NCBI GenBank assembly: GCA_036394195.1
Contig: DASWFO010000062.1
Location: 18,514 to 82,513 of the forward strand
From: Alphaproteobacteria bacterium
GTDB taxonomy: Bacteria; Pseudomonadota; Alphaproteobacteria; CACIAM-22H2
Length of the DNA stretch: 64,000 nucleotides
Direction: 5' to 3'
In this document: positions 1 through 64,000 of the stretch, one piece after another
Numbering within the stretch: position 1 is the stretch's first letter
How the letters are laid out: every line of letters begins with the position of its first letter
The notes under the pieces: model-generated
Told to the model about the DNA's origin: nothing
Database searches by the model: none
What the model saw: the letters and a program-made list of their open reading frames with translations, nothing else
Made by a program: the position numbers and the translations under genes

Positions 1-64
1 ACACCGTCGCCATCAGGACCAGCAAGACATTGCGGCCCGACCAGCTGATGATCGAAGCGATCAT
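1..64 (-). CDS. cusA: RND heavy-metal efflux pump CusA/CzcA-like; only the first ~21 codons are inside the window
   Basis: The reverse complement of nt 1-64 reads MIASIISWSGRNVLLVLMATV. This matches the CusA N-terminus (MIEWIIRRSVANRFLVLM...). Its ATG overlaps the cusB stop as ATGA. Confidence 0.55.
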   Translation of the reverse strand, partial: MIASIISWSGRNVLLVLMATV

Positions 65-1548
65 GGGCGACCTCCGGCCGCGGGTGCGGCCGTCTCATTG
101 GGGGCCGCGAAGGCATTCAGGGCCGCTCGAAGGTTGCTTTCGGCATCGATCAGGAAGTTCGCGCTGACCACGACCTTCTCGCCCGGCTCGAGGCCTGCCA
201 GCACCGCGTAATAACCGTCGCCGTGCGCGCCGAGCTTCACCTCGCGCGGCTCGAACCGGCCCTCGCCGCGGTCGATCAACACCGTCTGCCTGGTGCCGCT
301 GTTGAGCACCGCCGATTCCGGCACCGCGAGCACCGGACCGGCGCCAACCGCGGCGTCGATCACCACATTGGCATACATGCCGGGCTTCAGCCGCCCGTCG
401 GGGTTCGCGATGACGACCCGCACCTTGCCGGTGCGCGTGTCCTGCATCACGGTCGGGTAGATGAAATCGACCGTCGCCGGAAAGGTCGCGCCGGGATAGG
501 CATTGACCGCGACCTTGGCCACCTGCCCTTCGCCCACGGCACCCAAGTCCTGCTCGAACACCTCGGCCATCAGCCACACGGTCGAGAGGTCGGCGATGCG
601 ATATAGAGGATCGCCCGCGGTGAAGCGCATGCCCTCGACGGCCGTCTTTTCCATCACCACGCCGTCGGCCGGCGAACGCAAGGTCAGCGTGCGCGCGATC
701 ACGTTGTCGCGCTGCAGGCGCCGGACCTGATCGTCCGAAATGTCCCAGTTCCGCAGGCGCTGCAGCGATGCGTCCGCGAGCTGCTTGGCCGACGCGCGGA
801 TGTCCTGGCCGGCGCCGGCCATGTCCTGCAGCGCGCGCCAGGCCAGCGCGTATTCCTGCTGCGCCACCACCAGCTCGGGCGCGTAGATCTCCATCAGCGG
901 CTGGCCGCGGCGCACGGTCTGCCCGGTCGCGTTCACGTGCAGCTTCTCGATCCAGCCGTCGAATTTCGTGTTGACGATGTACAGGCGGCGTTCGTCGGCC
1001 TGCACCGTGCCGACCGCCCGGATGGCACGTGCCAGATCGCGCATTTCGGCCGGCTCGCTGCGCACGCCGAGCGTCTGAACGCGCTCGCGGCTGATCCTGA
1101 CAACCGGTCCGTCATCCCCGGCCTCATCTTCGTAGACCGGGATGTATTCCATCCCCATCGAGTCCTTCTTCGGCACCGGCGAGGTGTCGGGCTGACCCAT
1201 CGGGTTCCGGTAATAGAGGACCCGTCCCTTGCCCGCCTTGATCTCCCTTCCTTGAGATGGTTGCGCCGACGCTTGTGGCGGCGGCGATGCGGGCTCGTCT
1301 TGGTCCTCGTAGACCGGGATGTAGTCCATCCCCATCGAATCCTTCTTCGGCACCGGCGAGTAGTCCGGCTTCCCCATCGGGTCCTTGTAGTAGAGGACAG
1401 TCCGCGGCGTGGCCTGGTTCACGGTCGATGGTGCGGCCATCGACATTGGTGCCTGCCGGCCCACCCAGTAACCGGCGCCCACGCCGACGATCAGCGCAAC
1501 GGCGGAAATGATCGCGACCGCGATCGATCTGACTCCCTGACTTTTCAT
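61..1548 (-). CDS. cusB: RND efflux membrane-fusion (periplasmic adaptor) protein, CusB-like, carrying a tandemly duplicated N-terminal metal-binding motif
   Basis: The 495-aa ORF has an N-terminal TM/signal segment. It contains two copies of VLYY(K/R)(D/N)PMG.PD.SPVPKKDSMGM(D/E)YIPVYED, the CusB N-terminal Met-rich Cu/Ag site. The remainder has HlyD/biotin-lipoyl-like and beta-barrel adaptor signatures, and it sits directly upstream of cusA. Confidence 0.85.
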   Translation of the reverse strand: MKSQGVRSIAVAIISAVALIVGVGAGYWVGRQAPMSMAAPSTVNQATPRTVLYYKDPMGKPDYSPVPKKDSMGMDYIPVYEDQDEPASPPPQASAQPSQGREIKAGKGRVLYYRNPMGQPDTSPVPKKDSMGMEYIPVYEDEAGDDGPVVRISRERVQTLGVRSEPAEMRDLARAIRAVGTVQADERRLYIVNTKFDGWIEKLHVNATGQTVRRGQPLMEIYAPELVVAQQEYALAWRALQDMAGAGQDIRASAKQLADASLQRLRNWDISDDQVRRLQRDNVIARTLTLRSPADGVVMEKTAVEGMRFTAGDPLYRIADLSTVWLMAEVFEQDLGAVGEGQVAKVAVNAYPGATFPATVDFIYPTVMQDTRTGKVRVVIANPDGRLKPGMYANVVIDAAVGAGPVLAVPESAVLNSGTRQTVLIDRGEGRFEPREVKLGAHGDGYYAVLAGLEPGEKVVVSANFLIDAESNLRAALNAFAAPNETAAPAAGGRP

Positions 1549-1653
1549 GTTTGCGAACTCCGAATCTTTGTCATGCGTCCGTTCGATCGCGCGCGATTTC
1601 AGTTGCGGCGCGGGCGGCCGCGCGTTGCGGCCGCCCGCGCCGGAGGCTAGTGG

Positions 1654-2046
1654 TCAGTTTTTCTGAATCGGAACCATCGCAACCGCAGGGCCGGATTCGC
1701 CCGGCACGGCGGCCTCTAGCCGGAGACTCCGGACCGCCTCTCGGGTGACGAGCCGATAGTTGCCCTGGCCGTCAGGAGTGAGCGGTGTCCGGCGCTGGAC
1801 GATGAAGTCGGCCTTGGGATTGGGATGCTCCAGCGTGCGGTAAAAGACCTGCGCGTTGGAGATCGGCTGGCCGGACGGATCGATCAGCCGCACCGTGATG
1901 ACTGAGCTTGCGCCGGTTTTCACGGGCGGCCCGACGATCTCGAACCTGTAGTCCGACGGCGCGGCGCTGGCCGGCCCGACGACTCCACCAATCAAAAGCG
2001 TTGCCAATGCGGTAGCCCTCAGGAGGGCGAAACGAGTGCTGGTCAT
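1654..2046 (-). CDS. Exported ~130-aa protein, FixH/YtkA-like beta-sandwich; paralog of the protein at 4128..4547
   Basis: I placed the start at an internal ATG (MTSTRFALLRATALATLLIGG..), which has a signal peptide. The DYRFE(I/L)(V/A)GPP motif is shared with 4128..4547. It lies inside the cus operon. Confidence 0.55.
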   Translation of the reverse strand: MTSTRFALLRATALATLLIGGVVGPASAAPSDYRFEIVGPPVKTGASSVITVRLIDPSGQPISNAQVFYRTLEHPNPKADFIVQRRTPLTPDGQGNYRLVTREAVRSLRLEAAVPGESGPAVAMVPIQKN

Positions 2047-2273
2047 GTTGTATGTCCTTGCCTTGGGGATCGGCTTTGGCCGCCGCGAGCAAGCGTGCGG
2101 CGTTCCGATCCACAGATGTCTTGGGATCTTCTCGACCGAACCTGATTTTCGGCTGTGCTCGGGCACGGACCTCAAACGAAGCGCGTGGTCACGATGACCA
2201 TTTGCGCCCGCAGGCAGATCGATACCGTCAGCGAGCCGACGGATCAGGAGACGGGCCGCTAAGGCCCGTCGGA

Positions 2274-2621
2274 TCACGCGGCGAGGATAGGAGGCGCCAG
2301 TTCCGGCTTGGGCGTCCGTCCGGCCATGTCGACGCCGACCAATTGGTAGCGCAACGCCGGGGGATCGACTTGCGCCGTCTGGATCGCCGACGGAAGGCCA
2401 AGGAGCTCGATGCAGCCTACGCTGTTCATGCACTGCTCCGACATGGCTTTGCACGGCATCGGCATGCTGGGACTGCCATCGCCCTTGGTTCCCGACGACT
2501 CTGTCGGACAGCCGGCAGAGGCAACACAAGTGCAGCCCAGAAACGAAAAGGAAAAGGCTGGCGTCAATCCGCCGAGGGCGATGCCCATCGCCAGGAGAAA
2601 AGCCAGGAAGCGCTTGTGCAT
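2274..2621 (-). CDS. Small exported Cys/Met-rich protein, a putative periplasmic Cu-binding accessory protein; paralog of 4727..5074
   Basis: It has a signal peptide (MHKRFLAFLLAMGIALGG). The motifs MPMPC, CMNSVGC and LGLPSAIQTA align with IPMPGC, CIVMC and ALPATATPFA in the 4727..5074 protein. It is in the same orientation, lying between the TolC-family gene and the FixH-like gene. Confidence 0.45.
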   Translation of the reverse strand: MHKRFLAFLLAMGIALGGLTPAFSFSFLGCTCVASAGCPTESSGTKGDGSPSMPMPCKAMSEQCMNSVGCIELLGLPSAIQTAQVDPPALRYQLVGVDMAGRTPKPELAPPILAA

Positions 2622-2857
2622 CGGATTGTCCATGACGCTTCTTCGAGTTGGGAGCGGGTGAGGTGACTATCAATCCCGCCCCCTGTTGGACACAGTGTCG
2701 TGAACGGGGCTGTGTCGCGGTGCAATAAATGTATGGTCAGTCCGTTTGAGCGCTTCGTAGGTCGCCCCCGACCAAACGCTCGACATCGCGATCGGGTTTC
2801 CCCCGCTCGAACGTCGCGCGCCGCGGCGTCCCCTGAACTGCATGAATGTCTTGAATG

Positions 2858-4126
2858 TCACAGCCGGTCTCCGATCGTCTTCTCGATGTCGGCCAGCAGC
2901 ATCCGCTCTTCGGCCTGCACTTTCAGCAATTCGAGGCGGACCTCCTGGACGCGGTGGGCCGCTTCCAGCACGGAAGTGAGGTCGCCGCGGCCGAGCTGAT
3001 AGCTGCTCAATGCCGAGCGGTATGCCGCGTCGGTCTGCGGCTGCAGGGTGGTCGTGAGCAGCGCTTCCGTCGTCTTGGCCGCGTCCAAGCCGGCCAGCGC
3101 ATCTTCGAGGTCGCCCTGGAGCTGAAGCAGCGACGCGTCGAGCCGCGAGCGCGCTGCTCCGGCACGTGCCGTGGCCTCACGCGCCTGGGCTTCGCGGAGT
3201 CCCCATTGCAACGGCACCTTGAGGCCGACTCCCGCATAGAGGCGTGGCCCGATATCGGGCAGGCTGCTCTGGCCAAGCGTCACGGTGACGTCGGGATACC
3301 AGCTCTTGTCGACCAGCCGGCGACTGTCTTCCGCCGCCGCGATCTCGGATGTGGCTTCGGCCAGCATCGGATTGTTCCGCCGGGCGCGGTCGACGAGGTT
3401 CGCAATGCGCAGCGCTTCGGCGCCAGGGAGCGGCGGCAACGCAATCGGATCGGTGAGCGGCGAGCCCGGCGCCCTGGCGAGCAACGCGTTGATGCGACCT
3501 TGCGCCGTCCGCTTCTCACGCTCCAGATTCGCGAAGTCGAGGTCGACCCGGCTGCGTTCGACCGCACTGCGGATGGCATCGGCCTGCTGGCCGAGGCCCT
3601 GCCCGTAACGCCGCTGCGCCGTCTCCGCGACGGCATGCAGGAGGGCATGCGTGTCGTGGGTCACCTCGACCGCATGCGTCGCCCGCCAATATTGAGCGAA
3701 CACGGTCTTGACCCGCGCATCGAGCTCCACGGCCGCCGAGAGCTGGCGGCTGCGCGCCCCCAGCGCCTCGGCATTGGCGATGCTGCGCGCGAGGCCGCGC
3801 TTGCCCCAGAGCGGGAACGCCTGCGAGACGGTGGTCAGCGTCTGACGAAACCCCTCGTCCCGCGACAGGTTCAGCATCGGGTCTTCCAGCGCCCCCGCCG
3901 CCGAGGCTTTGGCTGTGGCCGCGTCCGAATCGAGTGCCCGGGCCGCCAGGGTCGGGTTGAGGCGGCGCGCCAAGGCGAGCAGCTCGTCGACCGTCGCGCC
4001 CGGCGGCGGGCCGGCTTCGGCCGCATGCGCCGGCAGGGCGCTCATTGGGGTGGCGGCCAGCGCCGCTGCGATGCCGACGGCGCGGCCGAACCGCAAGGCC
4101 GCCGCGGCAAGCCGATGGGCGCGCAT
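2858..4126 (-). CDS. cusC: TolC-family outer membrane efflux factor (CusC-like)
   Basis: The 422-aa ORF has a signal peptide and the two-fold repeated alpha-helical/beta-barrel OEP pattern typical of the TolC/OprM family. It lies in an operon with cusBA. Confidence 0.8.
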   Translation of the reverse strand: MRAHRLAAAALRFGRAVGIAAALAATPMSALPAHAAEAGPPPGATVDELLALARRLNPTLAARALDSDAATAKASAAGALEDPMLNLSRDEGFRQTLTTVSQAFPLWGKRGLARSIANAEALGARSRQLSAAVELDARVKTVFAQYWRATHAVEVTHDTHALLHAVAETAQRRYGQGLGQQADAIRSAVERSRVDLDFANLEREKRTAQGRINALLARAPGSPLTDPIALPPLPGAEALRIANLVDRARRNNPMLAEATSEIAAAEDSRRLVDKSWYPDVTVTLGQSSLPDIGPRLYAGVGLKVPLQWGLREAQAREATARAGAARSRLDASLLQLQGDLEDALAGLDAAKTTEALLTTTLQPQTDAAYRSALSSYQLGRGDLTSVLEAAHRVQEVRLELLKVQAEERMLLADIEKTIGDRL

Positions 4127-4127
4127 G

Positions 4128-4547
4128 TCACTTCGGGACCGGAACGGTGACGGTGCCGCGCACCGCCTGCGGCTCGCCTTGCACCCGCGCCGACAGGGTC
4201 AGCCCCCAATTGCCCGGCATCGAGGGCTGCGCCTCGAACCGATACACGCCGGGCTCGGTCGCGGGGAGCGCCTTCACGGACCCGCCCATCTCCGCCATGC
4301 CGTCCGGACCCATGTCGAATTTGCTCTGAACGATGACGGCCCCGGGAACGGGCTTGCCGTCCGGAACATGGACTAGGCGGACGTTCACGAGCGTCGCGTG
4401 CGCCAACTTGGCCGGCGGACCGGCGAGCTCGAAGCGGTAGTCCTGCGGGGCGGCCATCGCCGGCACAAAGGGCAGCGCCAGAAGTGCTGCGAGAACGGCG
4501 TAGCGGCACCGAGCGGCCGCGCTCCGGCCGCGAATAACAACGGACAT
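4128..4547 (-). CDS. Exported FixH/YtkA-like protein; second paralog
   Basis: The start is at MSVVIRGRSAAARCRYAVLAALLALPFVPAMAAP, which is a signal peptide. It shares the QDYRFELAGPP motif and overall ~35-40% identity with 1654..2046. Confidence 0.55.
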   Translation of the reverse strand: MSVVIRGRSAAARCRYAVLAALLALPFVPAMAAPQDYRFELAGPPAKLAHATLVNVRLVHVPDGKPVPGAVIVQSKFDMGPDGMAEMGGSVKALPATEPGVYRFEAQPSMPGNWGLTLSARVQGEPQAVRGTVTVPVPK

Positions 4548-4726
4548 GTCTCTTCTCCTGGATCGCGTTGACGGACTCGGAACGGCGCCGTACGAGCGGC
4601 ATCGTCCGAGCAGCCCCGCGGTGGTTCCGGCCATGCCGCTAAAAAGCGGCGCGGCCCGAACTTCGGCGGGCTTTAAGCGGAATTGCTCAGCTCAGCGCCC
4701 TGCCGCACGGCAAGGGGCTGTGCCGG

Positions 4727-5074
4727 TCAAACGCGCGATCGCGGAGGAGAAGGATCGGGAGAAACGGTGACGCCGGCCAGCGCCCGACTGGAGGTCCAGT
4801 AGCCAACATCGGCCCAGACGATCTCGGTGGCAAACGGCGTGGCCGTGGCGGGCAGAGCGCACATGACGATGCAGCTGAGGTCGCCGCTACAACCGGGCAT
4901 CGGTATCGTCTTCGACGATCCGTCAGAATGCCCGGCCATGTCCATGTCCGTGCCCATCATCATGGCGCAGGGCTGCGCCGCCGCAGCCCGCCCGGGGAAC
5001 AACGGCCCCAGCGCCGCCGCTACAAAGGCCAGCAACGTGAGGAGCGCCATGACGCGGGTCCGGAGGGACGCCAT
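4727..5074 (-). CDS. Small exported Met/Cys-rich protein (CAMMMGTDMDMAGH...); second copy of the putative Cu-binding accessory protein
   Basis: An internal ATG at 5074 gives a signal peptide (MASLRTRVMALLTLLAFVAAALG). The Met/Cys clusters are paralogous to 2274..2621. The longer ORF in the track is an unsupported upstream extension. Confidence 0.4.
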   Translation of the reverse strand: MASLRTRVMALLTLLAFVAAALGPLFPGRAAAAQPCAMMMGTDMDMAGHSDGSSKTIPMPGCSGDLSCIVMCALPATATPFATEIVWADVGYWTSSRALAGVTVSPDPSPPRSRV

Positions 5075-5169
5075 GAGCGGGAAGTTAAGCTCCTTCGGGC
5101 GATTTGGGAAGGTCCGGGGTACTCCCGCCCGCTCACGTCCATGTGACCCAGGCCATACCCAACAATGAT

Positions 5170-5640
5170 TCCCGTAACCCACGTCATGTCGCGAACATAC
5201 CCGGGAGCCGGAAAAACAGCCGCGCGGCTCGTCTCTGGTATCCGTCATGCCGGACTTGATCCGGCATCCATCGCGACGCTGCACATGCGCTGCGCCGCCG
5301 CGAAACGTCGGCGGGCGCGCAGAAGACTTGGGGACCCCGCATCTCGGCGTCGGGCAAAAGCCCGAGCGCCTGGTGCGGGGTGACGAGTGGGGTAGTGGCA
5401 GCGGTCGAGAGAACGTCACTCTGACCCTGATTTAACCACGTCATGTCGCGAACATGCCCGGGAGCGGGAAAAACAGCCGCGTGGCTCGTCTCTTATCCGT
5501 CATGCCGGACTTGATCCGGCATCCATCGCGACGCTGCACCATGGACCCCGCATCAAGTGCGGGGTGACGAGTGGGATAGCGGCAGCGGTCGAGAGAACAT
5601 GACTCTGACCCCGATTTAACCCGATTTAACGGGCATGACG
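5170..5640 (+). repeat. Two tandem copies of a ~200-270 bp REP/MITE-like element (family A)
   Basis: Both copies share a core of ccgtcatgccggacttgatccggcatccatcgcgacgctgca ... ggggtgacgagtgggRtagYggcagcggtcgagagaac. The first copy carries an ~85-bp internal hairpin insertion. A third copy is at 8975..9230. Confidence 0.8.
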
Positions 5641-5686
5641 ATATAGAGAGCGGTTCGACCTAATCGGAATCCGCTAAGACGCGTGG

Positions 5687-6238
5687 CTATTGATGGCGGT
5701 GATCGTGGCCGCCCGCCGAGGCACCATCGGCATACCCGCGCAGCGCGTCGTAGCGGGCGATCTGGTCGGCGGTCAGCACGTCGCGCGTTTCCAGATGCGC
5801 GGCGAGGTGGACGGCGCGCAGCCGGCCCTGGATCTCGGCGATCGCGGCGGTCGCGGCCGCGAGCCGATCGCGCGTGATCCGGCCGGTGGCGAAGTCCTGG
5901 TCGAGCGCTTGCTCCCGCTCCACAAGCTCGGCGCCGAGCGGCTTCGCGGCAGCGCTCATGCGCGCGAAGCTGGCCTGGATCGCGCCGAGCTGGTCTGCCG
6001 TGAGCGCGAGGTGGTCGCGGAGCTCCAGCGCGTGTGCCGGGCCGGGGTAGTGGTTGAGCTCGCCCGCCCGCGCCATGCCGAGGCCGCGCCCGGCCAGGAG
6101 ATCGGCAACCTCGTCGTCGGACAGCGTCTTGATGGCGCGGTCCTGCTGGCCGGCATACGGCGACGCGGCATCGGCCGGGCGTGACAGCTGACCGGCCAAC
6201 AGGACGGCCAGTGCGAGAAAGACCACCCGAAGAGTCAT
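5687..6238 (-). CDS. Periplasmic LTXXQ-motif protein (Spy/CpxP/ZraP family) with a His-rich C-terminus
   Basis: It has a signal peptide (MTLRVVFLALAVLLAGQLSRPADA) and two LTADQ motifs. The C-terminal tail is GGHDHRHQ. A strong SD (AAGGAGG) lies 7 nt upstream of ATG 6238, and the copA stop overlaps that RBS region. Confidence 0.7.
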   Translation of the reverse strand: MTLRVVFLALAVLLAGQLSRPADAASPYAGQQDRAIKTLSDDEVADLLAGRGLGMARAGELNHYPGPAHALELRDHLALTADQLGAIQASFARMSAAAKPLGAELVEREQALDQDFATGRITRDRLAAATAAIAEIQGRLRAVHLAAHLETRDVLTADQIARYDALRGYADGASAGGHDHRHQ

Positions 6239-6249
6239 CGATTCCTCCT

Positions 6250-8607
6250 TCACAGCGAAACCCGGCGGAGCCGGAGCGCGTTGGTGATGACGCTGACCGA
6301 GCTCAGCGACATCGCCGCGGCGGCGAAGACCGGGCTCAGCAGCAGGCCGAAGACCGGATACAGCACGCCGGCCGCGATCGGCACGCCGGCGGCATTGTAG
6401 ACGAAGGCGAAGAACAGGTTCTGCCGGATGTTGCGCATGGTCGCCGCCGAGAGCCGGCGCGCCCGGACGATGCCGGTGAGGTCGCCCTTGACCAGCGTGA
6501 CGCCGGCGCTCTCGATGGCGACGTCGGTGCCCGTCCCCATGGCGATGCCGACATCGGCGGCCGCCAGCGCCGGCGCGTCGTTCACGCCGTCGCCGGCCAT
6601 GGCCACCACCCGGCCCTGCTCGCGCAGCCTGAGCACGACTTTGGCCTTGTCCTCGGGCAGGACGTCCGCGGCGACGTCGTCGAGGCCGAGCTTGCGGGCC
6701 ACGGCCTCCGCCGTGGTTCGGTTGTCGCCGGTGAGCATGACGATCCGCACCCCCTCGGCCTTCAGCGCCCGCACCGCCTCCGGTGACGTCGCCTTGATCG
6801 GATCGGCGATGGCGATGACGCCTGCCGCCTCGCCCCCCACGGCCATGAAGATGACCGTAGCGCCGTCGCGGCGCAGCTCGTCCGCGCGCGCCTCGAGGCC
6901 GCGTGCATCCAGCCTAAGCTCCGCGAAGAGCTTCAGATTGCCGAGCGCCACACGCTGTCCGTCGACGGTTCCGACGACGCCCTTGCCGGTCGGCGAGTCG
7001 AAATCCCGCGTCTCGGCCAGAGCCAGGCCGCGCTCGCGCGCCGCGGCGACGACGGCGGCGGCGAGCGGATGCTCGCTGCCGCGCTCGAGGCTGGCGGCCA
7101 GACGCAGCAGCTCCCGCTCGTCGAAGCGTCCGGCGGGCACCACGGCGACGACCCTGGGCTTGCCCTCGGTCAAGGTCCCGGTCTTGTCGACCACCAGCGT
7201 GTCGACGCTCTCGAAGCGCTCCAGCGCCTGCGCGTTCTTGATCAGCACGCCGGCCGCCGCACCCCGACCCATCCCGACCATGATCGACATCGGCGTGGCG
7301 AGGCCAAGCGCACACGGACAGGCGATGATCAGCACCGCGACCGCCGCGACCAGCCCATACCCATACGCCGGCGGCGGGCCCCAGATCGCCCAGCCGACGA
7401 AGGCGAGGACGGCGATCGCGATCACCGCCGGCACGAAATACGCCGCCACCTTGTCCGCCAGGCGCTGGATGGGTGCCCGGCTGCGCTGCGCTTCGGCGAC
7501 CAGGCGGACGATCCGCGCCAGCATGGTGTCCGTGCCGACTTTCTCGGCGCGCATCACGAAACTGCCGGTCTGATTCAGCGTCCCGCCAATGACCTTCGCA
7601 CCCGGCTCCTTCATCACCGGCATCGATTCGCCGGTGACCATCGACTCATCGACGGCGCTGCGGCCCTCGATCACCTGGCCGTCGACCGGCACTTTCTCGC
7701 CGGGACGAACGCGCAGCCGATCGCCGACCCCGACCGCGTCGAGAGAAATCTCCTCGTCCTGTCCGGCGCCCGTCACCCGGCGCGCGATCTTCGGCGCCAG
7801 ATCGAGCAGCGCCCGGATGGCACCGCCGGTGGCTTCGCGGGCGCGCAGCTCCAGAACCTGCCCGACCAGGACAAGCACGGTGATCACCGACGCCGCCTCG
7901 AAATACACCGGCGTCTCGCCGTGTGGCCCGCGGAAGGCCGGCGGGAACAAATCGGGGGCCAGCGTCGCCACGACGCTGTAGAGCCAGGCGACGCCCGTTC
8001 CCATCGCGATCAGGGTGAACATGTTGAGGTTGCGCGACACCAGGGACGCCCAGCCGCGGACGAAAAATGGCCAGCCCGCCCACAGCACGACCGGCGTTGC
8101 GAGCACCAGCTGCAGCCAGTCGGACAGCGCCGGCGCGATCAGACGGTGGAGATCGAACAGGTGGCCGCCCATCTCGAGCCCCACCACCGGCACGCTCAGC
8201 CCGAGGCCGACCCAGAGCCGGCGCCGCATGTCGACGAGTTCGGGATTGGGCCCGGTCTCGGCGGTCACGTCGGCGGGCTCCAGCGCCATGCCGCAGATCG
8301 GACATGAGCCGGGACCGACCTGACGTATCTCGGGGTGCATCGGACAGGTGTAAATCGTGCCCGCTGGTGCCGCGGGAGCGACGGGTGCGGGGCTGACGTA
8401 ACGCTGCGGATAGGCTTCGAACTTCTCGCGGCAGCGCGGGTTACAGAAGAAATAGGTGACACCGCCATGCGAGGCCTTGTGCTTGGCGGTGGCGGGATTC
8501 ACGGTCATCCCGCAGACCGGATCCTTCGCCAAGGCCGGCGCCGGTTCATGCGCGTGATGGGCGCCATGGCCGCAATTGTGATCGTGACTGTGAAGGTGGT
8601 CCGACAT
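6250..8607 (-). CDS. copA: Copper-translocating P1B-type ATPase
   Basis: The conserved DKTGT, CPC (TM6), TGDN and GDGVNDAP motifs are present. The N-terminus is His-rich, followed by a YHS/TRASH-like CGMTV...C..C domain and a YTCPMHPEI...CPICGM domain. I placed the start at the internal ATG ([10 protein letters not shown]); the upstream extension overlaps csoR on the opposite strand. Confidence 0.9.
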
Positions 8608-8628
8608 GGAACAGCGCCCTTGAACTGG

Positions 8629-8645
8629 ATACCCCCTAGGGGTAT
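8629..8645. promoter_or_regulatory. Candidate CsoR operator: near-perfect GC-rich palindrome ATACCCCCTAGGGGTAT between the divergent copA and csoR starts
   Basis: The 17-bp inverted repeat is centred on CTAG. It lies 21 nt upstream of the copA ATG and 10 nt upstream of the csoR ATG. It resembles known CsoR operators (TACCC-N-GGGTA type). Confidence 0.5.
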
Positions 8646-8655
8646 ATTTAGACCC

Positions 8656-8925
8656 ATGCGAAGCGAAGTCAAGGATGCCTGTGTATCGCGCCTGCGCCGC
8701 ATCGAGGGGCAGGTGCGCGGTCTCGTCCGCATGGTCGAGGACGACCGCTACTGCATCGACGTCATCACCCAGGTCCAGGCCGTGCGCGCGGCTCTGAAGC
8801 GGGTCGAGGAAGAGGTGCTGAAGGACCACGTCGCGCATTGTGTCGAACACGCCATCCAGAGCGGCGACGCCAAGGAGCAGCGGAAGAAGGTGGCCGAGCT
8901 CATGGACGTGCTCGGCAAGGTCTGA
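8656..8925 (+). CDS. csoR: CsoR/RcnR-family copper-sensing transcriptional repressor
   Basis: The 89-aa ORF contains [25 protein letters not shown]...H..C, i.e. the Cys-His-Cys Cu(I) ligands and the W-X-Y-Z fingerprint. Confidence 0.85.
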
Positions 8926-8974
8926 GAGCGGTTCCCCGGACTCGTTCACCACGGAGACACGGAGATCACGGAGA

Positions 8975-9230
8975 AAGAGAAGAGAGCCGCGCGGCTCGTC
9001 TCTTATCCGTCATGCCGGACTCGATCCGGCATCCCCAAATCTTCTACGCGCCCGCCGGCGCCCAATCTCCTGCAGGAGGCGAAGCCCCCTGCGACCCCGG
9101 GCGGCGGCGCAGCGCAAGGCGACGCTGCACCATGGACCCCGCATCTCGGCGTCGGGCAAAGCCCGAGCGCCTGGTGCGGGGTGACGAGTAGGATAGTGGC
9201 AGCGGTCGCGAGAAAGTGATGCCCCGATTT
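8975..9230 (+). repeat. Third copy of REP/MITE-like family A, same orientation as the copies at 5170..5640
   Basis: It shares gctcgtctcttatccgtcatgccggacYYgatccggcatcc and ...cgcatctcggcgtcgggcaaagcccgagcgcctggtgcggggtgacgagtaggatagtggcagcggtcg with the 5170..5640 copies. Confidence 0.8.
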
Positions 9231-9361
9231 TGACGCATTACTGCGGCGCAGCAGCGCCGTGATTTGCGACAAATGCCTAATGTTTCCGCGCGCCGCGCGC
9301 GGATGTAACGTAGCGCTCAGGTCGAGTCGTTGAAGACGACCGCAACATCGGAGCGAACATC

Positions 9362-9733
9362 ATGGCTCTCGCGCCGCTCGAAGTGCTCATTTACGCGCTG
9401 GTGATCACCGGCCAGCCGGTGCCGGCGGAGTGCAATCTCCGTCCCGACAAGACCGTCGCCTGCAGCAACGGCGTCACCGCAGCCGCGACCGGCACCGGTG
9501 TCGGCATGGTCCTGAACGGCACGGTCAGCATTCAGCCGGCGCGCGACGGCAGCCTCTTGTTCAGCAACGGCATCACCGCCTCGCGCGGCTCCGCCGGGTG
9601 GATCCGGTTCTCCACCGGCATCGCGGCGCGCCGCGACACCTCCGGCTATCGCAACAGCTTTCTGGTCGCTCCCGATCTCGTCTGCACCGAGGAGAGCGAG
9701 ACCAAGGCCAGCTGCAAGAAGCGGCCGGAGTAG
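9362..9733 (+). CDS. Hypothetical protein (123 aa) with an N-terminal hydrophobic segment and 4 Cys
   Basis: Amino-acid composition is non-biased (unlike the shadow ORFs). There is no recognisable family. REP elements flank it on both sides. Confidence 0.35.
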   Translation: MALAPLEVLIYALVITGQPVPAECNLRPDKTVACSNGVTAAATGTGVGMVLNGTVSIQPARDGSLLFSNGITASRGSAGWIRFSTGIAARRDTSGYRNSFLVAPDLVCTEESETKASCKKRPE

Positions 9734-9899
9734 CGCGGTTTAAGCGACTTCGATCGCCTTGGGTAGCCCCTCTCCGTGCGAAGCGGGGAGAGGGAAGGGC
9801 CCGCGCAACTTGCGCTGCGTTCGCGGCCTTCAAGGCCGCGGCCGGGCGCGAATAAAGACTTGGGCGGGAGGGTGAGGTGTATTGCCGCCTGCCCGATGT

Positions 9900-9960
9900 C
9901 GGACCCACCTCACCCGCTCGCTGCGCTCGCACCCTCTCCCCCCTAAAGGGCGGAGAGGTC
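9900..9960. repeat. REP family C (cccacctcacccgctc ... gctcgcaccctctcccccctaaagggcggagagg)
   Basis: The identical 34-mer gctcgcaccctctcccccctaaagggcggagagg recurs at ~14722..14755. It recurs inverted at ~15225..15250. A related copy is at 9765..9800. Confidence 0.75.
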
Positions 9961-9991
9961 ATGAGGCAATCGCGGCCGGCTCTTACCTCGT

Positions 9992-10754
9992 CTATCGCGC
10001 GGCGGCCTTGTGGGTCAGGTTGTCGCGGAGAAATTTCGCCACCGCGTCGCGCGCCGCGGATTCGCCGTAGGTGTTATGTCCCTTGCCGCGCAACGCGACG
10101 TTCTGGAACCCGTTACGGGATTCGAACTTGTCGCCGCAGGTTCCCTTGATACGCGGCAGCCAGCGCATGAGCGAGTGCTCGTCATCCCACAGGATCGACA
10201 ATACCGGGATCCCGGCCGGCAAGGAAATGTCCGGCACGCGCTGGCACGTCCAGCTGGAGATGATGGCGCCCCGAATCCCGCCGATCCGGCTCTCGCCCAC
10301 CGCATCGGCGCCCTCGCTGAAGCCCATGACGAAGACGTTGGCCGGGTCCGCCCACGGGCTGGCCTTGATCTGCGCCAGCGCGTAGGCGAGCTCCTCGAGG
10401 CGCATCGGCATGACGGCCGGATTGCGCGCCGGCCAGCAGCTGGGCTCCTTGTTGGCCCGCGCGAAGCGGTCGGGTGCGACGACGATGAAGCCCTGGCTGG
10501 CGACATAGCGCGCCCACGGAATGTCGTTCTCCTGATTCATGCCGCCGCAGCCGTGCATGTAGAGCACCACCGGCCGTCGGCGGTCCGGCGGGAGCTTGTC
10601 GACGCCCATCGAATTCGGATCACCGGGAAGGAAGGCCATGGCCCCCGTCCAGCTCCGCGCCACATCGCTGTCGTCGGCCCGCGGGCGCGCCGACAGCATG
10701 AGCAGCGCCAGCAACGTCGCCGCCAACAGCACCAACTTCAGACTCGATCGAACC
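9992..10754 (-). CDS. Exported alpha/beta-hydrolase (dienelactone-hydrolase-like)
   Basis: The likely TTG start gives the signal peptide (M)SVRSSLKLVLLAATLLALLMLSARPRA. HGCGG and GFSEGA nucleophile-elbow-like motifs are present. The start is uncertain by a few codons. Confidence 0.65.
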
Positions 10755-10936
10755 GACAAGACTCGCCTCCGTAGACTGAAAGCGTGATGCGCTGAAGATG
10801 GCGCGAGGCGAAGCGGCGGCTCAAGTGGCCAAGCGCATGGCCACAGGAAAGTCACGGCGGCCGCCGTCATCAAATCGCCGTAATCGGCGTGCGAGCCGGC
10901 CGCTCCGTCGTCAGCGCCGACATCAGGGCAGCTCAA

Positions 10937-11357
10937 TCAGCCGGCGACGTCGATAACTGCAAACCCTTCCTTCCGCGCCGCCGCCCCCAGGCGATCATCG
11001 AGGGTGATCATTTCCAACGATGTGGGCCGCCGCTCGGCGGCAACGAATGCTGCTGATGCGAGTTGCAACGCATCAGCGGCGCGCAGCGAATGCACGCGAA
11101 GAAATCGGGTGGCCGTTTCCCGGAGAGTATCGCTCGGATCGATCTCGTGCCAACCAGCCGCAAGTTGCTCAAGCCGCCTAAACGCGAGCGTGACCGCCTG
11201 GGAGCCCAATCCACCGTCACGCTCGAGGCGGGCAAGCGCTGAGACGCACTCGACTTCGGATCCCCACCAGACGAGCATGGCGGGATCGTTCGTCGCGAGG
11301 GCCTGGCATCTCCAGCGATCAGAACGGCACGATCGCGGAGGCGTCCCAGAACCTCAC
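10937..11357 (-). pseudogene. vapC: PIN-domain VapC toxin, apparently frameshifted near the N-terminus
   Basis: The main frame (ATG 11278..10937) encodes the PIN C-terminal two-thirds (..LRAADALQLA..TLDDRLGAAARKEGF..). The expected N-terminus VRFWDASAIVPF, including the first catalytic Asp, sits in another frame. That frame starts at a GTG overlapping the antitoxin stop (GTGA) and hits a stop after 12 codons. Confidence 0.45.
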
Positions 11358-11653
11358 CGACCCTCGCGCCGCTCTTCGATGAGGGCCTTCATGGCAGACG
11401 CGTTGCCCTTCGGGCGTGGAGGCTGGTCGGCGAAAAGGGACCGCGGCACAGTGGTGCGGCTTGGCCGTACCACGCCCTCCCGGATGAGCCGCGCCAGTCG
11501 ACCATCATCTCCCGCCCTCAGCCCAGTGGTCACGGGCTCAAGGCGTGCCACCGGGCGTCCGCGATCGACGATCAGCACCGGCGAGCCCCCCTTGAGACCA
11601 TCGATCAAGGCGCGAAGATTATTCTTGGCTTCGGTTATGCTGGCCTTCTTCAT
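11354..11653 (-). CDS. Phd/YefM-family type II antitoxin
   Basis: The N-terminus MKKASITEAKNNLRALIDGLKGGSPVLIVDRGRPVARLEP is typical of Phd/YefM. It is immediately upstream of the PIN toxin. Confidence 0.8.
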   Translation of the reverse strand: MKKASITEAKNNLRALIDGLKGGSPVLIVDRGRPVARLEPVTTGLRAGDDGRLARLIREGVVRPSRTTVPRSLFADQPPRPKGNASAMKALIEERREGR

Positions 11654-11720
11654 TAGCTCTCTCGATATAGACCTTCAAGATTTAATCGGCGTGCCTCCGC
11701 CGCCGCCTCTAGGCGTCGCG

Positions 11721-13040
11721 TCAGGTCGTCAGCTTCTTGATCGCCTCTTCGGCCGCCAGCTCCTCGCGCGCCCCGGTGGCGCGGCGCTTGAGCTCGACCT
11801 TGCCGGCGGCGACGCCACGCGGGCCGATCACCGCCTGCCACGGCAGTCCGATCAGATCCATCGTGGCAAACTTGGCGCCGGCGCTCTCCGTGCGGTCGTC
11901 GTACAGCACCGCTTTGCCGGCGGCCTGCAGCTTCGCGTAGAGATCGGCGCAGGCCGCGTCGCACTTGGCGTCGCCCGACCGCAGATTGATCAGGCCGACG
12001 TCGAACGGGGCCACGCTATCCGGCCAGATGATGCCGCTATTGTCGTGGCTCGCCTCGATGATGGCGCCGACGAGGCGCGACACGCCGATGCCGTACGAGC
12101 CCATCTCGAGCGCGATGGTCTCGCCGTTCGGACCGGCGACGGTCGCCTTCATGGGTGCTGAATATTTCGTGCCGAAATAGAAGATGTGGCCGACCTCGAT
12201 GCCGCGCGCATCGACCAGCCGGTCGCCGAGCTTGGCCGCCGCGGCGGCGTCGTGCTTCTCGTCGGTCGCGGCGTAGAAAGAGGTGAAGCGGTCGACGGCC
12301 GCCTGCATCCCGGCCACGTCGTCGTAGTCGACGTCGACGTTGAGGAAATCCATGTCCAGGAACTGGCGGTCGACATGCACGGCGCTCTCGCCGGTCTCGG
12401 CGAGGATCTGGAATTCGTGGCTGAGGTCGCCGCCGATCGGCCCGGTATCGGCGCGCATCGGAATCGCCTTCAGCCCCATGCGGGCGAAGGTGCGCAAATA
12501 GGCGACGAACATCTTGTTGTAGGAATGCCGCGCCGCTTTCGCGTCGAGATCGAACGAGTATGCGTCCTTCATCAGGAACTCGCGGCCGCGCATGACGCCG
12601 AAGCGCGGGCGCACCTCGTCGCGGAATTTCCACTGGATGTGATAGAGGTTCTTCGGCAGGTCGCGATAGCTCTTGAGCGAGGCGCGGACCACCTCGGTGA
12701 TCAGCTCCTCGTTGGTCGGGCCGTACAGCATGGGCCGCTCGTGGCGGTCGACGATGCGCAGCATCTCCTTGCCGTAGTCCTCGTAGCGGCCCGATTCCTG
12801 CCACAGCTCCGCCGGCTGGATGGTCGGCATCAGGAGCTCCTGCGCGCCGGCGCGGTCCTGCTCCTCGCGCACGATCTGCTCGACCTTCTTCAGCACGCGG
12901 AAGCCGAGCGGCAGCCAGGTGTAGATGCCGGCCGCGGACTGGCGGACCATGCCGGCGCGCAGCATCAGGCGGTGCGAGACGATCTGCGCCTCGCTCGGAT
13001 TCTCGCGCAAGGTGGGCAGGAAGAACTGGGACAGACGCAT
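11721..13040 (-). CDS. proS: Proline--tRNA ligase (short alphaproteobacterial type)
   Basis: The N-terminus [26 protein letters not shown] is canonical for ProRS. Class II aaRS motifs are present. The ORF-track start (GTG 13055) adds 5 codons upstream. Confidence 0.9.
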
Positions 13041-13156
13041 AGGGCTCCTTGACACGCCGAGGGTGGCGCGCGCGGACTTTAATTGCCTGCGGTTCTTATT
13101 GCAAAGCGGTGGCAGACGGCAAAGCGGTGATGTTGCCGACCGCCGACGGTCGAGGA

Positions 13157-13567
13157 TCAGCGCCGCAGCCCGCGCTGCCGGCAGGCCTCGGCGAGCGCCT
13201 TCTGCTCGGTATCGCCGATCGGCTGGCCGTTGAAATAGACCCGCTGGCCCTGGTCCGCGATGGTGATCTGGCCGACGCCCACGGCCGGCAGCAGCAGCCG
13301 GGAGTCGTTCCGAACCCCGTACTTCCGCAGGTCGGCGTAGACGTCGAAGACGTAGGTCTGCGGCATCTGGACCTGGGGCGGGGTCAGGTCGGCCGGTGCG
13401 ACCGCCCGGCCGTAGACGTCCACCCCGGGGGTGTAGGTCACGTCCGGCGCCGGGTTGTGGGCGACCAGCTGGCGGCAGTCCTGCTCGCTGATGGCGACCT
13501 GCTGGGCGGCCGCCGGGGCTGCGCCCGGAAACGCCAAAAGGACCATGGCGGCGACGATCTTCCGCAT
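13157..13567 (-). CDS. Exported hypothetical protein (~136 aa)
   Basis: It has a signal peptide [23 protein letters not shown]. There is no recognisable family. Confidence 0.5.
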
Positions 13568-13684
13568 ATCCAAGTATAGCTCTATTTCAAAAACGCGGCG
13601 TTCTGGGGTGTTATATTTGTTTTATACGCATACGAATGAAATAAGTTTCGTGACAGCACGTTTGCGGATGGCTATAGTTTTCTT

Positions 13685-13779
13685 CCCTAAGGAACAACGC
13701 CAAGCAAACGCTGGCACGGACCAAGTTTAGGGAGCTGCGTCTCAAGTCCGGATCGGAAACGATCCGGACTTGTTTCGTT
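13685..13779 (+). ncRNA. Candidate small RNA (~95 nt), delimited by a sigma70-like promoter and an intrinsic terminator in an AT-rich intergenic island
   Basis: The -35 is GTGACA (13650-13655). A 17-bp spacer follows, then the -10 TATAGT (13673-13678). A 5' stem pairs ccctaa (13685-90) with ttaggg (13725-30). A 12-bp GC-rich hairpin with a GAAA tetraloop (13744-13771) is followed by gTTTcgTT. No ORF is present, and the region is markedly AT-rich versus the genome. Confidence 0.35.
13744..13779 (+). terminator. Rho-independent terminator (aagtccggatcg-GAAA-cgatccggactt + T-tract)
   Basis: It is a perfect 12-bp stem with a GNRA loop and a downstream T-rich tract on the plus strand only. Confidence 0.55.
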
Positions 13780-13827
13780 AAGGGCCCCCGCAAGTCCTTG
13801 GAATCGCCTATTTTTTAGGCAACCAGG

Positions 13828-14391
13828 TCAATAGCGGAACCCCTTGGCCGCAAGCCAGGGCGGCTTCAGGCGGGCGATTTTCCGCTGCACCGCGCAGTCC
13901 GCCCGGTGCGCGCCGGGCAGATAGCCGATGCTCATCAGGAACTCGCCGACGATCTCACCGCCGGTGAACTTGAAGGTCTGGCCGAAGAGCTTCACCCAGT
14001 CGGCCTTGCGGCGCGGATGATGGGCCGCGATCCAAGCGGCGAACGAGCCGTGGCTGTCGGCGAGGGCGCGGATGCGCCGCGCGTTCTCGATCGCGGCGGC
14101 GACCTTCAGCCGGTTGCGAACGATGCCGGCGTCGGCGAGCAGGCGGGCCTCGTCCCGGGCCGTGAAGCGCGCCACCTTCGCCACGTCGAAGTTCCGGAAC
14201 GCCTTCCGGAAGGCGTCGCGCTTCTGCAGCATCAACAGCCACGACAGGCCGGCCTGGTTGATCTCCAGCACCAGCCGCTCGAACAGCTGATTGTCATCGT
14301 CCAGCGGAAAGCCGTATTCGGCGTCGTGATACGGCCCGTGGACCGGATGACCCGGTGCGATGTCGCAATAGGTCGAAGCCGCCCCACCCAT
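13828..14391 (-). CDS. tag: DNA-3-methyladenine glycosylase I
   Basis: The 187-aa ORF carries the Tag family signature (..ERLVLEINQAGLSW..), including the Zn-binding Cys/His pattern. Confidence 0.85.
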   Translation of the reverse strand: MGGAASTYCDIAPGHPVHGPYHDAEYGFPLDDDNQLFERLVLEINQAGLSWLLMLQKRDAFRKAFRNFDVAKVARFTARDEARLLADAGIVRNRLKVAAAIENARRIRALADSHGSFAAWIAAHHPRRKADWVKLFGQTFKFTGGEIVGEFLMSIGYLPGAHRADCAVQRKIARLKPPWLAAKGFRY

Positions 14392-14392
14392 C

Positions 14393-14629
14393 TCATGGCT
14401 CCCGGAAGGAGATGAACCCGGCGTCGATGAACCAGTAAAGCGCCGCGAAGAGCACGCCGGACACCAGCGTCGTCACGGCGAATTTCAGCACGATGCGCGG
14501 CTTTTCCGGCGCGCCCACCTGATGCCCCGGCTGCGGATTGTCGGCCGGCCGGACACCCCATGGCAGCACGGTGAACAGCACCAGCCACCACAACACGACA
14601 TACACCATGATGCCGGTGGCGAGGCTCAT
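14393..14629 (-). CDS. Small membrane protein, DUF1467-like
   Basis: An internal ATG gives a 78-aa protein with two TM helices (MSLATGIMVYVVLWWLVLFTVLPWGVRP...). This protein is conserved downstream of tag/mce in Rhizobiales. Confidence 0.55.
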   Translation of the reverse strand: MSLATGIMVYVVLWWLVLFTVLPWGVRPADNPQPGHQVGAPEKPRIVLKFAVTTLVSGVLFAALYWFIDAGFISFREP

Positions 14630-14639
14630 GACGCAAAAC

Positions 14640-14812
14640 TCGACGCGGCTTTGTTCCGAAGAGCCCACCTCACCCGCTCCCGGGGTGCAGGGGGCTTCGC
14701 TCCCTGAAAAAGATAAGGGGGCTCGCACCCTCTCCCCCCTAAAGGGCGGAGAGGGTTAGAGGGGTCCCCCCCCTCAAGGGGGGAGGGGCGATTTGAGTGG
14801 ATCGCCTCCACG
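14640..14812. repeat. Composite REP element (family C plus a palindrome)
   Basis: It contains cccacctcacccgctc, gctcgcaccctctcccccctaaagggcggagagg and the palindrome cccccctcaaggggggagggg. Confidence 0.7.
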
Positions 14813-14816
14813 TTGC

Positions 14817-15221
14817 TCACGCCTGCTCGAGCTCGATCAGGGTGCCGCTGAAGTCCTTGGGATGGAGGAACAGCACCGGCTTGTCGTGGGCACCGGTCTT
14901 CGGCTCGCCGTCGCCGATGACGCGCGCGCCTTTGCGCTTCAGCGCATCGCGCGCCGCATAGATGTCGTCGACCTCGTAGCACACGTGGTGCATGCCGCCG
15001 GACGGATGATCGGCCAGGAACCGGGCAATCGGCGAGCGCTCGCCGAGCGGATGCAGGAGCTCGATCTTGGTGTTCGGCAGCTCGACGAACACGGTGGTGA
15101 CGCCGTGCGCCGGCAGATCGACGGGCGGCGAGACCTTGGCGCCGAGCGTGTTGCGATACGTCGCCGCCGCCGCGGCCAGATCCGGGACCACGATGGCGAC
15201 GTGATTGAGGCGTCCGATCAT
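14817..15221 (-). CDS. mce: Methylmalonyl-CoA epimerase (glyoxalase/VOC fold)
   Basis: The 134-aa ORF starts MIGRLNHVAIVVPDLAAAAATYRNTLGA... with the paired VOC metal-binding modules. Confidence 0.8.
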   Translation of the reverse strand: MIGRLNHVAIVVPDLAAAAATYRNTLGAKVSPPVDLPAHGVTTVFVELPNTKIELLHPLGERSPIARFLADHPSGGMHHVCYEVDDIYAARDALKRKGARVIGDGEPKTGAHDKPVLFLHPKDFSGTLIELEQA

Positions 15222-15378
15222 TGACCCTCTCCGCCCTTTAGGGGGAGCGGCAAGTACGCTCCGTTTCTTCCTTCGTCATTCCCGCGAAAGCGGAAATCCA
15301 TGGTTCAGCGGCACGATGGATGCCCGCCTTCGCGGGCATGACGGAAAAGAAAACGTTCGTCGCAACCATCACGAGATA
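15222..15378. repeat. REP elements: an inverted family C copy plus family D (catgcccgccttcgcgggcatgac hairpin)
   Basis: ccctctccgccctttagggggag is the reverse complement of the family C core. The perfect hairpin gtcattcccgcgaaagcggaaat / gcccgccttcgcgggc is present. Confidence 0.65.
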
Positions 15379-17067
15379 TTAAACCCGCACCAGGTGGACG
15401 TCGACGACGGGGCGGCCGGGGCGGCGCTCGCGGATCGCCTGGCGGACGGCGCGGCGTACCGAATCCTCGACCCGCTCGTCATCGGCGTCGCGTCCGGCCT
15501 TGGCGACGCCCTCTTCGATCGCGGCGACGATCTCGCTGGCAAAATCGAGATCGGCTTCGGGATCGAGCAGGCCGGGGGCCGAGATCTTGGGCGTGGTCGC
15601 CAGCCGCCCCTTGCGGTCGAGCACCACCGTGGCGACCACCGCCCCGTTCCACATCAGGCGCGTGCGGCCGCGCAGCACCGAGCCGCCGACCGGCAGCAGG
15701 CGGTCGCCGTCGGCGGCGAGACGGCCGGCCGGGACGTGGTCCACGATCTCCGGCCCGTCGGGCGCCAGGCGGATCAGGGTGCCGTTCTCCGGCACCAGCG
15801 CGTATGGCACCTGGCAGGCCTTGGCCAGCTCGGCATGGGCCTGCATGTGGCGCTGCTCGCCATGCACCGGGATCGCGATGCGCGGCCGCACCCATTGGTA
15901 CATGCGCGTGAGCTCGCCGCGCGCCGGGTGGCCGGACACATGGATCAACGGATGCGTGTCGTCGGTGATGATCTCGGCGCCGAGCCGCGCGAGCGCGTTC
16001 TGCAGCCGCAGAATGTTGCGCTCGTTGCCGGGAATGACGCGCGAGGAGAAAATCACCGTGTCGCCGCGCTCCAGAACCACGTGCGGATGCTCGTCCGCGG
16101 CGATCCGCGAGAGGGCCGCCCGCGCCTCGCCCTGGCTGCCGGTGCAGATCATGACCACCTTGTCACGCGGCAGGAATCCGGCGTCGCGCTCGTCGACGAA
16201 CTGCGGCAGGTCCTGCAGGTAGCCGGTCTCCTTGGCCGCGTCGTGGATGCGCCAGAGCGAGCGGCCGACCAGGGCGCAGTGCCGGCCGTGTTGGGCCGCG
16301 GCGACGGCGATCGACTCCACCCGCGCCACGTTCGAGGCGAAGCATCCGACGGCGACGCGGCCCTGGCAGCGTCCGATCACCTCGATCAGCGTCTCGCGGA
16401 CGGTCGCCTCGGAGCCCGATTCGCCGGGGCGCATGGCGTTGGTGGAGTCGCCGATCATCGCCAGCACGCCATCGTCGCCGATGGCGCGCAGCTTCGCATC
16501 GTCGGTCAGGTCGCCGATCAGCGGCTCGGGATCGATCTTCCAGTCGCCGGTGTGGAACACCGCACCGGCGGGGGTGCGGATCGCCAGCCCGTTGGGCTCC
16601 AGGATCGAGTGCGTGAGGGTCACCATCTCGAGATCGAACGGGCCGACGTTGAAGCGGCCGCCCAACGGCACCTCGGTGATCTCGACCTCGCCGGCAAAAT
16701 CGGTCTCCTCCAGCTTGCGGCGGAGGAACGCGGCGGTGAACGGCGTCGCCCAGATCGGGCAGCGCAGCTGCGGCCACAGATACTGCACGGCGCCGATATG
16801 GTCTTCGTGCGCGTGGGTCAGCACCAGGCCGACCAGCTGGTCGCGGCGTTCGACGATGAATTGCGGGTCGGGCATCATCACCTCGACCCCGGGCACGCCG
16901 TCGTCGGCGAAGGTGACGCCGAGATCGACCATCAGCCACTTGCCGCCATATTCGTAGAGATTGAGATTCATCCCGATCTCGCCCGAGCCGCCGAGCGGCA
17001 GGAAATGCAGATAGGGACCCCGACCGGACCGCGCAGGACCGGACGGACGGGAGGCGTCGGCGCTCAT
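15379..17067 (-). CDS. rnj: Ribonuclease J (metallo-beta-lactamase/beta-CASP RNase)
   Basis: HAHEDH plus beta-CASP motifs are present. An internal ATG (MSADASRPS...) is the true start, and it overlaps the coaX stop (ATGA). The 220-codon upstream extension in the track is Arg-rich shadow sequence. Confidence 0.9.
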   Translation of the reverse strand: MSADASRPSGPARSGRGPYLHFLPLGGSGEIGMNLNLYEYGGKWLMVDLGVTFADDGVPGVEVMMPDPQFIVERRDQLVGLVLTHAHEDHIGAVQYLWPQLRCPIWATPFTAAFLRRKLEETDFAGEVEITEVPLGGRFNVGPFDLEMVTLTHSILEPNGLAIRTPAGAVFHTGDWKIDPEPLIGDLTDDAKLRAIGDDGVLAMIGDSTNAMRPGESGSEATVRETLIEVIGRCQGRVAVGCFASNVARVESIAVAAAQHGRHCALVGRSLWRIHDAAKETGYLQDLPQFVDERDAGFLPRDKVVMICTGSQGEARAALSRIAADEHPHVVLERGDTVIFSSRVIPGNERNILRLQNALARLGAEIITDDTHPLIHVSGHPARGELTRMYQWVRPRIAIPVHGEQRHMQAHAELAKACQVPYALVPENGTLIRLAPDGPEIVDHVPAGRLAADGDRLLPVGGSVLRGRTRLMWNGAVVATVVLDRKGRLATTPKISAPGLLDPEADLDFASEIVAAIEEGVAKAGRDADDERVEDSVRRAVRQAIRERRPGRPVVDVHLVRV

Positions 17068-17849
17068 GTCGGGGCTGCGCTGGGCCGGTTGAGCTTGTAG
17101 ATGTCGACGAGTCCCTTGAGCGTCAGGTCGATATCGACGTGCTGGATGCACGGCGTCGCATCGGCGACCAGCGGCACCAGGCCGCCGGTGCCGATCACGG
17201 TCATCTTGCGCCCCCACTCGGCTTCGATGCGGCTGACCAGCCCTTCGATCAGGCCGATATAGCCCCAGAAGATTCCGGTCTGCATGGCGCCGACGGTGGT
17301 CTTGCCGATCACCTGGGCCGGGCGGCGGATCTCGATGCGCGGCAGCTTGGCCGCCCCCATATAGAGGGCTTCGAATGCCAGATTGATGCCGGGGGCGATG
17401 GCGCCGCCGCAGTAATTGCCGGCCTCGTCGATGACGTCGAACGTGGTCGCGGTGCCGAGATCGACGACGATTCCGGGCATCTTGTAGCGGTTGCGGGCCC
17501 CGGCGGCATTGGCGAGACGATCGGCACCGGCCTCCTCCGGCCGGTCGAGCTTCACCTGAAATCCGATCTTGACCGCCAGATCGCCGACCGCGACCGGCTC
17601 GCTCTTGAAATAGCGGCGGCACAGCGACACCAGGTTGAAGCTCGCCTGCGGCACGACATTCGACAGGACCACGCCGTCGATGTCGGCGAATTTCAGGCCT
17701 TCCAAGGCCATCAGATGCGTGAGCCACACCGCGTATTCATCGGCGGTCCGCCGGGGATCGGTCGAGATCCGCCACGCGGCGCGCCTGGTCTCGCCGTCGA
17801 AGGCGCCGAACACCGTGTTGGTGTTGTTCGAGTTGATGACCAGCAGCAC
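17064..17849 (-). CDS. coaX: Type III pantothenate kinase
   Basis: GTG start (V)LLVINSNNTNTVFGAF... with ASKHA-fold motifs (DLGTATTFD). Confidence 0.85.
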   Translation of the reverse strand: MLLVINSNNTNTVFGAFDGETRRAAWRISTDPRRTADEYAVWLTHLMALEGLKFADIDGVVLSNVVPQASFNLVSLCRRYFKSEPVAVGDLAVKIGFQVKLDRPEEAGADRLANAAGARNRYKMPGIVVDLGTATTFDVIDEAGNYCGGAIAPGINLAFEALYMGAAKLPRIEIRRPAQVIGKTTVGAMQTGIFWGYIGLIEGLVSRIEAEWGRKMTVIGTGGLVPLVADATPCIQHVDIDLTLKGLVDIYKLNRPSAAPT

Positions 17850-17886
17850 GCGCGATTCCGATCCGAAATGGCCTAGCCGAAGCGGC

Positions 17887-18657
17887 CTAGCCGAAGAACA
17901 CGTCGCCGGCGGTGATCCGCCGGACGTCGCCGCCCGGCGTCTCCGGCCCGAGAAGGAGGGCGCCGTCGGCGTCGAGGTCGATGAATGTGCCCTGCAGCGT
18001 CGACTTCGGCAACCGGACCGTGACCCGGCCGCCACGCCCCTTGGCGCGGGCCAGCCAAGCCAGGCGGATCGGCGCAAACCCCTCAGCCTGCCAGCGCGTT
18101 GTCCAATCGAGGAAATCGGCCGTAAAACCCGCCAGGAGGGCCTCGACCGCAACACCGTCCTGCTCCGACAATGCGGCGGCCGGAAGCTCGGTTCCCGCAG
18201 GCGCCGTGGCGACGTTCACGCCCAGGCCCAGCACCAGCCAGTCGAGCGCCGCGGCGTCGCTCTCCGCCTCGATCAGGATACCGGCGAGCTTCCGTCCGCC
18301 GAGCAAAACGTCGTTCGGCCATTTGAACGCCAAGTCCAGGCCGGGGGCGAGTCGGTCCAGGGCCGCGGCCAGCGCCAGGGCCGCGACGAAACCGAGCTCG
18401 GCGGCGCGGCCAGCCGGGCAGCCCGGCCGCAGGATCAGCGACAGGTAGAGGTTGCCTTCGGGCGAGATCCAGGTGCGGCCGCTCCGCCCCTTCCCCGCCG
18501 TCTGGGTCCGCGCCCACACCAGGGTCTTGTCGGCGGCACCGGCGCGCGCCAGGCGCTTGGCCTCTTCATTGGTGCTGCCGATGCTGTCGAGTGCGCTCAG
18601 CCGATAGGACGGCGGGAGGGTGATGTTGTTGTTCGTCACAGAATTTCCAGCCGGCAT
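17887..18657 (-). CDS. birA: Biotin--[acetyl-CoA-carboxylase] ligase (BirA catalytic domain, no HTH)
   Basis: The 256-aa ORF starts at MPAGNSV... and carries the GRGRRGR-like GKGRSGRTW motif and KWPND. Confidence 0.8.
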   Translation of the reverse strand: MPAGNSVTNNNITLPPSYRLSALDSIGSTNEEAKRLARAGAADKTLVWARTQTAGKGRSGRTWISPEGNLYLSLILRPGCPAGRAAELGFVAALALAAALDRLAPGLDLAFKWPNDVLLGGRKLAGILIEAESDAAALDWLVLGLGVNVATAPAGTELPAAALSEQDGVAVEALLAGFTADFLDWTTRWQAEGFAPIRLAWLARAKGRGGRVTVRLPKSTLQGTFIDLDADGALLLGPETPGGDVRRITAGDVFFG

Positions 18658-18779
18658 CGCGCTGACTCCCACCCCCCACCCTACCCTCCCCCGCAAGGGG
18701 GAGGGATTTCGATCATGCTTGCTGCCCTGGATCCCCGCCTTCGCGGGGATGACACGAGCATGCGAGGCGCATGCTCGTG
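18658..18779. repeat. REP family D copy (atccccgccttcgcggggatgac) plus the palindrome ccctcccccgcaagggggaggg
   Basis: Inverted repeats are seen directly in the birA-nuoN spacer. Confidence 0.65.
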
Positions 18780-20282
18780 TCAATTCTGAAACAGGGCGGC
18801 GGCGGCGACGGTGGCGGCGCCGATCAGCGGCGCCGGGTAGACGAAGAACAGCAGGGTGAACAGGGTGCCGATCGCCAGCACCGTGCCGAGCTTGCCGCCG
18901 ATCGGCCGATCGAACGTGGTCGCCGGGTCGTCGAAATACATCAGCTTGACGATGCGCAGGTAATAAAAGGCGCTCACCACGCTGGTCAGCACGCCGATCA
19001 CGGCCAGGATGTAGAGCCCGGCGGCGATGGCGGCCAGGAACACGTAGAGCTTGCCGAAGAACCCGGCGAGCGGCGGAACGGCGGCCATCGAGAACATGGC
19101 GACCGCGAGCGCCGCCGCCACCACCGGCTGCGTCTTCGCAAGCCCGGCGAGATCGCCGATCTCCTCGATCATCTGGCCGTTGCGGCGCATGCACAGGATC
19201 ACCGCGAACGTGGCGAGGTTCATGAACAGATAGATCGCCATGTAGATGAGCACGCCGCGCACGCCGTTCTCGTCGCCGGCGGCGAGACCGACCAGGGCGT
19301 AGCCGATATGCCCGATCGAGCTGTAGGCCATCAGCCGCTTGATGTTGGTCTGGTTGATCGCGGCAAAGGCGCCGAGCAGCATCGACAGGACCGAGGTCAC
19401 GATCACGATCTGCTGCCACTCGCCGACAATGGTGCCGAAGGGCTGGATCAGCACCCGCACCAGGAGCGCCACGGCGGCGATCTTGGGCGCGATCGAGAAG
19501 AACGCGGTCACCGGCGTCGGCGCCCCCTGGTACACGTCCGGCGCCCACATATGGAAGGGCGCCGCCGAGATCTTGAACGCCAGGGCCGCGGCAACGAACA
19601 CCAGGCCGAAGATCAAGCCCAGCGGCGGATCGGCCGCCTGGTCGGCAACGATGGCCGCCAACGGCTGGAACGACGTGGTCCCGGCGAAGCCGTAGACCAG
19701 CGAGGCGCCGTAGAGCAGCATGCCCGATGCGAGCGCGCCGAGGACGAAATACTTGAGGCCGGCCTCGGTGGAGAGCGCGTGATCGCGCCGGAACGACGCG
19801 ACGACGTAGAGCGCCAGGCTCTGCAGCTCGAGGCCCAGGTACAGCGCGATCAAGTCGTTCGCCGAGACCATCAGCATCATGCCGAGGGTCGCGAACAGGA
19901 TCAGCACCGCGTACTCGAAGCGGCCCATGTCCTCGCGCTCGTTGTAGTCGATGGAGATGATCAGGGTCAGCGCCGAGCCGATCAGGATCAGGATCTTCGA
20001 AAACCCGGAAAAGGCGTCGCTGACGAACATGTCCGAGAACGTGTAGATGCGCTCGACCGAGCCGCCCGCCACCAGGACGCCGGCGATCGCCAGGATCGCA
20101 ATCGCGATCCAGGACACCAACCGGGCGTTGGCCGCCGCGGCGACGCCGCGGCCGGTGCCCGCCGCCTGGTGCGGCCGCTCGCCCCGGAACACGCCGAACA
20201 GGAGCAGCAGCATCGCCGCCACGGCGACGAACAGCTCGGGCAGAGCCGGGCCGAGGAGAATGACGTTGCCGTTGTCGTTCAT
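18780..20282 (-). CDS. nuoN: NADH-quinone oxidoreductase subunit N
   Basis: It starts at [18 protein letters not shown] (ATGA overlap with the nuoM stop). It is a 14-TM antiporter-like subunit. Confidence 0.9.
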
Positions 20283-21820
20283 GGAGTCGTCTCCGCCAGC
20301 CGGGGCCGCGCGTCCGGCTTCGCCGGCGGCACGATGGTCTGCGCCGCCTGGTAGCGGCCGACCAGCGCCTCGACCGACGGCGAGAACACATCGAGGAAGG
20401 ACTTGGGATAGATGCCCATCCACAGCACGACCAAGATCATCGGCGCGAAGATCGCCTTTTCGCGCAAGTTCAGGTCGAGGATGTTCTTGAGATCGTCGCG
20501 GACGAGCGGGCCGAAAATCACGCGCCGGTACAGATAGAGCATATAGGCGACACCGAGGATGGTGCCGATGGCGGCGAGGAAGGCGACCCAGGTGTTCACC
20601 TGGAACGCGCCGGTCAGCGCCAGGAACTCGCCGACGAAGCCGCTGGTTCCGGGCAGGCCGACCGCGGCAAGCGTGAACACCATGAAGACGAAGGCGTAGA
20701 CCGGCATGCGGTGGACAAGGCCGCCGTAACGGGCGATCTCGCGGGTGTGCATGCGGTCGTAGATGACGCCGACGATGAGGAATAGGGCGCCGGACACCAC
20801 GCCGTGGCTGAGCATGTTGAACAAAGCACCCTGCAGGCCCTGCACGGTGCCGGTGAACGTGCCCATCGTGACGAAGCCCATATGCGCCACCGACGAGTAG
20901 GCGATGAGCTTCTTCATGTCCTCCTGCACCAGCGCCACCAGCGAGGTATAGACGATGGCGATGACGCTGAGCGCATAGACCAGCGGCGCGAAATAGGCCG
21001 AGGCCTCCGGCAGCATCGGCAGCGAAAAGCGCAGGAACCCGTAGGCGCCCATCTTCAGCAGCACGCCGGCGAGGATGACCGAGCCGGCAGTGGGCGCCTC
21101 GACATGCGCGTCCGGCAGCCAGGTATGGACCGGCCACATCGGCACCTTGATCGCGAACGAGGCGAAGAACGCCAGCCACAGCCAATACTGCATCGCGGCT
21201 GGGATCTGGGTGTTCAGCAAGGTCGGGATGTCGGTGGTCTCGGTGACGTAGTAGATGGCGAGAATCGCCAGCAGCATCAGCACCGAGCCGGCAAACGTGT
21301 AGAGGAAGAACTTGAACGCCGAATAGACCCGGCGCGGCCCGCCCCAGATGCCGATGATCAGGAACATCGGGATCAGCACGCCCTCGAAGAACAAGTAGAA
21401 GAGAATGAGGTCGAGCGCGCAGAACATCCCGACCATCAGGGTCTCGAGGATCAGGAAGGTGATCATGTATTCGCGCACCCGCACCTGGATCGCCTCCCAG
21501 CTGGCGAGGATGCAGAGCGGCGTCAGGAAGGTCGACAGAAGGACGAACCACAGGGAGATCCCGTCGACCCCCATCTGATAGGTGATGCCGAAGGCCGGGA
21601 TCCAGTCATGGATCTCGACGAACTGGAAGTCGGCGGTCGTGGTGTCGAACTCGAGCCACAGCAGGATCGACAGCGCGAAGACGATCAGCGAGGTCCACAG
21701 CGCCGTCATGCGCGCGTTGCGTGCCACCACCTCGGGCGTCCCGCGCACGAAGGCGATGAACACGGCCCCGGCGACGGGCAGGAACGTGACGAGGGACAGG
21801 ATCGGCCAGTTCGCGGTCAT
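20279..21820 (-). CDS. nuoM: NADH-quinone oxidoreductase subunit M
   Basis: 513 aa, [15 protein letters not shown]... Confidence 0.9.
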
Positions 21821-21824
21821 GGCG

Positions 21825-23765
21825 TCACCCGTGCAACATATACCAGGTGACCAGCAGGACGACGCCGATCAGCATGGCAAACGCGTAGTGATAGATGTAG
21901 CCGGTCTGGAGCGCCGCTGCCCGGCGGGCGAGCTTCAGGGTGTTCGCGGCGAGCGCATCGGGCCCCAGGCCGTCGATCACCGCCTCGTCGCCCTTCTTCC
22001 AGAAGCCGCGGCCCAAGCCGAACGCCGGGCGCACGAACAGCGCGTCATAAAGCTCGTCGAAATACCACTTGTTGAGCAGGAACTGGTAAAGCCCGGCGAA
22101 GCGCTGGGCGAGGCGCGCCGGGATCCGCGGATCGCGGATGTAGAACCCGTAGGCGAGGCCGATGCCGATCAGCCCGACCAGCAGCGGCGCCAATCCGATC
22201 CAGCCCGACAGATGATGGGCCGCCTCGATCGAGTTGTGCTGGGGCAGGACCAGGATCGACTCGCGCCAGAATTCGGCCGATTTCTCGCCGACGAAATAAT
22301 CGTAGCCCAGCCAGCCGGAGAGAATGGCACCCGCCGCCAGGACATAGAGCGGGATCAGCATCACGTTGGGCGACTCATGCACGTGCTCCAGCACGTGCCG
22401 GTCGGCGCGCGGCTCGCCGTGGAAGGTCATGAACAAGAGGCGCCAGGAGTAGAACGCCGTGAACAGCGCCGCGACGATGCCGAGCCAGAACGCGTAGAAG
22501 CCGACCCCCGAATGGGAGGCGAACGCCGCCTCGAGGATCATGTCCTTCGAGAAATAGCCGGCGAACGGCGGAATGCCGGCGAGTGCGAGGCTGCCGATCC
22601 ACATCATCGCATAGGTGATCGGGATGCGGTTCCACAAGCCCCCCATCTTGCGCATGTCCTGCTCGCCCCCCATGGCGTGGATGACCGATCCCGAGCCCAG
22701 GAACAGCAGCGCCTTGAAGAAGGCATGCGCGGTGAGGTGGAAGATCGCCGCCGCGTAGGCCGACACGCCGGCGGCGAAGAACATGTAGCCGAGCTGCGAG
22801 CACGTCGAATACGCGATCACGCGCTTGATGTCGTTCTGCACCAGGCCGACCGAGGCGGCGAAGATCGCGGTCGAGGCGCCGATCACGCAGACCACGGCGA
22901 GCGCACCGGGCGCGTATTCGAACATAGGCGACAGCCGCGCCACCATAAACACGCCGGCGGTGACCATGGTCGCGGCATGGATCAGCGCCGAGACCGGCGT
23001 CGGCCCTTCCATGGCGTCGGGCAGCCAGGTGTGCAGCGGCACCTGCGCCGACTTGCCCATGGCGCCGACGAACAGCAGAAGGCAGACCAAGGTCAGCGCA
23101 TGCACGTCCCAGTTCAGGAAGTGGAGACTGAGGTCGACATGGGTCGGGACCGCGGCGAACACCTCATCGAACACCACCGTGCCGAACAGCGTGTAGACGC
23201 CGAAAACGCCGAGCAGGAACCCGAAATCGCCGACGCGGTTGACGACGAACGCCTTGATGGCCGCAGCGTTGGCCGACGGGCGGTCGTACCAGAAGCCGAT
23301 CAGGAGATAGGAGCAGAGCCCCACCCCTTCCCAGCCGAAGAACATCTGCACGAAGTTCGCCGCCGTCACCAGCATCAGCATGCAGAAGGTGAACAGGCTG
23401 AGATAGGCCATGAAGCGGGGCACGCCGGGATCGCCGTGCATGTAGCCGACCGAATAGACGTGGATGGCGGTCGAGCAGACGCTGACCACGAACACCATCA
23501 CCGCCGACAGCGTGTCGAACTTGAACGCCCAGGAGGCCTGCAGGCCGCCCGAATAGACGAAGGGGAAGAGGTCGACCGTGCGGTCCTGTCCCTGCAGCGC
23601 CACCTGATGGAAGACCGCGATCGAAAGCAGCGCCGACACGCCCATGCACAGGCAGGTGGCGAGCTGCGCCGCGCGGTCGCGGGTGTGGCCGGCCGGCATG
23701 GTGGCCAGGAACAGCCCGGCCAGCATCGAGCCCACCAGGGGCATGAGGACGACAGCGGAGTACAT
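21825..23765 (-). CDS. nuoL: NADH-quinone oxidoreductase subunit L
   Basis: 646 aa, with the long C-terminal amphipathic-helix region. Confidence 0.9.
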
Positions 23766-23774
23766 AAGCGAGCC

Positions 23775-24083
23775 TCAGCCCTTCATCAGGTTGATGTCTT
23801 CGACCGCGATCGTGCCGCGGTTGCGGAAATAGACGACGAGGATGGCGAGGCCGATCGCCGCCTCGGCCGCGGCGACGGTGAGGACGATCATCGCGAACAC
23901 CTGACCGACGAGGTCGCCGAGATGGGTCGAGAACGCGACCAGGTTGATGTTGACGGCGAGCAGGATCAGCTCGATCGACATCAGGATGATGATCACGTTC
24001 TTGCGGTTGAGGAAGATGCCGAAGATGCCGAGCGTGAACACGATCGCCGCGACGGTCAGGTAATGGCCGAGGCCGATGGTCAT
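23775..24083 (-). CDS. nuoK: NADH-quinone oxidoreductase subunit K
   Basis: 102 aa, 3 TM. Confidence 0.9.
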
Positions 24084-24697
24084 GACACGCCCTCGCGCGA
24101 CGGCACCTTGACCACGGCGATGCTGTCCTCACGCGTCCGGCCGACCTGGCGGCTGATCACCTGGCGGCGCACGCCGGCGCGCTGGCGGAGCGTCAGCACG
24201 ATGGCGCCGATCATGGCGACGAGCAGCACCAGCCCCGCGACCTGGAAGAGATAGACGTAGTCGGTGTAGAGCACGAGCCCCAGCGCGTGGGTGTTGGTGA
24301 TCTGGCGCGGATCGGGGATCGGCACCTGGGTCGCCGACGCCGCTTCGGGGGCGAAGGTCCAGGCGCCGGCGACCAGCGCCAGCTCGGCGAACAGGATCAG
24401 CCCGACCAGGCCGCCGATCGGCAGATAGCGCATGAAGCCGCTGCGCAGCTCCGCGAAATCGACGTCGAGCATCATGACGACGAACAGGAACAGCACCGCG
24501 ACCGCGCCGACATAGACGATGATGAGGACCATCGCCAGGAACTCGGCCCCCATGAGCACGAACAGCCCCGCGGCGTTGAAGAACGCGAGGATGAGGAACA
24601 GCACCGAGTGCACCGGATTGCGCGCGGCGATCACCAGTGCCGCCGAGGCGACCAGGATGGCCGAGAACAGATAGAAACAGATGGTGGCGATCAGCAC
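24080..24697 (-). CDS. nuoJ: NADH-quinone oxidoreductase subunit J
   Basis: 205 aa. Confidence 0.9.
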
Positions 24698-24805
24698 GGG
24701 AGACCCTCACCCTCCCACGGCTCACGCCGTGGGCTCCTCCCTCTCCCGCCGGGCGGGAGAGGGGCTTTTAGATCCGGTTGCGTTGCACTCATTCCCCCGC
24801 CCCGC
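24698..24805. repeat. Intergenic hairpin/REP inside the nuo operon (ctcctccctctcccgccgggcgggagaggggc palindrome)
   Basis: It is a 13-bp perfect inverted repeat between nuoJ and nuoI. A possible attenuator or processing site. Confidence 0.5.
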
Positions 24806-25297
24806 TCAGCGATACGGTGCGTCGGTCGCGAGGTTGGCCGCGATCTCGGCCTCCCAGCGGTCGCCGTTCGCGAGCAGCTTGTCCTTGTCGTACATGAGCT
24901 CCTCGCGGGTCTCGGTAGCAAACTCGAAATTGGGCCCCTCGACGATCGCGTCCACCGGGCAGGCCTCCTGGCAGAGCCCGCAATAGATGCACTTGGTCAT
25001 GTCGATGTCGTAGCGGGTGGTGCGCCGGCTACCGTCGGCGCGCGGCTCGGCCTCGATGGTGATGGCGAGAGCCGGACAGACGGCTTCGCACAGCTTGCAC
25101 GCGATGCAGCGCTCCTCGCCGTTCGAGTAGCGGCGCAGCGCGTGTTCGCCGCGAAAGCGCGGGCTGAGCGGCCCCTTCTCGTGGGGATAGTTCAGCGTCA
25201 CCGTCGGCTTGAAGAAGTATTTGAGCGTGAGCGCCAGCCCCGAGACGATCTCGGTGAGCAGCAGCCGCGACCCTGATGTCATCATCGCCATGGTCAT
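24806..25297 (-). CDS. nuoI: NADH-quinone oxidoreductase subunit I (2x[4Fe-4S])
   Basis: It has two CxxCxxCxxxCP motifs. The start is taken at the internal Met MTMAMMTS; the track begins at a GTG 9 codons upstream. Confidence 0.85.
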
Positions 25298-25329
25298 CCA
25301 TCCCCGGCGGCACAGCCGCCGCACATCCT

Positions 25330-26343
25330 TCAGCTATGGGGCGCCCAGCCAAACGCCATGAGAACGCCGGCGGTCAGCACGACCCAGATCAGCGAAAACG
25401 GCAGGAACACCTTCCAGCCGAGCCGCATCAGCTGGTCGTAGCGGTAGCGCGGCAGGGTCGCGCGGACCCACAGGAACACGAACAGGCAGAACGCGATCTT
25501 GAGCGCGAACCACACCGGCCCCGGGATCCAGTTGAACGGGGCGATGTCGAACGGCGGCAGCCAGCCGCCGAGGAACAGGATCGAGGTCATGCCGCTCATC
25601 AGGATCATGGCGCTGTACTCGCCGAGGAAGAACAGCGCGAACGCCATCGACGAGTATTCGACGAAGTAGCCGGCGACGATCTCGGACTCGCCCTCCGGCA
25701 GATCGAACGGCGAGCGGTTCGTCTCGGCGAGCGCCGAGACGAAGAAGATGACGAACATCGGGAACAGCGGGATGAAGAACCACACCGTCTTCTGCGCCAG
25801 CACGATCTGGGTCAGGTTCAGCGAGCCGACGCAGAGCAGGACCGTGATCATCACGAAGCCGATCGAGACCTCGTACGACACCATCTGCGCCGCCGAGCGA
25901 AGCGCGCCGAGGAAGGCGTATTTCGAGTTGCTCGCCCAGCCGGCCATGATGATGCCGTACACGCCCATCGACGAGATTGCGAAGAGATAGAGGATGCCAA
26001 CATTGATGTCGGCCACCACGACGCCGACGTCGAACGGAATCACCGCCCAGGCGACAAGGCTGAGCACGAAGGTGACGATCGGGGCGATGATGAACACGCC
26101 GCGATTGGCGCCGCTCGGGATGATGGTCTCCTTGAGCAGCAGCTTGAGGCCGTCGGCGAAGGGCTGCAGCAGCCCGAACGGGCCGACGACGTTCGGCCCC
26201 TTCCGGAGTTGGATCGCCGCGATCACCTTGCGCTCGGCCAGGGTGAGGAAGGCGACGCAGATCAACAGCGGCACGATGATCGCCAGCACCTGGCCGACGA
26301 TGATCGCGACCGGGATCCCGTAGCCGTAGACGAACTCATCCAT
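25330..26343 (-). CDS. nuoH: NADH-quinone oxidoreductase subunit H
   Basis: 337 aa. Confidence 0.9.
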
Positions 26344-28399
26344 GGGTGCCGGTCTTCCCCGCGGGCGCCCCGTAGCTGGCGGTGCACTTCGCCATCGTCT
26401 CGGAGACGCGGCTGATCGGATCGGTCATGTAGAAATTCCGGATCGGGCTCACGAAGGGGGCGGCGGCCACCGGCCCCTCCACCCCGAAGGCGCCGAACGG
26501 GGCCGCGTCCGGCGGCGCGTCGACGCGGCTGAACAGCCGGTTGGTCTCGATCAGCCGGGCGCGGAGCTGCAGCAGCGTGTCATAGGGGAGCTTGCGGCCC
26601 ATGGCTTCGGACAGGGCGCGCAGGATCTTCCAGTCCTCGCGCGCTTCGCCGGGCGGGAACACGGCGAGGCGGGTGCGCTGCACCCGGCCTTCAGTGTTGA
26701 CGTAGGTCCCGGACTTCTCGGTGTAGGCAGCACCGGGCAGGATCACGTCGGCGCGATGAGCACCCTTGTCGCCGTGATGGCCCTGATAGATGACAAAGGC
26801 GCTGCCGAGCTTCGCGGTGTCGATCTCGTCGGCGCCGAGCAGATACACGGCCTCGATCTCACCCTTCGACGCGCCGTCGAGGATGCCCGCGACGTCGCGG
26901 CCGCCTGAAGCCGGCACAAAGCCGAGGTCGAGGCCGCCGACCCGCGCCGCCGCGGTGTGCAGCACGTTGAAGCCGTTCCAGCCGTCCTTCACGAGACCGA
27001 AATTGGCGGCGACCTGGCGGGCCAGCGCCAGCACGGCCGCCCCGTCGGGACGGGCGAGAGCGCCCTGCCCCACGATCAGCATCGGCGCCTTGGCGCCCTT
27101 CAGCACCTCGGCAAACGGATGGTTGCCGGCGGCGATCTCGGCCAGGGTCTGCGGTCCGGCGCCGAGATATTCCGTCTTGTAGGTCAGGTCGAGCTGCGGC
27201 CCGACCACGCCGATCCGGAACCGGCCGGCGAGATAGCGCCTGCGGATGCGCGCGTTCAGGACCGGCGCCTCCCAGCGCGGGTTGGTGCCGATCAAGAGCA
27301 GCGCATCCGCCTTGTCGATGCCGGCGATGGTGGTGTTGAACAGATAGGCGCCGCGCGGCGCCGGCGGGAGCTTGGCGCCGTCCTGGCGGCAGTCGAAATG
27401 CGGCGAGCCCAGCGCCTGCATCAGGTCCTTCAGCGCCAGCATCGATTCCGCGCAGGCGAGATCGCCGGCGATCGCCGCGATGCGGTTGCCGGCGACGCCG
27501 CTCAGGCGCTGGGCGATCGCGGCAAACGCCTCGGCCCAGCTCGCCGGCTGCAGCTTGCCCTGCTTGCGCACATAGGGGCGGTCGAGCCGCTGACGCTTCA
27601 ACCCGTCGCAGGCGAAGCGCGTCTTGTCGGAGATCCACTCCTCGTTGACCGCCTCGTTCAGCCGCGGCAGCACGCGCAGGACTTCGGGCCCCCGGGAGTC
27701 GACGCGGATGTTCGCGCCGACGGCGTCGAGCACGTCGACCGATTCCGTCTTGCGCAGCTCCCATGGGCGCGCCACGAACTCGTACGGCTTGGAGGTCAGC
27801 GCCCCCACCGGGCACAGATCGATGATGTTGCCGGACAGCTCGGAGCTCAGCGCCTTGTGGACGTAAGTCGTGATCTCCATGTTCTCGCCGCGGCCGGTGG
27901 CGCCGAGCTCCTCGACGCCGGCGATCTCGGTCGCGAACCGCACGCAGCGCGTGCAGTGGATGCACCGGTTCATCGACGTCTTCACCAGCGGGCCGAAATC
28001 CTTGTCCGGCACCGCGCGTTTGTTCTCCTTGAAGCGGCCGCGGTCGAAGCCGTAGGCCATCGCCTCGTCCTGCAGGTCGCATTCGCCGCCCTGGTCGCAG
28101 ATCGGGCAGTCGAGCGGATGGTTGATGAGCAGGAACTCCATCACGCCCTTGCGCGCCTTCTTGGTCATCGGCGAATCGGTCTTCACGACCATGCCGTCGC
28201 CGACCGGCATCGCGCAGGAGGCCACCGGCTTCGGCGACTTCTCGATCTCGACCAGGCACATCCGGCAATTGCCGGCGATGGACAAGCGTTCGTGGTAGCA
28301 GAAGCGCGGGATCTCGACCCCGGCCATCTCGCAGGCCTGCAGCACGGTGATGCCCGCGGGCACCTCGATGGTCTGGCCGTCGATCGTGAGCTTCGGCAT
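26336..28399 (-). CDS. nuoG: NADH-quinone oxidoreductase subunit G (75 kDa Fe-S)
   Basis: 687 aa. It has an N-terminal 2Fe-2S ferredoxin and 4Fe-4S Cys clusters (CxxCxxxCxnC...). Confidence 0.9.
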
Positions 28400-28404
28400 G
28401 TCCC

Positions 28405-28707
28405 CTACTCCGCCGCCTGGGCGCCGTAAGCGGCCAGGGCCGCCTCGACGTCGACGCCGTTGATCGTCATGCCCTCGATGCGGCAGTCGCTGATCGTGAC
28501 ACCGGCCAGGTTCGCATCCGAAAATTTCGCAGCGGCGACGTTCGCCTGGCTGACCCGCAACCCCGACAGGTTCACGTCGTCGCAGCGCCAGCCCGACATA
28601 TTGACGTTGCGGAAGGTGGCGCCCGCGAGGTTCACGTCGTCGAAGACCGAGCCCGACAGGTCGGATTTGGTCGCGGTCAGCCGGTCTTTTACCTGGTTCA
28701 GGTCCAT
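28405..28707 (-). CDS. Small pentapeptide-repeat protein (100 aa) encoded between nuoF and nuoG
   Basis: It starts MDLNQVKDRLTATKSDLSGSVFDDVNLAGATFRNVNMSGWRCDDVNLSGLRVSQANVAAAKFSDANLAGVTISD... with A(D/N)LSG-type quintets. It lies 5 nt after the nuoF stop and 5 nt before the nuoG start. Confidence 0.7.
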   Translation of the reverse strand: MDLNQVKDRLTATKSDLSGSVFDDVNLAGATFRNVNMSGWRCDDVNLSGLRVSQANVAAAKFSDANLAGVTISDCRIEGMTINGVDVEAALAAYGAQAAE

Positions 28708-28712
28708 GACGA

Positions 28713-30023
28713 TCACTCCGCCGCCTGGCGCACGGCGCGCGAGCGATACTCGGCGATGCGCTTTTCCATCTGCGGCCGGAAATGCCGGATCAGCCCCTGC
28801 ACCGGCCACACGCCGCCGTCGGCGAGCGCGCAGATGGTGTGGCCCTCGATCTCGCGCGTCACGTCGTCGAGCGTGTCGATCTCCTCGACCGTGGCCTTGC
28901 CTTCGACCATGCGCAGCATCACCCGCCACACCCAGCCCATGCCTTCGCGGCAGGGCGTGCACTGGCCGCAGCTCTCGTGCTTGTAGAACTGCGACAGGCG
29001 GGCGATCGCCTTGATGATATCGGTCGACTTGTCCATGACGATCACGGCCGCGGTGCCGAGGCCGGACTTCACGTCGCGCAGCGCGTCGAAGTCCATCAGC
29101 ACCGTGTCGCAGACCGATTTCGGGATGCACGGCGTGGACGAGCCGCCGGGGATCACGGCGAGAAGATTGTCCCACCCGCCGCGCACACCGCCGGCGTGCT
29201 TCTCGACGAGCTCCTTGAGCGGGATGCTCATTGCCTCTTCGACGTTGCAGGGCTCGTTCACGTGGCCCTGGATGCAGAAGATCTTGGTGCCGCTGTTCTT
29301 CGGCCGGCCGAAGCCGGCGAACCACGCGGCGCCGCGGCGGAGGATTTCCGGCACGACGGCGACGGTCTCGACGTTGTTGACCGTGGTCGGGCAGCCGTAG
29401 AGGCCGACCGCCGCCGGGAACGGCGGCTTCAGCCGCGGCTGGCCCTTCTTGCCCTCGAGCGATTCGAGGAGGGCCGTCTCCTCGCCGCAGATATAGGCGC
29501 CGGCGCCGCGGTGCAGATACAAATCGAAGTCCCAGCCGGCGCCGCAGGCATTCTTGCCGAGCAGTCCCGCCTCGTAGGCCTGATCGATGGCGGCCTGCAG
29601 GCGCTGCGCCTCGTTGTAGAACTCGCCGCGGATATAGATGTAGCCGGCATGGGCGCCCAGGCCGACGCCGGCAATTAGGCAGCCCTCGACCAGCTTGTGC
29701 GGATCGTTGCGGATAATGTCGCGGTCCTTGCAGGTGCCGGGCTCGCTCTCGTCGGCATTGACGACGAGGTAGCTCGGCCGGCCATCGCCCGGCTTCTCGG
29801 GCGTCGGCTTGGGCATGAACGACCATTTCATGCCGGTCGGAAAGCCGGCCCCGCCGCGCCCGCGCAGGCCCGATTCCTTGACCTCGTTGACGATCCAGTC
29901 GCGGCCCTTCTGGATCAGGTCCTTGGTGTTGCTCCAGTCGCCGCGCTTGCGGGCACCGGCCAAGGTCCAGTCGTGCTGGCCGTAGAGATTGGTGAAGATG
30001 CGGTCCTTGTCCTGAAGCATCAA
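28713..30023 (-). CDS. nuoF: NADH-quinone oxidoreductase subunit F
   Basis: 436 aa. It has [17 protein letters not shown] motifs and a 4Fe-4S cluster. Confidence 0.9.
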
Positions 30024-30637
30024 TCGTCTCCGGCCGCGGGCACGTCGAGCAAGGTGGTCCGGTTCGATTCGGGGGCCGAGCCCAGGCGGCCGGCCATCGA
30101 GCCGGGGGCCGGCGGCTTGCCGGCGCGGCAGGCCTCGATCAGGTGCACCGTGGTCTTGGCATCGAGATCCTCGTACACGTCATCGTTCACCTGGATGACC
30201 GGCGCGTTCACGCAGCAGCCGAGGCATTCGACTTCGCGCATGGTGAACAGGCCGTCCGGCGTGGTCTCGCCGAAATGGATGCCGAGCTTGTTCTCGCACA
30301 CACCCACCACCTCGTCCGAGCCGCGCAGCCAGCACGGCGTGGTGGTGCACACCTGGAACAGCCATTTGCCGACCGGCTGCAGATTGAACATGGTGTAGAA
30401 CGTCGCGACCTCGTAGACGCGGATCGGCGCCATGTCGAGGAGCCCCGCGACGTAATCCATCGCGGCGCGCGGCAGCCAGTTGTCGTTCTGGCGCTGCGCC
30501 AGGTCGAGCAGCGGCAGCACCGCACTGGCCTGCTTGCCGGGCGGATATTTGGCGATGAAGTTTTTCGCCGTCGCGAGATTCTCGGGCGTGAAGGCGAAGA
30601 TCGCCGGCTGTTCGATTTGCGGGCCTGGCGCGCTCAC
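30020..30637 (-). CDS. nuoE: NADH-quinone oxidoreductase subunit E with a C-terminal extension
   Basis: The GTG start overlaps the nuoD stop (GTGA). The thioredoxin-like 2Fe-2S domain carries CxxxxC...CxxxC. Confidence 0.8.
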
Positions 30638-31812
30638 CGGTCCACCTCGCCGAACACGATGTCCATCGACCCGATGATCGCGACCACGTCGGCCAGCATG
30701 TGGCCCTTGGACATGAAGTCCATCGCCTGCATGAAGGCGAAGCCGGGGGCGCGGATCTTGCAGCGATAGGGCCGGTTTGTGCCGTCCGACACCAGGTAGA
30801 CGGCGAACTCCCCCTTCGGCGCCTCGACCGCGGTGTAGGTCTCGCCCGCCGGCACGTGATAGCCCTCGGTGTAGAGCTTGAAGTGATGGATGAGCGCCTC
30901 CATCGAGCGCTTCATCTCGGCGCGGGGCGGCGGCGCCACCTTGCGGTCGTTGACGCGCACCGGGCCAGACGGCATCTGCGCCAGCGCCTGGCGGATGATC
31001 GACAGGCTCTGCCGCATCTCCTCGACGCGCACGAGGTAGCGGTCGAAGCAGTCGCCGTTCTTGCCGATCGGGATGTCGAATTCCATCTTGTCGTAGACGT
31101 CGTAGGGCTGCGCCTTGCGCAGATCCCAGGCGATGCCGGAGCCGCGCAGCATCGGGCCCGAGAAACCCCAATCCTGCGCCTCGGCCGCGGTGACGATGCC
31201 GATGTCGACGGTGCGCTGGCGGAAGATGCGGTTCTCGGTGAGCAGCGCCTCGATGTCGTCGATCAGCTTCGGAAACCGGTCGGCCCAGGCGACGATGTCG
31301 CCCGCCAGGCCCGGCGGCATGTCCTGGGTGACGCCGCCCGGGCGGAAATAGGCGGCGTGCAGGCGCGCCCCGGAGACGCGCTCGTAGAACTCCATCAGCT
31401 TCTCGCGCTCCTCGAACCCCCAGAGCAGCGGCGTCATGGCGCCGACGTCGAGGGCGAAGGTGGTGATGTTCAGCAGATGGTTCAGGATGCGGGTGATCTC
31501 GGCGAACAGCACCCGGATGTACTGGGCGCGCAGGGGCGCCTCGATGCCGAGCAGCTTCTCGACCGCCAGCGCGAAAGCGTGCTCCTGGCACATCGGCGAC
31601 ACGTAATCGAGCCGGTCGAAATATGGCACCGCCTGGAGATACGTCTTGTACTCGATCAGCTTCTCGGTGCCGCGGTGGAGAAGCCCGATATGCGGATCGG
31701 CGCGCTCGACGATCTCGCCGTCCATCTCGAGCACCAGGCGCAGCACGCCGTGGGCCGCCGGATGCTGCGGCCCGAAATTCATCGAAAAATTCTTGAGCTG
31801 GACTTCTGCCAT
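30634..31812 (-). CDS. nuoD: NADH-quinone oxidoreductase subunit D
   Basis: It starts at [26 protein letters not shown]. The upstream extension in the track is shadow sequence. Confidence 0.9.
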
Positions 31813-31814
31813 GG

Positions 31815-32540
31815 TCAGGACCTGCCCGGCGACGATGCCGGCGGGGTTGAAACGACGTTGGGCGGCGGCGGAACCGGGGCCGCGGGCGGCTGGCCCACCG
31901 GAGGCTGATGGGCCGGCGGCTGCACAGCCTTCTCGTCGCCCGGCAATTCGCGGGTCATGCCTTCCCAGGGCGACAGGAAATCGAAGGTGCGGAAGTCCTG
32001 GGTGAGCTTCACCGGCTCGTAGACGACGCGCTTCTGCTCCTGGTCGTAGCGCACCTCGACATAGCCGGTCAGCGGGAAGTCCTTGCGCAGCGGATGCCCC
32101 TCGAACCCGTAGTCCGTGAGGATGCGCCGAAGGTCGGGATGGTCGGAGAAGAAGATGCCGTAGAGATCCCAGGCCTCGCGCTCGAACCACCCGGCGGCGC
32201 TGAACACGCCGGTGAGCGAGGGGACGGGGGTCACCTCGTCGGTCAGCACCTTCACGCGGACGCGCCGGTTGTGCTTGAGGCTGAGCAGATTGTAGACGAC
32301 CTCGAAGCGCTGCTCGCGATCCGGATAGTCGACGCCGCAGATGTCGAGCAGGACCTTGAACAGGCAGGACGGATCGTCGCGCAGCCAGGTCATCACCTTG
32401 ACGATCGCCGAGCCGCGCACGGTGACGATCGGCTCGCCCAGCACCGTGTCGCAGCCGAGCACGTCCTGCGGGAACGCCGCCATGATGCGGTCGCCCTGCT
32501 CTTTCGAGGCCTTGATCTCGTCAGCGGACGGAATGGGCAT
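31815..32540 (-). CDS. nuoC: NADH-quinone oxidoreductase subunit C with a Pro-rich C-terminal tail
   Basis: 241 aa. The core ends around residue 200, followed by ..[37 protein letters not shown]. Confidence 0.85.
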
Positions 32541-32566
32541 TCGCGATGACTAAAGGAAGACGCTGG

Positions 32567-33130
32567 TTAGCGCACGATGCTGGTGGTGCGGCGAATCTTC
32601 TTCTGGAGCTGCAGGATTCCATACAGCAGCGCCTCGGCGGTGGGCGGGCAGCCGGGCACGTAGACGTCCACCGGGACGATGCGGTCGCAGCCGCGCACGA
32701 CCGAATACGAATAGTGGTAATAGCCCCCGCCGTTGGCGCAGGAGCCCATGGAGAGCACCCAGCGCGGCTCGGCCATCTGGTCGTAAACCTTGCGCAGCGC
32801 CGGCGCCATCTTGTTGCACAAGGTGCCGGCGACGATCATCACGTCCGATTGGCGCGGGCTCGGCCGGAACACCATGCCGAAGCGGTCGAGGTCGTAGCGG
32901 CTGGCGGCGGTGTGCATCATCTCGACCGCGCAGCAAGCGAGGCCGAAGGTCATCGGCCACAGGCTGCCCGAGCGCGCCCAGCCGACGAGCTTGTCGAGCT
33001 GCGCCACGACGAAGCCCTTGTCGGTGAACTCGTCGCTGACGGCCCGCAGGAGCCCGTCATGCTTCGGGCCCGGCGGCAGCGGCGCGGTCGGGGTCGCGAT
33101 CACTCCCATTCGAGGGCTCCCTTCCGCCAC
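32567..33130 (-). CDS. nuoB: NADH-quinone oxidoreductase subunit B
   Basis: The Cys ligands of the N2 cluster are present (CCAVEM...GxCxxxGG..CP). The start is uncertain (33130 or 33109). Confidence 0.85.
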
Positions 33131-33474
33131 TCATAGGCGAAGCCGACGGTCAGCACGCCGAGAAAGATGACCATCGACCAGAAACCGAACATGCCGATGT
33201 CGCCCAGCGTCACCGCCCACGGGAACAGGAACGCGACCTCGAGGTCGAAGATGATGAACAGGATCGCGACCAGATAGTAGCGCACGTCGAATTTGCGCCG
33301 CGCATCCTCGAACGCCTCGAACCCGCACTCATAGGCCGACAGTTTCTCGGAATCCGGCTTCTGGCGCGCAGCGATCAGCGACACGACGACCATCGCCGCC
33401 GACAGCACGGTCGCGATCCCCAGAAAGATAAGGATCGGGAGGTATTCCCGAAGCATGGCGATCTGGCTTTCCAT
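33100..33474 (-). CDS. nuoA: NADH-quinone oxidoreductase subunit A
   Basis: It starts at ATG 33474 ([15 protein letters not shown]..) or 33456. It is a 3-TM protein. Confidence 0.85.
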
Positions 33475-33714
33475 CTGAAACCCCGTCTCGAGGCGTCGGG
33501 CGCAAGCGGCGGTCCCCGCGCGCTGTCCGACTCCCGCATTGCCGGCCGGCAGTCTAGCGACCGAGCGAACACAAGAAAAGCAAAGGTTTAGCGTCAGATA
33601 CCGCGTCCAACGCCGCACCGGAAACTGGCTCTATGGCGGTGCAATATAGCCCCCGGGCGCGGCCTCGCAAGGGCCATGACGTGCACGTTTTCCGGAGAGA
33701 TTGTCAGAAGTTAA

Positions 33715-33791
<77 letters not shown>

Positions 33792-33832
33792 GCGATTAGG
33801 AACGGAGGGTGTACAGGTGGGCACTCCGCCCG

Positions 33833-34258
33833 TCAAGGAGAAGGACCGGCGGGTTGCTGGTCGACGCCGGCCTCGACGCCGAGCCACGCCAGCGCCTCCT
33901 CCAGCCGCTCGCAGACGGTGACCTTGAGGTTGCGCTCGACCAACAGCCGCATGCCGTAGCGGGCGGGATGGATGAGCGGCGGCGTGCCCACGACCGCGGT
34001 TCGAAATCCGATCTTTCGGCCTTCGATGAGCGCATTGATGCGCGGCTGAAGCGCGAAGGACACCATTTCGAACCTCTCGCGGAGCGTCGGGTCGCCGGTC
34101 ACCCCCTGACAGTCGATCAGGAGATTGAGGAGCCGGTGCCGTTGACCGGCGCTCACAATCGCCGCGAGGACCCGTTTCATCTCCTCGGCGGCATATTCGC
34201 CGGTCACCGTGGCGTGGAGATAGGTCGGCATCGGGTGAAGGTCGAGCGTCACGCTCAC
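33833..34258 (-). CDS. Hypothetical protein (141 aa)
   Basis: Amino-acid composition is non-biased. No recognisable motif. Confidence 0.4.
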   Translation of the reverse strand: MSVTLDLHPMPTYLHATVTGEYAAEEMKRVLAAIVSAGQRHRLLNLLIDCQGVTGDPTLRERFEMVSFALQPRINALIEGRKIGFRTAVVGTPPLIHPARYGMRLLVERNLKVTVCERLEEALAWLGVEAGVDQQPAGPSP

Positions 34259-34268
34259 GAGAGCGGCC

Positions 34269-35381
34269 TCATTCCCCGGTTGCGGCCGCCTGCCGCTCCG
34301 GGAAGAGCCTCAGCAACCCCTCGCGCGTGGCCGGAGCCACGCCGCGCTCGGTGATCAGGCCGGTGACCAGGCGCGCCGGCGTCACGTCGAAGCCGTAATT
34401 CGCCGCCGGGCTGCCGGGGGCCGTGATCTCGACCGTCGCGACCGTGCCGTCGGCCGCCCGGCCGGTCATGCGCGTCACCTCGGCGGCGTCGCGCTCCTCG
34501 ATCGGGATCTCGCGGACACCGTCGCTGATCGTCCAGTCGATGGTCGGGCTCGGCAGGGCGACGTAGAACGGCACGCCGTTGTCGCGCGCGGCGAGCGCCT
34601 TCAGGTAGGTGCCGATCTTGTTGCACACGTCGCCGCCCGCGGTGACTCGGTCCGTGCCGACGATGCACATGTCGACCTTGCCGTGCTGCATCAGATGGCC
34701 GCCGGCGTTGTCGACGATGATCGTATGCGGAACGCCGTGCCGGCCGAGCTCCCACGCGGTGAGCGAGGCGCCCTGGTTGCGCGGCCGCGTCTCGTCGACC
34801 CAGACATGCAGCGGAATGCCGGAATCGTGCGCCATATAGATCGGCGCCAGCGCCGTGCCCCAGTCCACCGTGGCGAGCCAACCCGCATTGCAATGGGTCA
34901 AGATGTTCAACCGCTGGGTTCGGCCGCGCCCGTCCGCGATGCCGCGGATGACGGCGAGCCCGTTCTCGCCGATCGCATGGTTGATCGCCACGTCTTCATC
35001 GCAGATCTCGCCGGCGCGACTCCACGCCACGTCCGGCCGCGACGCGGGCGACAGGCGCTTGAGGCGCTGACGCATGGCGTCCAGCGCCCAGCGCAGGTTG
35101 ATCGCTGTCGGCCGGGTCGCCAGCAGCGTGTCATAGGTGTCGGTCAGCGCCGCGTCGGACGCATCCTGCCGCATGGCGAGCGCCACGCCGTAGGCGGCGG
35201 TGGCGCCGATCAAGGGCGCTCCCCGCACCTGCATGGATTTGATGGCATGCGCCGCCTCGGCCATGGTCGTCAGGCGCAGAAGCGCAAATTGGTGCGGCAG
35301 CTTGGTCTGGTCGATGATCTCGACCGTCCGGCCGTCGGCGGCGGCCCAGATGCTGCGATAGTGTTTCCCGTCGACTTTCAT
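34269..35381 (-). CDS. mtnA: S-methyl-5-thioribose-1-phosphate isomerase
   Basis: It starts at [12 protein letters not shown]... and carries the e/IF2B-like MtnA signature (..[12 protein letters not shown].., ..TGTDRV..). Confidence 0.8.
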
Positions 35382-35500
35382 GGCGTTGTCCTGATGCGGC
35401 GTCGGGCGGAGTTTAACGCAGGCTTGCCCTGCATATAAGTTCCGATTACACATCGAACCGGGGCCCGGTCGCGGGGTTTTACTCATTTCGAGCGGTCAAA

Positions 35501-36334
35501 ATGAGCAGACGAAACGATGTTCTCACTCTCCTTGCGGTTGTGACGGGGCTTCTGCTCGCCGTCCCAGAGGCCGGCGCGCAGCCGGCAGCACCGCCCAATA
35601 CGCTCACCTTCCAGTGGGCGCCCGGTCTCGAAGTCCACAACCAGGCGTATCGCGAGCCGTCGATCGGCGTCAAAGAGGACGGCTGGTTCGGCGGCGGGAC
35701 CTTGGACGCGCGGGCGGTCTACAACGGCTGGCAGCTCCGGGGCGAAGGGCTGCTCGCATATGGCCGGATGGACTACTCGGGCAGCGGCACGGTCAACGGC
35801 ATCGATGACCTGGAAGTGGAGTTGCGCGTGCTGGGCGCCTATGCGATCCGCCTGGATGCGCAAGGCGACGAAATCACGCCCTATGCCGGGTACGGCTATC
35901 GCGTCCTCGAAGATTATCTCGGCGGCAAGACCACCTCGACCGGCGCCCGCGGCTACGACCGGCAGTCGCAATACCATTACATCCCGATGGGACTCGAAGC
36001 CCGCCTGGGCCTGGCACCCGGCTGGAGCGTGAAGCCGCGGGCCGAGTACGACTACTTCATCCGCGGCTACCAGGACAGCTACCTGTCGCAGGCCATCGCC
36101 GGTCTGCAGGACGTCCGCAACACCCAGACCTCCGGCTACGGCGTGCGCGGTTCGCTCACGCTGCAGACGAATTTCGGCCCGACGCCGGTCGAGTTCGGTC
36201 CGTTCGTCCGCTACTGGAAGATCCAGCAGTCGGACACCCAGCCGGTGATCTTCCGCGGCGTGACGGTCGCCGGCGGCTTCGAGCCGGCCAACCACACCAC
36301 CGAGATCGGGTTCGGATTCAAAGTCTGGTTCTGA
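35501..36334 (+). CDS. Outer-membrane beta-barrel protein (MipA/OmpV-like)
   Basis: It has a signal peptide and alternating aromatic/hydrophilic strands. The C-terminus GFGFKVWF ends in Phe, the OMP signature. Confidence 0.55.
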   Translation: MSRRNDVLTLLAVVTGLLLAVPEAGAQPAAPPNTLTFQWAPGLEVHNQAYREPSIGVKEDGWFGGGTLDARAVYNGWQLRGEGLLAYGRMDYSGSGTVNGIDDLEVELRVLGAYAIRLDAQGDEITPYAGYGYRVLEDYLGGKTTSTGARGYDRQSQYHYIPMGLEARLGLAPGWSVKPRAEYDYFIRGYQDSYLSQAIAGLQDVRNTQTSGYGVRGSLTLQTNFGPTPVEFGPFVRYWKIQQSDTQPVIFRGVTVAGGFEPANHTTEIGFGFKVWF

Positions 36335-36392
36335 GCGGACAGTCAGGGAGCACCGGCCGCGCCTCGGGCCGGCCGGTGCCACGCCGCAAGGC

Positions 36393-36467
36393 TGGTGGGC
36401 GGTGAGGGTTTCGAACCCCCGACCCTCTCGGTGTAAACGAGATGCTCTACCGCTGAGCTAACCGCCC
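36393..36467 (-). tRNA. tRNA-Val (TAC)
   Basis: Reverse complement: GGGCGGTTAGCTCAGCGGTAGAGCATCTCGTTTACACCGAGAGGGTCGGGGGTTCGAAACCCTCACCGCCCACCA. The anticodon loop is TTTACAC. Confidence 0.85.
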
Positions 36468-36552
36468 GCGGGATTCTTATAGCAGAAAGCCTGGATCCCG
36501 GGTCGCGCCGCATCGGAATGCGGCTCGCCCGGGATGACGCGCGAAGCGCCCG

Positions 36553-36825
36553 TCAATTCACGGCGTCTTTCAGGGCCTTGCCGGCCTTGAACTTCGGCAG
36601 CTTGATGGCCTTGATGTTGATGGTCGCGCCGGTGCGGGGGTCGCGCCCCTTACTCGCCTTGCGGTTGCGCACGTAAAACGCGCCGAAGCCGACCAGGCGC
36701 ACCTCGGTTCCCTTCTTCAGCGCCCTGGTGATGACGTCGAGCATCGCCTCGACCGCTTCGATGGCATCCGTCTTCGACATCTCCGTCCTCAGCGCGACCG
36801 CCGCCGCCAAATCAATCTTGTTCAC
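36553..36825 (-). CDS. hup: HU-family DNA-binding protein
   Basis: GTG start (V)NKIDLAAAVA...GFGAF.V..R.A..GRDP.TG. Confidence 0.8.
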   Translation of the reverse strand: MNKIDLAAAVALRTEMSKTDAIEAVEAMLDVITRALKKGTEVRLVGFGAFYVRNRKASKGRDPRTGATINIKAIKLPKFKAGKALKDAVN

Positions 36826-36997
36826 GGACCGGGATCCCCCTTGCGAACTGCAGGCGACGCGGCTGTGAGCGCCGTCGTTCACCCGAACGCTTCGAATTTC
36901 CGCTGCACGAAAAATTTTGTCAATCGCGGGGCCGGTGAGTTGCGTGGATAATTTTTTTAAGAACTTTTCCGTGCAGCGCGCGGGCACGGCCTCGCCA

Positions 36998-37033
36998 CAA
37001 ACAAAAACGCCTCCGGTCCAAAGACCGGAGGCG
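36998..37033 (-). terminator. Intrinsic terminator of lon
   Basis: On the minus strand, cgcctccggtc-ttt-gaccggaggcg is followed by TTTTTGTTTG, 23 nt after the lon stop. Confidence 0.7.
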
Positions 37034-37055
37034 TTGATTGCTGCGACCGATCGCG

Positions 37056-39473
<2,418 letters not shown>

Positions 39474-39635
39474 GGTACCTCGGTGTAGGCTAGGGTCCCG
39501 CTCGGAATTTGGCCGATTGGCCAGCGGGACAGGGCGCCCGCAATGGTCAACCACTGATTCGTCGGCGGGGCGCCTTCAAACAGTTAGGTTATGTGGCGTT
39601 GCCGCACGGATCGTTCAAGATCCGTGCCGGGGGAT

Positions 39636-40907
39636 CTAGGCGGAGCTTCCGGAAACCGAGTCGCTGCGACGATCCGCATAGATCTGAAGGGGCTTGGCGC
39701 GGCCCTCGACGACCTCCTTGTTGATGACCACTTCCTCGACCCCGCTCATGCTCGGCAGGTCGAACATCGTGTCGAGGAGGATGCTCTCCATGATCGAGCG
39801 CAGGCCGCGGGCGCCCGTCTTGCGCGCGATCGCACGCCGGGCCACGGAGCGGAGGGCGTCATCCGAGAAGCCGAGCCGCAGGCCCTCCATCTCGAACAGC
39901 CGCTGGTACTGTTTGACCAGCGCATTCTTCGGTTTCACCAGGATCTCGACCAGCGCGGCCTCGCTCAGGTCGTTCAAGGTGGCGACGACCGGTAGACGGC
40001 CGATGAACTCCGGGATCAGCCCGAACTTGAGCAAATCCTCCGGCTCGACCTCCTTGAGGATCTCGCCGGTCTGGCGTTCGTCGGCGGCGCGCACGTCAGC
40101 GCCAAAGCCGATATTCGTGCCGCGGGTCCGCTGCGAGATGATCTTCTCCAGCCCGGCAAACGCGCCGCCGCAGATGAACAGGATGTTGGTCGTGTCGACC
40201 TGCAGGAACTCCTGCTGCGGATGCTTGCGCCCGCCTTGCGGCGGCACCGAAGCGACGGTGCCTTCCATGATCTTCAGCAGCGCCTGCTGCACGCCTTCAC
40301 CCGACACGTCGCGGGTGATCGACGGGTTCTCCGACTTGCGGCTGATTTTATCGACTTCGTCGATATAGACGATGCCGCGCTGGGCGCGCTCGACGTTGTA
40401 GTCGGCGGCCTGGAGCAGGCGCAGGATGATGTTCTCGACGTCCTCGCCGACATAGCCGGCTTCGGTCAGCGTCGTCGCATCGGCCATCGTGAACGGCACG
40501 TCGATGATCCGCGCCAGGGTCTGGGCCAGCAGCGTCTTGCCGCAGCCGGTCGGCCCGACCAGCAGGATGTTCGACTTCGAGATCTCGACTTCGTTGTTCT
40601 TCGTGCCGATCGACAGCCGCTTGTAGTGGTTGTGGACGGCGACGGACAGCACGCGCTTGGCATGGTCCTGGCCGATCACATAGTCGTCGAGCACGTTGCA
40701 GATGTCGCGCGGCGTGGGCACGCCGTCCCGCGACTTGACCAGGGTGGTCTTGTGTTCCTCGCGGATGATGTCCATGCACAGTTCGACGCATTCATCGCAG
40801 ATGAACACCGTCGGACCGGCGATCAGCTTCCGCACCTCATGCTGGCTTTTGCCGCAAAATGAGCAGTACAGGGTGTTCTTGGAGTCGCCACCGCTGGACT
40901 TCGTCAT
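39636..40907 (-). CDS. clpX: ClpX ATPase/unfoldase
   Basis: Zn-finger [26 protein letters not shown] and Walker A (GPTGCGKT) are present. Confidence 0.9.
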
Positions 40908-41370
40908 AGTCGCTCCGTTATCGGCCGGGCCACACCCTGACAGCTAAAGGGCCTTGGCTCGGCTCACTTCATGTTAGCGGCAGGTCCATGACGGCACAAC
41001 GCCTAAAACCTGCCGGCCCCTAGATATCGGGGGGTTAGCCGGTCCCCGACCCCTCGCAGTAGTGTCCGTCGTGGCGCCACCGAAAGATCATCCGGAGAAC
41101 CCCAGATATATAGTGGCACCCCTCCGTCAACGAAAGGTAAACCCTATTTGTGCCCTCAAATCCACGTGGCCGAGGGTCTATCGCGCCCGGAGACCGCCCG
41201 CCGGCCGCGAAACTGGCGTAAAGCGCCGGTTACCCGGGCGTCACCGGCCATCGAGGGGTAAACGCACGAACCATGCCATAGAGGCAACGGTCGGGAGCCG
41301 CGCCCGGCAGTCCCGGCGGGGTCCGTGAGCTTGGAGGCGGACCACGGTGGCCGCCTCCGTCCTACCCGGA

Positions 41371-42015
41371 TCAGGCGGCCTTGGCGTCCTCGGGCCGCGG
41401 CGGGCGGCTGGTCACCACCTCGTCGATGAGGCCGAACGCCTTGGCCTCGTCCGGCGACATGAACTTGTCGCGCTCGACCGCCCGCTCGATGGTCTCCAGG
41501 TTCTGGCCGGTGTGGTGCATATAGATCTCGTTCAGCCGCTTGCGCAGGCTGAGGATCTCGCGGGCCTGAATCTCGATGTCGGTGGCCTGCCCCTGCGCCC
41601 CGCCCGACGGTTGATGGACCATGATCCGCGAGTTGGGCAGCGAGAACCGCTTGCCCTTGGCGCCGGCGGTCAGCAGCAGCGAGCCCATCGAGGCGGCCTG
41701 CCCGATGCAGACCGTGGCGACGTCCGGGCGGATGTACTGCATGGTGTCGTAGATCGCGAGGCCCGAGCTGACGATGCCGCCCGGCGAATTGACGTAGAAG
41801 GAGATGTCCTTCTTCGGATTTTCAGACTCAAGGAACAGCAGCTGCGCGCAGACCAAGCTCGCGACACCGTCGTTCACCGGCCCGACGAGAAAAATGATCC
41901 GCTCCTTCAACAGCCGCGAATAGATGTCGAAGGCGCGCTCGCCGCGTGCGGTCTGCTCGATGACCATCGGTACGAGGGTGTTCATCTGCGTGTCGATGCG
42001 CTCGCTCATAGTCAT
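41371..42015 (-). CDS. clpP: ClpP protease proteolytic subunit
   Basis: 214 aa, with the Ser-His-Asp triad context (GQAASMGS...MVHQP). Confidence 0.9.
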
Positions 42016-42059
42016 GTCCTCGCTGGTTCGTCGCCCTATGTCTCTACTTTACCCTGCGG

Positions 42060-43397
42060 TTACGCTGCTGTCGCCTCGTCGTCGGGATCCTTCAGCAGAT
42101 CGGCCGACGAGACCGGCTTGTCGGTCACCTTCGCCATTTCGACGATGAAGTCGATGACCTTGTCCTCGAACAGCGGCGCCCGCAACTGAGCCAGCGCTTC
42201 GGGCTGATTGCGGTAGAAATCCACCACCTTGCGCTCCTGGCCCGGGAAGCGGCGCGCTTCCTCGATCAGGGCCCGGTTGACCTCTTCCTGGGTGACCTCG
42301 ATGTTGTTGAGCCGCCCCACCTCGGACAGCAACAGCCCCAGGCGCACCCGCCGCTCGGCGATGCCGCGGAACTCCTTCTTGAGGTCGTCGTCGGACTTGC
42401 CGGTGATGGTCGGGTCCTGGTCGCCGCGCTTGCGCGCCTCCTCGACGCTGCGCCAGATCGCGTCGAACTCCATGTCGACCATGCCCTGTGGCACCTGGAA
42501 ATCGTGCGTCTCCGCCAGCTTGTCAAGGAGCTGCCGCTTCAGCCGGGCGCGCGAGCGCCGCGAATAGTCGCGGGTGATCTGCTCGCCGACCGATTTCTTG
42601 AGCGTCGGCACGTCGTCGAAGCCCATCGCCTTGGCAAAGGCCTCGTCGACCACCGCCGGCTGCTTTTCGTGGATCTCTTTGATGGTCACGGTGAAGACCG
42701 CGTCCTTCCCGGCGAGCTTGTCGCTGCCGTATTCCTTCGGGAAGGTGACCTTCACGTCGGTCGTCGTCCCGGCTTTGTGGCCGACCAGCTGATCCTCGAA
42801 GCCCGGGATGAACTGATTGCTCCCGAGCTCGAGCCGGTGGTCCTTTGCCGCCCCGCCCGGGAATTCCTGGCCGTCGATGCGCCCGACGAAGTCGATTACC
42901 GCGACGTCGCCCTTCTGGGTCGGGCGTTCGGCGGTCACTTTATCGGTCTTGCGGTTATGCTCGGCGATCCGCTCGAGCGCCGAATTGATCTCCTCGTCGC
43001 TGGCTTCGGCCTTCATCCGCTCCAGCGACAGGTCGCCGAAATTCATCGGCTTGATGTCGGGCAGGAGCTCGACCGCCATCTTGTATTCGAGGTTGTTGCC
43101 TTCGGTGAACGAGGTGATCTCGATCTTCGGCTGTACCGCCGGCCGCAGGCCGCGCTCGCCCATGGCCTGGCTCGAGGAATCATTGACCGCCCGCTCCAGC
43201 ACCTCGCCCAGCACCGACTGACCGAAGCGCTTCTTCAGCACCGGCATCGGCACCTTGCCCGGGCGGAAGCCCGGCAACTTGGCCGTCCGGCCGAGCTCCT
43301 CCAGCCGGTCATTCATCTTGGTTTCGATATCGGTGGACGCTACGACGACCTTGAACTCGCGCTTGAGGCCTTCGCTGCTGATTTCGGTGACTTGCAT
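42060..43397 (-). CDS. tig: Trigger factor
   Basis: 445 aa, MQVTEISSEGLKREFKVVV... Confidence 0.9.
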   Translation of the reverse strand: MQVTEISSEGLKREFKVVVASTDIETKMNDRLEELGRTAKLPGFRPGKVPMPVLKKRFGQSVLGEVLERAVNDSSSQAMGERGLRPAVQPKIEITSFTEGNNLEYKMAVELLPDIKPMNFGDLSLERMKAEASDEEINSALERIAEHNRKTDKVTAERPTQKGDVAVIDFVGRIDGQEFPGGAAKDHRLELGSNQFIPGFEDQLVGHKAGTTTDVKVTFPKEYGSDKLAGKDAVFTVTIKEIHEKQPAVVDEAFAKAMGFDDVPTLKKSVGEQITRDYSRRSRARLKRQLLDKLAETHDFQVPQGMVDMEFDAIWRSVEEARKRGDQDPTITGKSDDDLKKEFRGIAERRVRLGLLLSEVGRLNNIEVTQEEVNRALIEEARRFPGQERKVVDFYRNQPEALAQLRAPLFEDKVIDFIVEMAKVTDKPVSSADLLKDPDDEATAA

Positions 43398-43503
43398 GGG
43401 CGGGATCGTCGCTCGGATAGGATTAGGGTTTCAGGCGTCTTCGCGCCTATCGGGGGCTCGGACGGGTATGGGGCTCGGACGGGCGTTCTCCGCGGCGGGC
43501 GTC

Positions 43504-43588
43504 TGGTGCGGGCGGAGGGACTTGAACCCACACGACTTTCGTCACCAGAACCTAAATCTGGCGTGTCTACCAGTTCCACCACGCCCGC
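43504..43588 (-). tRNA. tRNA-Leu (TAG)
   Basis: Reverse complement: GCGGGCGTGGTGGAACTGGTAGACACGCCAGATTTAGGTTCTGGTGACGAAAGTCGTGTGGGTTCAAGTCCCTCCGCCCGCACCA. It has the long variable arm. Confidence 0.85.
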
Positions 43589-43730
43589 GCCCGGGCCTTA
43601 AGCCGGCTTCACGGGCCAGCTATGTAGAGTGTTCACAAACCCGCGTCAATATTGGGCCAGGGACAGCCTTGCAGGGAGCCGAACCCAGTCTTATGATATA
43701 CGGCAGTTTCTATGTATAGGGTAAGGCCAC

Positions 43731-43964
43731 ATGCTGATCGCAAAATGGGGCAACAGCCTCGCTGTCCGGTTGCCGAAGTCGGTCGTCGAGGCCCTTCGCC
43801 TAAAGGAAGGAGATTCGGTCGAGATTCAGGTGACCGGAACGCGCTCCTTCGAGATCGGCCGCGCGCCCAACGCACGTGAATTACTGGCGCGCCTGAGAAA
43901 GTACCGGGGCCGCCTGCCGGCCGGGTTCAAGTTCGACCGGCTGGAGGCGAATGAGCGCGGCTGA
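43731..43964 (+). CDS. vapB: AbrB/MazE/SpoVT-family antitoxin
   Basis: MLIAKWGNSLAVRLPKSVVEALRLKEGDSVEI... is a swapped-hairpin motif. Confidence 0.8.
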   Translation: MLIAKWGNSLAVRLPKSVVEALRLKEGDSVEIQVTGTRSFEIGRAPNARELLARLRKYRGRLPAGFKFDRLEANERG

Positions 43965-44358
43965 GGTTTTCTTCGATACCGACGTCCTCGTTTATCTTCT
44001 GTCCGCCGATCACGCGAAGGCAGACCGCGCCGAATCATTGATCGCCGCCGGCGGCACCATCAGCGTCCAGGTGCTCAACGAATTCGTGTCGGTGGCCCTG
44101 CGCAAGAGCGCGCTGGACCTCGCCGGCATCCGTGAGATCCTGGCGACTGTCCGCGCGGTGTGCCGGGTCGCTCCCGTGGACATCGAGACCCACGATCTCG
44201 CGCTCGATTTGGTCGAGCGATATCGGTTCTCGATCTACGACGGCCTCATTATCGCGGCGGCGCTGCGCGCCGAGTGCACGCTGCTCTACAGCGAAGACCT
44301 GCATCACGGTCAGGCCATCGACGGGCTTACCATCCAAAATCCGTTTTCCGCTGCGTAG
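43951..44358 (+). CDS. vapC: PIN-domain VapC toxin (intact)
   Basis: MSAAEVFFDTDVLVYLL... carries the conserved Asp residues. It overlaps vapB by 14 nt. Confidence 0.8.
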   Translation: MSAAEVFFDTDVLVYLLSADHAKADRAESLIAAGGTISVQVLNEFVSVALRKSALDLAGIREILATVRAVCRVAPVDIETHDLALDLVERYRFSIYDGLIIAAALRAECTLLYSEDLHHGQAIDGLTIQNPFSAA

Positions 44359-44361
44359 ATT

Positions 44362-46734
44362 TCACCCCAGGCAGAGGCTGGCGGCGGCATTCAGGATCGC
44401 CTCCGCATCGAGGCCATAGACCCGATAAAGGTCGGGGATATCGCCCGACTGCCCGAAATGGTCGACGCCGAGGCTCCGGATGCGATGGCCGCGCACGGAC
44501 CCCAGCCAGGACAACGTCGCCGGATGGCCGTCGATCACGGTCACCAGCCCCGCACCGGGCTGCAGCTTGGCCAGCAGGCGGTCGATCTGCGAGGCCGGCC
44601 CGGCGGCCCGCCAATCGGCGTGCAGCCGATCGGGTGACGTGACCGCGAGGAGGCCCGCCCCGGGCACGTCCTCCAGGATCTGGCGGTGGGCGTCGGCGGC
44701 TTCAGGCGCCACGGGCCCGGCATAGACCACTGCGAGATCCGCCTCCGGCGAGGGCGGCCGCACCCAATAGCCGCCAGCCACCACGTCCGCCTTGAGCGCC
44801 GGGTCGAGAGGCCGCGACGGCTGGACGAGCGGCCGCGTGGACAGGCGGAGATAGACCGAGCCGCCGTCCTGCTCCTGCATGTGCCGGAAGCCCCATTCCA
44901 TGATCGCCGCCAGTTCGTCGACATAGGCGGGCTCGAAATAGGCGAGGCCCGGCTGCCCCATGCCGATCAGCGGCGTCGCGATCGACTGATGCGCGCCCCC
45001 TTCGGGCGCCAAGGTGAGGCCGGCCGGCGTCGCGGCGATCATGAACCGCGCGTCCTGGTAGCAGGCATAGTTCAGCGCATCGAGGCCGCGCTGGATGAAC
45101 GGGTCGTAGAGCGTGCCCACCGGCAGCAGCCGCGCGCCGAACAGCGGGCCGGCCAGGCCGGCCGCGGCCAGCATCAGGAAAAAGTTGTGCTCGGCGATGC
45201 CGAGCTCGATGTGCTGGCCCTTGGGACTCATCGCCCAGGTCTGGGCGGAGACGACCTTCTCCGCCTTGAACACGTCCGACTTGTCACGGCGGTCGAACAA
45301 CCCGCGCCGGTTCACCCAGCCGCCGAGATTGGTCGACACCGTCACGTCCGGCGACGTCGTCACGATGCGCGCGGCAAGCTCGCTGGTCCCGCCGGCGAGG
45401 TCGAACAAGATCCGGCCGAAGCCTTCCTGTGTCGACACGGTCTTGCCGGCGTCGATCTTCGGCACCGGAAAATCGGCCGGGACCGCTACCGGTGCCGCTT
45501 CGTAGCGCCGGGGAAATTTCTGCGCGAACGGCACGGCGGCGAGAAATTTCTCGATTTCGGTCTGGGGGATGTCCAGACCGGCGAACCTGTCCCACTCCTG
45601 ACCCGCCGGCACGCCGAGGCTGTCGCGGAACGTCGCCATCTGCTCGCCGCTCATCAGGCCGGCATGGTTGTCCTTGTGCCCGGCAAACGGCAGGCCGAAG
45701 CCCTTGATCGTGTAGGCGATGAAGCAGGTCGGCTGATCGCTGCCGGCGGCGGCATCGAAGGCCTCGGTCAGGCTTTCGAGGTCGTGACCGGCGAGATTGG
45801 TCATCAGCCGGTGCAGCGCGTCATCGTCGTTGTACTGGGCCAGCAGCTCGCGCACGCCGGCGACGTCGCCGATATCGGCGAGGATGTGCTCGCGCCACGC
45901 CGCCCCGGCCTTGTAGGTGAGCGCCGAATAGAGGGTATTCGGGCAATCGTCGATCCAGCGCCGGAGCGCCTCGCCGCCGGGACGGGCGAACGCGGCCTGC
46001 AGCAGCTTGCCGTATTTCAGCGTGACGACGCGCCAGCCCGTGCCTTCGAACGCGCGCTCGATCGCCTGGAAAAGCTGATCGGAAACGACGCTGTCGAGAC
46101 TCTGGCGGTTGTAGTCGATGATCCACCACAGGTTCCGGACATCGTGCTTCCAGCCCTCGAGCATCGCCTCGAAGACGTTGCCCTCGTCGAACTCGGCATC
46201 GCCGACGATCGCCACCATCCGGCCGGCCTTGGCATCGGCCGGGGCCAGATTCTTCAGGTGCACATAGTCCTGCACGATCGAGCCGAAGAGCGTCTCGGCG
46301 ACGCCCAGGCCGACCGAGCCGGTGGAGAAATCCACGTCGTCGATATCCTTGGTCCGCGATGGATAGGACTGGGCGCCACCCAACGCACGGAAGCCTTCAA
46401 GCTTCTCCAGGCTCTGGCGCCCGAGCAGGTATTGGATCGCATGGAAGACCGGGCTCGCGTGCGGCTTCACCGCGACGCGGTCCTCCGCCCGCAAGGTGTG
46501 GAAATACAGCGCCGTCATCAAGGTCACCGCCGACGCGCTGGACGCCTGATGCCCGCCGACCTTCAGCCCGTCGCGCTTCGGCCGGATCTGGTTGGCGTGA
46601 TGGATCATCCAACTCGACAGCCACAGGACCTTGCGTTCGAGGGCGTGCAGGATCGCGATCCGGCGCGGATCGGGACGGCCGGGTGCGGCGGCACCGCGCG
46701 GCAGCGGGACGATTTGGGCGGTGGTCTGGCTCAT
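44362..46734 (-). CDS. Homodimeric-type 2-oxoacid dehydrogenase E1 component (AceE/transketolase-like), 790 aa
   Basis: It has a ThDP fold with GDG..EG and the long single-chain E1 architecture. No E2/E3 genes are adjacent. Confidence 0.6.
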   Translation of the reverse strand: MSQTTAQIVPLPRGAAAPGRPDPRRIAILHALERKVLWLSSWMIHHANQIRPKRDGLKVGGHQASSASAVTLMTALYFHTLRAEDRVAVKPHASPVFHAIQYLLGRQSLEKLEGFRALGGAQSYPSRTKDIDDVDFSTGSVGLGVAETLFGSIVQDYVHLKNLAPADAKAGRMVAIVGDAEFDEGNVFEAMLEGWKHDVRNLWWIIDYNRQSLDSVVSDQLFQAIERAFEGTGWRVVTLKYGKLLQAAFARPGGEALRRWIDDCPNTLYSALTYKAGAAWREHILADIGDVAGVRELLAQYNDDDALHRLMTNLAGHDLESLTEAFDAAAGSDQPTCFIAYTIKGFGLPFAGHKDNHAGLMSGEQMATFRDSLGVPAGQEWDRFAGLDIPQTEIEKFLAAVPFAQKFPRRYEAAPVAVPADFPVPKIDAGKTVSTQEGFGRILFDLAGGTSELAARIVTTSPDVTVSTNLGGWVNRRGLFDRRDKSDVFKAEKVVSAQTWAMSPKGQHIELGIAEHNFFLMLAAAGLAGPLFGARLLPVGTLYDPFIQRGLDALNYACYQDARFMIAATPAGLTLAPEGGAHQSIATPLIGMGQPGLAYFEPAYVDELAAIMEWGFRHMQEQDGGSVYLRLSTRPLVQPSRPLDPALKADVVAGGYWVRPPSPEADLAVVYAGPVAPEAADAHRQILEDVPGAGLLAVTSPDRLHADWRAAGPASQIDRLLAKLQPGAGLVTVIDGHPATLSWLGSVRGHRIRSLGVDHFGQSGDIPDLYRVYGLDAEAILNAAASLCLG

Positions 46735-46824
46735 CGCAGCATCATATCGCTAAAAACCGGGCAAAATATTGCGATCCGTGCTATAAGGTCCTGCTATACG
46801 GCACACTTCTTCTAAGAATCCGCT

Positions 46825-47337
46825 TTGGACGAAATGGACGTTTCGCCGCCCCTCGACGCGATCGACCGCCGCATCCTGCGCAGCCTGCAGGAGAACGCCC
46901 GGCTGTCGAACGCCGAACTCGCCCAGAAGGTCGGCCTGTCGACCTCGCCGGTCTGGCGGCGCGTCAAGGCGCTCGAGGAGGCGGGCGTGATCACCGGCTA
47001 TCAGGCGCTGGTCGATCCCGCATCGGTCGGCCTGGCGGTCAACGTCTTCGTCCACGTCTCGCTCGAAAAGCAGGTCGAAGCGGCGCTGGAAGCCTTCGAA
47101 GCCGCGATCCGGCGCCGGCCGGAAGTACTGGAGTGTTACCTGATGACCGGCGAATCCGACTACCTGCTGCGCGTGGTGGTGCCCAACCTCGGCGCCTATG
47201 AGCGCTTCGTGATGGATCACCTGACGCGCATCCGCGGCATCGCCAGCATCAAGTCGAGCTTCGCGCTGCGCCCGGTCAAGCATGGGACGGAACTCCCCCT
47301 GCCCGACCCCGAGCCGGCCACCGGGCGACGGCGCTAG
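46825..47337 (+). CDS. Lrp/AsnC-family transcriptional regulator
   Basis: An HTH is present (..[42 protein letters not shown]..), followed by a RAM domain. It is divergent from the E1 gene. Confidence 0.85.
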
Positions 47338-47445
47338 CCGTCTGGCAGGATTGGCGCTCAGGATGTCCGCGGTGTAGGCTGCTGCCACACGTCAGCACGA
47401 CGACGAGCCCGACCTCTCAGGCCCGACCCTCTCAGGGAGGAGCCG

Positions 47446-47829
47446 TTGGACTGCGTTCAAATCGGACCCGCGACCTCGCAGATCTCGCTGTGCCCGGGGC
47501 GCTCGGCGGCGTCGCCGGTCCACGTGTCGATCGCCGCCGGGCCCTTCCACGGCAGCTTCGGAGCCGAGGTCGACATCCGGATCTTCCGCAACGCGCTCGA
47601 GCGCATGTATGAGACGCTCGACGGCACCGCCGGCCTGCGCTCGGCCGACGGATCGCTCGACGTCGAACTGATCGGCAACGGCACGGGGCGGATCCGCATG
47701 AAGGCGCTGGCGCGGCCGATGAAGTCCGGCGAGCTCAGGTTCACCGCCGACATCGACCAATCGGCGCTGCCGCTCATCCTCAGCGCCATCGACCGGCTGT
47801 TCCTGTCCTCGCCGAACGAGCCGGATTGA
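47446..47829 (+). CDS. Hypothetical protein (127 aa)
   Basis: Its composition is protein-like. The overlapping minus-strand ORF 47392..47895 is Arg-rich shadow sequence. Confidence 0.4.
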   Translation: MDCVQIGPATSQISLCPGRSAASPVHVSIAAGPFHGSFGAEVDIRIFRNALERMYETLDGTAGLRSADGSLDVELIGNGTGRIRMKALARPMKSGELRFTADIDQSALPLILSAIDRLFLSSPNEPD

Positions 47830-48000
47830 TCCCCGCACATTCCTCGTCATCGCGAGGAGCCCCAAATTTCCTGCAGGGGGCGAAGCCCCCTGCAACCCCG
47901 GGCGACGAAGCGATCCAGAGTCCGGACGCCTGGATTGCTTCGCTTCGCTCGCAGTGACAACCAGGACTGGATCGCCGCTTACGCGGGGATGACCCTAAAG
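47830..48000 (+). repeat. REP family B element (tcatcgcgagg...gcgaagcgatccag...ctggattgcttcgc...) plus a family D-like hairpin
   Basis: The same ~120-bp palindromic element occurs inverted at 58946..59075. Confidence 0.8.
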
Positions 48001-48002
48001 GG

Positions 48003-49454
48003 TCACTTGAGCAGCTTGGCGGCGGCGGATGAGGTGACGATGCGGCCTTCGCCTTCGTAGGCTTCGTGGTTCGCCTCGACATCGTCGAGGCGATACTCAT
48101 AGTTCACCATGAGGCCGGCCGATTGCTGCAAGCCCTTCTTGGACGTGTCGGCCAGCCAGTTCAGCCGCTCGACGCGCGCGCCGTTGCTCAGGTGGAAATT
48201 GGCGACCGGATCGAGCGCCTTGCCGTCCTCGCGCTTGGCCTGGACGAGGTAGCGTGCGGCCAGGCGGAGCAGCGGTACCTCGAGGGCCGCGGTCAGTGTC
48301 GAGTCCTTGAGCCACGCATTGTCCGCCAGGACCTGCTTCATGACGCCCTTGCTGACATTGTTGTCGCCGAGCGCCGTCGCGAGCGCCTTGCGGTCGCTTT
48401 TATCAAGCACGCCGGGCACGCCCTCGGCGAATTGCTGGTCGAGCCAGGCGCGGAAGCCGGGGATCGGCGACAGCGTCGCAAAGGTCTTCAGCCGCGGGAA
48501 TTCGGTGGCGAGCTGGTCGGCGACGCGCTTGATGAGAAACCCGCCGAAGCTGACGCCGGCGAGGCCCTTCTGGGCGTTCGAGATCGAGTAGAAGATTGCC
48601 GTGTCGGCGTTGCGCGGATCGCCGACCGGCGCCTTCTCGTCCAGGAGGGCCTGGATGTTCCCGGCCATTCCGGTGACCAGCGCCACCTCGACGAAGATCA
48701 GCGGCTCGCTGGGCATGCGCGGATGGAAAAACGCGAAGCACCGGCGGTCGGAATCGAGGCGGTTCTTGAGGTCGACCCAGCTCCGCACCTGATGGACGGC
48801 TTCGTAGACGCTGAGCTTCTCCAGGAGGGCGGCGGGCGAATCCCAGGTGATTCGCTTGAGCTCGAGGAAGCCGACATCGAACCAGCCGATGAGCAGGGCC
48901 TTGAGATCGGCCTCGAGGCCGGCGAGCCGCCGGTCCTCGCGGGCCAGGCGCATGATCTCCGCCCGCATGTCGACGAGGAACTTCACGCCGTCGGGAAGCT
49001 CGTTGAACTGAGTCAACAGGCGCACCCGCGGCGCCTGCAGGGCGGCGCGGAGCTCGCGCTCGGCCTTGGCGCGGGCGCGGTCGTCCTTGGCCGCGAGCAG
49101 CGCCGCCGCCGCCGCCTGCACGGCTCCGTGGTCGACGTCGAATTCCTCGGCGATGAGCTTCAGGAACCGCTTTCGCCCCTCGGCGTTGAGGCCGAGGTAA
49201 AGCCGGCCCAGGGCCGCCGCCCGCGCCCGCGCCGACACCTCGCCGCCCCGGGCTTCGAGGCAGTCGTTGATTTGCCGGCGAAGCTCATCGAGATCGCTGT
49301 CGGGAAGTGCCGGGGCGACGCTGCCGGCGGCGCCGATGGCGCCGCGGGCGGTGGTCGAGATATCGCGCCACGCGTCGCGCAGATTGCGCAGCGTGCGGTC
49401 GATGAGGCTCGTCGCCACCTTGCGCGTCTCGGTTGGAAACTTGATGTCGGTCAT
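48003..49454 (-). CDS. Malonyl-CoA decarboxylase
   Basis: The 483-aa ORF has an N-terminal helical domain and a C-terminal GNAT-like catalytic domain (..FYSISNAQKGL..SPIPGF..). Confidence 0.75.
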   Translation of the reverse strand: MTDIKFPTETRKVATSLIDRTLRNLRDAWRDISTTARGAIGAAGSVAPALPDSDLDELRRQINDCLEARGGEVSARARAAALGRLYLGLNAEGRKRFLKLIAEEFDVDHGAVQAAAAALLAAKDDRARAKAERELRAALQAPRVRLLTQFNELPDGVKFLVDMRAEIMRLAREDRRLAGLEADLKALLIGWFDVGFLELKRITWDSPAALLEKLSVYEAVHQVRSWVDLKNRLDSDRRCFAFFHPRMPSEPLIFVEVALVTGMAGNIQALLDEKAPVGDPRNADTAIFYSISNAQKGLAGVSFGGFLIKRVADQLATEFPRLKTFATLSPIPGFRAWLDQQFAEGVPGVLDKSDRKALATALGDNNVSKGVMKQVLADNAWLKDSTLTAALEVPLLRLAARYLVQAKREDGKALDPVANFHLSNGARVERLNWLADTSKKGLQQSAGLMVNYEYRLDDVEANHEAYEGEGRIVTSSAAAKLLK

Positions 49455-49508
49455 GGCCGATTTTCGCCTGCCGATCGTGACCGTGTAAAGACAGGCTGTG
49501 CCTGCGAA

Positions 49509-51023
49509 TTACGCAAGGCGCGCCTTCAATCCACGCAGGGCTTTAGGCAGCGATTCTATGATGTCGCTTGCGATCAGGCCCGGGCCGAACGAGGCCGCCG
49601 CCGCACCATGGAGCCAGGCCGCCGCGCAGGCCGAATCGAACGCCCTCATCCGCTGCGCGATGAGGGCCAGGATCATGCCGGCCAGCACGTCGCCGGTACC
49701 GCCGGTGGCGAGGTCGGGCGGCGCGTTGGAATTGATCACCGTCCGCCCATCCGGCGCCGCCACGACCGTGTCGAACCCCTTGAGCAGCACCGTGGCGCCG
49801 CTCCGCTCGGCGGCGGCCCGCGCCCGGCCGAGCTTGTCGCCGGCATGGGCCTTCGCGAGATCGGGAAACAGGCGCGCGAACTCTCCGTCGTGCGGCGTCA
49901 GCACGACCTGGCGGTCGCCGCCGCGCCGGATGGCGCGGCAGAGATGCTCGGCGTCATCGGCGAACGCGGTCAGCGCATCGGCGTCGAGCCCGCAGTCCTT
50001 GCCGGCACTGAGGGCCGCCAGCACCCGCATGCGCGTCGCCATGTCGGCCCCATTGCCCGGGCCGAGCAGCACCGCGTTCTTTCGCGGGTCTTCGAGCAGC
50101 CGGGCGAATGCAGGCGCGTCGTCGCAGGGGGCCATGATCAGCGTGTCGCTGGCGACGGCATAGATCGGGATCGCGGCCGACGGTGCGGCGACGCTCACCA
50201 GTCCGGCGCCGGCGCGCGCGGCCGCCCGCGCCGCCAACCGCCCCGCCCCGGTCATGACGCCGCCGCCGACCACGACCGCGTGCCCGCGGCTGTATTTGTG
50301 GCCGTCGGGTCGCGGCCAGGGAAACCGGTCCAGCCACAGCGCCGGGTCGTTCTCGTGGCAGCGCGGCGCGATGACGTCGAGAACCGCCGCCGGAATCCCG
50401 ATATCCGCCACCACCAGATCACCGCACAGGAGGCGGCCCGGAAGGAGCACGTGCCCGGGCTTTTTGCGGAAGAAGGTGACCGTCACCGCCGAGCGCGGGG
50501 CGGCGTCCGGCTCGCCCACCACCTGTCCGGTGTCGCCGGACACCCCTGACGGCACGTCGACCGCGACGCAAGGCAGGCGCCGCGCGTTGATCTCGCGGAC
50601 GACGTCGCGGGCGGCACCGTCGAGCGGCCGGCTCAGCCCGGCGCCGAACAGCGCGTCGACGACGACCGATGCGCCGTCGAGGGCCGCCGGCGTCAACGGC
50701 TCCACGGCACCGGTCCATGACTTGGCGTGAAACGCCGCATCGCCTTTCAAGCGCTCGCGGGCGCCGAAGAGGGCCAGCCGCACCGTCCACCCCGCCTCCC
50801 GCAGCAGGCGCGCCGCCACGAAGCCATCGCCGCCGTTGTTGCCCGGTCCGCAGAGGACGCTGACCGGACCAGGCGGGAAGCGCCGCCGCACCGTGTCGGC
50901 GACGGCAGCGCCGGCCGCGGCCATCAGCGCAACGCCGGGTGTTCCGGCCTCGACCGCGAGGCGGTCGGCGCGGCTCATCTCGGCGACCGTCAGAAGGGCG
51001 AACGCGTGCGGACCGGTGGTCAT
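49509..51023 (-). CDS. nnr: Bifunctional NAD(P)H-hydrate repair enzyme (epimerase + ADP-dependent dehydratase)
   Basis: The YjeF-N domain (..GPGNNGGDG..) is fused to the YjeF-C ribokinase-like domain (..GGTGDVLAG..). The start is taken at MTTGPHAFALL. Confidence 0.8.
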   Translation of the reverse strand: MTTGPHAFALLTVAEMSRADRLAVEAGTPGVALMAAAGAAVADTVRRRFPPGPVSVLCGPGNNGGDGFVAARLLREAGWTVRLALFGARERLKGDAAFHAKSWTGAVEPLTPAALDGASVVVDALFGAGLSRPLDGAARDVVREINARRLPCVAVDVPSGVSGDTGQVVGEPDAAPRSAVTVTFFRKKPGHVLLPGRLLCGDLVVADIGIPAAVLDVIAPRCHENDPALWLDRFPWPRPDGHKYSRGHAVVVGGGVMTGAGRLAARAAARAGAGLVSVAAPSAAIPIYAVASDTLIMAPCDDAPAFARLLEDPRKNAVLLGPGNGADMATRMRVLAALSAGKDCGLDADALTAFADDAEHLCRAIRRGGDRQVVLTPHDGEFARLFPDLAKAHAGDKLGRARAAAERSGATVLLKGFDTVVAAPDGRTVINSNAPPDLATGGTGDVLAGMILALIAQRMRAFDSACAAAWLHGAAAASFGPGLIASDIIESLPKALRGLKARLA

Positions 51024-51081
51024 GCGAATCTCATAATCCTGCTGCCTTGAAATCACCATACGCAAGCCCGATGGTCATGCC

Positions 51082-51786
51082 ATGCGGCTCGCCTCCCTCC
51101 TGTGCGTCCTCGGGCTCGCGGCCGCCCTCGCCGGGCCCACCGCACGCGCGGACGAGCCCGTCGATCTGCAGCTGGTCCTCGCCGTCGATTCGTCGTCGAG
51201 CGTGTCGATGGACGAATATTATCTGCAGCTGCAAGGGTACGCCGCCGCGTTCCGCCATCCCGAGCTCTTGAAGGCGATCCGGTCGGGCAGCCACCAGGCG
51301 ATCGCGGTCATGCTCTTCGAATGGTCCAGCGAACGCCAGCAGACGGTCAACTTCGAATGGCGCCGGCTCGCCGACGACGCAAGCCTTGAGAAACTCGCAT
51401 CCGAGCTCGAGAACGCGCCGCGGCTGGTCATCGGCGGCGAGACCGCCATCGGCGAGGCGATCGAGTTCGGGATGCGGCAGTTCGCCGACTGCGCGTTCGA
51501 CGGTACACGCCGAGTCATCGACATTTCAGGCGACGGCTCCAGCAACCGCGGACGGCGCGTCACCATGGCCCGCGACGACGCGGTCCTTCAGGGAATCACC
51601 ATCAACGGGCTTGCGGTCCTCCATGAAGAGCCGCAGCTGGACGCCTATTATCAGCGCTATGTGGTCGGCGGCGTCGGCGCCTTCGTGATCTCGGCCCACG
51701 ACTACACCGACTTTGCCGATGCGATCCTGAAGAAGCTCCTGCACGAGGTCCAGACGGTGGCGGAGCTGCCGGGCCGGCCGTCTTAA
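51082..51786 (+). CDS. Exported DUF1194-type protein (VWA-like fold)
   Basis: It has a signal peptide and a D-x-S-x-S MIDAS-like motif (LAVDSSSSVS). Confidence 0.55.
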   Translation: MRLASLLCVLGLAAALAGPTARADEPVDLQLVLAVDSSSSVSMDEYYLQLQGYAAAFRHPELLKAIRSGSHQAIAVMLFEWSSERQQTVNFEWRRLADDASLEKLASELENAPRLVIGGETAIGEAIEFGMRQFADCAFDGTRRVIDISGDGSSNRGRRVTMARDDAVLQGITINGLAVLHEEPQLDAYYQRYVVGGVGAFVISAHDYTDFADAILKKLLHEVQTVAELPGRPS

Positions 51787-51870
51787 CGCCTCGCCTAACG
51801 ATCTTTCGGTCGATCGGGAACAAAACGGGGCCGGAGTTTTTGCCGGAACGAAGACTCTGTGGTTATATGA

Positions 51871-53247
51871 ATGATGACCGAAAGCGAGTTTCCGACCGAA
51901 TTCGCCTCGGGCTGGAAGGACATGACCCAGCCGGAGCTCGACGAGTCGATGCGGCTTCACCACATGTTCAAGCTCGGCCAGCTGGGCGGGAAGCGCGCCA
52001 ATCTCAGCTTTCGCAACCTCTCCTATCGCGACCTGTCGAACCACGATCTGTCGGACGCCGATTTCAGCGGCTGCCGCGCGCAGCACGCCAACTTCCGCGG
52101 CACGAACCTGTCGGCCGCCAATCTGTTCGCGGCCGATCTCCGGGCCAGCGACCTGACCAACGCGATCCTCACCCGGGCGGATCTGCGCGGCGCCTGCGTG
52201 CGGGGGGCCGTGCTGACGAACGCCGAGATGCACGAGGTCGATCTGCGCGCCGGCGTACTGCTCAAGTCCGACCGCCGCGGCAACCTCGCGATGATGACCT
52301 TCGACATGAACGTCGCCGATCTCGGCAACGCGGTCATCCGGGGCGCCGACCTCACGGGCGCCAAGCTGTCGAACGCGTTCATCATGCAGACCGACCTCAC
52401 CGACGCGATCCTGCGCAACGCGAAGCTGCAGAAGGCCGACCTCAGCCAATCGAACTTGACCGGCTCGGTGCTCGAAGGCGCCGATCTGTCCGAGGCGAAC
52501 CTCACCGGCGCCATCTTCCACGGCGCCATCCTCGCCCGCGCGATCATGCACGGGACGAAGCTCGAGGGCGCCGACCTGACGGGCGCCATGCTCGACGACC
52601 TCGACAAATCCCGCACCGATTTCAGCAAGGCGCGCCTGCCGCGCCATCTGGACTCGCTCGGCGCCTCCCTGAAGGAGGTGCTGATCCAGCATACGCAATG
52701 GATCCACTCCTCGGGCAAGACCGGCCGGCGCGCCGAGCTCGCCCGGTTCGACCTCAGCCGGCAGAACCTCGAGGGCGCGAATCTCTCGGCGGCGAGCCTG
52801 GAGCTGACGGTACTGCGCGGCGCCGACCTGTCCAAGGCCAACCTGCTGATGGCGGACATGAGTTACGCCGACCTGCGCGAGGCCGATCTGAGCTATGCCG
52901 ATCTGCGCGGCGCCAGCCTCCGGCGGGCGAACCTCACCGGCGCCAGGCTGGTGGGAACCCGGGTCGGGCCGGTCGACATCCTCGGCTCGTCGACCCACAT
53001 CTGGTCGGCCAATCTCGAAAATGCCAAGCTCCTCAACACCAATCTCAACGGCGCCGAATTCCGCCGCGCCAAGATGCAGAGCGTGAACTTCACCGGGGCC
53101 ACGATGACCGGCGCTGTTTTCAAGCACGCCAATCTGCAGGACGCGATCTTCACCCGCGCCGACACGCGCGGGGCCGATTTCGAAAAGGCCGACACGCGCG
53201 GCACGGTCGACCTGCACGGTCCGGAACCGGACGACGACGCTCGCTGA
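51871..53247 (+). CDS. Large cytoplasmic pentapeptide-repeat protein (458 aa, ~70 quintets)
   Basis: It is made of continuous A(D/N)L.. pentapeptide repeats ([25 protein letters not shown]...). Confidence 0.75.
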
Positions 53248-53263
53248 CTGCCGAGAGATCGAT

Positions 53264-54676
53264 GTGACTCGCTCCGACGCCATTCTCCTTGCCAGCCGAT
53301 ACTTCGATGAGGGCGGGTTTGCCGCCGATCTCGCACGGCGCGTCGCGATTCCCACCGAAAGCCAGAATCGCGACCGGGCCGACGCGCTCGCCGCCTATGT
53401 CGAGGGTGAGCTCAAAGAGACGCTGGGCGGCCTCGGCTTCGCCTGCCGGACGCTGACGGAAGCCCGGGCCCTTGGCCCGTTCCTGTACGCCGAGCGGATC
53501 GAAGACCCCGGTCTGGTCACGGTGTTCTCCTATGGCCATGGGGACGTGATCCGCGGTCAGGACGCGCAATGGTCGCAAGGGTTGTCACCGTGGCGGCTGA
53601 CCGCCGACGGCGACCGTCTCTACGGCCGCGGCACCGCCGACAACAAGGGCCAGCACAGCGTGAATCTCGGCGCGCTCGCCGCGGTGCTGAAGGCGCGCGG
53701 CCAGCTCGGATTCAATCTCAAGCTCCTCATCGAGACGGGTGAGGAAATGGGCTCGCCCGGCTTGCGCGAGCTGTGCGAGCGGCACAAATCCGAATTCAAG
53801 GCCGACGTGCTGATCGCCTCCGACGGTCCGCGCCTCTCGGCCGACCGCCCGACCCTGTTTCTCGGCTCGCGCGGCGGGGTCGCCTTCGACCTGACCGTCG
53901 ACCTGCGCGCGGGCGCGCATCACTCCGGCAACTGGGGCGGCTTGCTGGCCAATCCGGGAATCATTCTCGCCCACGCCCTGGCGACAATCACCGGCCCAAC
54001 CGGGCAGATCCGCATCCCCGAATGGGTGCCATCGGAGATTCCGGCGCCGGTGCGCAAGGCGCTCGCCGATTGCATGGTGGACGGCGGCCCCGACGGGCCG
54101 TCGATCGATCCCGGCTGGGGCGAGCCGAACCTGACTCCGGCCGAGCGGGTGTTCGGCTGGTGCAGCTTCGAAATCCTCGCCTTCCGCACCGGCAACCCCG
54201 ATCAGCCGGTCAACGCCATTCCGCCCAAGGCGACGGCACGCTGCCAGCTTCGCACCGTCGTCGGGATCGATGCCGACCAGGTGCTGCCGGCGCTGCGGCG
54301 TCATCTCGATCGGCACGGCTTTCCGATGGTCAAGCTGGCGCCGGCCCGCGACGATTTCTTCCGCGCCACGCGGCTCGACCCTGAGCATCCTTGGGTCCAG
54401 TGGGCGGCGCGCTCGGTGACCGCGACCACCGGCCGCAAGCCGGCCATCCTGCCCAATCTCGGCGGCTCGCTGCCCAACGACATCTTCAGCGAGATCCTCG
54501 CCTTGCCGACGGTGTGGGTGCCGCACTCCTACCCCTCCTGCTCGCAGCATGCGCCGGATGAGCACATGCTCGCCCCGGTCGCCCGCGAGGGCTTGCAGAT
54601 CATGGCCGGCCTGTTCTGGGACCTCGGCGAGCCGGGCACGCCGCGCCAGCGTCCGGCGGACAACGCCGCCGCGTGA
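53264..54676 (+). CDS. M20-family metallopeptidase/dipeptidase
   Basis: Metal ligands are present (HGDV..., ..DNKG.., ..E(E)..). It is 470 aa. Confidence 0.7.
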
Positions 54677-56259
54677 GGGAGACAATCATGGATCGACGCG
54701 AGTTCATGAAGGTCGGCATCGGCGCCGGGACGATGGCCCTGTCGCCGATGGCGAGGGCGGCGGCCGCCGACAAGGCATGGCATGCCGGCCCGGTCGAACA
54801 TCTCCTGCCGACGGTCAACGACCGCCGGCTGCTGCTGAAAGTCTCGCTCAGCCGGCCGGAGCGCGCCGTGTCGCTCGTCATCGGCGATCGGCGCGTCGCC
54901 GGACGCCGCACCGACAGCGACGGCTTCAATTGGGGCTTCGACGCGACGGCTCTGCAGCCGAGCCACGCCTACACGCTGACGCTGGTCGACGCCGCCGGCC
55001 GCGCACTCTGCGATTCATGGCCGATCCGGACATTCCCGGCGCCGCAGGACGCGCCGCAAAAGCTGCGCCTTGCCATCTATACCTGCGCCGGCGGCCACGA
55101 TCTTCTCGGGCTTTTCGTGCCCATGACGACGCGCGTGCGTCTGTTGCAGCGGGCCCTCTCGTTCCAGCCCGACGCCGTCATTGCCAACGGCGACCACATC
55201 TACTGGGACCAGCGGACGGTCAGGGCACGGCAGTCGGGGGCCTCGCCGCGCGCCGAGGCCTACGCGGGACGATTCGATCGCGTGGCTCCGGTCCTGGGCA
55301 GCCCGAACGAAGCGGTGCTGAAACGCGCGGTCGGCCCGCAGATCGCGCCGCTCTACGGCACGCACTGCCGCTCCACGCCGGTCTTCTTCGTCCAGGACGA
55401 CCACGACTATTTCGAGAACGACGAAGCCGACGACCGCTTCGTGAGCTTCCCGCCCGATCCCTTCATGTTGGCGGCGGCGCGGGCCTCGCAGAGCCTTTAT
55501 TATCCGGAGTTCCTGCCCGACCCCAACCGGCCGCTCGGCCTCGCCTCGGCGTCGGCGAATGACCGGCCCGCTGGAATTTCGGAATCGTTCGGGACGCTGC
55601 GCTACGGCCGCCTCGCCGAGATCCTGATGTACGACTGCCGGCGGTTCATGACGCTGAAAGGACAGAGCGCCACGTTCGTTCCGCCGGAGACGGAAACCTG
55701 GCTGAAGGCGCGCATGGCCTCGGGCGACACCGGCCATGTCATCAACATCCCGTCGACGCCGCCGGGCTGGAGTGCCGGCAAGTGGGGCGAGTGGTACGGC
55801 GATCTCGAGGCCAACGGCGGCCTGACCACCACCAAGCCCAAGCCCTACTGGCAGCCGGGCTGGCGCCAGCAGCATGACCGCCTGCTGCAGGCGGCGTCCG
55901 CCATGAAGGGCCGCATCCCGCTGTTCATCAGCGGCGATCTGCACGCCATCGGCGAGACGCGCATCCGCCGGACCGGCGATGTCGACCTCGCGGCCAATCC
56001 CGTCGTGTCTATTCTATCCGGCCCGATCGGCACCGACAATTACGGCTGGCCGTCTTTTTTCCGGCGGATGAGCCCGCAGACGCCGGCGGGGCTCGCTGTC
56101 GACGAGCTGCAGCCGGCCATCGAGGAAAACGGCTTCCTGATCGTCGACCTCACGCCGGAAACGATCACGGCGCGGTTCTTCAAGTGGCGCCACGAGAGCC
56201 CGGATGTGATCGCCGGGCTTGAGCCGTTCCGCACGACCGTGTTGCGCCGCAACGCCTGA
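54673..56259 (+). CDS. Tat-exported PhoD-like metallophosphatase
   Basis: It has a twin-arginine signal ([25 protein letters not shown]) and GDHIY / GDLHA metallophosphoesterase motifs. Its start overlaps the M20 stop. Confidence 0.55.
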
Positions 56260-56274
56260 GCGGGCGCCCGCGGC

Positions 56275-57267
56275 TCAGCGCCAGACCGCGCCGACGATCA
56301 TCGCCAGCACGACAGCGGCGTACAAGATCACGAATATCGGAAGCAGCCGGCGATCGAGCTGGAGTGCTGCGGCCTCGCTCCCGGTTTCGGCGTAGGAGCG
56401 CGCGATGACCGCCGCGATGCCGACCAGGAATCCCGCGCCGAGCGTCACCAGATGAATGCGGTCGATGAGGGTCGAGCCGAACGGCGCCTCGATGTTCCCG
56501 CTGTTGACGCGCATGCTGATCAGCGTGGTGAAGACCGTGGCGGCGGTCACCCCCATGCGTCCCGCGAAGATCGGCGGCAGGGTCGGGTTCATCCGGAAGG
56601 TCAGCGCCATGATCAGGAAGGCCACCACCGCGCCGATCGACAGGTCCACGAACAGCGCAAGGCCGTGGCGCTGCAAATCGACGTTGAATATCAGGCGTGA
56701 GGACTGCACCGGCCCCGGATGCCGCAAATCTCCGAAGTTGGTCGGATAGGGATGCTCCTCGGTCGCGACACTCCAGCCGGTCACCGACCAGCCGGTCAGC
56801 GAGACCGACTGCGCGATCCCCGAGCGCTCCCGGTCGGCAACGAACAGGAGCTCGGCGGTCGTTCCGAAGCTTTCCTCGATCACGATCTGCACCGTCTGCC
56901 GGTCAAACGGAAAGTGCGAGGTATCGAAGCGGTTGTTCACAGTCGCGCGGATGCGCTGCTGATCCCAGCGGCGGCTGCCCTGTTTCTCGGTGAGAATCGG
57001 CTCGGTCGTCTTGGCGGCTTCGTTGACGATGTACGCGGTCTCGAGGGGGGAGCGCGGGCGGGTCTCGCCGTCGACGACGGTCCAGATCCAGAAATCGACG
57101 GCCGCGGTGCCGGCGGCGAAATTCAGATTGTTGAGGCCGGTGAGAAAGACGCCGATGGTCACCTGTTCGGGTTCCGCCGCGGCGGCCCGGGGCGCGGTGA
57201 ACGTCGCGACGATGGCGAGCACCACGGCGAGCACGCCCGCGACGTTCGCCGCCGGCCGGCGCGTCAC
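56275..57267 (-). CDS. Candidate prokaryotic pentameric ligand-gated ion channel (Cys-loop-superfamily homologue, GLIC/ELIC-like)
   Basis: The GTG start gives a signal peptide. A ~190-aa beta-rich periplasmic domain carries the hallmark FPFDRQTVQ (FPFD-x-Q, the beta6-beta7 Cys-loop motif). Four TM helices follow, with a Thr/Ser-rich M2 and a Pro-containing M2-M3 loop. The start overlaps the carbonic anhydrase stop. Confidence 0.55.
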   Translation of the reverse strand: MTRRPAANVAGVLAVVLAIVATFTAPRAAAAEPEQVTIGVFLTGLNNLNFAAGTAAVDFWIWTVVDGETRPRSPLETAYIVNEAAKTTEPILTEKQGSRRWDQQRIRATVNNRFDTSHFPFDRQTVQIVIEESFGTTAELLFVADRERSGIAQSVSLTGWSVTGWSVATEEHPYPTNFGDLRHPGPVQSSRLIFNVDLQRHGLALFVDLSIGAVVAFLIMALTFRMNPTLPPIFAGRMGVTAATVFTTLISMRVNSGNIEAPFGSTLIDRIHLVTLGAGFLVGIAAVIARSYAETGSEAAALQLDRRLLPIFVILYAAVVLAMIVGAVWR

Positions 57268-57950
57268 TCCGTGCCTTTTTGAGTGACGAGACGCGGACCT
57301 TGGAACCCCTTGGCGGAGATCGGATCGATCTCGTCGGGCGATGAGATCGTCACCCCGAGGTCGTGGATTCGGCCGTCGTCGATGCCGTAGATCCAGCCGT
57401 GCACGGCGACGTCCTGGCCGCGCCGCCACGCACGCTGCAGCATCGACGTGTTGCAGACGTGGCGGACCTGCTCGATGACGTTGATCTCGCAGAGCGCATC
57501 CACCTGAGTCTCTTTTGGGAGGACCTCGATCTGCTCGCGATATTGCTGGGCCAGCGCGCTCAGGCTGTACAGCCAGTTGTCGATGAGCCCGAGTTCGTGC
57601 CGCTTCAGGGACGCCTTCACGCCCCCGCAGCCGTAATGGCCGCAGACGATGACGTGCCGCACGCGCAGCGCTTCGACCGCGTATTGGATGACCGCAAGGC
57701 AGTTGAAATCGACGTGCATCACCTGGTTGGCGACGTTCCGGTGAACGAACACCTCTCCGGGCATCACGTCGATGATCTCGTTCGCCGGCACGCGGCTGTC
57801 GGAGCAGCCGATCCACAGCACCTCCGGCGATTGCTGTTTGGCGAGTTTCTCGAAGAACCCGGGGCGCTTCTCCACGACACGCGCCGCCCACTTCCGGTTG
57901 TTCTCGAGCAACCGGCCGAGCGTTCGATCCTTATCGTCAGGCCCCGACAT
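57264..57950 (-). CDS. can: Beta-class carbonic anhydrase
   Basis: CSDSR and HYGCGG zinc-ligand motifs are present. It starts at MSGPDDKDRTLGRLLENNRKWA. Confidence 0.85.
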   Translation of the reverse strand: MSGPDDKDRTLGRLLENNRKWAARVVEKRPGFFEKLAKQQSPEVLWIGCSDSRVPANEIIDVMPGEVFVHRNVANQVMHVDFNCLAVIQYAVEALRVRHVIVCGHYGCGGVKASLKRHELGLIDNWLYSLSALAQQYREQIEVLPKETQVDALCEINVIEQVRHVCNTSMLQRAWRRGQDVAVHGWIYGIDDGRIHDLGVTISSPDEIDPISAKGFQGPRLVTQKGTE

Positions 57951-58000
57951 AGAGGAACCATCGCCCAGGCGTGGGCCCAATGCAACCGAAACGGCGGACG

Positions 58001-58942
58001 TCAGGCCACAGCGGTGATGTCGTCGATTTGTCTTATTTCGGCCAGCGTCAGCGTCCAGCCGGCGGCGTGGACATTCGCCTCAACCTGTTCCGGCTTGGTG
58101 GCGCCGGCGATCACGCTCGCCAAGGTCGGTCGCGACAGGAGCCAGGCGAAGGCGAGATCGAGCAGGCTGTGTCCGCGCGCGTCCGCGAACCCGCGCAGCT
58201 TCTCAACCTTCGCCCAGTTCGCGGCGGTCATATACTTGTCCGCGTGGTTCTGCATATAGGAGAGGCGGGTCCCCTTCTCGGGCTTCTGGTCGCGCCGGTA
58301 CTTGCCGCTCAGCAGACCGCTCGCCAGCGGGAAGAACGGCAAGAGGCCCATGCCGTACTTCTCGATGGTCGGTATCAGCTCGCGTTCGATGTCGCGCACC
58401 ACCAAGCTGTATTCGTCCTGGCAGGAGACAAAGGCCGAGATCCCCAGCCGCTTTGAGGTCTCCTCCGCCTCGGCAACCTGCGCCGCCGGCAGGTTGGAGC
58501 AGCCGATGTAGCGGACCTTGCCCTGGCGGACCAGATCGTCGAGGGCGCGCAAGGTCTCCTCGATCGGCGTCGCCGGATCGGGCCTGTGCAGCTGATAGAG
58601 ATCGATCCAGTCGGTGTTGAGACGCTTGAGGCTCGCCTCCACGGCCGAAACGACGTAGCCGCGCGACGCGTCCAGCTTGCCGCCCTTCTGGATCGGCATG
58701 CCGAACTTGGTCGCCAGCACGATGTCCTTGCGGCGCGGCCCCAGGATCTTCCCGAGCGCCTTTTCCGACCCGCAATCTTCGCCGTAGACGTCGGCCGTGT
58801 CGAACAGCGTGATGCCGGCGTCGAGCGCCTTGTGAACGACCTGGCGCGATGCCTCGAGGTCGATCCGGCCGCCGAAGTTATTGCAACCGAGGCCGATGAT
58901 CGAGACCGCCGGCCCCGCTTTGCCGAGCTTGCGCGTTTCCAT
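58001..58942 (-). CDS. Aldo/keto reductase
   Basis: It starts at METRKLGKAGPAVSIIGLGCNNFGG, with the catalytic tetrad context (D..Y..K..H). Confidence 0.8.
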   Translation of the reverse strand: METRKLGKAGPAVSIIGLGCNNFGGRIDLEASRQVVHKALDAGITLFDTADVYGEDCGSEKALGKILGPRRKDIVLATKFGMPIQKGGKLDASRGYVVSAVEASLKRLNTDWIDLYQLHRPDPATPIEETLRALDDLVRQGKVRYIGCSNLPAAQVAEAEETSKRLGISAFVSCQDEYSLVVRDIERELIPTIEKYGMGLLPFFPLASGLLSGKYRRDQKPEKGTRLSYMQNHADKYMTAANWAKVEKLRGFADARGHSLLDLAFAWLLSRPTLASVIAGATKPEQVEANVHAAGWTLTLAEIRQIDDITAVA

Positions 58943-58945
58943 GTG

Positions 58946-59093
58946 CATTCACTCCGTCATCGCGAGCGGAGCGAAGCGATCCAGTGGCTGCCTTCTGGAT
59001 TGCTTCATCGCCCGGGGATGCAGGGGGCTTCGCCCCTGCGAAAGATTTGGGCTCCTCGCAATGACGACTGGAACCAGACAGCCGAGCGAGAGC
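58946..59093 (-). repeat. REP family B element (inverted copy)
   Basis: Its reverse complement matches 47835..47960. Confidence 0.8.
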
Positions 59094-60014
59094 TTAGGCG
59101 ATCTTGCGCGCCTCGGTCGAGAGGCCCGCGCGCTCGAGGACCGCGTCGAGCCGCTTGGCGAGCTCGGGCGTCGCCGGCACCATCGGCAGCCGGTGCTCCT
59201 CATTCGGCAGGATCCCGAGCCGCTTCATCATGTACTTGATCGGGATCGGGTTGGTGTCGAAGAACACCGACTGGTTGAGCTCGAACAGCTCGTAATGGAG
59301 CACCTTGGCGCCGGCGAGATCGCCCGCGGCGGTTTTCTCGTACAACGCCGCGATCTTGCCGGGCGCCAGATTGCCGACCGCGTTCATCAACCCGCGGGCG
59401 CCGACCGCCAGCATCGGCAGCGACAGGTCCTCGAGGCCGACATGGACGCGGAACTCGGGCCCGAGCCGCACCAGGAGCTCGGTGACGAAGGTGAGGTCGT
59501 TGACCGCGTGCTTGATGCCGACAAGGTTCGGCGCCTGGTCCACGATCTGCGCCACCGTGTCGACCATGATGTTGACCGCGGCGCGGCCCGGGATGTGATA
59601 GATCATCACCGGCAGATCGGTGCGCTTGGCGAGATCGATGAAGTATTCCGCCATGCCGCGCTGCGGTGGCCGGATGAAATACGGTGTCAGGATCAAGAGC
59701 GCGTCGGCGCCGGCCTTCTCGGCTGCTTTGCTCAGTGTCACGGTGTCGGCGTGGCTTTGCGAGCCGGTCGCGGCCACGACGGGCACCCGGCCGGAAGCGG
59801 TCTTCACCGCCACCTCGACCAGCTTGTTGCGTTCCTCGATGGTCAAGGTGGAGGGTTCGCTGGTCGTCCCGTTCACCAGGACGCCGTGCGAACCGCCGGC
59901 GATCTGGCGCTCCACCAGCCGCGCATAGGTCGCGTAGTCGACCTCGCCGTTCTTGAACGGCGTCACCAGCGGCGGGATCGAGCCGCAGAGATGGTTCGGC
60001 CTCAATGAAATCAT
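59094..60014 (-). CDS. DapA/NAL-family class I aldolase (dihydrodipicolinate-synthase-like lyase)
   Basis: The Schiff-base Lys context is present (..GIKHA..) along with the Thr/Tyr motifs (GTTSE, ..YH.P). Its catabolic neighbourhood suggests it is not the housekeeping dapA. Confidence 0.65.
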   Translation of the reverse strand: MISLRPNHLCGSIPPLVTPFKNGEVDYATYARLVERQIAGGSHGVLVNGTTSEPSTLTIEERNKLVEVAVKTASGRVPVVAATGSQSHADTVTLSKAAEKAGADALLILTPYFIRPPQRGMAEYFIDLAKRTDLPVMIYHIPGRAAVNIMVDTVAQIVDQAPNLVGIKHAVNDLTFVTELLVRLGPEFRVHVGLEDLSLPMLAVGARGLMNAVGNLAPGKIAALYEKTAAGDLAGAKVLHYELFELNQSVFFDTNPIPIKYMMKRLGILPNEEHRLPMVPATPELAKRLDAVLERAGLSTEARKIA

Positions 60015-60165
60015 TTGTTCGATCCTATGTGGCGTTGTCGGTGTGCGTCATCCCGGGCAGGCGGCGCTGGCCGCGCGACCCGGGATCCATCTCGCCAGCG
60101 GAACGATGGATCCCGGCTCTCGCTACGCTCGGCCGGGATGACGTGCTGCGCGAAAGCTATGCCCT
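60015..60165. repeat. REP element with nested hairpins (gtcatcccgggcagg... / ...cccgggatccatc...gatggatcccgg)
   Basis: Inverted repeats are seen in sequence. Confidence 0.6.
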
Positions 60166-60169
60166 CGTG

Positions 60170-61255
60170 TCACCCGGCCTGGCGGTTGGTGCCGAAGCCT
60201 TCCTGCACGCCGAGCACGGCCATCGGCATCTTGAGGCTCTCCTGCCACAACAGCGATTCCATGGCGATGTTCAGCGGCTGGTCCTGCACCGTGAGCTCGT
60301 ACACGTAGTCGTCGTACGAGGCGTGGTTGTGCACCGCCCAACCCGGCGCCGACAGCATGAGGTCGCCGGCCTTCCACTCGTACACCTTGCCCTCGACGGT
60401 CGAGCGGCCGGTGCCGTGGAAGTAGTAGTTGATCGCCGCCGAGCTGTGCCGGTGCGGCCGATCGACGATTTTCGGCGGCCGGATGGTCATGGTCGCGAAG
60501 AACGACGGCGTGCAGCCATTGGTGCGGCCGGTCATCGGGTTGTAGAGCATGTAGAGGCGCCGGCCGACATAGTCCTTGCCCAGCGCTTCCAGCTTGTCGA
60601 GGTGGTGCTTCACCGTTTCCCACGGCCAGTGGAACGCCTTCGATTCGACGGCGGGGGGATTGATCAGCACCTCGTAGGGCATGAGCCAGGCGCCGTTGTC
60701 GAGCTTGACGGTGCCGAACGGCGACACGCGGCGCTTCTTGTCCTCGTCGGAGAGCTCCTCGTGCTTCACCGCCTGCACCGGCGGCGGACTCTCCTCGACG
60801 TAATGGACGTTCATCATCTCGAGCAACGGCGCGTTCGAGTAGGTGAGCCGCACCAGCACGTCGTCGCCATCATTGCCGTGCCACACCGGCTGCATCGAGG
60901 GCGTGTTCCAGACGTCGTAGAGCTGCACGTCGAAACGATTGCCGCCGACGACCGAATGCCCCTTGCCGCGGATCACGAAATTCACCTGGGTCGAGTTCTG
61001 GCGGTACGGCACGGTGCGCTCGCCGGGCAGCAGCACATCCAGGGCCACGCCGATCCCGGGGGCCAGCCCGGTCGACAGTTGGTTGGCGGGATGAGCGATC
61101 AACGACCGCCGGCAGCCATTGGCCGGCTTCGGCAGATTGGCGAGTCGCTCGATCTCGGCATCGATCGTTTCCTTCGCGATCACCACCGCGGGCCACAGAT
61201 CGATCTTGCTGGGCGCCTTCCCGGTCTGGTCGATGAACCGCACGCTGTCTGACAT
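60170..61255 (-). CDS. Bicupin dioxygenase, gentisate 1,2-dioxygenase-like
   Basis: The 361-aa ORF has two cupin modules with His-rich metal sites (HxH...H). Confidence 0.55.
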   Translation of the reverse strand: MSDSVRFIDQTGKAPSKIDLWPAVVIAKETIDAEIERLANLPKPANGCRRSLIAHPANQLSTGLAPGIGVALDVLLPGERTVPYRQNSTQVNFVIRGKGHSVVGGNRFDVQLYDVWNTPSMQPVWHGNDGDDVLVRLTYSNAPLLEMMNVHYVEESPPPVQAVKHEELSDEDKKRRVSPFGTVKLDNGAWLMPYEVLINPPAVESKAFHWPWETVKHHLDKLEALGKDYVGRRLYMLYNPMTGRTNGCTPSFFATMTIRPPKIVDRPHRHSSAAINYYFHGTGRSTVEGKVYEWKAGDLMLSAPGWAVHNHASYDDYVYELTVQDQPLNIAMESLLWQESLKMPMAVLGVQEGFGTNRQAG

Positions 61256-61460
61256 GGTCGGGCTCCTGATTCCTCACCTAAAGAGGCGGCTATAGCTTAG
61301 CCTTCTAAGGATAAGGTAAGGCGGCCGCGGGACGTCGTCCACGGCATCTTTTTAAGCTGCCCAGCCAAATGGTTAGGGGAGCCATTGGATTGACTCGGCG
61401 GCCGGCGCGGACGAAGCTGGGCGCGCCCGCCACAAATTCCGTCAGGAAGAACGGATCATC

Positions 61461-62834
61461 ATGGACCGAGTGCCGCAAGGGCGCGAGCGCGAGCGGAGGA
61501 ACGACGCGCCGATCTATGTCGACGACCGGCCACAGGACGGGGTATTCCGGGTCCACCGCGACGTCTATGCCGACCCGGAATTGTTCGCGCTCGAGATGAC
61601 TCACATCTTCGAGCGCACGTGGATCTTCCTCGGCCTCGACTCGCAGATCCCTAAGCCGCACGACTTCATCACCACTGCGATCGGCCGGGCGCCGGTGCTG
61701 GTCGCGCGCAACGCCGAGGGGCGCATCGGCGCCTTCCTCAACGTGTGCCGGCACAAAGGTGCAGTTGTGTGCCGCGCCGAGCAGGGCCATGCCAGGCACC
61801 ACACCTGCCCCTATCACGGCTGGGTCTATGATTCCTCGGGCCGCAATCTCGACATCAAGGATCGCGCCGTCGGCGACTATGGGGCGGGATTCGATGCCGA
61901 CGATCACAACCTGATCCCGATTGCCCGGGTCGCCGCCTACAAAGGCCTGATCTTCGGCAGCCTGTCGCCGGATGTGCCCACGCTCGAAGAGTTCCTGGGC
62001 GACGCGCGGTTCTTCATCGATCTCGCCATGGACCAGGGGCCACACGGGATGGAGTTCGTGCCCGGCCGCTCGATCTACACCTATAACGGCAACTGGAAGC
62101 TCCAGCTCGACAACGGCCTCGACGTCTATCATCTCACGTCGACGCATATCAGCTTCATGGATGTCCAGGCGCGCCGCCGCGCCGGAGCCGGCAACGTCGA
62201 AGCCCGGCAGCTCGACTGGGCCAAGCGCCCGACACAGTCGGCCGGCATGTTCACCTTCCCTTACGGCCATGGCGTGTTCTGGGCCAACAACACCGAGCCG
62301 GAAAAGCGCCCCGTCTACGCCGCGATCGAAGAGATCCGCAATCGCGTCGGCGATGTGCGCGCGGAATGGATGCTGCGCGGCCGCATCGTGTCGATCTTTC
62401 CCAATCTGCAGATTCCCGATGCGATCACCTTGATGCTGCGCCAGTTCCGGCCCCTTGCCGTCGACCGCACGGAGATGCGCAGCTATTGCCTGGCGCCGAT
62501 CGGGGAAGCGCCGGACGCGCGCGCGCGCCGGCTGCGGCAGTTCGAGGACTTCTTCAATCCCGGCGGGCTCGCGACGCCCGACGACATCGTCGTCTACGAG
62601 GACTGCCAGCGCGGCTTCCGGTCGCCCGGCCTCGCCTATCTTCAAGGCTATTCGCGCGGCGCCGGGGCGGCGGTTGCCGGCCCGAACGACGTGGCGCGGG
62701 ACCTCGGCCTCAAGCCCGTCACCAGCCAGACCGGCACCTATAAGACCCAGACGGAAGCGGTGCTGCACGCGCCCTATCGCGAATGGCTGCGCTTGATGGA
62801 CGCCGGACGCGCCGGGCGAAAGGCCTATCCGTGA
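61461..62834 (+). CDS. Rieske non-heme-iron ring-hydroxylating dioxygenase alpha subunit
   Basis: Rieske motif CRHKG(x16)CPYHGW. The catalytic domain has the DxxH...H...D pattern. Confidence 0.8.
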   Translation: MDRVPQGRERERRNDAPIYVDDRPQDGVFRVHRDVYADPELFALEMTHIFERTWIFLGLDSQIPKPHDFITTAIGRAPVLVARNAEGRIGAFLNVCRHKGAVVCRAEQGHARHHTCPYHGWVYDSSGRNLDIKDRAVGDYGAGFDADDHNLIPIARVAAYKGLIFGSLSPDVPTLEEFLGDARFFIDLAMDQGPHGMEFVPGRSIYTYNGNWKLQLDNGLDVYHLTSTHISFMDVQARRRAGAGNVEARQLDWAKRPTQSAGMFTFPYGHGVFWANNTEPEKRPVYAAIEEIRNRVGDVRAEWMLRGRIVSIFPNLQIPDAITLMLRQFRPLAVDRTEMRSYCLAPIGEAPDARARRLRQFEDFFNPGGLATPDDIVVYEDCQRGFRSPGLAYLQGYSRGAGAAVAGPNDVARDLGLKPVTSQTGTYKTQTEAVLHAPYREWLRLMDAGRAGRKAYP

Positions 62835-63337
62835 CGGATGAAGCCGCGGCGCTCGCCGCCGGACGGGACCTTCTCGAGCGCGAAGCGGTCGCCCTCGACG
62901 ACCAACGCTGGGACGACTGGCTGGCCCTGTTCGCCGCCGATTGCGAGTACTGGCTGCCGACCTGGCGCCACGACGAGACGCTGACCGACAACCCCCGCGC
63001 CGAACTCTCGCATATCTATTACGCGAGCCGCGCCGGCCTCGAAGACCGCATCGTGCGCATTCGGTCCGGCCGCTCGCCCGCCTCACTACCGCTGCCGCGC
63101 ACGACCCACATCCTCAGCAACATCCGCCTGCGCGAGCCGCCGGAAAGGGATCGGCTGCGGCTGCGCTCGTCGTGGATCACCCAGGTGTTCTTCACCCGCT
63201 CGCGCGAGACCCACGCCTTCTTCGGTCACAGCGAGCACGATCTCGCCCGCCGCGACGGCTCCTGGCTGATCCTGCGCAAGAAGGTCGTGCTGCAGAACGA
63301 CTACATCCCGGGGATGCTCGACATCTATTGTGTGTGA
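62831..63337 (+). CDS. Ring-hydroxylating dioxygenase beta subunit (NTF2-like)
   Basis: The GTG start overlaps the alpha stop (GTGA). It is 168 aa. Confidence 0.7.
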   Translation: MTDEAAALAAGRDLLEREAVALDDQRWDDWLALFAADCEYWLPTWRHDETLTDNPRAELSHIYYASRAGLEDRIVRIRSGRSPASLPLPRTTHILSNIRLREPPERDRLRLRSSWITQVFFTRSRETHAFFGHSEHDLARRDGSWLILRKKVVLQNDYIPGMLDIYCV

Positions 63338-63353
63338 GAACGGAGGCCAGCGC

Positions 63354-63881
63354 TTACGACGAGACCGCGATCGCTTCGAACGGCCGCCTCCGATACTGCA
63401 GGACGCATCTGACGCCGAATAGAAGATCCACCGTCTGACCATCCGTCGCGAGCGGCAACGTCAAATGCTCGTACTCGAGAAAGTCGCGATCCCTCACCGG
63501 CGACGGCGAAATCCCGTAGGCCGGTGCCTTGTCATCGACGATGGTCGTGAACCGCCGATAGATCGCCTCGAACGTCTCCAGCGAGCCGGTCTGCTCTATG
63601 TACAGCCCCGTCACATCGCGCCCAAAGATTTCGGCGAAATGCGTACCGGTCAGGCGGTGCCGAAACCGGTAGTAGGAACCGTTCCGCACGACGTCGAACA
63701 GAACGACGTGAGCCAGGAACCGCACCATCTCGACGGGATCGAGATGCTCGCGGCCGGGAAGCCGGCCCGGCCCGCAGAGCGCGCGCTTGCCGGTCCAATA
63801 GCGATAGCAGAGCGCAATCGCGGGACTGATCGCCTGCTTTAGATCTTCGTCGGTCGCGACTGCGATGTGCGTGCCCGGCAT
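63354..63881 (-). CDS. PAS-domain protein (175 aa), possible sensor/regulator of the adjacent oxygenase genes
   Basis: Its composition is protein-like and the PAS-like length and pattern fit. Its start faces an intergenic region carrying a TTAACCGGATTAACCG direct repeat. Confidence 0.45.
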   Translation of the reverse strand: MPGTHIAVATDEDLKQAISPAIALCYRYWTGKRALCGPGRLPGREHLDPVEMVRFLAHVVLFDVVRNGSYYRFRHRLTGTHFAEIFGRDVTGLYIEQTGSLETFEAIYRRFTTIVDDKAPAYGISPSPVRDRDFLEYEHLTLPLATDGQTVDLLFGVRCVLQYRRRPFEAIAVSS

Positions 63882-64000
63882 GGCGCGGCACCATAGAAGC
63901 GGGCCGTAAACGCGCGGTTAATCCGGTTAATGATCCGTTGCCGCTGACCATGCGGTCAATCGGCCGCGCCGCATCGGGTCGCGCCGCCAGCCCCTGCTTT

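Follow-up and report, generated by a model that had tools for sequence, protein, structure and literature searches.

A CusCBA-type efflux operon with two putative copper-sensing leader ORFs, each upstream of a YtkA-like gene, in an uncultured alphaproteobacterium

The stretch of DNA analysed here (64,000 nucleotides, hereafter the window) comes from an uncultured alphaproteobacterium and carries an operon of the copper/silver efflux pump type. All features described below lie on the minus strand, in the order small2 – YtkA2 – TolC-family (cusC) – small1 – YtkA1 – cusB – cusA. The ORF small2 (4727..5074) encodes 115 aa and is a putative exported leader of the CutF-like (DUF2946-like) kind. A structured spacer of 179 nt (4548..4726) separates it from YtkA2 (4128..4547), which encodes an exported CrdA-like/YtkA-like beta-sandwich protein of family PF13115. 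The TolC-family gene (2858..4126) encodes a cusC-like, non-lipoprotein outer-membrane factor (OMF; PF02321, E 4.5e-31), and because its start lies 1 nt past the ytkA2 stop, the two genes are probably translationally coupled. The second putative CutF-like leader, small1 (2274..2633; 119 aa from 2633, 115 aa from 2621), is followed by a structured spacer of 227 nt (2047..2273) and by YtkA1 (1654..2046), the gene of an exported YtkA-like beta-sandwich paralog designated 'type B'. A perfect 16-bp GC hairpin (1606..1642) in the ytkA1–cusB spacer is kept in the related locus L011 via G.U changes and may serve in mRNA processing, in mRNA stability or in partial termination. CusB (61..1548) is a membrane fusion protein (HlyD_D23, E 5.6e-81) with two tandem Met-rich repeats at its N-terminus, and its match to the NCBIfam CusB model (E 5.6e-60) falls under the curated cut-off. 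The cusA ATG overlaps the cusB stop (ATGA). The original prediction had closed the gene order with cusA; the window contains the first 21 codons of a cusA-type RND gene (1..63), the remainder being beyond the window edge, and full RND genes are found downstream in the operons of relatives. The operon is of the CusCBA tripartite RND type, with an OMF, a CusB-type adaptor and an RND pump. No two-component sensor adjoins the operon within the window, which ends before the region past cusA, and no Pfam match to CusF was found, in agreement with the predicted absence of a canonical CusF.

The original prediction described a two-gene cassette, a small Cys/Met-rich protein plus a FixH/YtkA-like exported protein, occurring twice in a cus-type operon. 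All five of its ORFs are present at the coordinates given above, and both pairs are homologous. The small1 and small2 proteins share 23% identity (E 3e-4) and are both matched by a single family profile (E 2e-24 and 5e-35, respectively), which recognises no other ORF in the window. In an exhaustive profile search, this family comprised 248 clusters at a threshold of E<=1e-3, of which 40 remained at E<=1e-10, and almost all had 100-125 aa. Conservation is poor outside the motifs, with a mean column identity of 26%; the invariants among 81 aligned members are Cys and P..PP, namely P106, P110, P111 and C68, with C62 near-invariant and a Cys consensus of PC..C..GC. In small2, a signal-peptide-like N-terminus is followed by a Met-rich stretch, by C62-x5-C68 and by a C-terminus ending in SPDPSPPRSRV, in which the PP occupies residues 110-111 of 115. 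In small1, six Cys residues include the arrangement MPC-x6-C-x5-C, and the C-terminus is KPELAPPILAA. Of the pattern claimed to be common to the two proteins, MPMPC occurs in small1 only, its counterpart in small2 being IPMPGC. The start of small1 was placed at 2621 in the original prediction, and that ORF exists, but the likelier start is 2633 (MDNPMHKRF), which is conserved in the related loci L011 and L013 and is also the choice of NCBI. Comparison of small1 with these two loci shows in-frame 6-nt indels, and both small ORFs are annotated by NCBI.

CutF-like ORFs were defined operationally by Ozturk et al. (2023) by a signal peptide, a Cys motif, a C-terminal PP and a length under 150 aa. 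Both N-termini show, by inspection, a basic n-region, a hydrophobic core of 15-20 residues and a c-region of small residues (AAA/AQ in small2, AFS/FS in small1). Both proteins are shorter than 150 aa, have a Cys/His metal-binding motif in the exported part and PP within the last 15 residues, and are encoded inside a cus operon, 179 nt (small2) and 227 nt (small1) from the ytkA genes. The Pfam model PF11162 (DUF2946) scored small2 at 14.3 bits (E 0.069; cut-off 23.7), gave no match to small1 and matched only two of the 81 family members, with a best E of 0.0016. The family is therefore either distinct from DUF2946 but built alike, or only very remotely related to it. Judged from these sequence features, small1 and small2 are most likely CutF/CruR-like (DUF2946-like) copper-sensing leader peptides rather than chaperones.

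Aligned over 102 residues, the YtkA-like proteins are 32% identical (E 3e-13), and the predicted common motif DYRFE(L/I)xGPP lies within this stretch. PF13115 matched YtkA2 clearly (E 3.7e-15, 56.8 bits) and YtkA1 barely (E 8e-6, 26.9 bits), the gathering cut-off being 25.9. Of the Pfam families proposed for the cassette, PF13115 thus held for both proteins, and DUF2946 and FixH (PF05751) stayed below their cut-offs; the latter matched only the last 37 residues of YtkA2 (E 0.1, 13.1 bits, cut-off 23) and did not match YtkA1, so that the FixH-like similarity of the pair is below significance. Models of both proteins are Ig-like sandwiches of seven to eight strands (AF2 model of YtkA2, pLDDT 80.6). 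The Met-rich loop of YtkA2 reads DMGPDGMAEM; among 51 sequences, Met79 and Met87 are invariant, and Met84, Met110 and Trp114 near-invariant. Its closest solved relative, by both structural and profile match, is CrdA of Helicobacter pylori. YtkA1 has the same fold, yet Met and Trp are absent from its YtkA2-type ligand positions, and it is the ligand-less paralog of YtkA2. The suggestion that the FixH-like proteins are chaperones survives for one of them: YtkA2, with its Met/Trp set and likeness to CrdA, is probably a periplasmic Cu(I)/Ag(I) chaperone that hands metal to the pump, whereas YtkA1 lacks every conserved ligand.

Of 78 representative species-level genomes, about 45 have the single-cassette order CutF-like – YtkA – OMF – MFP – RND, which is also present on metagenome contigs, and its parts, CutF-like ORFs before cusC and CrdA before crdB-czcBA, are each already described. 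A second cassette between cusC and cusB is found in this lineage only. The split double layout is present in none of the 78 representative genomes; the rarity is confined to this doubled, split layout, the components being of known kinds. One relative (locus L090) carries both kinds of accessory gene, in the order YtkA - CusF-like - CutF-like - cusBA. The copies had been called tandemly duplicated, a description that does not fit: they are interleaved with cusC, and because each paralog has nearer relatives in other genomes than within its own operon, a recent tandem duplication is ruled out. Given the divergence of both paralog pairs, the copies are ancient.

In the loci of the small-ORF family, the codons of the PP region are complementary to the Shine-Dalgarno (SD) region of the next ytkA gene, 90–230 nt away. 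Both spacers of the window fold better than shuffled sequences (z -4.8 for small2–ytkA2, -3.2 for small1–ytkA1), and a strong hairpin lies directly 3' of each small-ORF stop codon. The SD of ytkA2 (AGGAGA, 4554-4559) belongs to a spacer 3' end (4548-4573) that is predicted to pair with the small2 tail, whose codons D-P-S-P-P-R-S-R-V-stop (4725..4755) would form the 5' arm of a long-range helix and would be covered by a ribosome stalled on PP (the stall footprint). This duplex has a predicted energy of -28.5 kcal/mol, and the SD pairs to the stall footprint with a predicted probability of 0.88; blocking that footprint raises the predicted SD accessibility from 0.12 to 0.44, and a control footprint leaves it at 0.12. 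The SD of ytkA1 (AAGGA, 2055-2059) is predicted to pair weakly with the small1 tail (2271-2288): the probability is 0.12 for the window, compared with 0.44-0.47 for L011/L013, the duplex energy is -14.3 kcal/mol, the duplex ranks 56th among 62 loci, and the predicted openness of the SD is about one half whatever the footprint. An inner hairpin of this spacer shows one compensatory change.

Across 62 distinct loci, in which the ytkA start codons outside the window were called heuristically, the cognate tail/SD duplex averages -16.2 kcal/mol against -13.96 +/- 0.35 for permuted pairs, the cognate mean being reached in 0 of 20000 permutations, and the mean probability of SD-footprint pairing is 0.40 for cognate pairs against 0.165 for chimeras (p 8e-9), both p-values being computed as if the loci were unrelated. 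The complementary pairs are clade-specific: CCCAUC/GAUGGG, CCUAUC/GAUAGG and CCCUUC/GAAGGG. From 12 loci, RNAalifold recovered de novo a helix that joins the PP-I-R codons to the SD; its paired fraction is 87.5%, compared with 36-53% after sliding, and its covariation score of 0.246, against 0.161, is reached by 0 of 500 shuffles. An SD-masking structure openable by a stalled ribosome is predicted strongly for small2, also for the family as a whole, and weakly for small1. Because the composition of proline codons (CCN CCN) already resembles an anti-SD, part of the complementarity comes free.

The reading we prefer, to which we assign a probability of roughly 0.6, is that this cusCBA-type operon is gated post-transcriptionally by two exported leaders of the CutF/CruR kind and that YtkA2 hands over Cu(I)/Ag(I). 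From family membership, synteny, RNA complementarity with covariation and structural similarity, we infer copper sensing, stalling and metal transfer as follows. The small ORF would be translated and exported co-translationally, and its periplasmic Cys/Met motif would sense copper, the binding of which would lengthen the ribosome pause at the C-terminal PP. The codons under the paused ribosome would be the anti-SD partner of the ribosome-binding site that serves the next gene, across a structured spacer of 180-230 nt, and the pause would free this site and turn translation of that gene on. The small2 cassette would gate ytkA2 and, via the 1-nt stop/start junction, the OMF; the small1 cassette would gate ytkA1 and perhaps cusBA. 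YtkA2 would do for the pump what CusF does in Escherichia coli. A more elaborate scheme is offered only tentatively: two nascent-peptide sensors in series, with no sensor kinase and with stall codons serving as anti-SD over about 200 nt, would switch channel plus chaperone separately from pump plus YtkA1, the differing Cys/Met motifs of the leaders could set metal thresholds or specificities, and the Met-less YtkA1 could act at the adaptor or pump in a new way, other than as a chaperone.

Several features speak against the preferred reading. The motif is PP here, compared with PPP in CutF and RAPP in CruR; the spacers of 90-230 nt exceed the <100 nt held typical for stem-loop melting by the authors of the CutF work; the DUF2946 model is not reached; and the pairing in the internal cassette is weak.

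The original prediction took the small proteins for Cu(I)/Ag(I) chaperones. In that case they would be stable, mature periplasmic or membrane-attached sequesterers passing metal to YtkA and the pump, and the cassette would be a chaperone pair. Conserved Cys residues and Met-rich stretches in the exported part agree with this, CusD of Cupriavidus metallidurans, which is grouped with CutF-like proteins, has been read in this way (PMC10304878), and a dual role as leader and metal binder is compatible with all data. The best-conserved features, the C-terminal P..PP and its SD complementarity, would however be left unexplained, the sequence beyond the motifs is poorly conserved, and the studied relative CutF works only in cis and is degraded fast after export. 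We therefore regard a purely chaperone function as unlikely; leader peptides whose stall codons are complementary to the next SD fit better.

It is less probable still that the small ORFs are leaders acting through Rho-dependent termination or attenuation, or through mRNA stability, with tail/SD pairing secondary. Both spacers are indeed long, as in CruR, where a 162-nt spacer acts in a Rho-based manner, strong hairpins stand right behind both stop codons, and the predicted half-open SD of ytkA1 would suit such a route; but highly structured, GC-rich spacers are poor Rho-loading sites, no intrinsic terminator-like site was found, and cognate-specific complementarity with covariation favours SD masking. 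A reading of the small ORFs as products of chance or as shadow ORFs, the apparent cassette duplication coming from the YtkA paralogs alone, might be suggested by GC-high sequence rich in spurious ORFs and by the lack of a Pfam match above threshold, yet it is effectively refuted by 248 homologous clusters that are uniform in length and share invariant motifs, a position upstream of ytkA conserved in dozens of genomes, the in-frame indels and the NCBI annotation.

To our knowledge, CutF and CruR are the only two systems for which experiments have demonstrated copper sensing by a leader peptide. Many alphaproteobacterial cus operons offer, at the sequence level, a testable design in which stall codons would be the anti-SD and change in a clade-specific, compensatory manner. 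This design, if true, would bring the leader mechanism to RND efflux pumps and also to operons with long spacers, the latter thought unlikely by the original authors. The link between the YtkA Pfam family and the solved H. pylori CrdA suggests a probable function for a widespread 'hypothetical' gene before cusC, and the doubled, split cassette amounts to a natural experiment in which translation of the pump parts may be controlled separately. The work on the cassette refines annotation and overturns nothing in current understanding.

Among known systems, the nearest is the small exported copper-sensing leader CutF, encoded by cutFOG in Rhodobacter capsulatus (Ozturk et al., mBio 2023, PMC9973294; bioRxiv 10.1101/2025.02.05.636593). 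The commonest downstream neighbour of CutF-like ORFs is an outer-membrane factor (PF02321), and CusD and SilD belong to the same network (Ozturk et al., PMC9973294). The small ORFs resemble CutF, which has a Sec signal peptide, in their signal-peptide-like N-terminus (judged by inspection), the putative Cys copper-binding motif, the putative C-terminal proline stall motif and the position directly upstream of a copper-defence gene with its SD masked (here by prediction) by RNA structure. They differ in having PP instead of PPP, C-x5-C or PC..C..GC instead of CxxxC, and a YtkA/CrdA-like gene plus cusC as target instead of a multicopper oxidase. A spacer of 180-230 nt with the predicted anti-SD inside the leader stall codons, forming a long-range helix, takes the place of the local intergenic stem-loop of CutF; Pfam DUF2946 is not reached, and a single operon has two leaders. 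In Bordetella pertussis, CruR (Bp2923) is a DUF2946-type upstream ORF (Roy et al., mBio 2022, PMC9426467). It shares nascent-chain copper sensing (here a proposal), the C-terminal arrest motif, the place at the head of a copper operon and the long spacer; however, CruR turns an importer off by Rho-dependent termination and can dispense with its signal peptide, whereas here an exporter must be turned on and the spacers seem to have too much structure for Rho to load.

CrdA, whose gene precedes crdB-czcB-czcA in H. pylori (PMC9182242), is like YtkA2 a secreted beta-sandwich of about 110 residues encoded immediately upstream of OMF-MFP-RND genes, and has a flexible Met-rich Cu(I)/Ag(I) loop (PDB 9LL2/9LL4). 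The identity of the two is about 16% over the structural alignment and 33% over a 55-residue stretch. Control of CrdA lies with the CrdRS two-component system and not with a leader ORF, and YtkA1 differs in lacking the Met loop. In Bacillus subtilis, CtaK (YtkA) and the YtkA domain of YcnJ are also PF13115 extracytoplasmic domains implicated in copper handling (PMC13344008), but in CuA assembly and copper acquisition instead of efflux, and CtaK is a membrane-anchored lipoprotein. E. coli CusF (cusCFBA) is a periplasmic Cu(I)/Ag(I) carrier in the pump operon, as proposed for YtkA2, and both have Met ligands and a Trp; CusF is a small OB-type barrel with a His/Met/Met/Trp site, in contrast to the Ig-like sandwich of YtkA2, which is not a family member. 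A CusF identity of YtkA2 was rejected on this basis, and the likeness is one of functional analogy only.

CusD/SilD and CzcI of C. metallidurans, compared here by description only, are small Cys/His/Met-rich exported ORFs heading cus/sil/czc RND operons, and there too no sensor kinase adjoins cus. CusD is described as a TAT lipoprotein sequestering Cu(I) (PMC10304878), and CzcI differs in having no proline motif. Finally, SecM-secA and MifM-yidC2 provide the parallel for the proposed regulation, as a ribosome stalled at the 3' end of an exported leader ORF prevents the 5' arm of an SD-masking helix from pairing; these leaders monitor secretion activity and not metal, and their helices are local.

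The copper operon lies on the minus strand at the start of the window, in a MAG of an uncultured alphaproteobacterium. It opens with a small Cys/Met-rich exported ORF, small2 (5074-4727), which is followed after a 179-nt spacer by ytkA2 (4547-4128); the ATG of the TolC-family, cusC-like gene (4126-2858) lies 1 nt past the ytkA2 stop. A second cassette begins 224-236 nt past the end of this gene, according to which start codon is taken, and is made up of small1 (start at 2633 or 2621, end at 2274), its 227-nt spacer and ytkA1 (2046-1654). After a further 105-nt spacer come cusB (1548-61) and the first 21 codons of cusA (63-1), joined by an ATGA overlap. Scans of 1500-5700 found no intrinsic terminator and no sigma-70 promoter, the cusC-small1 gap included. 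This gap contains a GACACAG-N14-CTGTGTC inverted repeat (2689-2716), partly conserved in the related locus L011, that could be an operator. In the ytkA1-cusB spacer a perfect, GC-rich inverted repeat of 16 bp (1606-1642) encloses a 5-nt loop and lacks a U-tract; it is also kept in L011 with G.U-compatible changes and could act within the operon on mRNA stability or as a partial terminator. At the N-terminus of CusB a Met-rich motif of about 34 residues, YY(K/R)(D/N)PMG(K/Q)PD(Y/T)SPVPKKDSMGM(D/E)YIPVYED, occurs twice in tandem (residues ~52-82 and ~101-131), presumably as a duplicated metal-receiving segment.

On the 5' side of the operon are three repeat copies, a gene for an LTXXQ/Spy-like exported protein, copA and a divergent csoR. 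The repeated element, about 250 nt long (5179-5437, 5436-5621 and 8980-9238), has sub-segments 63-95% identical and a short internal hairpin (CCGGACTTGATCCGG) in each copy; it lies just upstream of the operon head, beside the csoR/copA pair, and is REP- or MITE-like in appearance. The exported protein (5687-6253, minus strand), of the LTXXQ/Spy/CpxP type and encoded between copA and the operon head, falls just under the PF07813 cut-off (E 7e-5) and has a His-rich C-terminus (GGHDHRHQ).

Both small ORFs are annotated by NCBI as hypothetical proteins (VGB82_05300 and VGB82_05315), and word-indexed homology searches returned few relatives, two for small1 and eight for small2. An exhaustive profile search, with a profile built from few close homologs (alignment A1), was needed to recover their family, which at E<=1e-3 numbers 248 clusters out of 1.8 billion representatives searched, almost all of 100-125 aa. 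In an 81-member alignment the invariant columns comprise a single Cys and, close to the C-terminus, three Pro; near-invariant columns have another Cys, a Trp, a Tyr and a Gly. The family HMM matches exactly two ORFs of the 64-kb window, small1 and small2, and small1 differs from its close relatives by 6-nt, in-frame indels. Family size, invariant motifs and in-frame indels indicate that the small ORFs are genes and not shadow ORFs. No match was found in the PDB with the small-ORF profile, nor in NCBIfam for any of the four accessory proteins.

Known leader peptides offer a comparison. CutF of R. capsulatus and CruR of B. pertussis are encoded by small exported upstream ORFs, in which a Cys motif senses copper as a nascent chain and a C-terminal proline arrest motif controls the next gene (PMC9973294, PMC9426467). 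CutF-like ORFs have been defined as shorter than 150 aa, with a signal peptide, PP in the last 15 residues and the next gene within 1000 nt (PMC9973294). Size, PP position and gene distance in small1 and small2 agree with this definition, and by eye their N-termini look like signal peptides. Since neither reaches the Pfam threshold of DUF2946, they are filed as CutF-like by architecture rather than as members of that family.

The spacers fold more stably than their shuffles (z -4.8 for small2-ytkA2 and -3.2 for small1-ytkA1), and no Rfam family matches either. The last codons of small2, UCU CCU CCG CGA UCG CGC GUU UGA, are complementary to GUCAACGCGAUCCAGGAGA, the site of the ytkA2 Shine-Dalgarno (SD) sequence, with a predicted duplex of -28.5 kcal/mol, subject to the caveat that Pro codons are anti-SD-like by nature. 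In the predicted ensemble the SD is paired with the ~27-nt footprint of a PP-stalled ribosome with probability 0.88; the accessibility of the SD, 0.12 otherwise, becomes 0.44 when this footprint is blocked, and a control footprint leaves it unchanged. Other clades show tail/SD pairs of their own: CCCAUC/GAUGGG, CCUAUC/GAUAGG, CCCUUC/GAAGGG and CUCUUCC/GGAAGAG. In a comparison of 62 distinct loci, the mean energy of cognate duplexes is -16.2 kcal/mol and that of permuted pairs -13.96 +/- 0.35, with none of 20000 permutations reaching the cognate mean. The mean pairing probability, 0.40 with native tails, falls to 0.165 when foreign tails are swapped in (p 8e-9); the loci are related, which makes these p-values generous. 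An ungapped alignment of tails and SDs from all clades (A6) does not hold one register and was dropped for pair counting, for which a 12-locus full-spacer alignment was used. From these twelve spacers RNAalifold predicts, unprompted, a helix between the PP-I-R codons and the SD; 87.5% of its cells pair, against 36-53% with the partner slid. The covariation score is 0.246 versus 0.161, with none of 500 shuffles as high, the structure tested being derived from the same 12 sequences. The internal cassette of the window shows weak pairing, with P 0.12 and a duplex of -14.3 kcal/mol; in L011 and L013 the corresponding P reaches 0.44-0.47.

The most likely reading is that the operon is gated by its leaders. 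Periplasmic copper would bind the emerging Cys/Met segment of small2, and the ribosome would then linger on the PP and expose the ytkA2 SD, permitting synthesis of YtkA2 and of the outer-membrane factor, which is probably coupled to it in translation. Small1 may act likewise on ytkA1 and possibly on cusBA, and two leaders would place the pump halves under separate control. The small proteins might instead be stable Cu(I)-sequestering proteins, as has been proposed for CusD, which is less probable and would not explain the complementarity of the ORF tails to the following SD. Of the two known leaders, CutF acts through melting of an SD-masking stem-loop (PMC9973294) and CruR through Rho (PMC9426467); control through Rho or mRNA stability, in place of SD masking, is slightly less probable still. 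That the small ORFs arose by chance is effectively excluded.

Both YtkA proteins exceed the PF13115 cut-off of 25.9 bits (YtkA2, 56.8; YtkA1, 26.9), whereas the similarity to FixH proposed in the original prediction is below significance (13 bits against a cut-off of 23). Type A, which takes in YtkA2 and 69 different sequences found at other loci, has a Met-rich loop with an invariant or near-invariant set of Met79/84/87/110 and Trp114. Type B, which is rare (YtkA1, L007 5050-5457, L011, L012 and P0012-17), has none of these ligands. Leaders of the small1 type (CMNSVGC...KPELxPPI) accompany type B, and those of the small2 type accompany type A. The model of YtkA2 is a confident sandwich of seven strands, with pLDDT 80.6 overall, near 90 within the domain and lower confidence in the Met loop; YtkA1 is predicted to adopt the same fold (pLDDT 82.2), with CrdA as its 14th-ranked match. 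In PDB sequence searches YtkA2 alone gave no match and a mixed YtkA profile a marginal one to CrdA (E 0.13), beyond which a type-A-only profile was needed. CrdA, a secreted copper-binding protein rich in Met, has its gene directly upstream of crdB (the outer-membrane factor), czcB and czcA (PMC9182242), the position that ytkA2 holds before its own pump genes. B. subtilis YtkA/CtaK and the YtkA domain of YcnJ also handle copper (PMC13344008). From the model, the matching position of CrdA and the B. subtilis proteins, a role for YtkA2 as a CusF-like carrier is well supported by analogy, though it lies outside the CusF family. The Cu(I)/Ag(I) chaperone module originally proposed thus finds support in YtkA2, but not in the ligand-less YtkA1 or in the leader-like small ORFs.

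That the cassettes form related pairs is borne out by 32% identity between the YtkA proteins (E 3e-13) and 23% between the small proteins (E 3e-4). All four proteins are much closer to homologs in other organisms than to their operon partners: small2 shares 70% and 52% identity with relatives elsewhere, YtkA2 55-82%, and YtkA1 82%, 54% and 45%. A recent tandem duplication was therefore rejected. Scanning a single genome for each species gave 79 loci, 78 of them placed by HMM/phmmer annotation, mostly from Acetobacteraceae, other Rhodospirillales, Methylobacterium, Stellaceae and Reyranellaceae. The order CutF-like - YtkA - OMF - MFP - RND (the last three being cusC-, cusB- and cusA-type genes) occurs at 33 loci and, truncated or with an extra element, at about a dozen more; the single-cassette order is found in metagenome contigs as well. 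Nine loci have YtkA - MFP - RND, three CutF-like - YtkA - MFP - RND, two YtkA ... CutF-like - MFP - RND, and a few have two YtkA genes before the OMF. None of the 78 has a cassette between OMF and MFP. The split double layout was otherwise seen only in L013 and L011, relatives of ~80% identity, L011 showing the end of the OMF gene followed by small1, ytkA1 and cusB. A metagenome scan with YtkA1 yielded just one more locus, a distant one. L012 (1-1520, a short contig) has back-to-back cassettes, CutF-like - type B YtkA - CutF-like (907-1278), after which a further exported protein begins, and L007 has a single leader, then type B, then type A. Judged from the layouts of these relatives, the operon looks like a fusion of the common operon's head, leader - type A - OMF, with a unit of the L040 kind, leader - YtkA - MFP - RND.

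Several further arrangements were observed. In L090 (6902-9824, Enhydrobacter aerosaccus) and L091 the order is YtkA-like - CusF-like (7451-7771) - CutF-like leader (8125-8472) - cusB - cusA, so leaders can directly precede cusB, and CusF can occur together with YtkA. L038 (7668-8662), L043 and L053 have an additional CutF-like leader just 3' of cusA; in L038 an uncharacterised exported ORF of 126 aa comes next. Tandem YtkA-like genes lie between leader and outer-membrane factor in L031, L032, L042, L057 and L076, the first copy having an extra insert (GGIGKMHQADSES) in L032, L042 and L076. In L001 (1825-3764) the copper island that contains the cus operon also has a multicopper oxidase gene preceded by a weakly matching CutF-like ORF (E 2e-5), as in the classical cutF-cutO arrangement, with DUF411/CopG, Sco1 and DsbD-like genes nearby.

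The commonest neighbours of CutF-like ORFs are RND outer-membrane factors, and CusD and SilD belong to the same network (PMC9973294). The cus system of C. metallidurans has no sensor kinase and, without metal, expresses cusD alone (PMC10304878); likewise no sensor kinase was found near the operon in the window, nor in L001, L005, L007 and L008. Leader ORFs before cus operons (PMC9973294) and CrdA before an RND operon (PMC9182242) are already published. Three features seem to be new: the combination of CutF-like and YtkA genes as a widespread five-gene alphaproteobacterial operon, the long-range pairing of stall codons with the SD and its clade-specific compensation, and, seen in this lineage only, a Met-less type B paralog with its own leader between cusC and cusB. 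The observation behind the original prediction is confirmed and its interpretation partly supported, the operon being a variant of known systems.

Follow-up and report, generated by a model that had tools for sequence, protein, structure and literature searches.

The closest described counterpart of the locus studied here is the csoR-cueA divergon of Bradyrhizobium liaoningense CCNWSX0360. In experiments on that strain (Liang et al. 2016, PMC5057107), csoR mRNA is leaderless, as mapped by RACE, the -10 elements of the two promoters overlap and carry the CsoR box, the N terminus of CueA is His-rich, and the csoR-cueA architecture is conserved in Bradyrhizobium. For the Streptomyces lividans copZA1 and copZA2 operators, binding of CsoR has been demonstrated, with TAC-N9-GTA as the rule for the site (PMC3902906).

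The window analyzed here, a 64-kb stretch of DNA, comes from an uncultured soil alphaproteobacterium, and the region of interest lies within a chromosomal copper-efflux locus. The locus is an ordinary copper-export switch, in which csoR faces copA over a textbook operator. Operator and divergon are of an already-known type, and the sole unusual feature is that a gene for a periplasmic helper-type protein, with LTXXQ motifs, is joined into the pump operon. We consider it likely that the proposal as a whole is correct, namely, that this is a CsoR-switched copA operon with an LTXXQ helper and that the repeats around it are REP/RIME-like and not the borders of a cassette.

The csoR-copA divergon and its operator

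The copA gene (positions 6250 to 8607, minus strand) encodes a 785-amino-acid P1B-1 Cu(I)/Ag(I)-exporting ATPase, which scores 606 bits against TIGR01511 (cut-off, 397) and contains the Pfam domains E1-E2_ATPase, Hydrolase, YHS, and HMBD as well as the motifs TGES325, CPC430, DKTGT474, GDGVND672, YNxxxxP737, and MxxSS766. Its N terminus is His-rich and carries the YHS and HMBD domains, with no GXXCXXC HMA domain. The divergent csoR gene (8656 to 8925, plus strand) encodes an 89-amino-acid repressor of the CsoR/RcnR family (PF02583, 104 bits, E 5e-30 in Pfam), and its top match in NCBIfam is RicR, a copper-sensing repressor. The Cu(I) ligands are Cys33, His58, and Cys62, numbered as in the CsoR protein of B. 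liaoningense (PMC5057107).

The 48 bp between the two genes (8608 to 8655) contain the candidate CsoR box ATACCCCCTAGGGGTAT (8629 to 8645, no strand), a 7-3-7 inverted repeat of the form TAC-N9-GTA with the arms ATACCCC and GGGGTAT and a perfect 10-mer, CCCCTAGGGG, inside. It has a single match in the window, against an expectation of about 2e-4 exact matches at this base composition, and the S. lividans copZA1 and copZA2 operators have the same 15-bp core, TACCCCCTAGGGGTA (PMC3902906). The designation of this palindrome as a predicted CsoR operator is supported. The initial annotation had already proposed such an operator, exactly between the divergent start codons; the site does have the core of CsoR-bound operators, lies in the copA-csoR gap, and sits on a promoter-like sequence, but it is off-centre, with 21 bp to the copA ATG and 10 bp to the csoR ATG.

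The promoter-like site of csoR (TTGAAC, a 17-nucleotide spacer, and TATATT; 8620 to 8648, plus strand) is the only match of a sigma-70-like scan in positions 4900 to 9500 (0.3 expected), and the CsoR box occupies its spacer and part of its -10. As this -10 ends 7 nucleotides 5' of the csoR ATG, the site would, if it functions as a promoter, give a leaderless csoR mRNA. For copA, a putative promoter was read by eye on the minus strand (8645 to 8672), with TTGACT (8672 to 8667), a 16-nucleotide spacer, and TAAATA (8650 to 8645). It matches at 8 of 12 positions, which is under the threshold of the scan. Its -10 shares bases with that of csoR and includes the first base of the CsoR box; we propose it on the model of the B. 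liaoningense divergon, in which the -10 elements likewise overlap. In the relative L095, whose CopA is about 80% identical, csoR and copA are divergent too, and two TAC-N9-GTA boxes are present. At low copper, apo-CsoR on ATACCCCCTAGGGGTAT would shut both back-to-back promoters. Binding of Cu(I) at Cys33, His58, and Cys62 would make CsoR leave the operator, and its release would turn on both the leaderless csoR mRNA and the copA operon.

The LTXXQ gene joined to the pump operon

The LTXXQ gene (5687 to 6238, minus strand) encodes a secreted, His-tailed protein of 183 amino acids that belongs to the Spy/CpxP/ZraP/CnrX fold group. Read directly from the minus strand, the junction with copA (6238 to 6252) is ...GCTG TGA AGGAGG AATCG ATG ACT..., with the copA stop codon at 6252 to 6250, the LTXXQ ATG at 6238, and a gap of 11 nucleotides. 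The copA stop codon had been placed inside the Shine-Dalgarno sequence; the tight packing of stop, Shine-Dalgarno sequence, and start holds, and AGGAGG begins at or right behind the TGA, 5 nucleotides from the ATG. Coexpression of the two genes is supported by the shared strand, the 11-nucleotide gap, and the strong Shine-Dalgarno sequence, and the last two suggest that the genes are cotranscribed and that the LTXXQ gene is probably translationally coupled to copA.

This coupling is real, yet lineage-specific. A P-type ATPase gene is the direct upstream neighbor of an LTXXQ-family gene in 0 of 80 genome loci and in none of the readable metagenome contexts of the family, and the junction is absent from the relatives L091 (72% identical) and L095. 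We regard the copA-LTXXQ junction as an operon fusion specific to this lineage, and the older linkage would be that of the LTXXQ gene with a cus-like operon. Such an RND copper-efflux operon (61 to 5074; Pfam YtkA, OEP, and HlyD_D23) lies outside the repeats on the same, minus strand as copA and the LTXXQ gene. It comprises genes for a small Cys/Met/His-rich protein (4730 to 5074), a YtkA-like protein (4131 to 4634), an outer-membrane factor (2861 to 4126), a second YtkA-like protein (1657 to 2673), and a CusB-type adaptor (64 to 1548); its pump gene is presumably beyond the window edge. The string from the LTXXQ gene through the small Cys/His protein gene to the cus-like genes is conserved in relatives, with the LTXXQ gene upstream of cus-like genes in Tardiphaga (L029 and L047) and upstream of the small Cys/His protein gene in L091. 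Here, the left repeats interrupt it.

The LTXXQ protein has a hydrophobic leader ending in ADA-AS, the motif LTADQ twice (residues 79 and 155), and the C terminus GGHDHRHQ. It scores 24.0 bits against PF07813 (cut-off, 24.3) and weakly against PF13801, both of which are carried by family members, and its AlphaFold model has a pLDDT of 82.6. In the family alignment, H69, M94, H144, H148, and E150 are invariant and His tails occur throughout, so the His-rich tail is, as judged from the aligned sequences, a trait of the entire family.

As a Sec-exported, His-tailed, helical protein, it would most likely be a metal-binding periplasmic holdase or buffer. It would shield the proteins of the envelope, or keep hold of metal, at the point at which copper leaves CopA and the neighboring cus-like RND system. 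The initial annotation saw a Cu sink or chaperone in the periplasm, produced in step with the pump. In its full form, this would be a dedicated CopA partner that accepts Cu(I) at a fixed ratio with the pump and possibly passes it to the cus-like system. The tight junction, the His tail and invariant His/Glu/Met residues, and the location between copA and the cus-like operon argue for such a role, as do the 8 family loci, of 80, that have Cu-efflux genes within 8 kb and the members in copper islands of Tardiphaga and of a Microvirga plasmid. However, the same residues and tails are found in members coupled to MFS_MOT1, ars operons, or unrelated genes and are therefore no sign of copper specificity; the neighbors elsewhere range from molybdate (MFS_MOT1) and ars genes to RND pumps, peptidases, and unrelated genes, and no lineage but this one showed the copA junction. 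Coexpression with copA stands, whereas the sink is weakened by these family-wide traits, the varied neighbors, and the absence of upstream P-type ATPase genes from the 80 loci, and we consider a dedicated partner unlikely. Plasmid homologues are annotated by PGAP as "periplasmic heavy metal sensor," a name that suggests a CnrX-like sensor in a signaling pathway. We give this hardly any credence, as no CnrY/CnrH-type anti-sigma/ECF sigma or two-component genes are among the annotated neighbors, the signal peptide looks cleavable and there is no membrane anchor, and a cytoplasmic sensor, CsoR, already controls the operon.

Repeats on both sides of the copper genes

Three repeat copies lie on the plus strand, and the LTXXQ gene, copA, and csoR are indeed the only genes between the two repeat sites. 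Copy A (5180 to 5436) consists of a head, core 1, an interior of about 60 nucleotides, core 2 with a nested loop hairpin, and a tail. Copy B (5437 to about 5641), in tandem with A, has the head, both cores, and the tail without an interior, and copy C (about 8980 to 9238) has core 1, an interior of about 95 nucleotides, core 2, and a tail without the head. A 123-amino-acid gene (9362 to 9733) lies on the far side of copy C. Core 1 (ending in AGCCGCGYGGCTCGTCTCTTATCCGTCATGCCGGACTYGATCCGGCATCC; 96% identity of B and C over 50 nucleotides) and core 2 (GGACCCCGCAT to GTGCGGGGTGACGAGTRGGRTAGYGGCAGCGGTCG; 85% over 61 nucleotides) are common to the three copies, and the 5' head CACGTCATGTCGCGAACATRCCCGGGAGC is present in A and B only. 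Each core pattern was observed 3 times, against 0.00 to 0.16 expected from shuffles, and these high-identity modules have no further occurrence in the window. At the end of copy B, a 10-bp sequence, CCCGATTTAA, is duplicated in tandem (2.1 times), and the RNA folds of B and C, with nested stem-loops, have z values of -3.4 and -3.9. What had been described as one element of about 200 bp, twice in tandem and once alone, is thus three same-orientation copies at those sites, but they are mosaics that differ in interior and head.

Related elements are found elsewhere. Nested in the interior of copy C is an element from a different repeat family, and positions 9058 to 9106 match 47859 to 47907 (88%) and 59009 to 59055. 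A diverged copy at 15255 to 15369 (nhmmer E 2e-25) has kept the linkers, with compensatory changes in both hairpins. Elements built like copies A to C separate housekeeping genes at 15.3, 18.7, and 60.1 kb, and mosaics of other families are found at 14.7, 47.9, and 59.0 kb; all but the first of these six adjoin glyoxalase-family, RNase J, malonyl-CoA decarboxylase, and aldo-keto reductase genes. On the metagenome contig WNFI01342501.1, 97% identical modules at two intergenic sites flank methyltransferase and cupin genes and again bracket a gene group, of about 4.4 kb, in one orientation (n = 2). The repeats are unrelated in sequence to any Rfam family, an exact 28-mer search did not find them in 185,579 species-representative genomes, and 1.1 Mb of loci taken from over 80 further genomes likewise contained none. 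The family seems confined to a narrow lineage of uncultured bacteria. We assign A, B, and C, as mosaics of nested stem-loops, to the REP/RIME type, which are common intergenic hairpin repeats. Such GC-rich mosaics would settle in intergenic DNA at transcription-unit ends and may affect termination or mRNA 3' stability.

The bracket had been taken as the signature of a metal-resistance cassette, that is, three genes inserted, exchangeable, or excisable via homologous recombination between direct repeats. The repeats are indeed direct and in one orientation, with stretches of 27 to 50 nucleotides that are 96 to 100% identical across both sides; the copA-LTXXQ junction is missing in relatives; and WNFI01342501.1 has a similar two-site bracket. 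Within the 64 kb, the high-identity subfamily (85 to 100% in shared cores) is confined to the flanks of the module, and so the sites may have arisen by a recent local duplication or have recombined with each other. However, the left boundary cuts through the string of LTXXQ and cus-like genes, which relatives conserve, so the bracketed unit is no evolutionary unit, and the copper genes go on outside it. The G+C content at 5 to 9 kb (0.66 to 0.71) is inside the range of the window, the repeats lack clear terminal inverted repeats, the borders hold no integrase, transposase, or tRNA, and an empty-site or alternative-cargo allele was not found. About 8 of some 55 to 60 intergenic gaps (a number estimated from about 1 kb per gene) hold related or other mosaic repeats, and by this estimate one operon pair with repeats on both sides is expected by chance. 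The initial annotation had named repeats that also flank unrelated core genes at similar density as evidence against a cassette, and the distribution of the repeats largely agrees with this. A cassette is therefore very unlikely, and the repeats are not supported as its edges. Even less probable, in our opinion, is that they are true MITEs, non-autonomous elements moved in trans by an IS transposase that landed by chance on both sides of the module. Their size (200 to 260 bp), intergenic location, GATTTAAC-like sequence at every A/B junction, 10-bp duplication ending B, and inverted motifs of the CGTCATG...CATGACG type near the B ends would fit the "MITE-like" label. Against this label are the absence of clear terminal inverted repeats common to all copies and the missing head of copy C. 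Moreover, nested insertions in hairpin loops and compensatory hairpin changes, as in the 15.3-kb copy, are typical of REP/BIME/RIME elements and not of cut-and-paste transposition, and no transposase gene was noticed among the annotated open reading frames of the window.

Comparison with known systems

The locus resembles csoR-cueA of B. liaoningense (PMC5057107) in its divergent csoR and P1B-1 ATPase genes, the ligands of CsoR, a single CsoR box with 7-bp arms on overlapping -10 elements (the copA promoter here being putative), a csoR start placed for a leaderless mRNA (predicted here), and a His-rich pump N terminus in place of GXXCXXC. It differs in the spacer of the box, which is 3 bp here (ATACCCC-CTA-GGGGTAT) and 5 bp there (TATACCC-CTACC-GGGTATA). 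Here, the pump gene is followed by the LTXXQ gene, predicted to be cotranscribed, and then by the cus-like operon. The S. lividans copZA1 and copZA2 sites (Tan et al. 2014, PMC3902906) share the core TACCCCCTAGGGGTA and the TAC-N9-GTA rule, but S. lividans is an actinobacterium, the target is the copZA operon and not a divergon, and the flanking bases differ.

With Spy, CpxP, ZraP, and CnrX (PF07813 and PF13801), the LTXXQ protein shares a signal peptide and long helices that bear two LTXXQ motifs, with sequence similarity at threshold level only, and its conserved His, Glu, and Met residues point to a metal site like those of ZraP and CnrX. It is larger, has a conserved PYAGQQ...ELNHYPGP segment at the N terminus and a His tail at the C terminus, and its gene is inside the copA operon, with no Cpx/Bae/Zra two-component or CnrYH partners nearby. 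Like CusF, CueP, and CopK, it is a small periplasmic protein encoded beside copper exporters and plausibly coinduced with them, but it has an all-helical Spy-like fold, in contrast to beta-barrel CusF or CueP, no evident Met/Trp Cu(I) site, and a family context that is not copper-specific. The repeats are comparable to enterobacterial REP/BIME elements and to rhizobial RIMEs and Sm-repeats (Osteras et al. 1995, cited in PMC2573895): they too are intergenic, 100 to 250 bp long, and mosaics of imperfect palindromes, nested or in tandem, with conserved sequence and secondary structure.

Gene order around copA and the copA-LTXXQ junction

Gene order, taken from the ORF listing and from Pfam and NCBIfam scans, places csoR (8656-8925, plus strand) divergent from copA (6250-8607, minus strand), with the gene of the LTXXQ protein (5687-6238, minus strand) right after copA. 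Repeat copies A and B (5180-5641, plus strand) come next, followed by minus-strand genes for a small Cys/Met/His-rich protein of no Pfam family (4730-5074), a YtkA-like protein (4131-4634), an outer-membrane factor (2861-4126), another YtkA-like protein (1657-2673) and a CusB-type adaptor (64-1548). On the csoR side, repeat copy C (about 8980-9238, plus strand) is followed by genes for a 123-aa unknown protein (9362-9733, plus strand) and a dienelactone-hydrolase-like protein (9995-10936, minus strand). The three-gene module (LTXXQ gene, copA and csoR) therefore lies right next to an operon for cus-like RND copper efflux, which is on the same strand. This operon (61-5074, minus strand) includes the two YtkA-like proteins and is led by the small Cys/Met/His-rich protein; small proteins resembling this first product are encoded after copA in L095 and after the LTXXQ gene in L091, both loci of relatives. 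The CusB-type adaptor gene contains a 95-nt direct repeat (1127-1221 and 1304-1398, 87% identical), which suggests that the N-terminal segment of the adaptor is internally duplicated. Because a search allowing up to 3 mismatches found no further CsoR box before the cus-like operon or elsewhere, and the promoter scan found no sigma-70-like promoter for it in 5075-5690, this operon may be transcribed by read-through from the copA operon.

The window is alphaproteobacterial DNA with a high G+C content (about 66%). The AT skew is strongly positive (0.22-0.29) at 19-26 kb (19000-26000) and negative (about -0.2) at 37-43 kb (37000-43000), both well outside the rest of the window. A Phd/YefM antitoxin (10940-11278, minus strand; 30.9 bits, above the cut-off) and a weak partial PIN-domain protein (11357-11653, minus strand; 19.2 bits, below the cut-off) are a probable type II toxin-antitoxin pair. 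The sole match in an exact look-up of csoR was a 2.5-kb contig of a JGI soil metagenome, which agrees with 8315-10860 of the window at 100% identity. A protein with 100% identity to the LTXXQ protein is the hypothetical protein VGB82_05320, on a 292-kb contig of an NCBI TPA MAG ('Alphaproteobacteria bacterium'), and the exact-protein look-up gave no record matching CopA, the LTXXQ protein or P0001.

The initial annotation had proposed that copA and the LTXXQ gene are coupled, and their co-expression is borne out by the junction, TGA-AGGAGG-AATCG-ATG, in which AGGAGG directly follows the copA TGA. As the gap is 11 nt, there is no room for a terminator or promoter between the two genes. The junction is a local, lineage-specific fusion. 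A P-type ATPase gene was the upstream neighbour in none of the best 80 genome loci (of at least 567 genome hits). For the closest LTXXQ homologues, P0004, P0005 and P0014, a copA gene upstream is neither favoured nor disfavoured by a search with the C-terminal 220 aa of CopA, in which nothing that fitted their truncated upstream genes in length and contig size was among the best 120 matches. The closest homologue with DNA (72% identical), that of L091, has an unrelated gene upstream. In L095 (CopA about 80% and CsoR 64% identical), where csoR and copA are divergent, the genes following copA encode a small Cys/His protein and then DUF305, with neither an LTXXQ gene nor repeats. A second CsoR-family gene adjoining an MFS gene and an IS110 transposase are also found nearby in L095.

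Intergenic repeats and the cassette question

Repeat finding, pattern searches and MAFFT alignment gave three repeat copies in one orientation, all lying between ORFs. Each contains core 1, a hairpin of the form ATGCCGGA-CTYGA-TCCGGCAT, and core 2, CCCCGCA...TGCGGGG followed by TGACGAGTRGGRTAGYGGCAGCGGTCG, and the head module is present in copies A and B only. The interiors differ: A and C have a nested hairpin within the core 2 loop, and 49 nt of the interior of C belong to another repeat family, also found at 47859-47907 and 59009-59055. Mosaic and nested module combinations occur, and in the repeat alignments A1 and A4 the hairpins change by compensatory change and the linkers are kept. RNA folds of -108.7 and -153.8 kcal/mol had z scores of -3.4 and -3.9, respectively, against shuffles. 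The earlier description of one element of about 200 bp, present as a tandem pair and a single copy in the same orientation, is right in arrangement and orientation and wrong as to a single unit, as the copies are mosaics and copy C is without the head.

The copies had also been likened to a MITE, an assignment that is opposed by the lack of shared terminal inverted repeats and by the head module missing from copy C. The repeat search gave no pair of terminal inverted repeats, and only short CGTCATG/CATGACG motifs recur. A GATTTAAC-like sequence is present at the junctions of A and B and a 10-bp tandem duplication follows B, with no equivalent around C; consistent target duplications were not found around the copies, and no transposase gene was noticed among the annotated ORFs of the window. 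Membership in a known RNA family was rejected, since Rfam gave only chance-level matches in 4500-10000 (P13 sRNA, E 0.29; Guanidine-III, E 0.44). A 5-bp stem leading into a T-rich tail is peculiar to copy C, and A and B have a 4-bp stem and T5 on the minus strand; the case for a terminator role of the repeats is weak.

Modules of high identity are found within the window only at the two sites flanking the three-gene module. Self-BLAST and an nhmmer profile showed a relative at 15255-15369 that keeps the linkers (CATCCATCG..GCTG.ACCATGGA and TGACGA) and has both hairpins replaced compensatorily. More weakly related sequences are present at 60046-60144 and at about 18725-18750, and other mosaic families at 14670-14800, 47835-47990 and 58950-59070. 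The sites of these related and other repeats border glyoxalase-family, RNase J, malonyl-CoA decarboxylase and aldo-keto reductase genes, and about 8 repeat-bearing intergenic sites adjoining housekeeping genes are present in the 64 kb. Outside the window, the exact 28-mer of core 2 had 0 matches in 185,579 species-representative genomes, and the family was absent from 1.1 Mb of loci taken from more than 80 other genomes. Scanning metagenome contigs with a 23-mer gave one contig, WNFI01342501.1. It has modules 97% identical to copy B at two sites (L010 1-370 and L009 2528-2730), which are separated by 4.4 kb and share one orientation; in these modules the loop of core 1 carries 36 inserted nucleotides. 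Here the repeats lie on either side of genes for a SAM methyltransferase and a 699-aa cupin protein, with the same bracketing geometry as in the window. A perfect 34-nt repeat (9925-9958 and 14721-14754), a hairpin module of the CCCTCTCCCC...GGAGAGGG type, belongs to another intergenic family, with relatives at 18662-18705 and at L010 164-209.

Dozens of REP/BIME/RIME-type elements are present in rhizobial genomes (PMC2573895). Such elements share with our repeats a strictly intergenic position, imperfect palindromes, stem-loops and mosaics of modules. The relatives in the window together with the outside searches point to a lineage-restricted intergenic family of the REP/BIME/RIME kind, and as a probable REP/RIME-like family the repeats are a minor point of interest.

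The bracketing of the module had been taken as the signature of cassette insertion or exchange by recombination, a reading that is not supported. Related elements adjoin housekeeping genes elsewhere in the window, modules close to copy B flank other genes on WNFI01342501.1, and because about 8 of the 55-60 intergenic gaps (an estimate that assumes about 1 kb per gene) carry repeats, one operon pair flanked on both sides is about what chance would give. In L091 a homologue of the small Cys/His protein of the window lies about 390 bp downstream of the LTXXQ gene, and in the Tardiphaga loci L029 and L047 the LTXXQ gene belongs to a copper island and directly precedes DUF411, YtkA, OEP, CusB and CusA, with csoR 7.7 kb away. 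From these contexts, the left repeats thus lie inside a conserved string running from the LTXXQ gene into cus-like genes, and the bracketed three genes are not an evolutionary unit. A composite-transposon, integron or genomic-island origin was rejected for want of a recombinase, a tRNA or a compositional signal: no recombinase is found among the annotated flanking ORFs (cus-like genes, the 123-aa unknown protein and the hydrolase), no tRNA within 24 kb, and the G+C content at the module is unremarkable, within the range of the window. No empty-site allele was found among the very few comparable relatives. It is very unlikely that the three genes are a mobile or recombination cassette, and the presence of similar repeats in the intergenic DNA on both sides of a resistance operon does not count as evidence that it is mobile.

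The LTXXQ protein and its family

The LTXXQ protein scores 24.0 bits against PF07813, at a cut-off of 24.3, and many of its 60-80% identical relatives have precomputed PF07813 and/or PF13801 matches. Its N-terminus is signal-peptide-like as read from the sequence (MTLRVVFLALAVLLAGQLSRPADA|AS). Two LTADQ motifs (residues 79 and 155) align with the two LTxxQ motifs in the STV protein of Salmonella (5ihf), but only at E 0.62. The alignment-based AlphaFold model (pLDDT 82.6) has three long helices, and the predicted fold is a long bent alpha-helical hairpin. Based on the two motifs, the threshold PF07813 score and the predicted helices, membership in the Spy/CpxP/ZraP superfamily is supported at the fold level, with modest scores.

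This is a large family: a threshold of E <= 1e-5 takes in 1,959 proteins, and species-representative genomes of many phyla give at least 567 hits. The His-rich tail, from which a role of the protein as a periplasmic Cu sink or chaperone had been read, is indeed present, and it is found in all 22 aligned family members, in which H69, M94, H144, H148 and E150 are invariant. Being common to all of them, the tail is not a copper-specific adaptation, and the copper specificity of the LTXXQ protein is uncertain. LTXXQ homologues (60-68% identical) adjoin an MFS_MOT1 gene in three contigs (L002 8853-10543, L003 8850-10546 and L004 985-2681), where the LTXXQ start lies 4 bp inside the stop of this molybdate-transporter-type gene. 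The 4-bp overlap is a second and recurrent case in which the family is tightly coupled to a transporter, here one for another element. A 69% identical homologue (L006 4912-7567) is encoded downstream of an ars-type operon (ArsR HTH_20, glyoxalase, LMWPc arsenate reductase and MIP aquaglyceroporin), and another is found near molybdenum genes. Further members lie in a copper island on a Microvirga plasmid and, in Roseomonas, beside a Crp regulator and a sulfate/molybdate transporter. Cu-efflux markers are present within 8 kb of the LTXXQ gene in 8 of the best 80 genome loci.

The best reading of these contexts is that the LTXXQ protein would serve generally as a metal(loid)-stress holdase or buffer in the periplasm, here expressed with copA. 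A dedicated copper-acceptor role is unlikely. Also unlikely is the full version, in which the protein would have been recruited as a dedicated periplasmic copper acceptor/holdase, made in stoichiometry with CopA by translational coupling and bridging CopA to the downstream cus-like RND pump. If that were true, the LTXXQ protein would be an analogue of CusF/CueP on a chaperone fold and, more broadly, the family would provide exporters and importers of Cu, Mo and As with a modular 'metal(loid)-stress buffer' in the periplasm. This large, unstudied family of secreted His-tailed proteins, repeatedly wired into metal and metalloid transport operons (MFS_MOT1, ars and RND), can reasonably be proposed as a general metal-stress chaperone of the periplasm. 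The fusion of copA to such an uncharacterised, widespread family is a minor point of interest.

CsoR, CopA and the predicted operator between them

CsoR proteins have the ligand set x-C-H-C (a Cys, then His-x3-Cys 25 residues on), whereas RcnR has H-C-H-H. The CsoR of the window (PF02583, Trns_repr_metal, 104.1 bits against a cut-off of 22.8) has C33, H58 and C62, with Ser at residue 3. CopA has all P1B-1 signature motifs (CPC430 in TM4, YNAAGVP737 in TM5 and MSLSS766 in TM6) as well as DKTGT474 and TGES325, scores 606 bits against TIGR01511 (cut-off 397) and has a His-rich N-terminus with YHS and HMBD.

The palindrome between the two genes had been proposed as a CsoR operator, and this is supported. 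The predicted box, ATACCCCCTAGGGGTAT (8629-8645), occurs once in the window, with about 2e-4 occurrences expected, and is a G/C-tract pseudopalindrome of the form TAC-N9-GTA upstream of a copper efflux gene. Its 15-bp core is also the core of the copZA1 and copZA2 operators of S. lividans, which bind CsoR (PMC3902906). The csoR-copA intergenic region of L095 (8271-8325) has two TAC-N9-GTA boxes, ATACCCTGCAGGGGTAT and TATACCCCCACTGGGTAT, compared to one in the window. In 4900-9500 the promoter scan gave a sole sigma-70-like site, TTGAAC-17-TATATT (8620-8648). As its -10 element ends 7 nt before the csoR ATG, a leaderless csoR mRNA is implied for this predicted promoter. On the opposite strand, TTGACT-16-TAAATA (8672-8645), found by eye and below the threshold of the scan, is a plausible copA promoter candidate, the -10 of which would overlap both the csoR -10 and the box.

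The layout read here from sequence is the architecture shown experimentally for the csoR-cueA divergon of B. liaoningense. In that species (PMC5057107), csoR is leaderless by RACE, the -10 elements overlap and the CsoR box lies on them, the divergon is conserved across Bradyrhizobium, and the N-terminus of CueA is His-rich; the CsoR ligand residues are at positions identical to ours (Cys33/His58/Cys62). The operator part of the finding is correct and already known, and the box, the divergon and the presumably leaderless csoR do no more than add a lineage of uncultured soil bacteria to the system characterised in Bradyrhizobium. The locus is a variant of the known CsoR-controlled copper-efflux divergon.

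Follow-up and report, generated by a model that had tools for sequence, protein, structure and literature searches.

Every bacterial lineage is expected to possess clade-specific small RNAs endowed with a promoter, a seed and a terminator. In Alphaproteobacteria, the trans-encoded sRNAs that can serve for comparison are the alpha-r families of Rhizobiales, CcsR, and SorY and SorX of Rhodobacter. As a general rule, such sRNAs are specified by stand-alone intergenic genes of about 100 nt, are transcribed from a promoter resembling CTTGAC-N17-CTATAT and combine a 5' domain with a conserved unpaired stretch and a Rho-independent terminator, their conservation being limited to one clade in which the gene keeps a fixed neighbourhood. 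The locus described here, carried by a 64-kb stretch of DNA that was analysed as a whole (the window), resembles them in all these respects in its predicted organization but none of them matches it at threshold, either in sequence or by model.

Rfam 15 was scanned with the whole window at the gathering thresholds and, at permissive E-values, with the spacer and six homologous loci; nothing reached threshold, the only matches being sub-threshold ones to ar35 and SorY. A full-text search found the core sequence of the RNA absent from the searchable literature. The sRNA family is previously uncatalogued and absent from Rfam. The best-scoring Rfam family with the right place and strand is ar35 (RF02346), which reaches 23.6 and 23.9 bits in two homologues (L009 and L021), about half its gathering threshold of 45, and has no match in the window at E <= 10; it was rejected. 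In both RNAs the terminator is a long, GC-rich hairpin that includes CCGG and has UUnnnUU after it, but the alignment is carried by this hairpin, promoter DNA is drawn into the first helix of the model, and the model has no counterpart of the signature formed here by the first hairpin (SL1) and the core. SorY (RF02651), a two-hairpin sRNA as well, provides the only Rfam match in the window spacer at E <= 10; this match (12.8 bits, the gathering score being 111; E = 4.9; on the opposite, minus strand) is noise. Whereas AbcR- and CcsR-like RNAs are characterized by a C/U-rich anti-Shine-Dalgarno (anti-SD) motif, the conserved CCAAGUUUAGGGAGCUGCGUC found here is G-rich and SD-like. The core also shares with CsrB/RsmY-type RNAs an A(N)GGA motif (AGGGA), predicted to lie partly in a small loop, but those RNAs carry many such motifs and only one is conserved here.

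As the initial annotation of this DNA had described, the gene lies in an AT-rich spacer between two minus-strand genes. This spacer (13574–13827, 254 bp) separates a gene encoding a secreted hypothetical protein of 136/138 aa (13157–13567/13573, minus strand) from tag (PF03352; 13828–14391, minus strand), and GC content falls to 0.40 at 13550–13700, versus 0.60–0.75 in the surroundings. Among the closest relatives, conservation of the AT-rich region extends as far as the start codon of the small-protein gene. The island harbours a second, divergent promoter-like element, TATACT, located 5 nt upstream of the ATG of the small-protein gene.

Conservation of the sRNA extends over a clade of soil Alphaproteobacteria that are uncultured and known only through metagenomes. 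Besides the window sequence, metagenomes yielded 13 distinct homologues and another 2 that are more distant. The comparative set comprises 16 sequences including the window, 12 of which make up the model-based alignment. The neighbourhood common to the homologues is proS, the small secreted protein, the RNA and tag. A permease gene lies between the RNA and the small-protein gene in L007, L015, L016, L019 and L022, and in L015, L016 and L019 the RNA is in addition separated from tag by an MFS gene; the unit formed by promoter, RNA and terminator is intact at every locus with inserted genes.

The promoter is predicted from its sequence to be of the housekeeping type, sigma70 or alphaproteobacterial CTTGAC-N17-CTATAT-like. 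Its -35 element, C-GTGACA (13649–13655, plus strand), whose GTGAC is invariant in 15 of the 16 loci, is followed after 17 nt by the -10 element TATAGT (13673–13678, plus strand). The initial annotation had considered this pair the best match in the window, and it is indeed the sole 10/12 sigma70 match on either strand of the 64 kb (GTGACA-17-TATAGT, 13650–13678, plus strand) and the only promoter-like site between 12500 and 15000, where shuffled sequences yield a mean of 0.3. Conservation of the hexamers in relatives, on which the proposal had been made to depend, is also found: the pattern GTGACN, 16–18 nt, TAnnnT recurs in 15 of 16 related loci, including those with different neighbours, the -10 being TATAGT, TATATT, TATACT, TACTCT or TAATCT and the spacers 16–18 nt long. 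Alignments also reveal, about 10–15 nt upstream of the -35, a conserved box, tttgttttatacgcatacgaatg (13616–13638, plus strand), whose counterpart in relatives is TTCGT[GA][TC]GC[CG]TAT[AC]A. This box, possibly a regulator site or a UP-like element, persists in the divergent loci L019 and L022 and where an inserted permease gene has displaced the divergent small-protein gene. By-eye inspection of the promoter and the box for sigma54, LexA, CtrA, OxyR and EcfG-type motifs found none that fits. The box is placed between the sRNA promoter and the promoter-like element of the small-protein gene.

With this box preceding the promoter, transcription would begin near 13685 (about 13684–13686, judging from the position of the -10) and would end near 13781, after a 13-bp hairpin and a U-rich tail. 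The predicted RNA is therefore about 97 nt long (13685–13781), and a covariance-model match covers 13679–13785. It would consist of four parts, all on the plus strand: a variable A-rich leader, SL1, a core of 26 nt and a second hairpin, SL2. The leader (13685–13698) is 29–55% identical to that of the window among homologues; what is conserved is not its sequence but just A-richness and a loose AA(A/G)C motif. SL1 (13699–13715), a short GC-rich hairpin (GCCaAGC-AAAC-GCUGGC), immediately precedes the core in each of the 16 sequences and displays 8 different stem sequences across the 16 loci. The core, ACGGACCAAGUUUAGGGAGCUGCGUC (13716–13741), occurs once in the window and includes a GGAG/AGGGA motif. 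It reads ACGG[A/G]CCAAGUUUAGGGAGCUGCGUC in the 12 aligned sequences, which are identical save for the fifth base (A or G); the core of L020 is identical as well, and CGG-N-CC[AG]AG[GT]UUAGGGA is retained in the divergent L019, L022 and L018. A nearly unchanging stretch of 26 nt is longer than a typical seed and would fit a protein-binding site too.

SL2 (13743–13772), the terminator hairpin, has a 13-bp stem with 8 G-C pairs and a GAAA loop, the loop ranging from 4 to 8 nt among relatives. The sequence that follows it reads TTTCGTTAAG, and the U-rich tail UUUCGUUAA (13773–13781) provides the putative 3' end; the corresponding tails of relatives are UUGCGUUUU, UUCGUUUU or UGUGUUUU. The terminator had been called a textbook one: the GAAA-loop hairpin and the U-rich tail are there, but the epithet is generous, as the U-tract is interrupted (UUUCGUU in the window).

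Both hairpins are supported by comparison. Over the two of them, 94.7% of cells are paired in the 12-sequence alignment (98.1% in SL2) and compensatory changes affect 7 of 19 pairs (3 of 6 in SL1, 4 of 13 in SL2), counts that come from an alignment fitted to the model and from sequences that make only about 7–8 lineages. None of 500 shuffles reaches the observed pairing and compensation values, and slid controls pair in 14–47% of cells. Furthermore, the same alignment holds 8 G.U or U.G cells versus 2 A.C or C.A cells; 6 of the 8 G.U pairs belong to SL2, none of whose 3 unpaired cells is A.C (cells identified by eye). This asymmetry points to the plus strand, which is also the only one to present a U-rich tail. 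From the 3' arm of SL1 to SL2, 9 of 11 relatives are 81–97% identical to the window and the two most distant ones 67–75%. Third codon positions of tag are 60–71% identical in the 10 of 11 relatives that carry this gene, and the adjacent small protein is 45–80% identical among relatives. The conserved promoter, the covarying hairpins, the G.U asymmetry and the persistence of the intact unit where tag is not the convergent neighbour thus back the separately transcribed, non-coding plus-strand small RNA that had been proposed, and the locus is, on these comparative grounds, very probably a genuine, independently transcribed ncRNA gene.

If the single-sequence reading was right about the gene, it was wrong about the fold and the seed. 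The 99-nt plus-strand fold of the window (-45.1 kcal/mol, z = -5.9) does include the ccctaa/ttaggg stem that was assumed to close a structured 5' domain. However, only 52.8% of cells are paired in this stem across homologues, no better than in slid controls, and it was rejected as a family feature. The seed proposed at that time, aggaacaacgcc, falls in the variable leader plus the 5' arm of SL1, its 'aggaac' stretch sitting inside the leader, and the part that is nearly unchanged is what had been drawn as the 3' arm of the stem, with its surroundings (13716–41). The core is a candidate seed or protein-binding site, and the conserved candidate seed would be CCAAGUUUAGGGAG. Its predicted accessibility differs by lineage; in several of them, the window included, pairing between the leader and GUUUAGGG is predicted. 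In the RNAalifold structure, the core forms a small hairpin whose loop contains AGG; this hairpin never varies and therefore receives no support from covariation. An alternative helix between leader and core (uAAaC with GUUUA) is paired in 75% of cells, versus up to 62% in slid controls, and the invariance of the core makes only one-sided changes possible.

The interval 13649–13781 (plus strand) probably corresponds to a complete sRNA gene with its own promoter and terminator, whose product would most likely be a trans-encoded base-pairing sRNA acting through the core. The RNA would use the core, minimally CCAAGUUUAGGGA, as a seed against one or more mRNAs from other genomic loci; a chaperone of the Hfq type could find its handles in the A-rich leader and in the U-tailed 3' hairpin. 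Taken by itself, action by base-pairing through the core is about an even prospect. In the window, the only exact or near match to the reverse complement of the core is the gene itself, and a duplex-energy scan of both strands of the 64 kb with the core singled out no target, the best non-self energies (-37 to -31 kcal/mol) being compared with minima of -39 to -32 for shuffled seeds. The locus DNA examined contains no hfq, csrA or proQ gene, which is uninformative either way. Such an RNA would be an ordinary kind of bacterial regulator and challenges no current concept; the family adds a covariance model, a comparative set of 16 sequences and a defined candidate seed for a soil clade known only from metagenomes. 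These can be used for the annotation of MAGs, and CGG-N-CCAAGUUUAGGGA as a query for target prediction and metatranscriptome mapping.

The extent of the constant core also suits an RNA that is real but binds a protein or the ribosome and not mRNAs, UUUAGGGAG, with its A(N)GGA/GGAG, mimicking a Shine-Dalgarno or CsrA-type site and titrating a CsrA-like regulator, another RNA-binding protein or the 30S anti-SD. Most seeds are shorter than these 26 nt, which are constant save for one base; AGGGA is retained even in the most divergent loci (UUAGGGAGGAA in L018, UUUAGGGAAGAA in L022); RNAalifold exposes AGG in a loop; and a second (A/G)(A/G)GGAA motif occurs, in the leader or an extra hairpin, in the window, L019, L018 and L022. 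We nevertheless regard this as unlikely. RNAs that sequester CsrA/RsmA are recognized by several GGA motifs in hairpin loops, and known sponges have many, whereas a single AGGGA is conserved family-wide and the second GGA-containing motif is confined to the four loci just cited. The small hairpin of the core, being invariant, brings no covariation in favour of such a site, and in the main family no start codon is suitably spaced from the SD-like motif. To our knowledge, most Alphaproteobacteria lack CsrA; the lack of csrA in the locus DNA examined says nothing on this point. That the constant UUUAGGGAG beside SL1 would be a decoy for the 30S anti-SD, or for a CsrA-like or other translational regulator, in place of a base-pairing element, appears rather improbable; if true, it would define a new minimal, single-site class of protein- or ribosome-titrating RNA in a lineage not known for such systems. 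The same SD-like stretch, AGGGAG, could precede a micro-ORF, and a minus-strand ORF of 60 codons starting with TTG (13611–13793) overlaps the sRNA region, as does a minus-strand ORF of 31 codons (13622–13717). As initially stated, no ORF of at least 30 codons fits inside 13640–13830. The 60-codon ORF (...DPDLRRSSLNLVRA...) is open in the window, L003, L002, L004 and L012, and an AUG is found 5 nt after GGGAG in L019. However, the frame, start codon and extent differ or are lost in L006, L007, L009–L011, L015, L016 and L019, and comparison of the homologues on both strands found no ORF, overlapping ones included, conserved in frame or extent. Moreover, the conserved stretch displays no third-position wobble, the lengths of the indels found in the leader and in the loop of SL2 are not divisible by three, which argues against a small protein, and in the main family AGGGAG lacks a start codon within usable reach. 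The small-protein reading retains hardly any probability and is effectively refuted.

Other explanations dispense with a trans-acting RNA. At every locus, the RNA faces a convergent minus-strand gene that has its stop codon nearby (47 nt from the U-tail in the window, where this gene is tag, and about 6 nt in L015), no canonical minus-strand terminator is found between the two, and the convergent mRNA probably runs into SL2 and would then be fully complementary to the sRNA. The element could therefore act in cis, as an antisense RNA or an interference/terminator module for the 3' end of tag or another convergent gene, and have no trans targets. This is quite unlikely, as the partner varies (tag in most loci, an MFS transporter gene in L015, L016 and L019) while the core is unchanged, no U-tract follows the hairpin when it is read on the minus strand, and a role restricted to termination would leave the conserved promoter, SL1 and the 26-nt core upstream of the hairpin unexplained. 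The possibility, raised in the initial annotation, that the region is only the 3'UTR or terminator of a minus-strand gene was checked and does not hold; for tag in particular it was rejected, since GAGACGCAGC and not a U-tract follows the hairpin on the minus strand and the MFS gene intervenes in the three loci cited above. A cis-regulatory leader or riboswitch was likewise rejected, there being no downstream gene on the same strand and the next gene being always convergent. Conservation at the DNA level is another candidate explanation, the region being a divergent promoter/operator with transcription-factor sites for the small secreted-protein gene and the RNA features being incidental. The divergent TATACT, the conserved box lying between the two promoters and the conservation of the AT-rich region up to the small-protein start codon in the closest relatives would fit. 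This is nonetheless highly improbable: compensatory changes in two hairpins and a strand-specific G.U asymmetry are unexpected for protein-binding DNA, the unit is conserved even where about 1.3 kb of permease gene stands between it and the small-protein gene, and its best-conserved part is 150–170 bp away from the start of that gene.

No paralogue of the sRNA gene was found in the window or in the examined homologue loci, and a distant blastn search of a plasmid collection gave no match. L001, a distant locus retrieved by searching genome contigs with the small protein (40% identity), contains no trace of the RNA, and L017, from a Rhodospirillales MAG, no match to it. The locus of Azospirillum sp. 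sgz302134 (L018) scores 13.9 bits only and is probably a distant relative, judging from the intermediate locus L022.

A plus-strand non-coding RNA gene very probably lies in the 254-bp spacer (13574–13827) that separates two minus-strand genes of a MAG that bears the name 'Alphaproteobacteria bacterium' and the locus tag VGB82_: a gene encoding a secreted protein of 136/138 aa without Pfam match (13157–13567/13573) and tag (13828–14391), encoding DNA-3-methyladenine glycosylase I (PF03352). At the sequence level, comparison of homologous loci reveals that the promoter is conserved, that two hairpins covary, that the core varies at a single base, that the pairing is strand-asymmetric and that the unit is independent of the neighbouring genes. 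The initial annotation rightly described the spacer as AT-rich (GC = 0.40 at 13550–13700 vs 0.60–0.75 in the surroundings) and its promoter, GTGACA-17-TATAGT (13650–13678, plus strand), as the best sigma70-like one in the window. Indeed, this is the single promoter-like site found by scan at 12500–15000 (shuffle mean = 0.3) and, in a separate scan, the sole 10/12 match on both strands of the 64 kb. The terminator, presented as 'textbook', does possess a 13-bp plus-strand hairpin with 8 G-C pairs and a GAAA loop (SL2, 13743–13772), but the T-tract that follows, TTTCGTTAAG, is interrupted. The folding energy of the plus strand (99 nt) is -45.1 kcal/mol (z = -5.9) vs -41.4 (z = -4.9) for the minus strand.

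Relatives came from contig look-ups based on small-protein and Tag homologues, from one scan of genome contigs and from one metagenome search with the exact 20-mer CCAAGTTTAGGGAGCTGCGT. Besides the window, this yielded 13 distinct full-length homologues (L002/L013, L003, L004/L005, L006, L007, L009, L010/L014, L011, L012, L015, L016, L019 and L020/L021, slash pairs counting as one) along with two remoter candidates, L022 and L018. Every one is an environmental contig, and only L018, a weak candidate, belongs to a named cultured species (Azospirillum sp. sgz302134). The neighbourhood common to all loci comprises RNase J, a glyoxalase-family gene, DUF1467, tag, the RNA, the small secreted protein and proS.

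The alignments display a constant order: an upstream box, TTCGT[GA][TC]GC[CG]TAT[AC]A (13616–13638, plus strand), the -35, the -10, a leader, a short GC hairpin (SL1, 13699–13715), the core (13716–13741), SL2 and a U-rich tail. The promoter hexamers are conserved in 15 of 16 loci, with an invariant GTGAC, a 16–18 nt spacer and a TAnnnT -10 that is TATAGT in the majority of loci. The core reads ACGG[A/G]CCAAGUUUAGGGAGCUGCGUC, with a single variable base (A/G). From the 3' arm of SL1 to SL2, identity to the window is 81–97% for nine relatives and 67–75% for the two most distant of the eleven compared, vs only 29–55% for the A-rich, variable leader, 60–71% for tag third codon positions (10 relatives with tag) and 45–80% for the adjoining small protein; this contrast indicates that the RNA sequence is under purifying selection of its own. 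The seed initially proposed, aggaacaacgcc, corresponds to the variable leader and the 5' arm of SL1 (g13699–c13705). The constant part, 13716–13741, which is presumably the functional one, had been taken for the 3' arm, with flanks, of a ccctaa/ttaggg stem closing the 5' domain. This stem occurs in the minimum-free-energy fold of the window and in L003; family-wide, 52.8% of its cells pair, no better than slid controls, and it is not retained as a family feature. A possible pairing of the leader motif uAA[A/G]C with GUUUA of the core involves 75% of cells (vs ≤62% slid), but the lack of variation in the core puts it beyond the reach of covariation. The predicted accessibility of the core differs among lineages.

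A covariance model (R1) recovers 12 sequences at 74–121 bits; L020 scores 102.5 bits and L019 56.6 bits. In the 12-sequence alignment, standard pairs make up 94.7% of cells, compensatory double changes affect 7/19 pairs, 0/500 shuffles reach the observed values and pairing falls to 14–47% when the 3' partners are slid by 1–3 columns; as this alignment is fitted to the model and represents only about 7–8 lineages, these figures lend support but do not amount to statistical proof. SL1 displays eight different stem sequences across 16 loci (GCCaAGC/GCUGGC, GCaCGGC/GCCGGC, UCGGC/GCCGA, GCGGC/GCCGC, GGCGGU/GCCGCC, GCCGG/CUGGC, GGCGA/UCGCC and CCGCGC/GCGCGG). In SL2, whose loop measures 4–8 nt depending on the relative, U-A is replaced by C-G and G-C by A-U in L006, L015 and L019. 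The alignment contains 8 G.U/U.G cells vs 2 A.C/C.A cells; six of these G.U cells lie in SL2, whose unpaired cells include no A.C. Read on the opposite strand, the G.U cells would be mismatches. The U-rich tail is also found on the plus strand only. Pairing and strand asymmetry thus favour a structured RNA encoded on the plus strand over an element operating purely at the DNA level.

Three divergent loci bear on the breadth of the family. L019 (Tag 76% identical) keeps GGCACGGACCAAGUUUAGGGAG before diverging (AUGCGAU), and its SL2 covaries. L022 (5600–5790, minus strand; Tag 73% identical) has an R1 score of only 10.8 bits; on visual inspection, the box, GTGACA-17-TAATCT, the A-rich leader, SL1 and CGGUCCAAGUUUAGGGA are all kept. 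Its 3' domain is different and ends in a strong terminator that lies some 110 nt 3' of the core (GGCAAGCC-UUCG-GGCUUGCC, then UUCUUUUUU), and its RNA would be about 165 nt long. In L018 (2800–2900, minus strand), a GC hairpin precedes CGGCCCGAGGUUAGGGAGGAA, and there is an additional GAGGGAAC hairpin resembling the one in L022; no recognisable promoter was found at this locus, which is a possible distant relative. The minimal common signature is SL1 followed by CGG-N-CC[AG]AG[GT]UUAGGGA. Given the different, longer 3' domain of L022 and L018, the family seems to exist in two forms, one of about 97 nt and a longer one of about 165 nt.

Several alternative explanations invoke the neighbouring genes. 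A xanthine/uracil-permease gene separates the RNA from the small-protein gene in L007, L015, L016, L019 and L022, and an MFS-transporter gene separates it from tag in L015, L016 and L019; box, promoter, RNA and terminator remain together at each of these loci. This excludes a mere operator of the small-protein gene and a mere 3' end of tag, the latter having been envisaged in the initial annotation. A leader or riboswitch is rejected since the downstream gene is always convergent, and neither strand carries an ORF whose frame or extent is conserved among the homologues compared. As a by-product, the RNA may act as a cis-antisense on the convergent mRNA, but since the partner gene differs from locus to locus, this cannot account for the conservation of the core. 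The RNA would be transcribed from about 13685 to about 13781 and act in trans, its core base-pairing with targets and its A-rich leader and U-tailed 3' hairpin serving as chaperone handles; in this putative mode of action, it resembles a typical trans-encoded alphaproteobacterial sRNA. The chances of such a base-pairing mechanism are about even. Within the 64-kb window, no exceptional complementarity to the core was found and no target emerged. The main rival is that the Shine-Dalgarno-like AGGGAG motif binds a protein or the ribosome.

The RNA belongs to no catalogued family and is a previously uncatalogued sRNA gene. At gathering thresholds, no Rfam 15 family matches it, the only matches in the window being three minus-strand tRNA genes (33718–33791, 36396–36467 and 43507–43588); searches of a plasmid collection and of the literature gave no match either. 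With permissive settings, the only match in the window spacer, SorY, was discarded (12.8 bits vs gathering 111, wrong strand), as was ar35, which reaches 23.6–23.9 bits in two homologues (gathering 45) through an alignment carried by the terminator hairpin and extending into promoter DNA. The family, although unsurprising to a specialist, has value for annotation and lends itself well to follow-up work.

Other features were observed nearby. The two short spacers beside the RNA gene are gene-gain sites, with inserts in only some lineages: upstream, the permease gene, on the same strand; downstream, the convergent MFS-transporter gene. The database version of the small protein begins at ATG 13567 (136 aa), not at the TTG of the ORF listing. 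Its gene lacks a Shine-Dalgarno sequence, and within 13565–13585 (minus strand) a -10-like TATACT ends 5–6 nt upstream of this ATG, with TATAAT, TATAGT or TATGAT at the same position in L002, L003, L004 and L009; the block TTTTTGAAATAGAGCTATA is shared by the closest relatives. These features point to a leaderless mRNA divergent from the sRNA. A G-rich run directly follows the U-tail (13779–13789) and occupies the equivalent position in 12/12 aligned homologues, as UUUUAGGG(C/G)C, UUAAGGGCC or UUCUGGGC. It repeats UUUAGGG of the core and, in some lineages, complements the C-rich bases that immediately follow the -10 (L003: CCCUAGAA with UUCUAGGG); either the two RNA ends pair, the transcript continuing a few bases past the U-tract, or the run is part of the convergent gene's 3' end. 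Downstream of the terminator, a third CAAGTCC copy (13790–13796) could pair with the SL2 3' arm GGACTTG (13764–13796 overall); being window-specific and absent from relatives, it is probably fortuitous. Finally, the 266-nt small-protein/proS spacer of L003 (about 100 nt in the window, 13056–13156) carries at 2108–2157, on the minus strand of the locus (window plus), a sub-threshold match to whalefall-1 RNA (RF01762; 28 bits vs gathering 37, E = 0.0009).

Follow-up and report, generated by a model that had tools for sequence, protein, structure and literature searches.

A carbonic anhydrase gene is conserved directly upstream of a predicted pentameric ligand-gated ion channel homologue in a small clade of uncultured Alphaproteobacteria

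We found that a gene for a predicted cytoplasmic carbonic anhydrase (CA) and a gene for a divergent homologue of the pLGICs (ion channels that are pentameric and ligand-gated) form a real, conserved and clade-specific pair, found in only one small group of uncultured Alphaproteobacteria from soil. Tentatively, and with a probability of about 0.42, we read the pair as a two-gene operon for Can and a gated, anion-conducting pLGIC that would pass HCO3-. Among structural models of neurotransmitter receptors, GLIC and ELIC are major ones, and the linkage to CA is a first testable clue, pointing to bicarbonate or pH handling, to the role of a bacterial pLGIC for its host. The window, which is the whole stretch of DNA that was analysed, is 64,000 nucleotides long and comes from an uncultured "Alphaproteobacteria bacterium" metagenome-assembled genome (MAG). 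The genes at the locus are as follows.

57264..57950, minus strand: CA, a predicted cytoplasmic type-II beta-carbonic anhydrase (Can/YadF orthologue) of 228 aa with no signal peptide
57264..57267, minus strand: GTGA overlap, read from the sequence, in which the channel GTG start lies on the CA TGA stop
56275..57267, minus strand: divergent pLGIC (Pro-loop receptor) homologue of 330 aa
58001..58948, minus strand: aldo/keto reductase gene (AKR; Pfam Aldo_ket_red, 4.4e-72), 50 nt upstream of CA

The upstream gene had been called a beta-class carbonic anhydrase in the original prediction, and the Pfam, equivalog and structure searches all agreed. Its product starts at the ATG at 57950 and is the same in length and sequence as the deposited MAG protein P0167. 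It matches Pfam Pro_CA (E=3.3e-52) and scores 273.4 bits against NCBIfam NF007756 (the PRK10437 "carbonate dehydratase" equivalog), above the cut-off of 251. Among solved structures, it matches E. coli Can (1i6o; 5e-74) and P. aeruginosa CA (4rxy; 5e-81). The zinc ligands and the Asp-Arg dyad (CxDxR ... HxxC) are all there, as C49, D51, R53, H105 and C108. The non-catalytic bicarbonate-site residues of type-II beta-CAs are Trp39, Arg64 and Tyr181 in E. coli/H. influenzae numbering, and W46, R71 and Y188 sit at the homologous positions. We looked for a hydrophobic or signal segment at the N-terminus of CA and found none; the alignment to cytoplasmic Can begins at residue 11. Judging from its sequence, we conclude that CA is an ordinary, predicted cytoplasmic, Can-type enzyme.

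The downstream ORF is identical in sequence to the deposited protein P0001, and its N-terminus reads MTRRPAANVAGVLAVVLAIVATFTAPRAAAA up to the putative cleavage point, followed by EPEQ. A single-chain AF2 model gave a signal helix at residues 6-23, strands across 34-200 and helices at 203-223, 231-256, 267-294 and 298-329, in agreement with the beta-sandwich and four helices that had been anticipated. Together with the alignments, the model places the following parts.

57175..57267, minus strand: putative signal peptide, residues 1-31, with an AAA/EP cleavage motif (sequence and AF2 helix 6-23; homologue N-termini align there)
56668..57174, minus strand: predicted periplasmic beta-sandwich (ligand-binding) domain, residues 32-200 (DSSP strands across 34-200; aligns to the GLIC ECD)
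56893..56913, minus strand: Pro-loop motif FPFDRQT, residues 119-125, aligning with GLIC YPFDSQT
56599..56661, minus strand: predicted M1 helix, residues 203-223 (AF2), with an invariant Gly212 in place of the canonical M1 Pro
56500..56577, minus strand: predicted M2 pore helix, residues 231-256, with A235 (-2'), G236 (-1'), R237 (0'), A243 (6'), F246 (9') and R253 (16')
56386..56469, minus strand: predicted M3 helix, residues 267-294 (AF2), with conserved D269 and H272
56281..56376, minus strand: predicted M4 helix, residues 298-329 (AF2), preceded by a very short M3-M4 loop

The features on which the pLGIC assignment had originally relied were all found in the ORF: a signal peptide, FPFDRQT, a pre-M1 L-Q-R element (L198-Q199-R200), four helices, a Thr/Ser-rich M2 (GVTAATVFTTLISMRVNS) and a proline in the M2-M3 loop (Pro262). 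The periplasmic domain had been put at ~190 aa and is about 170 aa instead. Several of these features extend well beyond the closest relatives. Across 148 wider-family sequences, W60, W62, P120, D122, D145, G179 and R200 are conserved, with the Pro-loop residues P120 and D122 occurring in 148/148 and 147/148, respectively, and R200, which is invariant in the clade, in 145/148. Sixteen channel homologues with 46-64% identity align end to end and share 45 invariant columns, which rules out a chance ORF arising from high GC.

A profile of the clade (alignment A1) matched a GLIC/GABA-A chimera in the PDB over ECD and TMD (E=1.6e-11) and GLIC at ~2.5e-7. A profile of the TMD only found no match in the PDB, so the sequence signal to solved pLGICs comes mainly from the ECD. 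The PF02932-annotated relative P0017 aligned to the clade profile in hhalign with a probability of 99.4 (E=6e-22). The Pfam check that had been proposed formally failed for the channel protein, which has no match at E<=1, including to PF02931 (Neur_chan_LBD) and PF02932 (Neur_chan_memb), and only the profile and fold evidence rescues the assignment. The NCBIfam matches of the channel were sub-threshold and rejected as spurious; for example, chorismate mutase reached 19.5 bits where the cut-off is 106. At the site of Gly212, Gly is present in 16/16 clade members, and Pro occurs in 26/148 wider-family sequences. Gly at the M1 Pro and Phe at 9' are variants within the pLGIC fold and do not speak against homology. 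With these profile and model results, we conclude that the downstream ORF is a predicted pLGIC-fold protein, as originally claimed.

The two genes overlap as had been predicted. The channel GTG (57267-57265) overlaps the CA TGA (57266-57264), with CA ending ...GGC ACG GAG TGA and the channel beginning GTG ACG CGC. Tight junctions are also kept in related loci, at -4, -1, +1, +13, +19, +22 and +36 nt. From the GTGA overlap and the conserved tight junctions we infer, soundly in our view, that CA and the channel gene would be co-transcribed and translationally coupled. AKR may be co-transcribed with the pair. We considered a conserved AKR-CA-channel three-gene operon and rejected it, because only the closest subclade (L006, L008 and L009) has the AKR orthologue in the upstream position; loci outside that subclade carry a different AKR in divergent orientation or a TetR-like gene. 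A scan of 56000-59200 for promoters and terminators was uninformative: it gave a single promoter-like site, which lies outside the operon, and no more terminator-like sites than chance would produce.

Conservation of the gene neighbourhood had been put forward as a check on the pairing, and the outcome was positive. Counting only distinct clade loci whose upstream DNA could be read, CA was directly upstream of the channel gene on the same strand in 17/17, with junctions from -4 to +36 nt. The genes that flank the linked loci vary (AKR, TetR-like, DUF305, TctC, PhoD-like and a 456-aa ORF). Pairwise identities of CA and of the channel correlate (r=0.91, 11 complete pairs), ranging from 62-94% for CA and from 40-89% for the channel, and one linked locus, L036, came up when the search began with CA. 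The check had been proposed for Bradyrhizobiaceae; the pairing is general neither to that group nor to the wider channel family, and is limited to the small clade. The channel clade amounts to 17 protein clusters among 5.8 billion, and it is found in 1/185,579 species-representative genomes. We checked wider-family channel relatives (26-32% identity) for a neighbouring CA gene and found none.

Equally close Can orthologues (77-79% identical) in other MAGs occur without the channel. A neighbour-joining tree without support values places the linked CAs in among other Can orthologues; of the lineages that fall between them, one was confirmed to be unlinked. A dedicated paralogue clade of linked CAs is unsupported, as these proteins pass the Can equivalog model and are mixed with other Can orthologues in the tree. 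CA, which is of the housekeeping Can type, is not visibly specialised for the channel.

We asked what the pore residues predict. We set the M2 register by aligning the protein with GlyR and GABA-A TMDs in HMMER and with P0017 in hhalign; because the TMD by itself matches no solved pLGIC, the predicted register is that of ECD-anchored alignments and of hhalign to one relative. In this register, 16/16 clade members have no acidic residue from -5' to -1' and carry invariant R0', A6', F9' and R16', with A/G/S at -2' and G/A at -1'. The canonical relative P0017, read in this register, carries E at -2' and L at both 9' and 16'. Phe at 9' is shared by 138/148 wider-family sequences. From general pLGIC geometry, R16' (R253) presumably faces the lumen. 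The M1-M2 loop and the start of M2 carry a charge of +2 per subunit in the clade, compared with about 0 in the wider family, and the clade-specific changes gather in the pore (R16', R225 and loss of an acidic 19'). Chimeras of the GLIC ECD with GABA-A or GlyR TMDs scored 47.1 and 37.3 bits against the clade profile, with the alignment running through the TMD, whereas GLIC itself scored lower, about 31-33 bits over the ECD only. With no acidic ring, an Arg ring at each of 0' and 16' and a Phe gate at 9', the channel is predicted to conduct anions, and this signature suggests a pore of the anion type. The likeness to the anion-selective pLGICs serves as a working analogy rather than as a phylogenetic placement. 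We also checked whether the periplasmic domain has a net charge that would predict anion selectivity; the charge is negative, with a mean of -5 per subunit, and lends no support to the prediction or to an anion-attracting vestibule. According to the rule of Tasneem et al., A-[RK] marks anion selectivity and E-[RK] cation selectivity (PMC549065).

In the model that we favour, ribosomes that terminate on CA at the GTGA overlap would reinitiate there on the channel gene. The product of the channel gene would be exported by Sec and would form a homopentamer with the beta-sandwich domain in the periplasm. A periplasmic signal, with pH or a small anion as the most plausible ligand, would open the pore, and HCO3- (probably Cl- too) would pass the inner membrane through the channel. 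Can would hold cytoplasmic CO2/HCO3-/H+ at equilibrium, so that the HCO3- pool of the channel would be refilled at once. Given an inside-negative membrane, the expected outcome would be net HCO3- efflux, H+ retention and depolarisation, in other words a gated valve for pH and inorganic carbon. Such a valve would need tight gating, because a passive HCO3- leak would oppose the usual retention of inorganic carbon by Can. We consider it doubtful that the clade goes as far as a prokaryotic pLGIC that would be the first to select anions and conduct bicarbonate, and that would act together with Can as one ligand- or pH-gated HCO3- valve to control cytoplasmic pH and inorganic carbon. If the HCO3- valve reading is true, a bacterial pLGIC would for the first time be given a physiological role.

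Other accounts of the pair have to be weighed against this model. The channel could be gated by protons, CO2 or bicarbonate, in line with the original suggestion of a pH- or bicarbonate-gated module, and conduct some other ion, with CA setting or sharpening the CO2/HCO3-/H+ signal. The location of the two proteins makes this improbable: CA is a predicted cytoplasmic Can orthologue with no signal peptide and the sensing domain is predicted to be periplasmic, and CA therefore could not directly determine the level of ligand at that domain. The concentration of clade-specific changes in the pore also points to permeation rather than sensing. With CA in the cytoplasm, we prefer a reading in which Can feeds a gated pathway for HCO3- or another anion to one in which CA sets the ligand of the channel. 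The ORF could encode a non-conducting protein with a pLGIC fold, such as a periplasmic receptor or scaffold, in which the rings of Phe 9' and Arg 16' occlude the pore. Canonical sites do deviate (Gly for the M1 Pro, Phe for Leu 9' and Arg at 16'), the Pfam channel models miss the protein, and the TMD-only profile is without a PDB match. We nonetheless judge a loss of conduction to be very improbable, as clear purifying selection has kept the pre-M1 Arg, the Pro-loop and the Pro/Gly of the M2-M3 loop along with all four helices, and the frequency of F9' in the wider family marks it as a family trait rather than decay. The pore of ELIC also has a Phe (F16').

The linkage might also be historical, with a channel gene that landed behind a housekeeping can in a narrow alphaproteobacterial ancestor, borrows the can promoter and is often lost. 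The small size and rarity of the clade fit this account, as do the standard Can equivalog, the interspersed CAs with their one unlinked lineage and the wider-family channels without CA; plain vertical co-inheritance would also be expected to produce the correlation of identities. It is harder to see why a merely inherited pair would survive to 40% identity in the channel and 62% in CA amid reshuffled surroundings, or keep junctions of <=36 nt, of which five independent versions overlap or abut. Further, 0/17 informative clade loci keep the channel but lose CA, such that loss appears to be one-way. Taken together, we regard a purely historical linkage as somewhat unlikely, and continue to favour the operon of Can and a gated anion channel.

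The predicted channel differs from the characterised members of the family. It is only about 15-19% identical to GLIC, ELIC, sTeLIC and DeCLIC. GLIC is the proton-gated pLGIC of Gloeobacter, and an acidic ring at -2'/-1' makes channels of the GLIC or ELIC type cation-selective; the present channel is without that ring and carries R0', F9' and R16' instead. Its ECD is shorter, and its loop C is longer, with a conserved TNFGD motif. To our knowledge, the characterised prokaryotic pLGICs are cation-selective, and a pore of the predicted anion type, ringed by Arg at 0' and at 16', would be new among them if the prediction is true. ELIC is termed cation-selective in the title of one report (PMC12637682). 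Relative to GluCl, GlyR and GABA-A, the channel is without the Cys-loop disulfide and has F9' instead of L9' and R16' instead of a small 16' residue; the Pro at -2' that is typical of GlyR and GABA-A is also absent.

In the searchable literature we found no account of a CA-pLGIC gene pairing and no characterised prokaryotic pLGIC in an operon with a carbonic anhydrase, and within that literature the original statement that the pairing was undescribed stands. Tasneem et al. (2005) reported bacterial pLGIC genes in predicted operons that hint at function, and used the residues before M2 to predict pores of the cation type as well as of the anion type (PMC549065). As pLGIC partners that paper lists PBP-II, Cache and a Na+/H+ symporter, and "carbonic anhydrase" and "bicarbonate" have 0 occurrences (PMC549065). 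A precedent for pairing a CA with an HCO3- pathway is can2-sulP, for which microsynteny and gene fusions are conserved across taxa (PMC6458275). The can-sulP pairs have been interpreted as serving HCO3- uptake or efflux and interconversion, possibly in pH homeostasis (PMC6458275). Like can-sulP, the present pair encodes a cytoplasmic beta-class CA beside a membrane anion pathway, which is here predicted. Unlike in can-sulP, the membrane partner would be a ligand-gated channel, passive and gated, rather than a secondary transporter, and it is structurally unrelated to SulP. A second precedent is found in neurons, where cytosolic CA VII and II sustain bicarbonate-driven currents through GABA-A receptors (PMC3746197). 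There the linkage between enzyme and channel is physiological, whereas here it is genetic, through an operon, and HCO3- permeability is only predicted; if the HCO3- valve reading is true, the pair would be an operon-encoded bacterial counterpart of that neuronal bicarbonate current.

Finally, the wider pLGIC family is large, with about 3,200 cluster representatives, and is under-annotated. The samples that we checked are mostly labelled "hypothetical protein", and only 15 of the 50 members sampled reach PF02931 at E<=0.01.

The gene pair lies on the minus strand of the window and is preceded by an aldo/keto reductase (AKR) gene:

58001-58948, minus strand: AKR gene, 50 nt upstream of the carbonic anhydrase (CA) ORF
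57264-57950, minus strand: CA ORF, 228 amino acids, ATG start
56275-57267, minus strand: channel ORF, 330 amino acids, GTG start

Reading the sequence directly, we found that the CA stop codon TGA overlaps the channel start codon GTG ("GAG TGA" / "GTG ACG"). Two deposited proteins from a metagenome-assembled genome of an uncultured "Alphaproteobacteria bacterium", P0167 and P0001, match the window CA and channel, respectively, exactly in sequence and length, and thus independent annotation picked the same start codons. The CA was matched by Pfam Pro_CA (3.3e-52), the NCBIfam Can equivalog (273 bits vs a cut-off of 251), and the solved structures of E. coli Can (5e-74) and P. aeruginosa CA (5e-81). 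Residues C49, D51, R53, H105 and C108 are present, as are W46, R71 and Y188, and the sequence has no signal peptide. We conclude that the upstream protein is a textbook cytoplasmic type-II beta-CA.

Convergent with the channel gene, with stops 16 nt apart, is a 528-aa ORF (54673-56259, plus strand) that has a twin-arginine-type signal and a weak match to PhoD-like phosphatases (E=9e-8); its proximity to the pair is not kept in other loci. Further along, 51871-53247 (plus strand) encodes a 458-aa protein in which pentapeptide repeats make up nearly the whole sequence (Pfam PF00805, E=2.7e-73). There, as is typical of this high-GC sequence, the other frames and the opposite strand contain very long spurious ORFs.

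The original prediction identified the downstream ORF as a pentameric ligand-gated ion channel (pLGIC) homologue from a list of features, and we found them all: the N-terminus resembles a signal peptide, FPFDRQT spans residues 119-125 and L-Q-R residues 198-200, M2 is rich in Thr/Ser, and the M2-M3 loop contains Pro262. An artefactual ORF arising from high GC content was ruled out by 16 homologues (46-64% identity) that align over the full length with 45 invariant columns. The Pfam search proposed as a check gave no match to the channel at E<=1, and NCBIfam gave spurious sub-threshold matches only. When the PDB was searched with the single sequence, the best 60 of 78 listed matches contained only pLGICs, with E-values of 4e-5 for GLIC chimeras and 9e-5 for DeCLIC. 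A 16-sequence profile matched a GLIC-ECD/GABA-A-TMD chimera at E=1.6e-11, and the alignment ran through both the periplasmic domain (ECD) and the membrane domain (TMD). The AlphaFold2 model built from the same 16 sequences (mean pLDDT 81, pTM 0.67) shows a signal helix followed by a beta domain (34-200) and four helices (within 203-329), and Foldseek matched it to GlyR, GABA-A and GLIC chains (E about 1e-19, TM 0.65-0.73). Using hhalign, we also aligned the profile of these close homologues (the clade) to P0017, the sole relative with a precomputed PF02932 hit (probability 99.4%, E=6e-22). Taken together, the profile, fold and hhalign evidence places the window channel in the pLGIC superfamily despite the silence of Pfam and NCBIfam.

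Related loci were collected by contig look-ups for clade proteins, a genome scan, a metagenome scan and one look-up from a CA, and linkage was called by tblastn and direct translation of contig ends. A Can-type CA was found directly upstream and on the same strand in 17/17 distinct loci with readable upstream DNA, so conservation of the neighbourhood, which had been suggested as a check, was borne out. Counted apart from these is L022, which retains the last six CA codons only; in the 4 remaining loci, also outside the 17, the contig ends at or inside the channel gene. The CA-channel junctions are -4 (three versions including the window), -1 (two), +1 (three), +13, +19, +22 and +36 nt. The flanks vary: only the nearest subclade has an AKR that is orthologous and encoded on the same strand, a different AKR in divergent orientation occurs elsewhere, other loci have a TetR-like gene or DUF305 genes, and TctC, a PhoD-like gene or a 456-aa ORF lies downstream. 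In 11 complete pairs, channel identity was 40-89% and CA identity 62-94%; the pairwise identities correlated (r=0.91), and both proteins defined the same three subclades. From the linkage, the varying flanks and the co-varying identities, we conclude that the pair is inherited as a unit.

An AKR gene adjoins the CA in two subclades, represented by the window (58001-58948, minus strand) and by loci L001-L004. The two AKRs share 27% identity and have opposite orientations, and the adjacency may be a coincidence or a loose functional association. On a 47-kb forest-soil contig (L036), the pair at 5311-8195 has DUF305 genes on both sides and adjoins a two-component system and cytochrome c maturation (ccm) genes.

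No CA was found within 4 kb of members of the wider family of more distant pLGIC-fold relatives (26-32% identity; Streptomyces and Azospirillum plasmids). Some Can orthologues that share 77-79% identity with the window CA have a KaiC-like ATPase and phosphorelay downstream and no channel; the CAs of the two other linked subclades are more distant from the window CA than these. In a neighbor-joining tree of 124 Can orthologues, drawn without support values, linked CAs fall in several groups interspersed with others. With clade-specific patterns, 185,579 species-representative genomes yielded a single locus, and a clade channel without a CA was never seen among loci readable upstream. These data are most simply read as descent from an ancestral can-channel operon within a group of soil Alphaproteobacteria, with the channel often lost. 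In the five channel-less loci fetched from the CA side (L031-L035; CA at 4001-4687 in each), the conserved context is a divergent IclR regulator upstream and a KaiC-like ATPase, hybrid histidine kinase, response regulator and Hpt protein downstream; this pairing of a CA with a KaiC-like signalling cassette may merit its own study.

The M2 register was taken from HMMER alignments to GlyR and GABA-A TMDs and from hhalign to P0017, giving R237 as 0', F246 as 9' and R253 as 16'. In 16/16 clade members, R0', A6', F9' and R16' are invariant and positions -5' to -1' lack an acidic residue, with A/G/S at -2' and G/A at -1'; R225 closes M1. P0017, in the same alignment, has E at -2' and L at both 9' and 16'. 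R0' (135/148) and F9' (138/148) are general to the wider family, whereas just 56/148 have R16'; an acidic 19' is found in 80/148 vs 2/16 clade members. Pore-region charge per subunit is +2 in the clade and about 0 in the wider family. Under the published rule that A-[RK] vs E-[RK] before M2 governs selectivity (PMC549065), the clade pore signature is predicted to be anion-type. Two caveats are the negative net charge of the periplasmic domain and a PDB search with the TMD alone, which gave no match.

The original prediction had the CA setting the gating signal. Because the enzyme is cytoplasmic and the ligand-binding domain periplasmic, the CA cannot set ligand concentration at the binding site, and this topology makes any such role indirect. 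The permeant ion offers a route of coupling that fits both topology and pore: a gated anion pore would pass HCO3- across the membrane, and Can would re-equilibrate CO2/HCO3-/H+ on the cytoplasmic side; given an inside-negative potential, HCO3- efflux, proton retention and depolarisation would be expected. Here we infer both the flux direction and the gating trigger. There are precedents: beta-CA genes adjoin or fuse with those of SulP bicarbonate transporters (PMC6458275), and cytosolic CA VII/II sustains bicarbonate-driven currents of GABA-A receptors (PMC3746197), which are themselves pLGICs.

We tentatively favor a gated anion/HCO3- pore served by cytoplasmic Can, with a probability of roughly 0.4. 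It is somewhat less probable that the two genes are linked without mechanistic coupling. Less likely again is a channel that senses pH, CO2 or HCO3- and conducts another ion. That the protein has the pLGIC fold and conducts nothing seems improbable.

Bacterial pLGICs are known, and cation- and anion-type pores were both predicted among them in 2005 (PMC549065). Carbonic anhydrase and bicarbonate go unmentioned both there and in a 2016 inventory, and openly searchable full text combining pLGIC with carbonic anhydrase, operon or gene neighbourhood yielded nothing relevant, in agreement with the earlier suggestion that the pairing is undescribed. Thus the fold is known, the conserved genetic partner is new and the pore is unusual. 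The operon matters because it makes one hypothesis of what pLGICs do for bacteria directly testable. Its reach is limited: the clade is rare, confined to uncultured organisms and known from sequence alone.

An exhaustive HMM search of cluster representatives (50% clustering) gave 3,176 matches at E<=1e-3, with 455 at E<=1e-30, and thus shows the window channel to be a member of a large divergent family. Its own clade is sharply set apart, with E-values dropping from 1e-127 to 1e-76 and identity from >=46% to about 25-31%. PF02931 reached just 15/50 sampled wider-family members, and we conclude that this branch of the superfamily is under-annotated. Its proteins are ~320-350 aa, commonly with R0', F9' and a TxFGD loop-C motif, and the RefSeq plasmid members inspected are labelled "hypothetical protein". 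One distant member (27% identity), on plasmid pAB510b of Azospirillum sp. B510 (L016; NC_013856.1 35109-43858, reverse complement; channel homologue at locus 3782-4870), is flanked by an MlaA-family lipoprotein gene on one side and by genes for CheW, an MCP and an MscS-type channel on the other, a setting of the chemotaxis type, in line with the proposal of Tasneem et al. for bacterial pLGICs.
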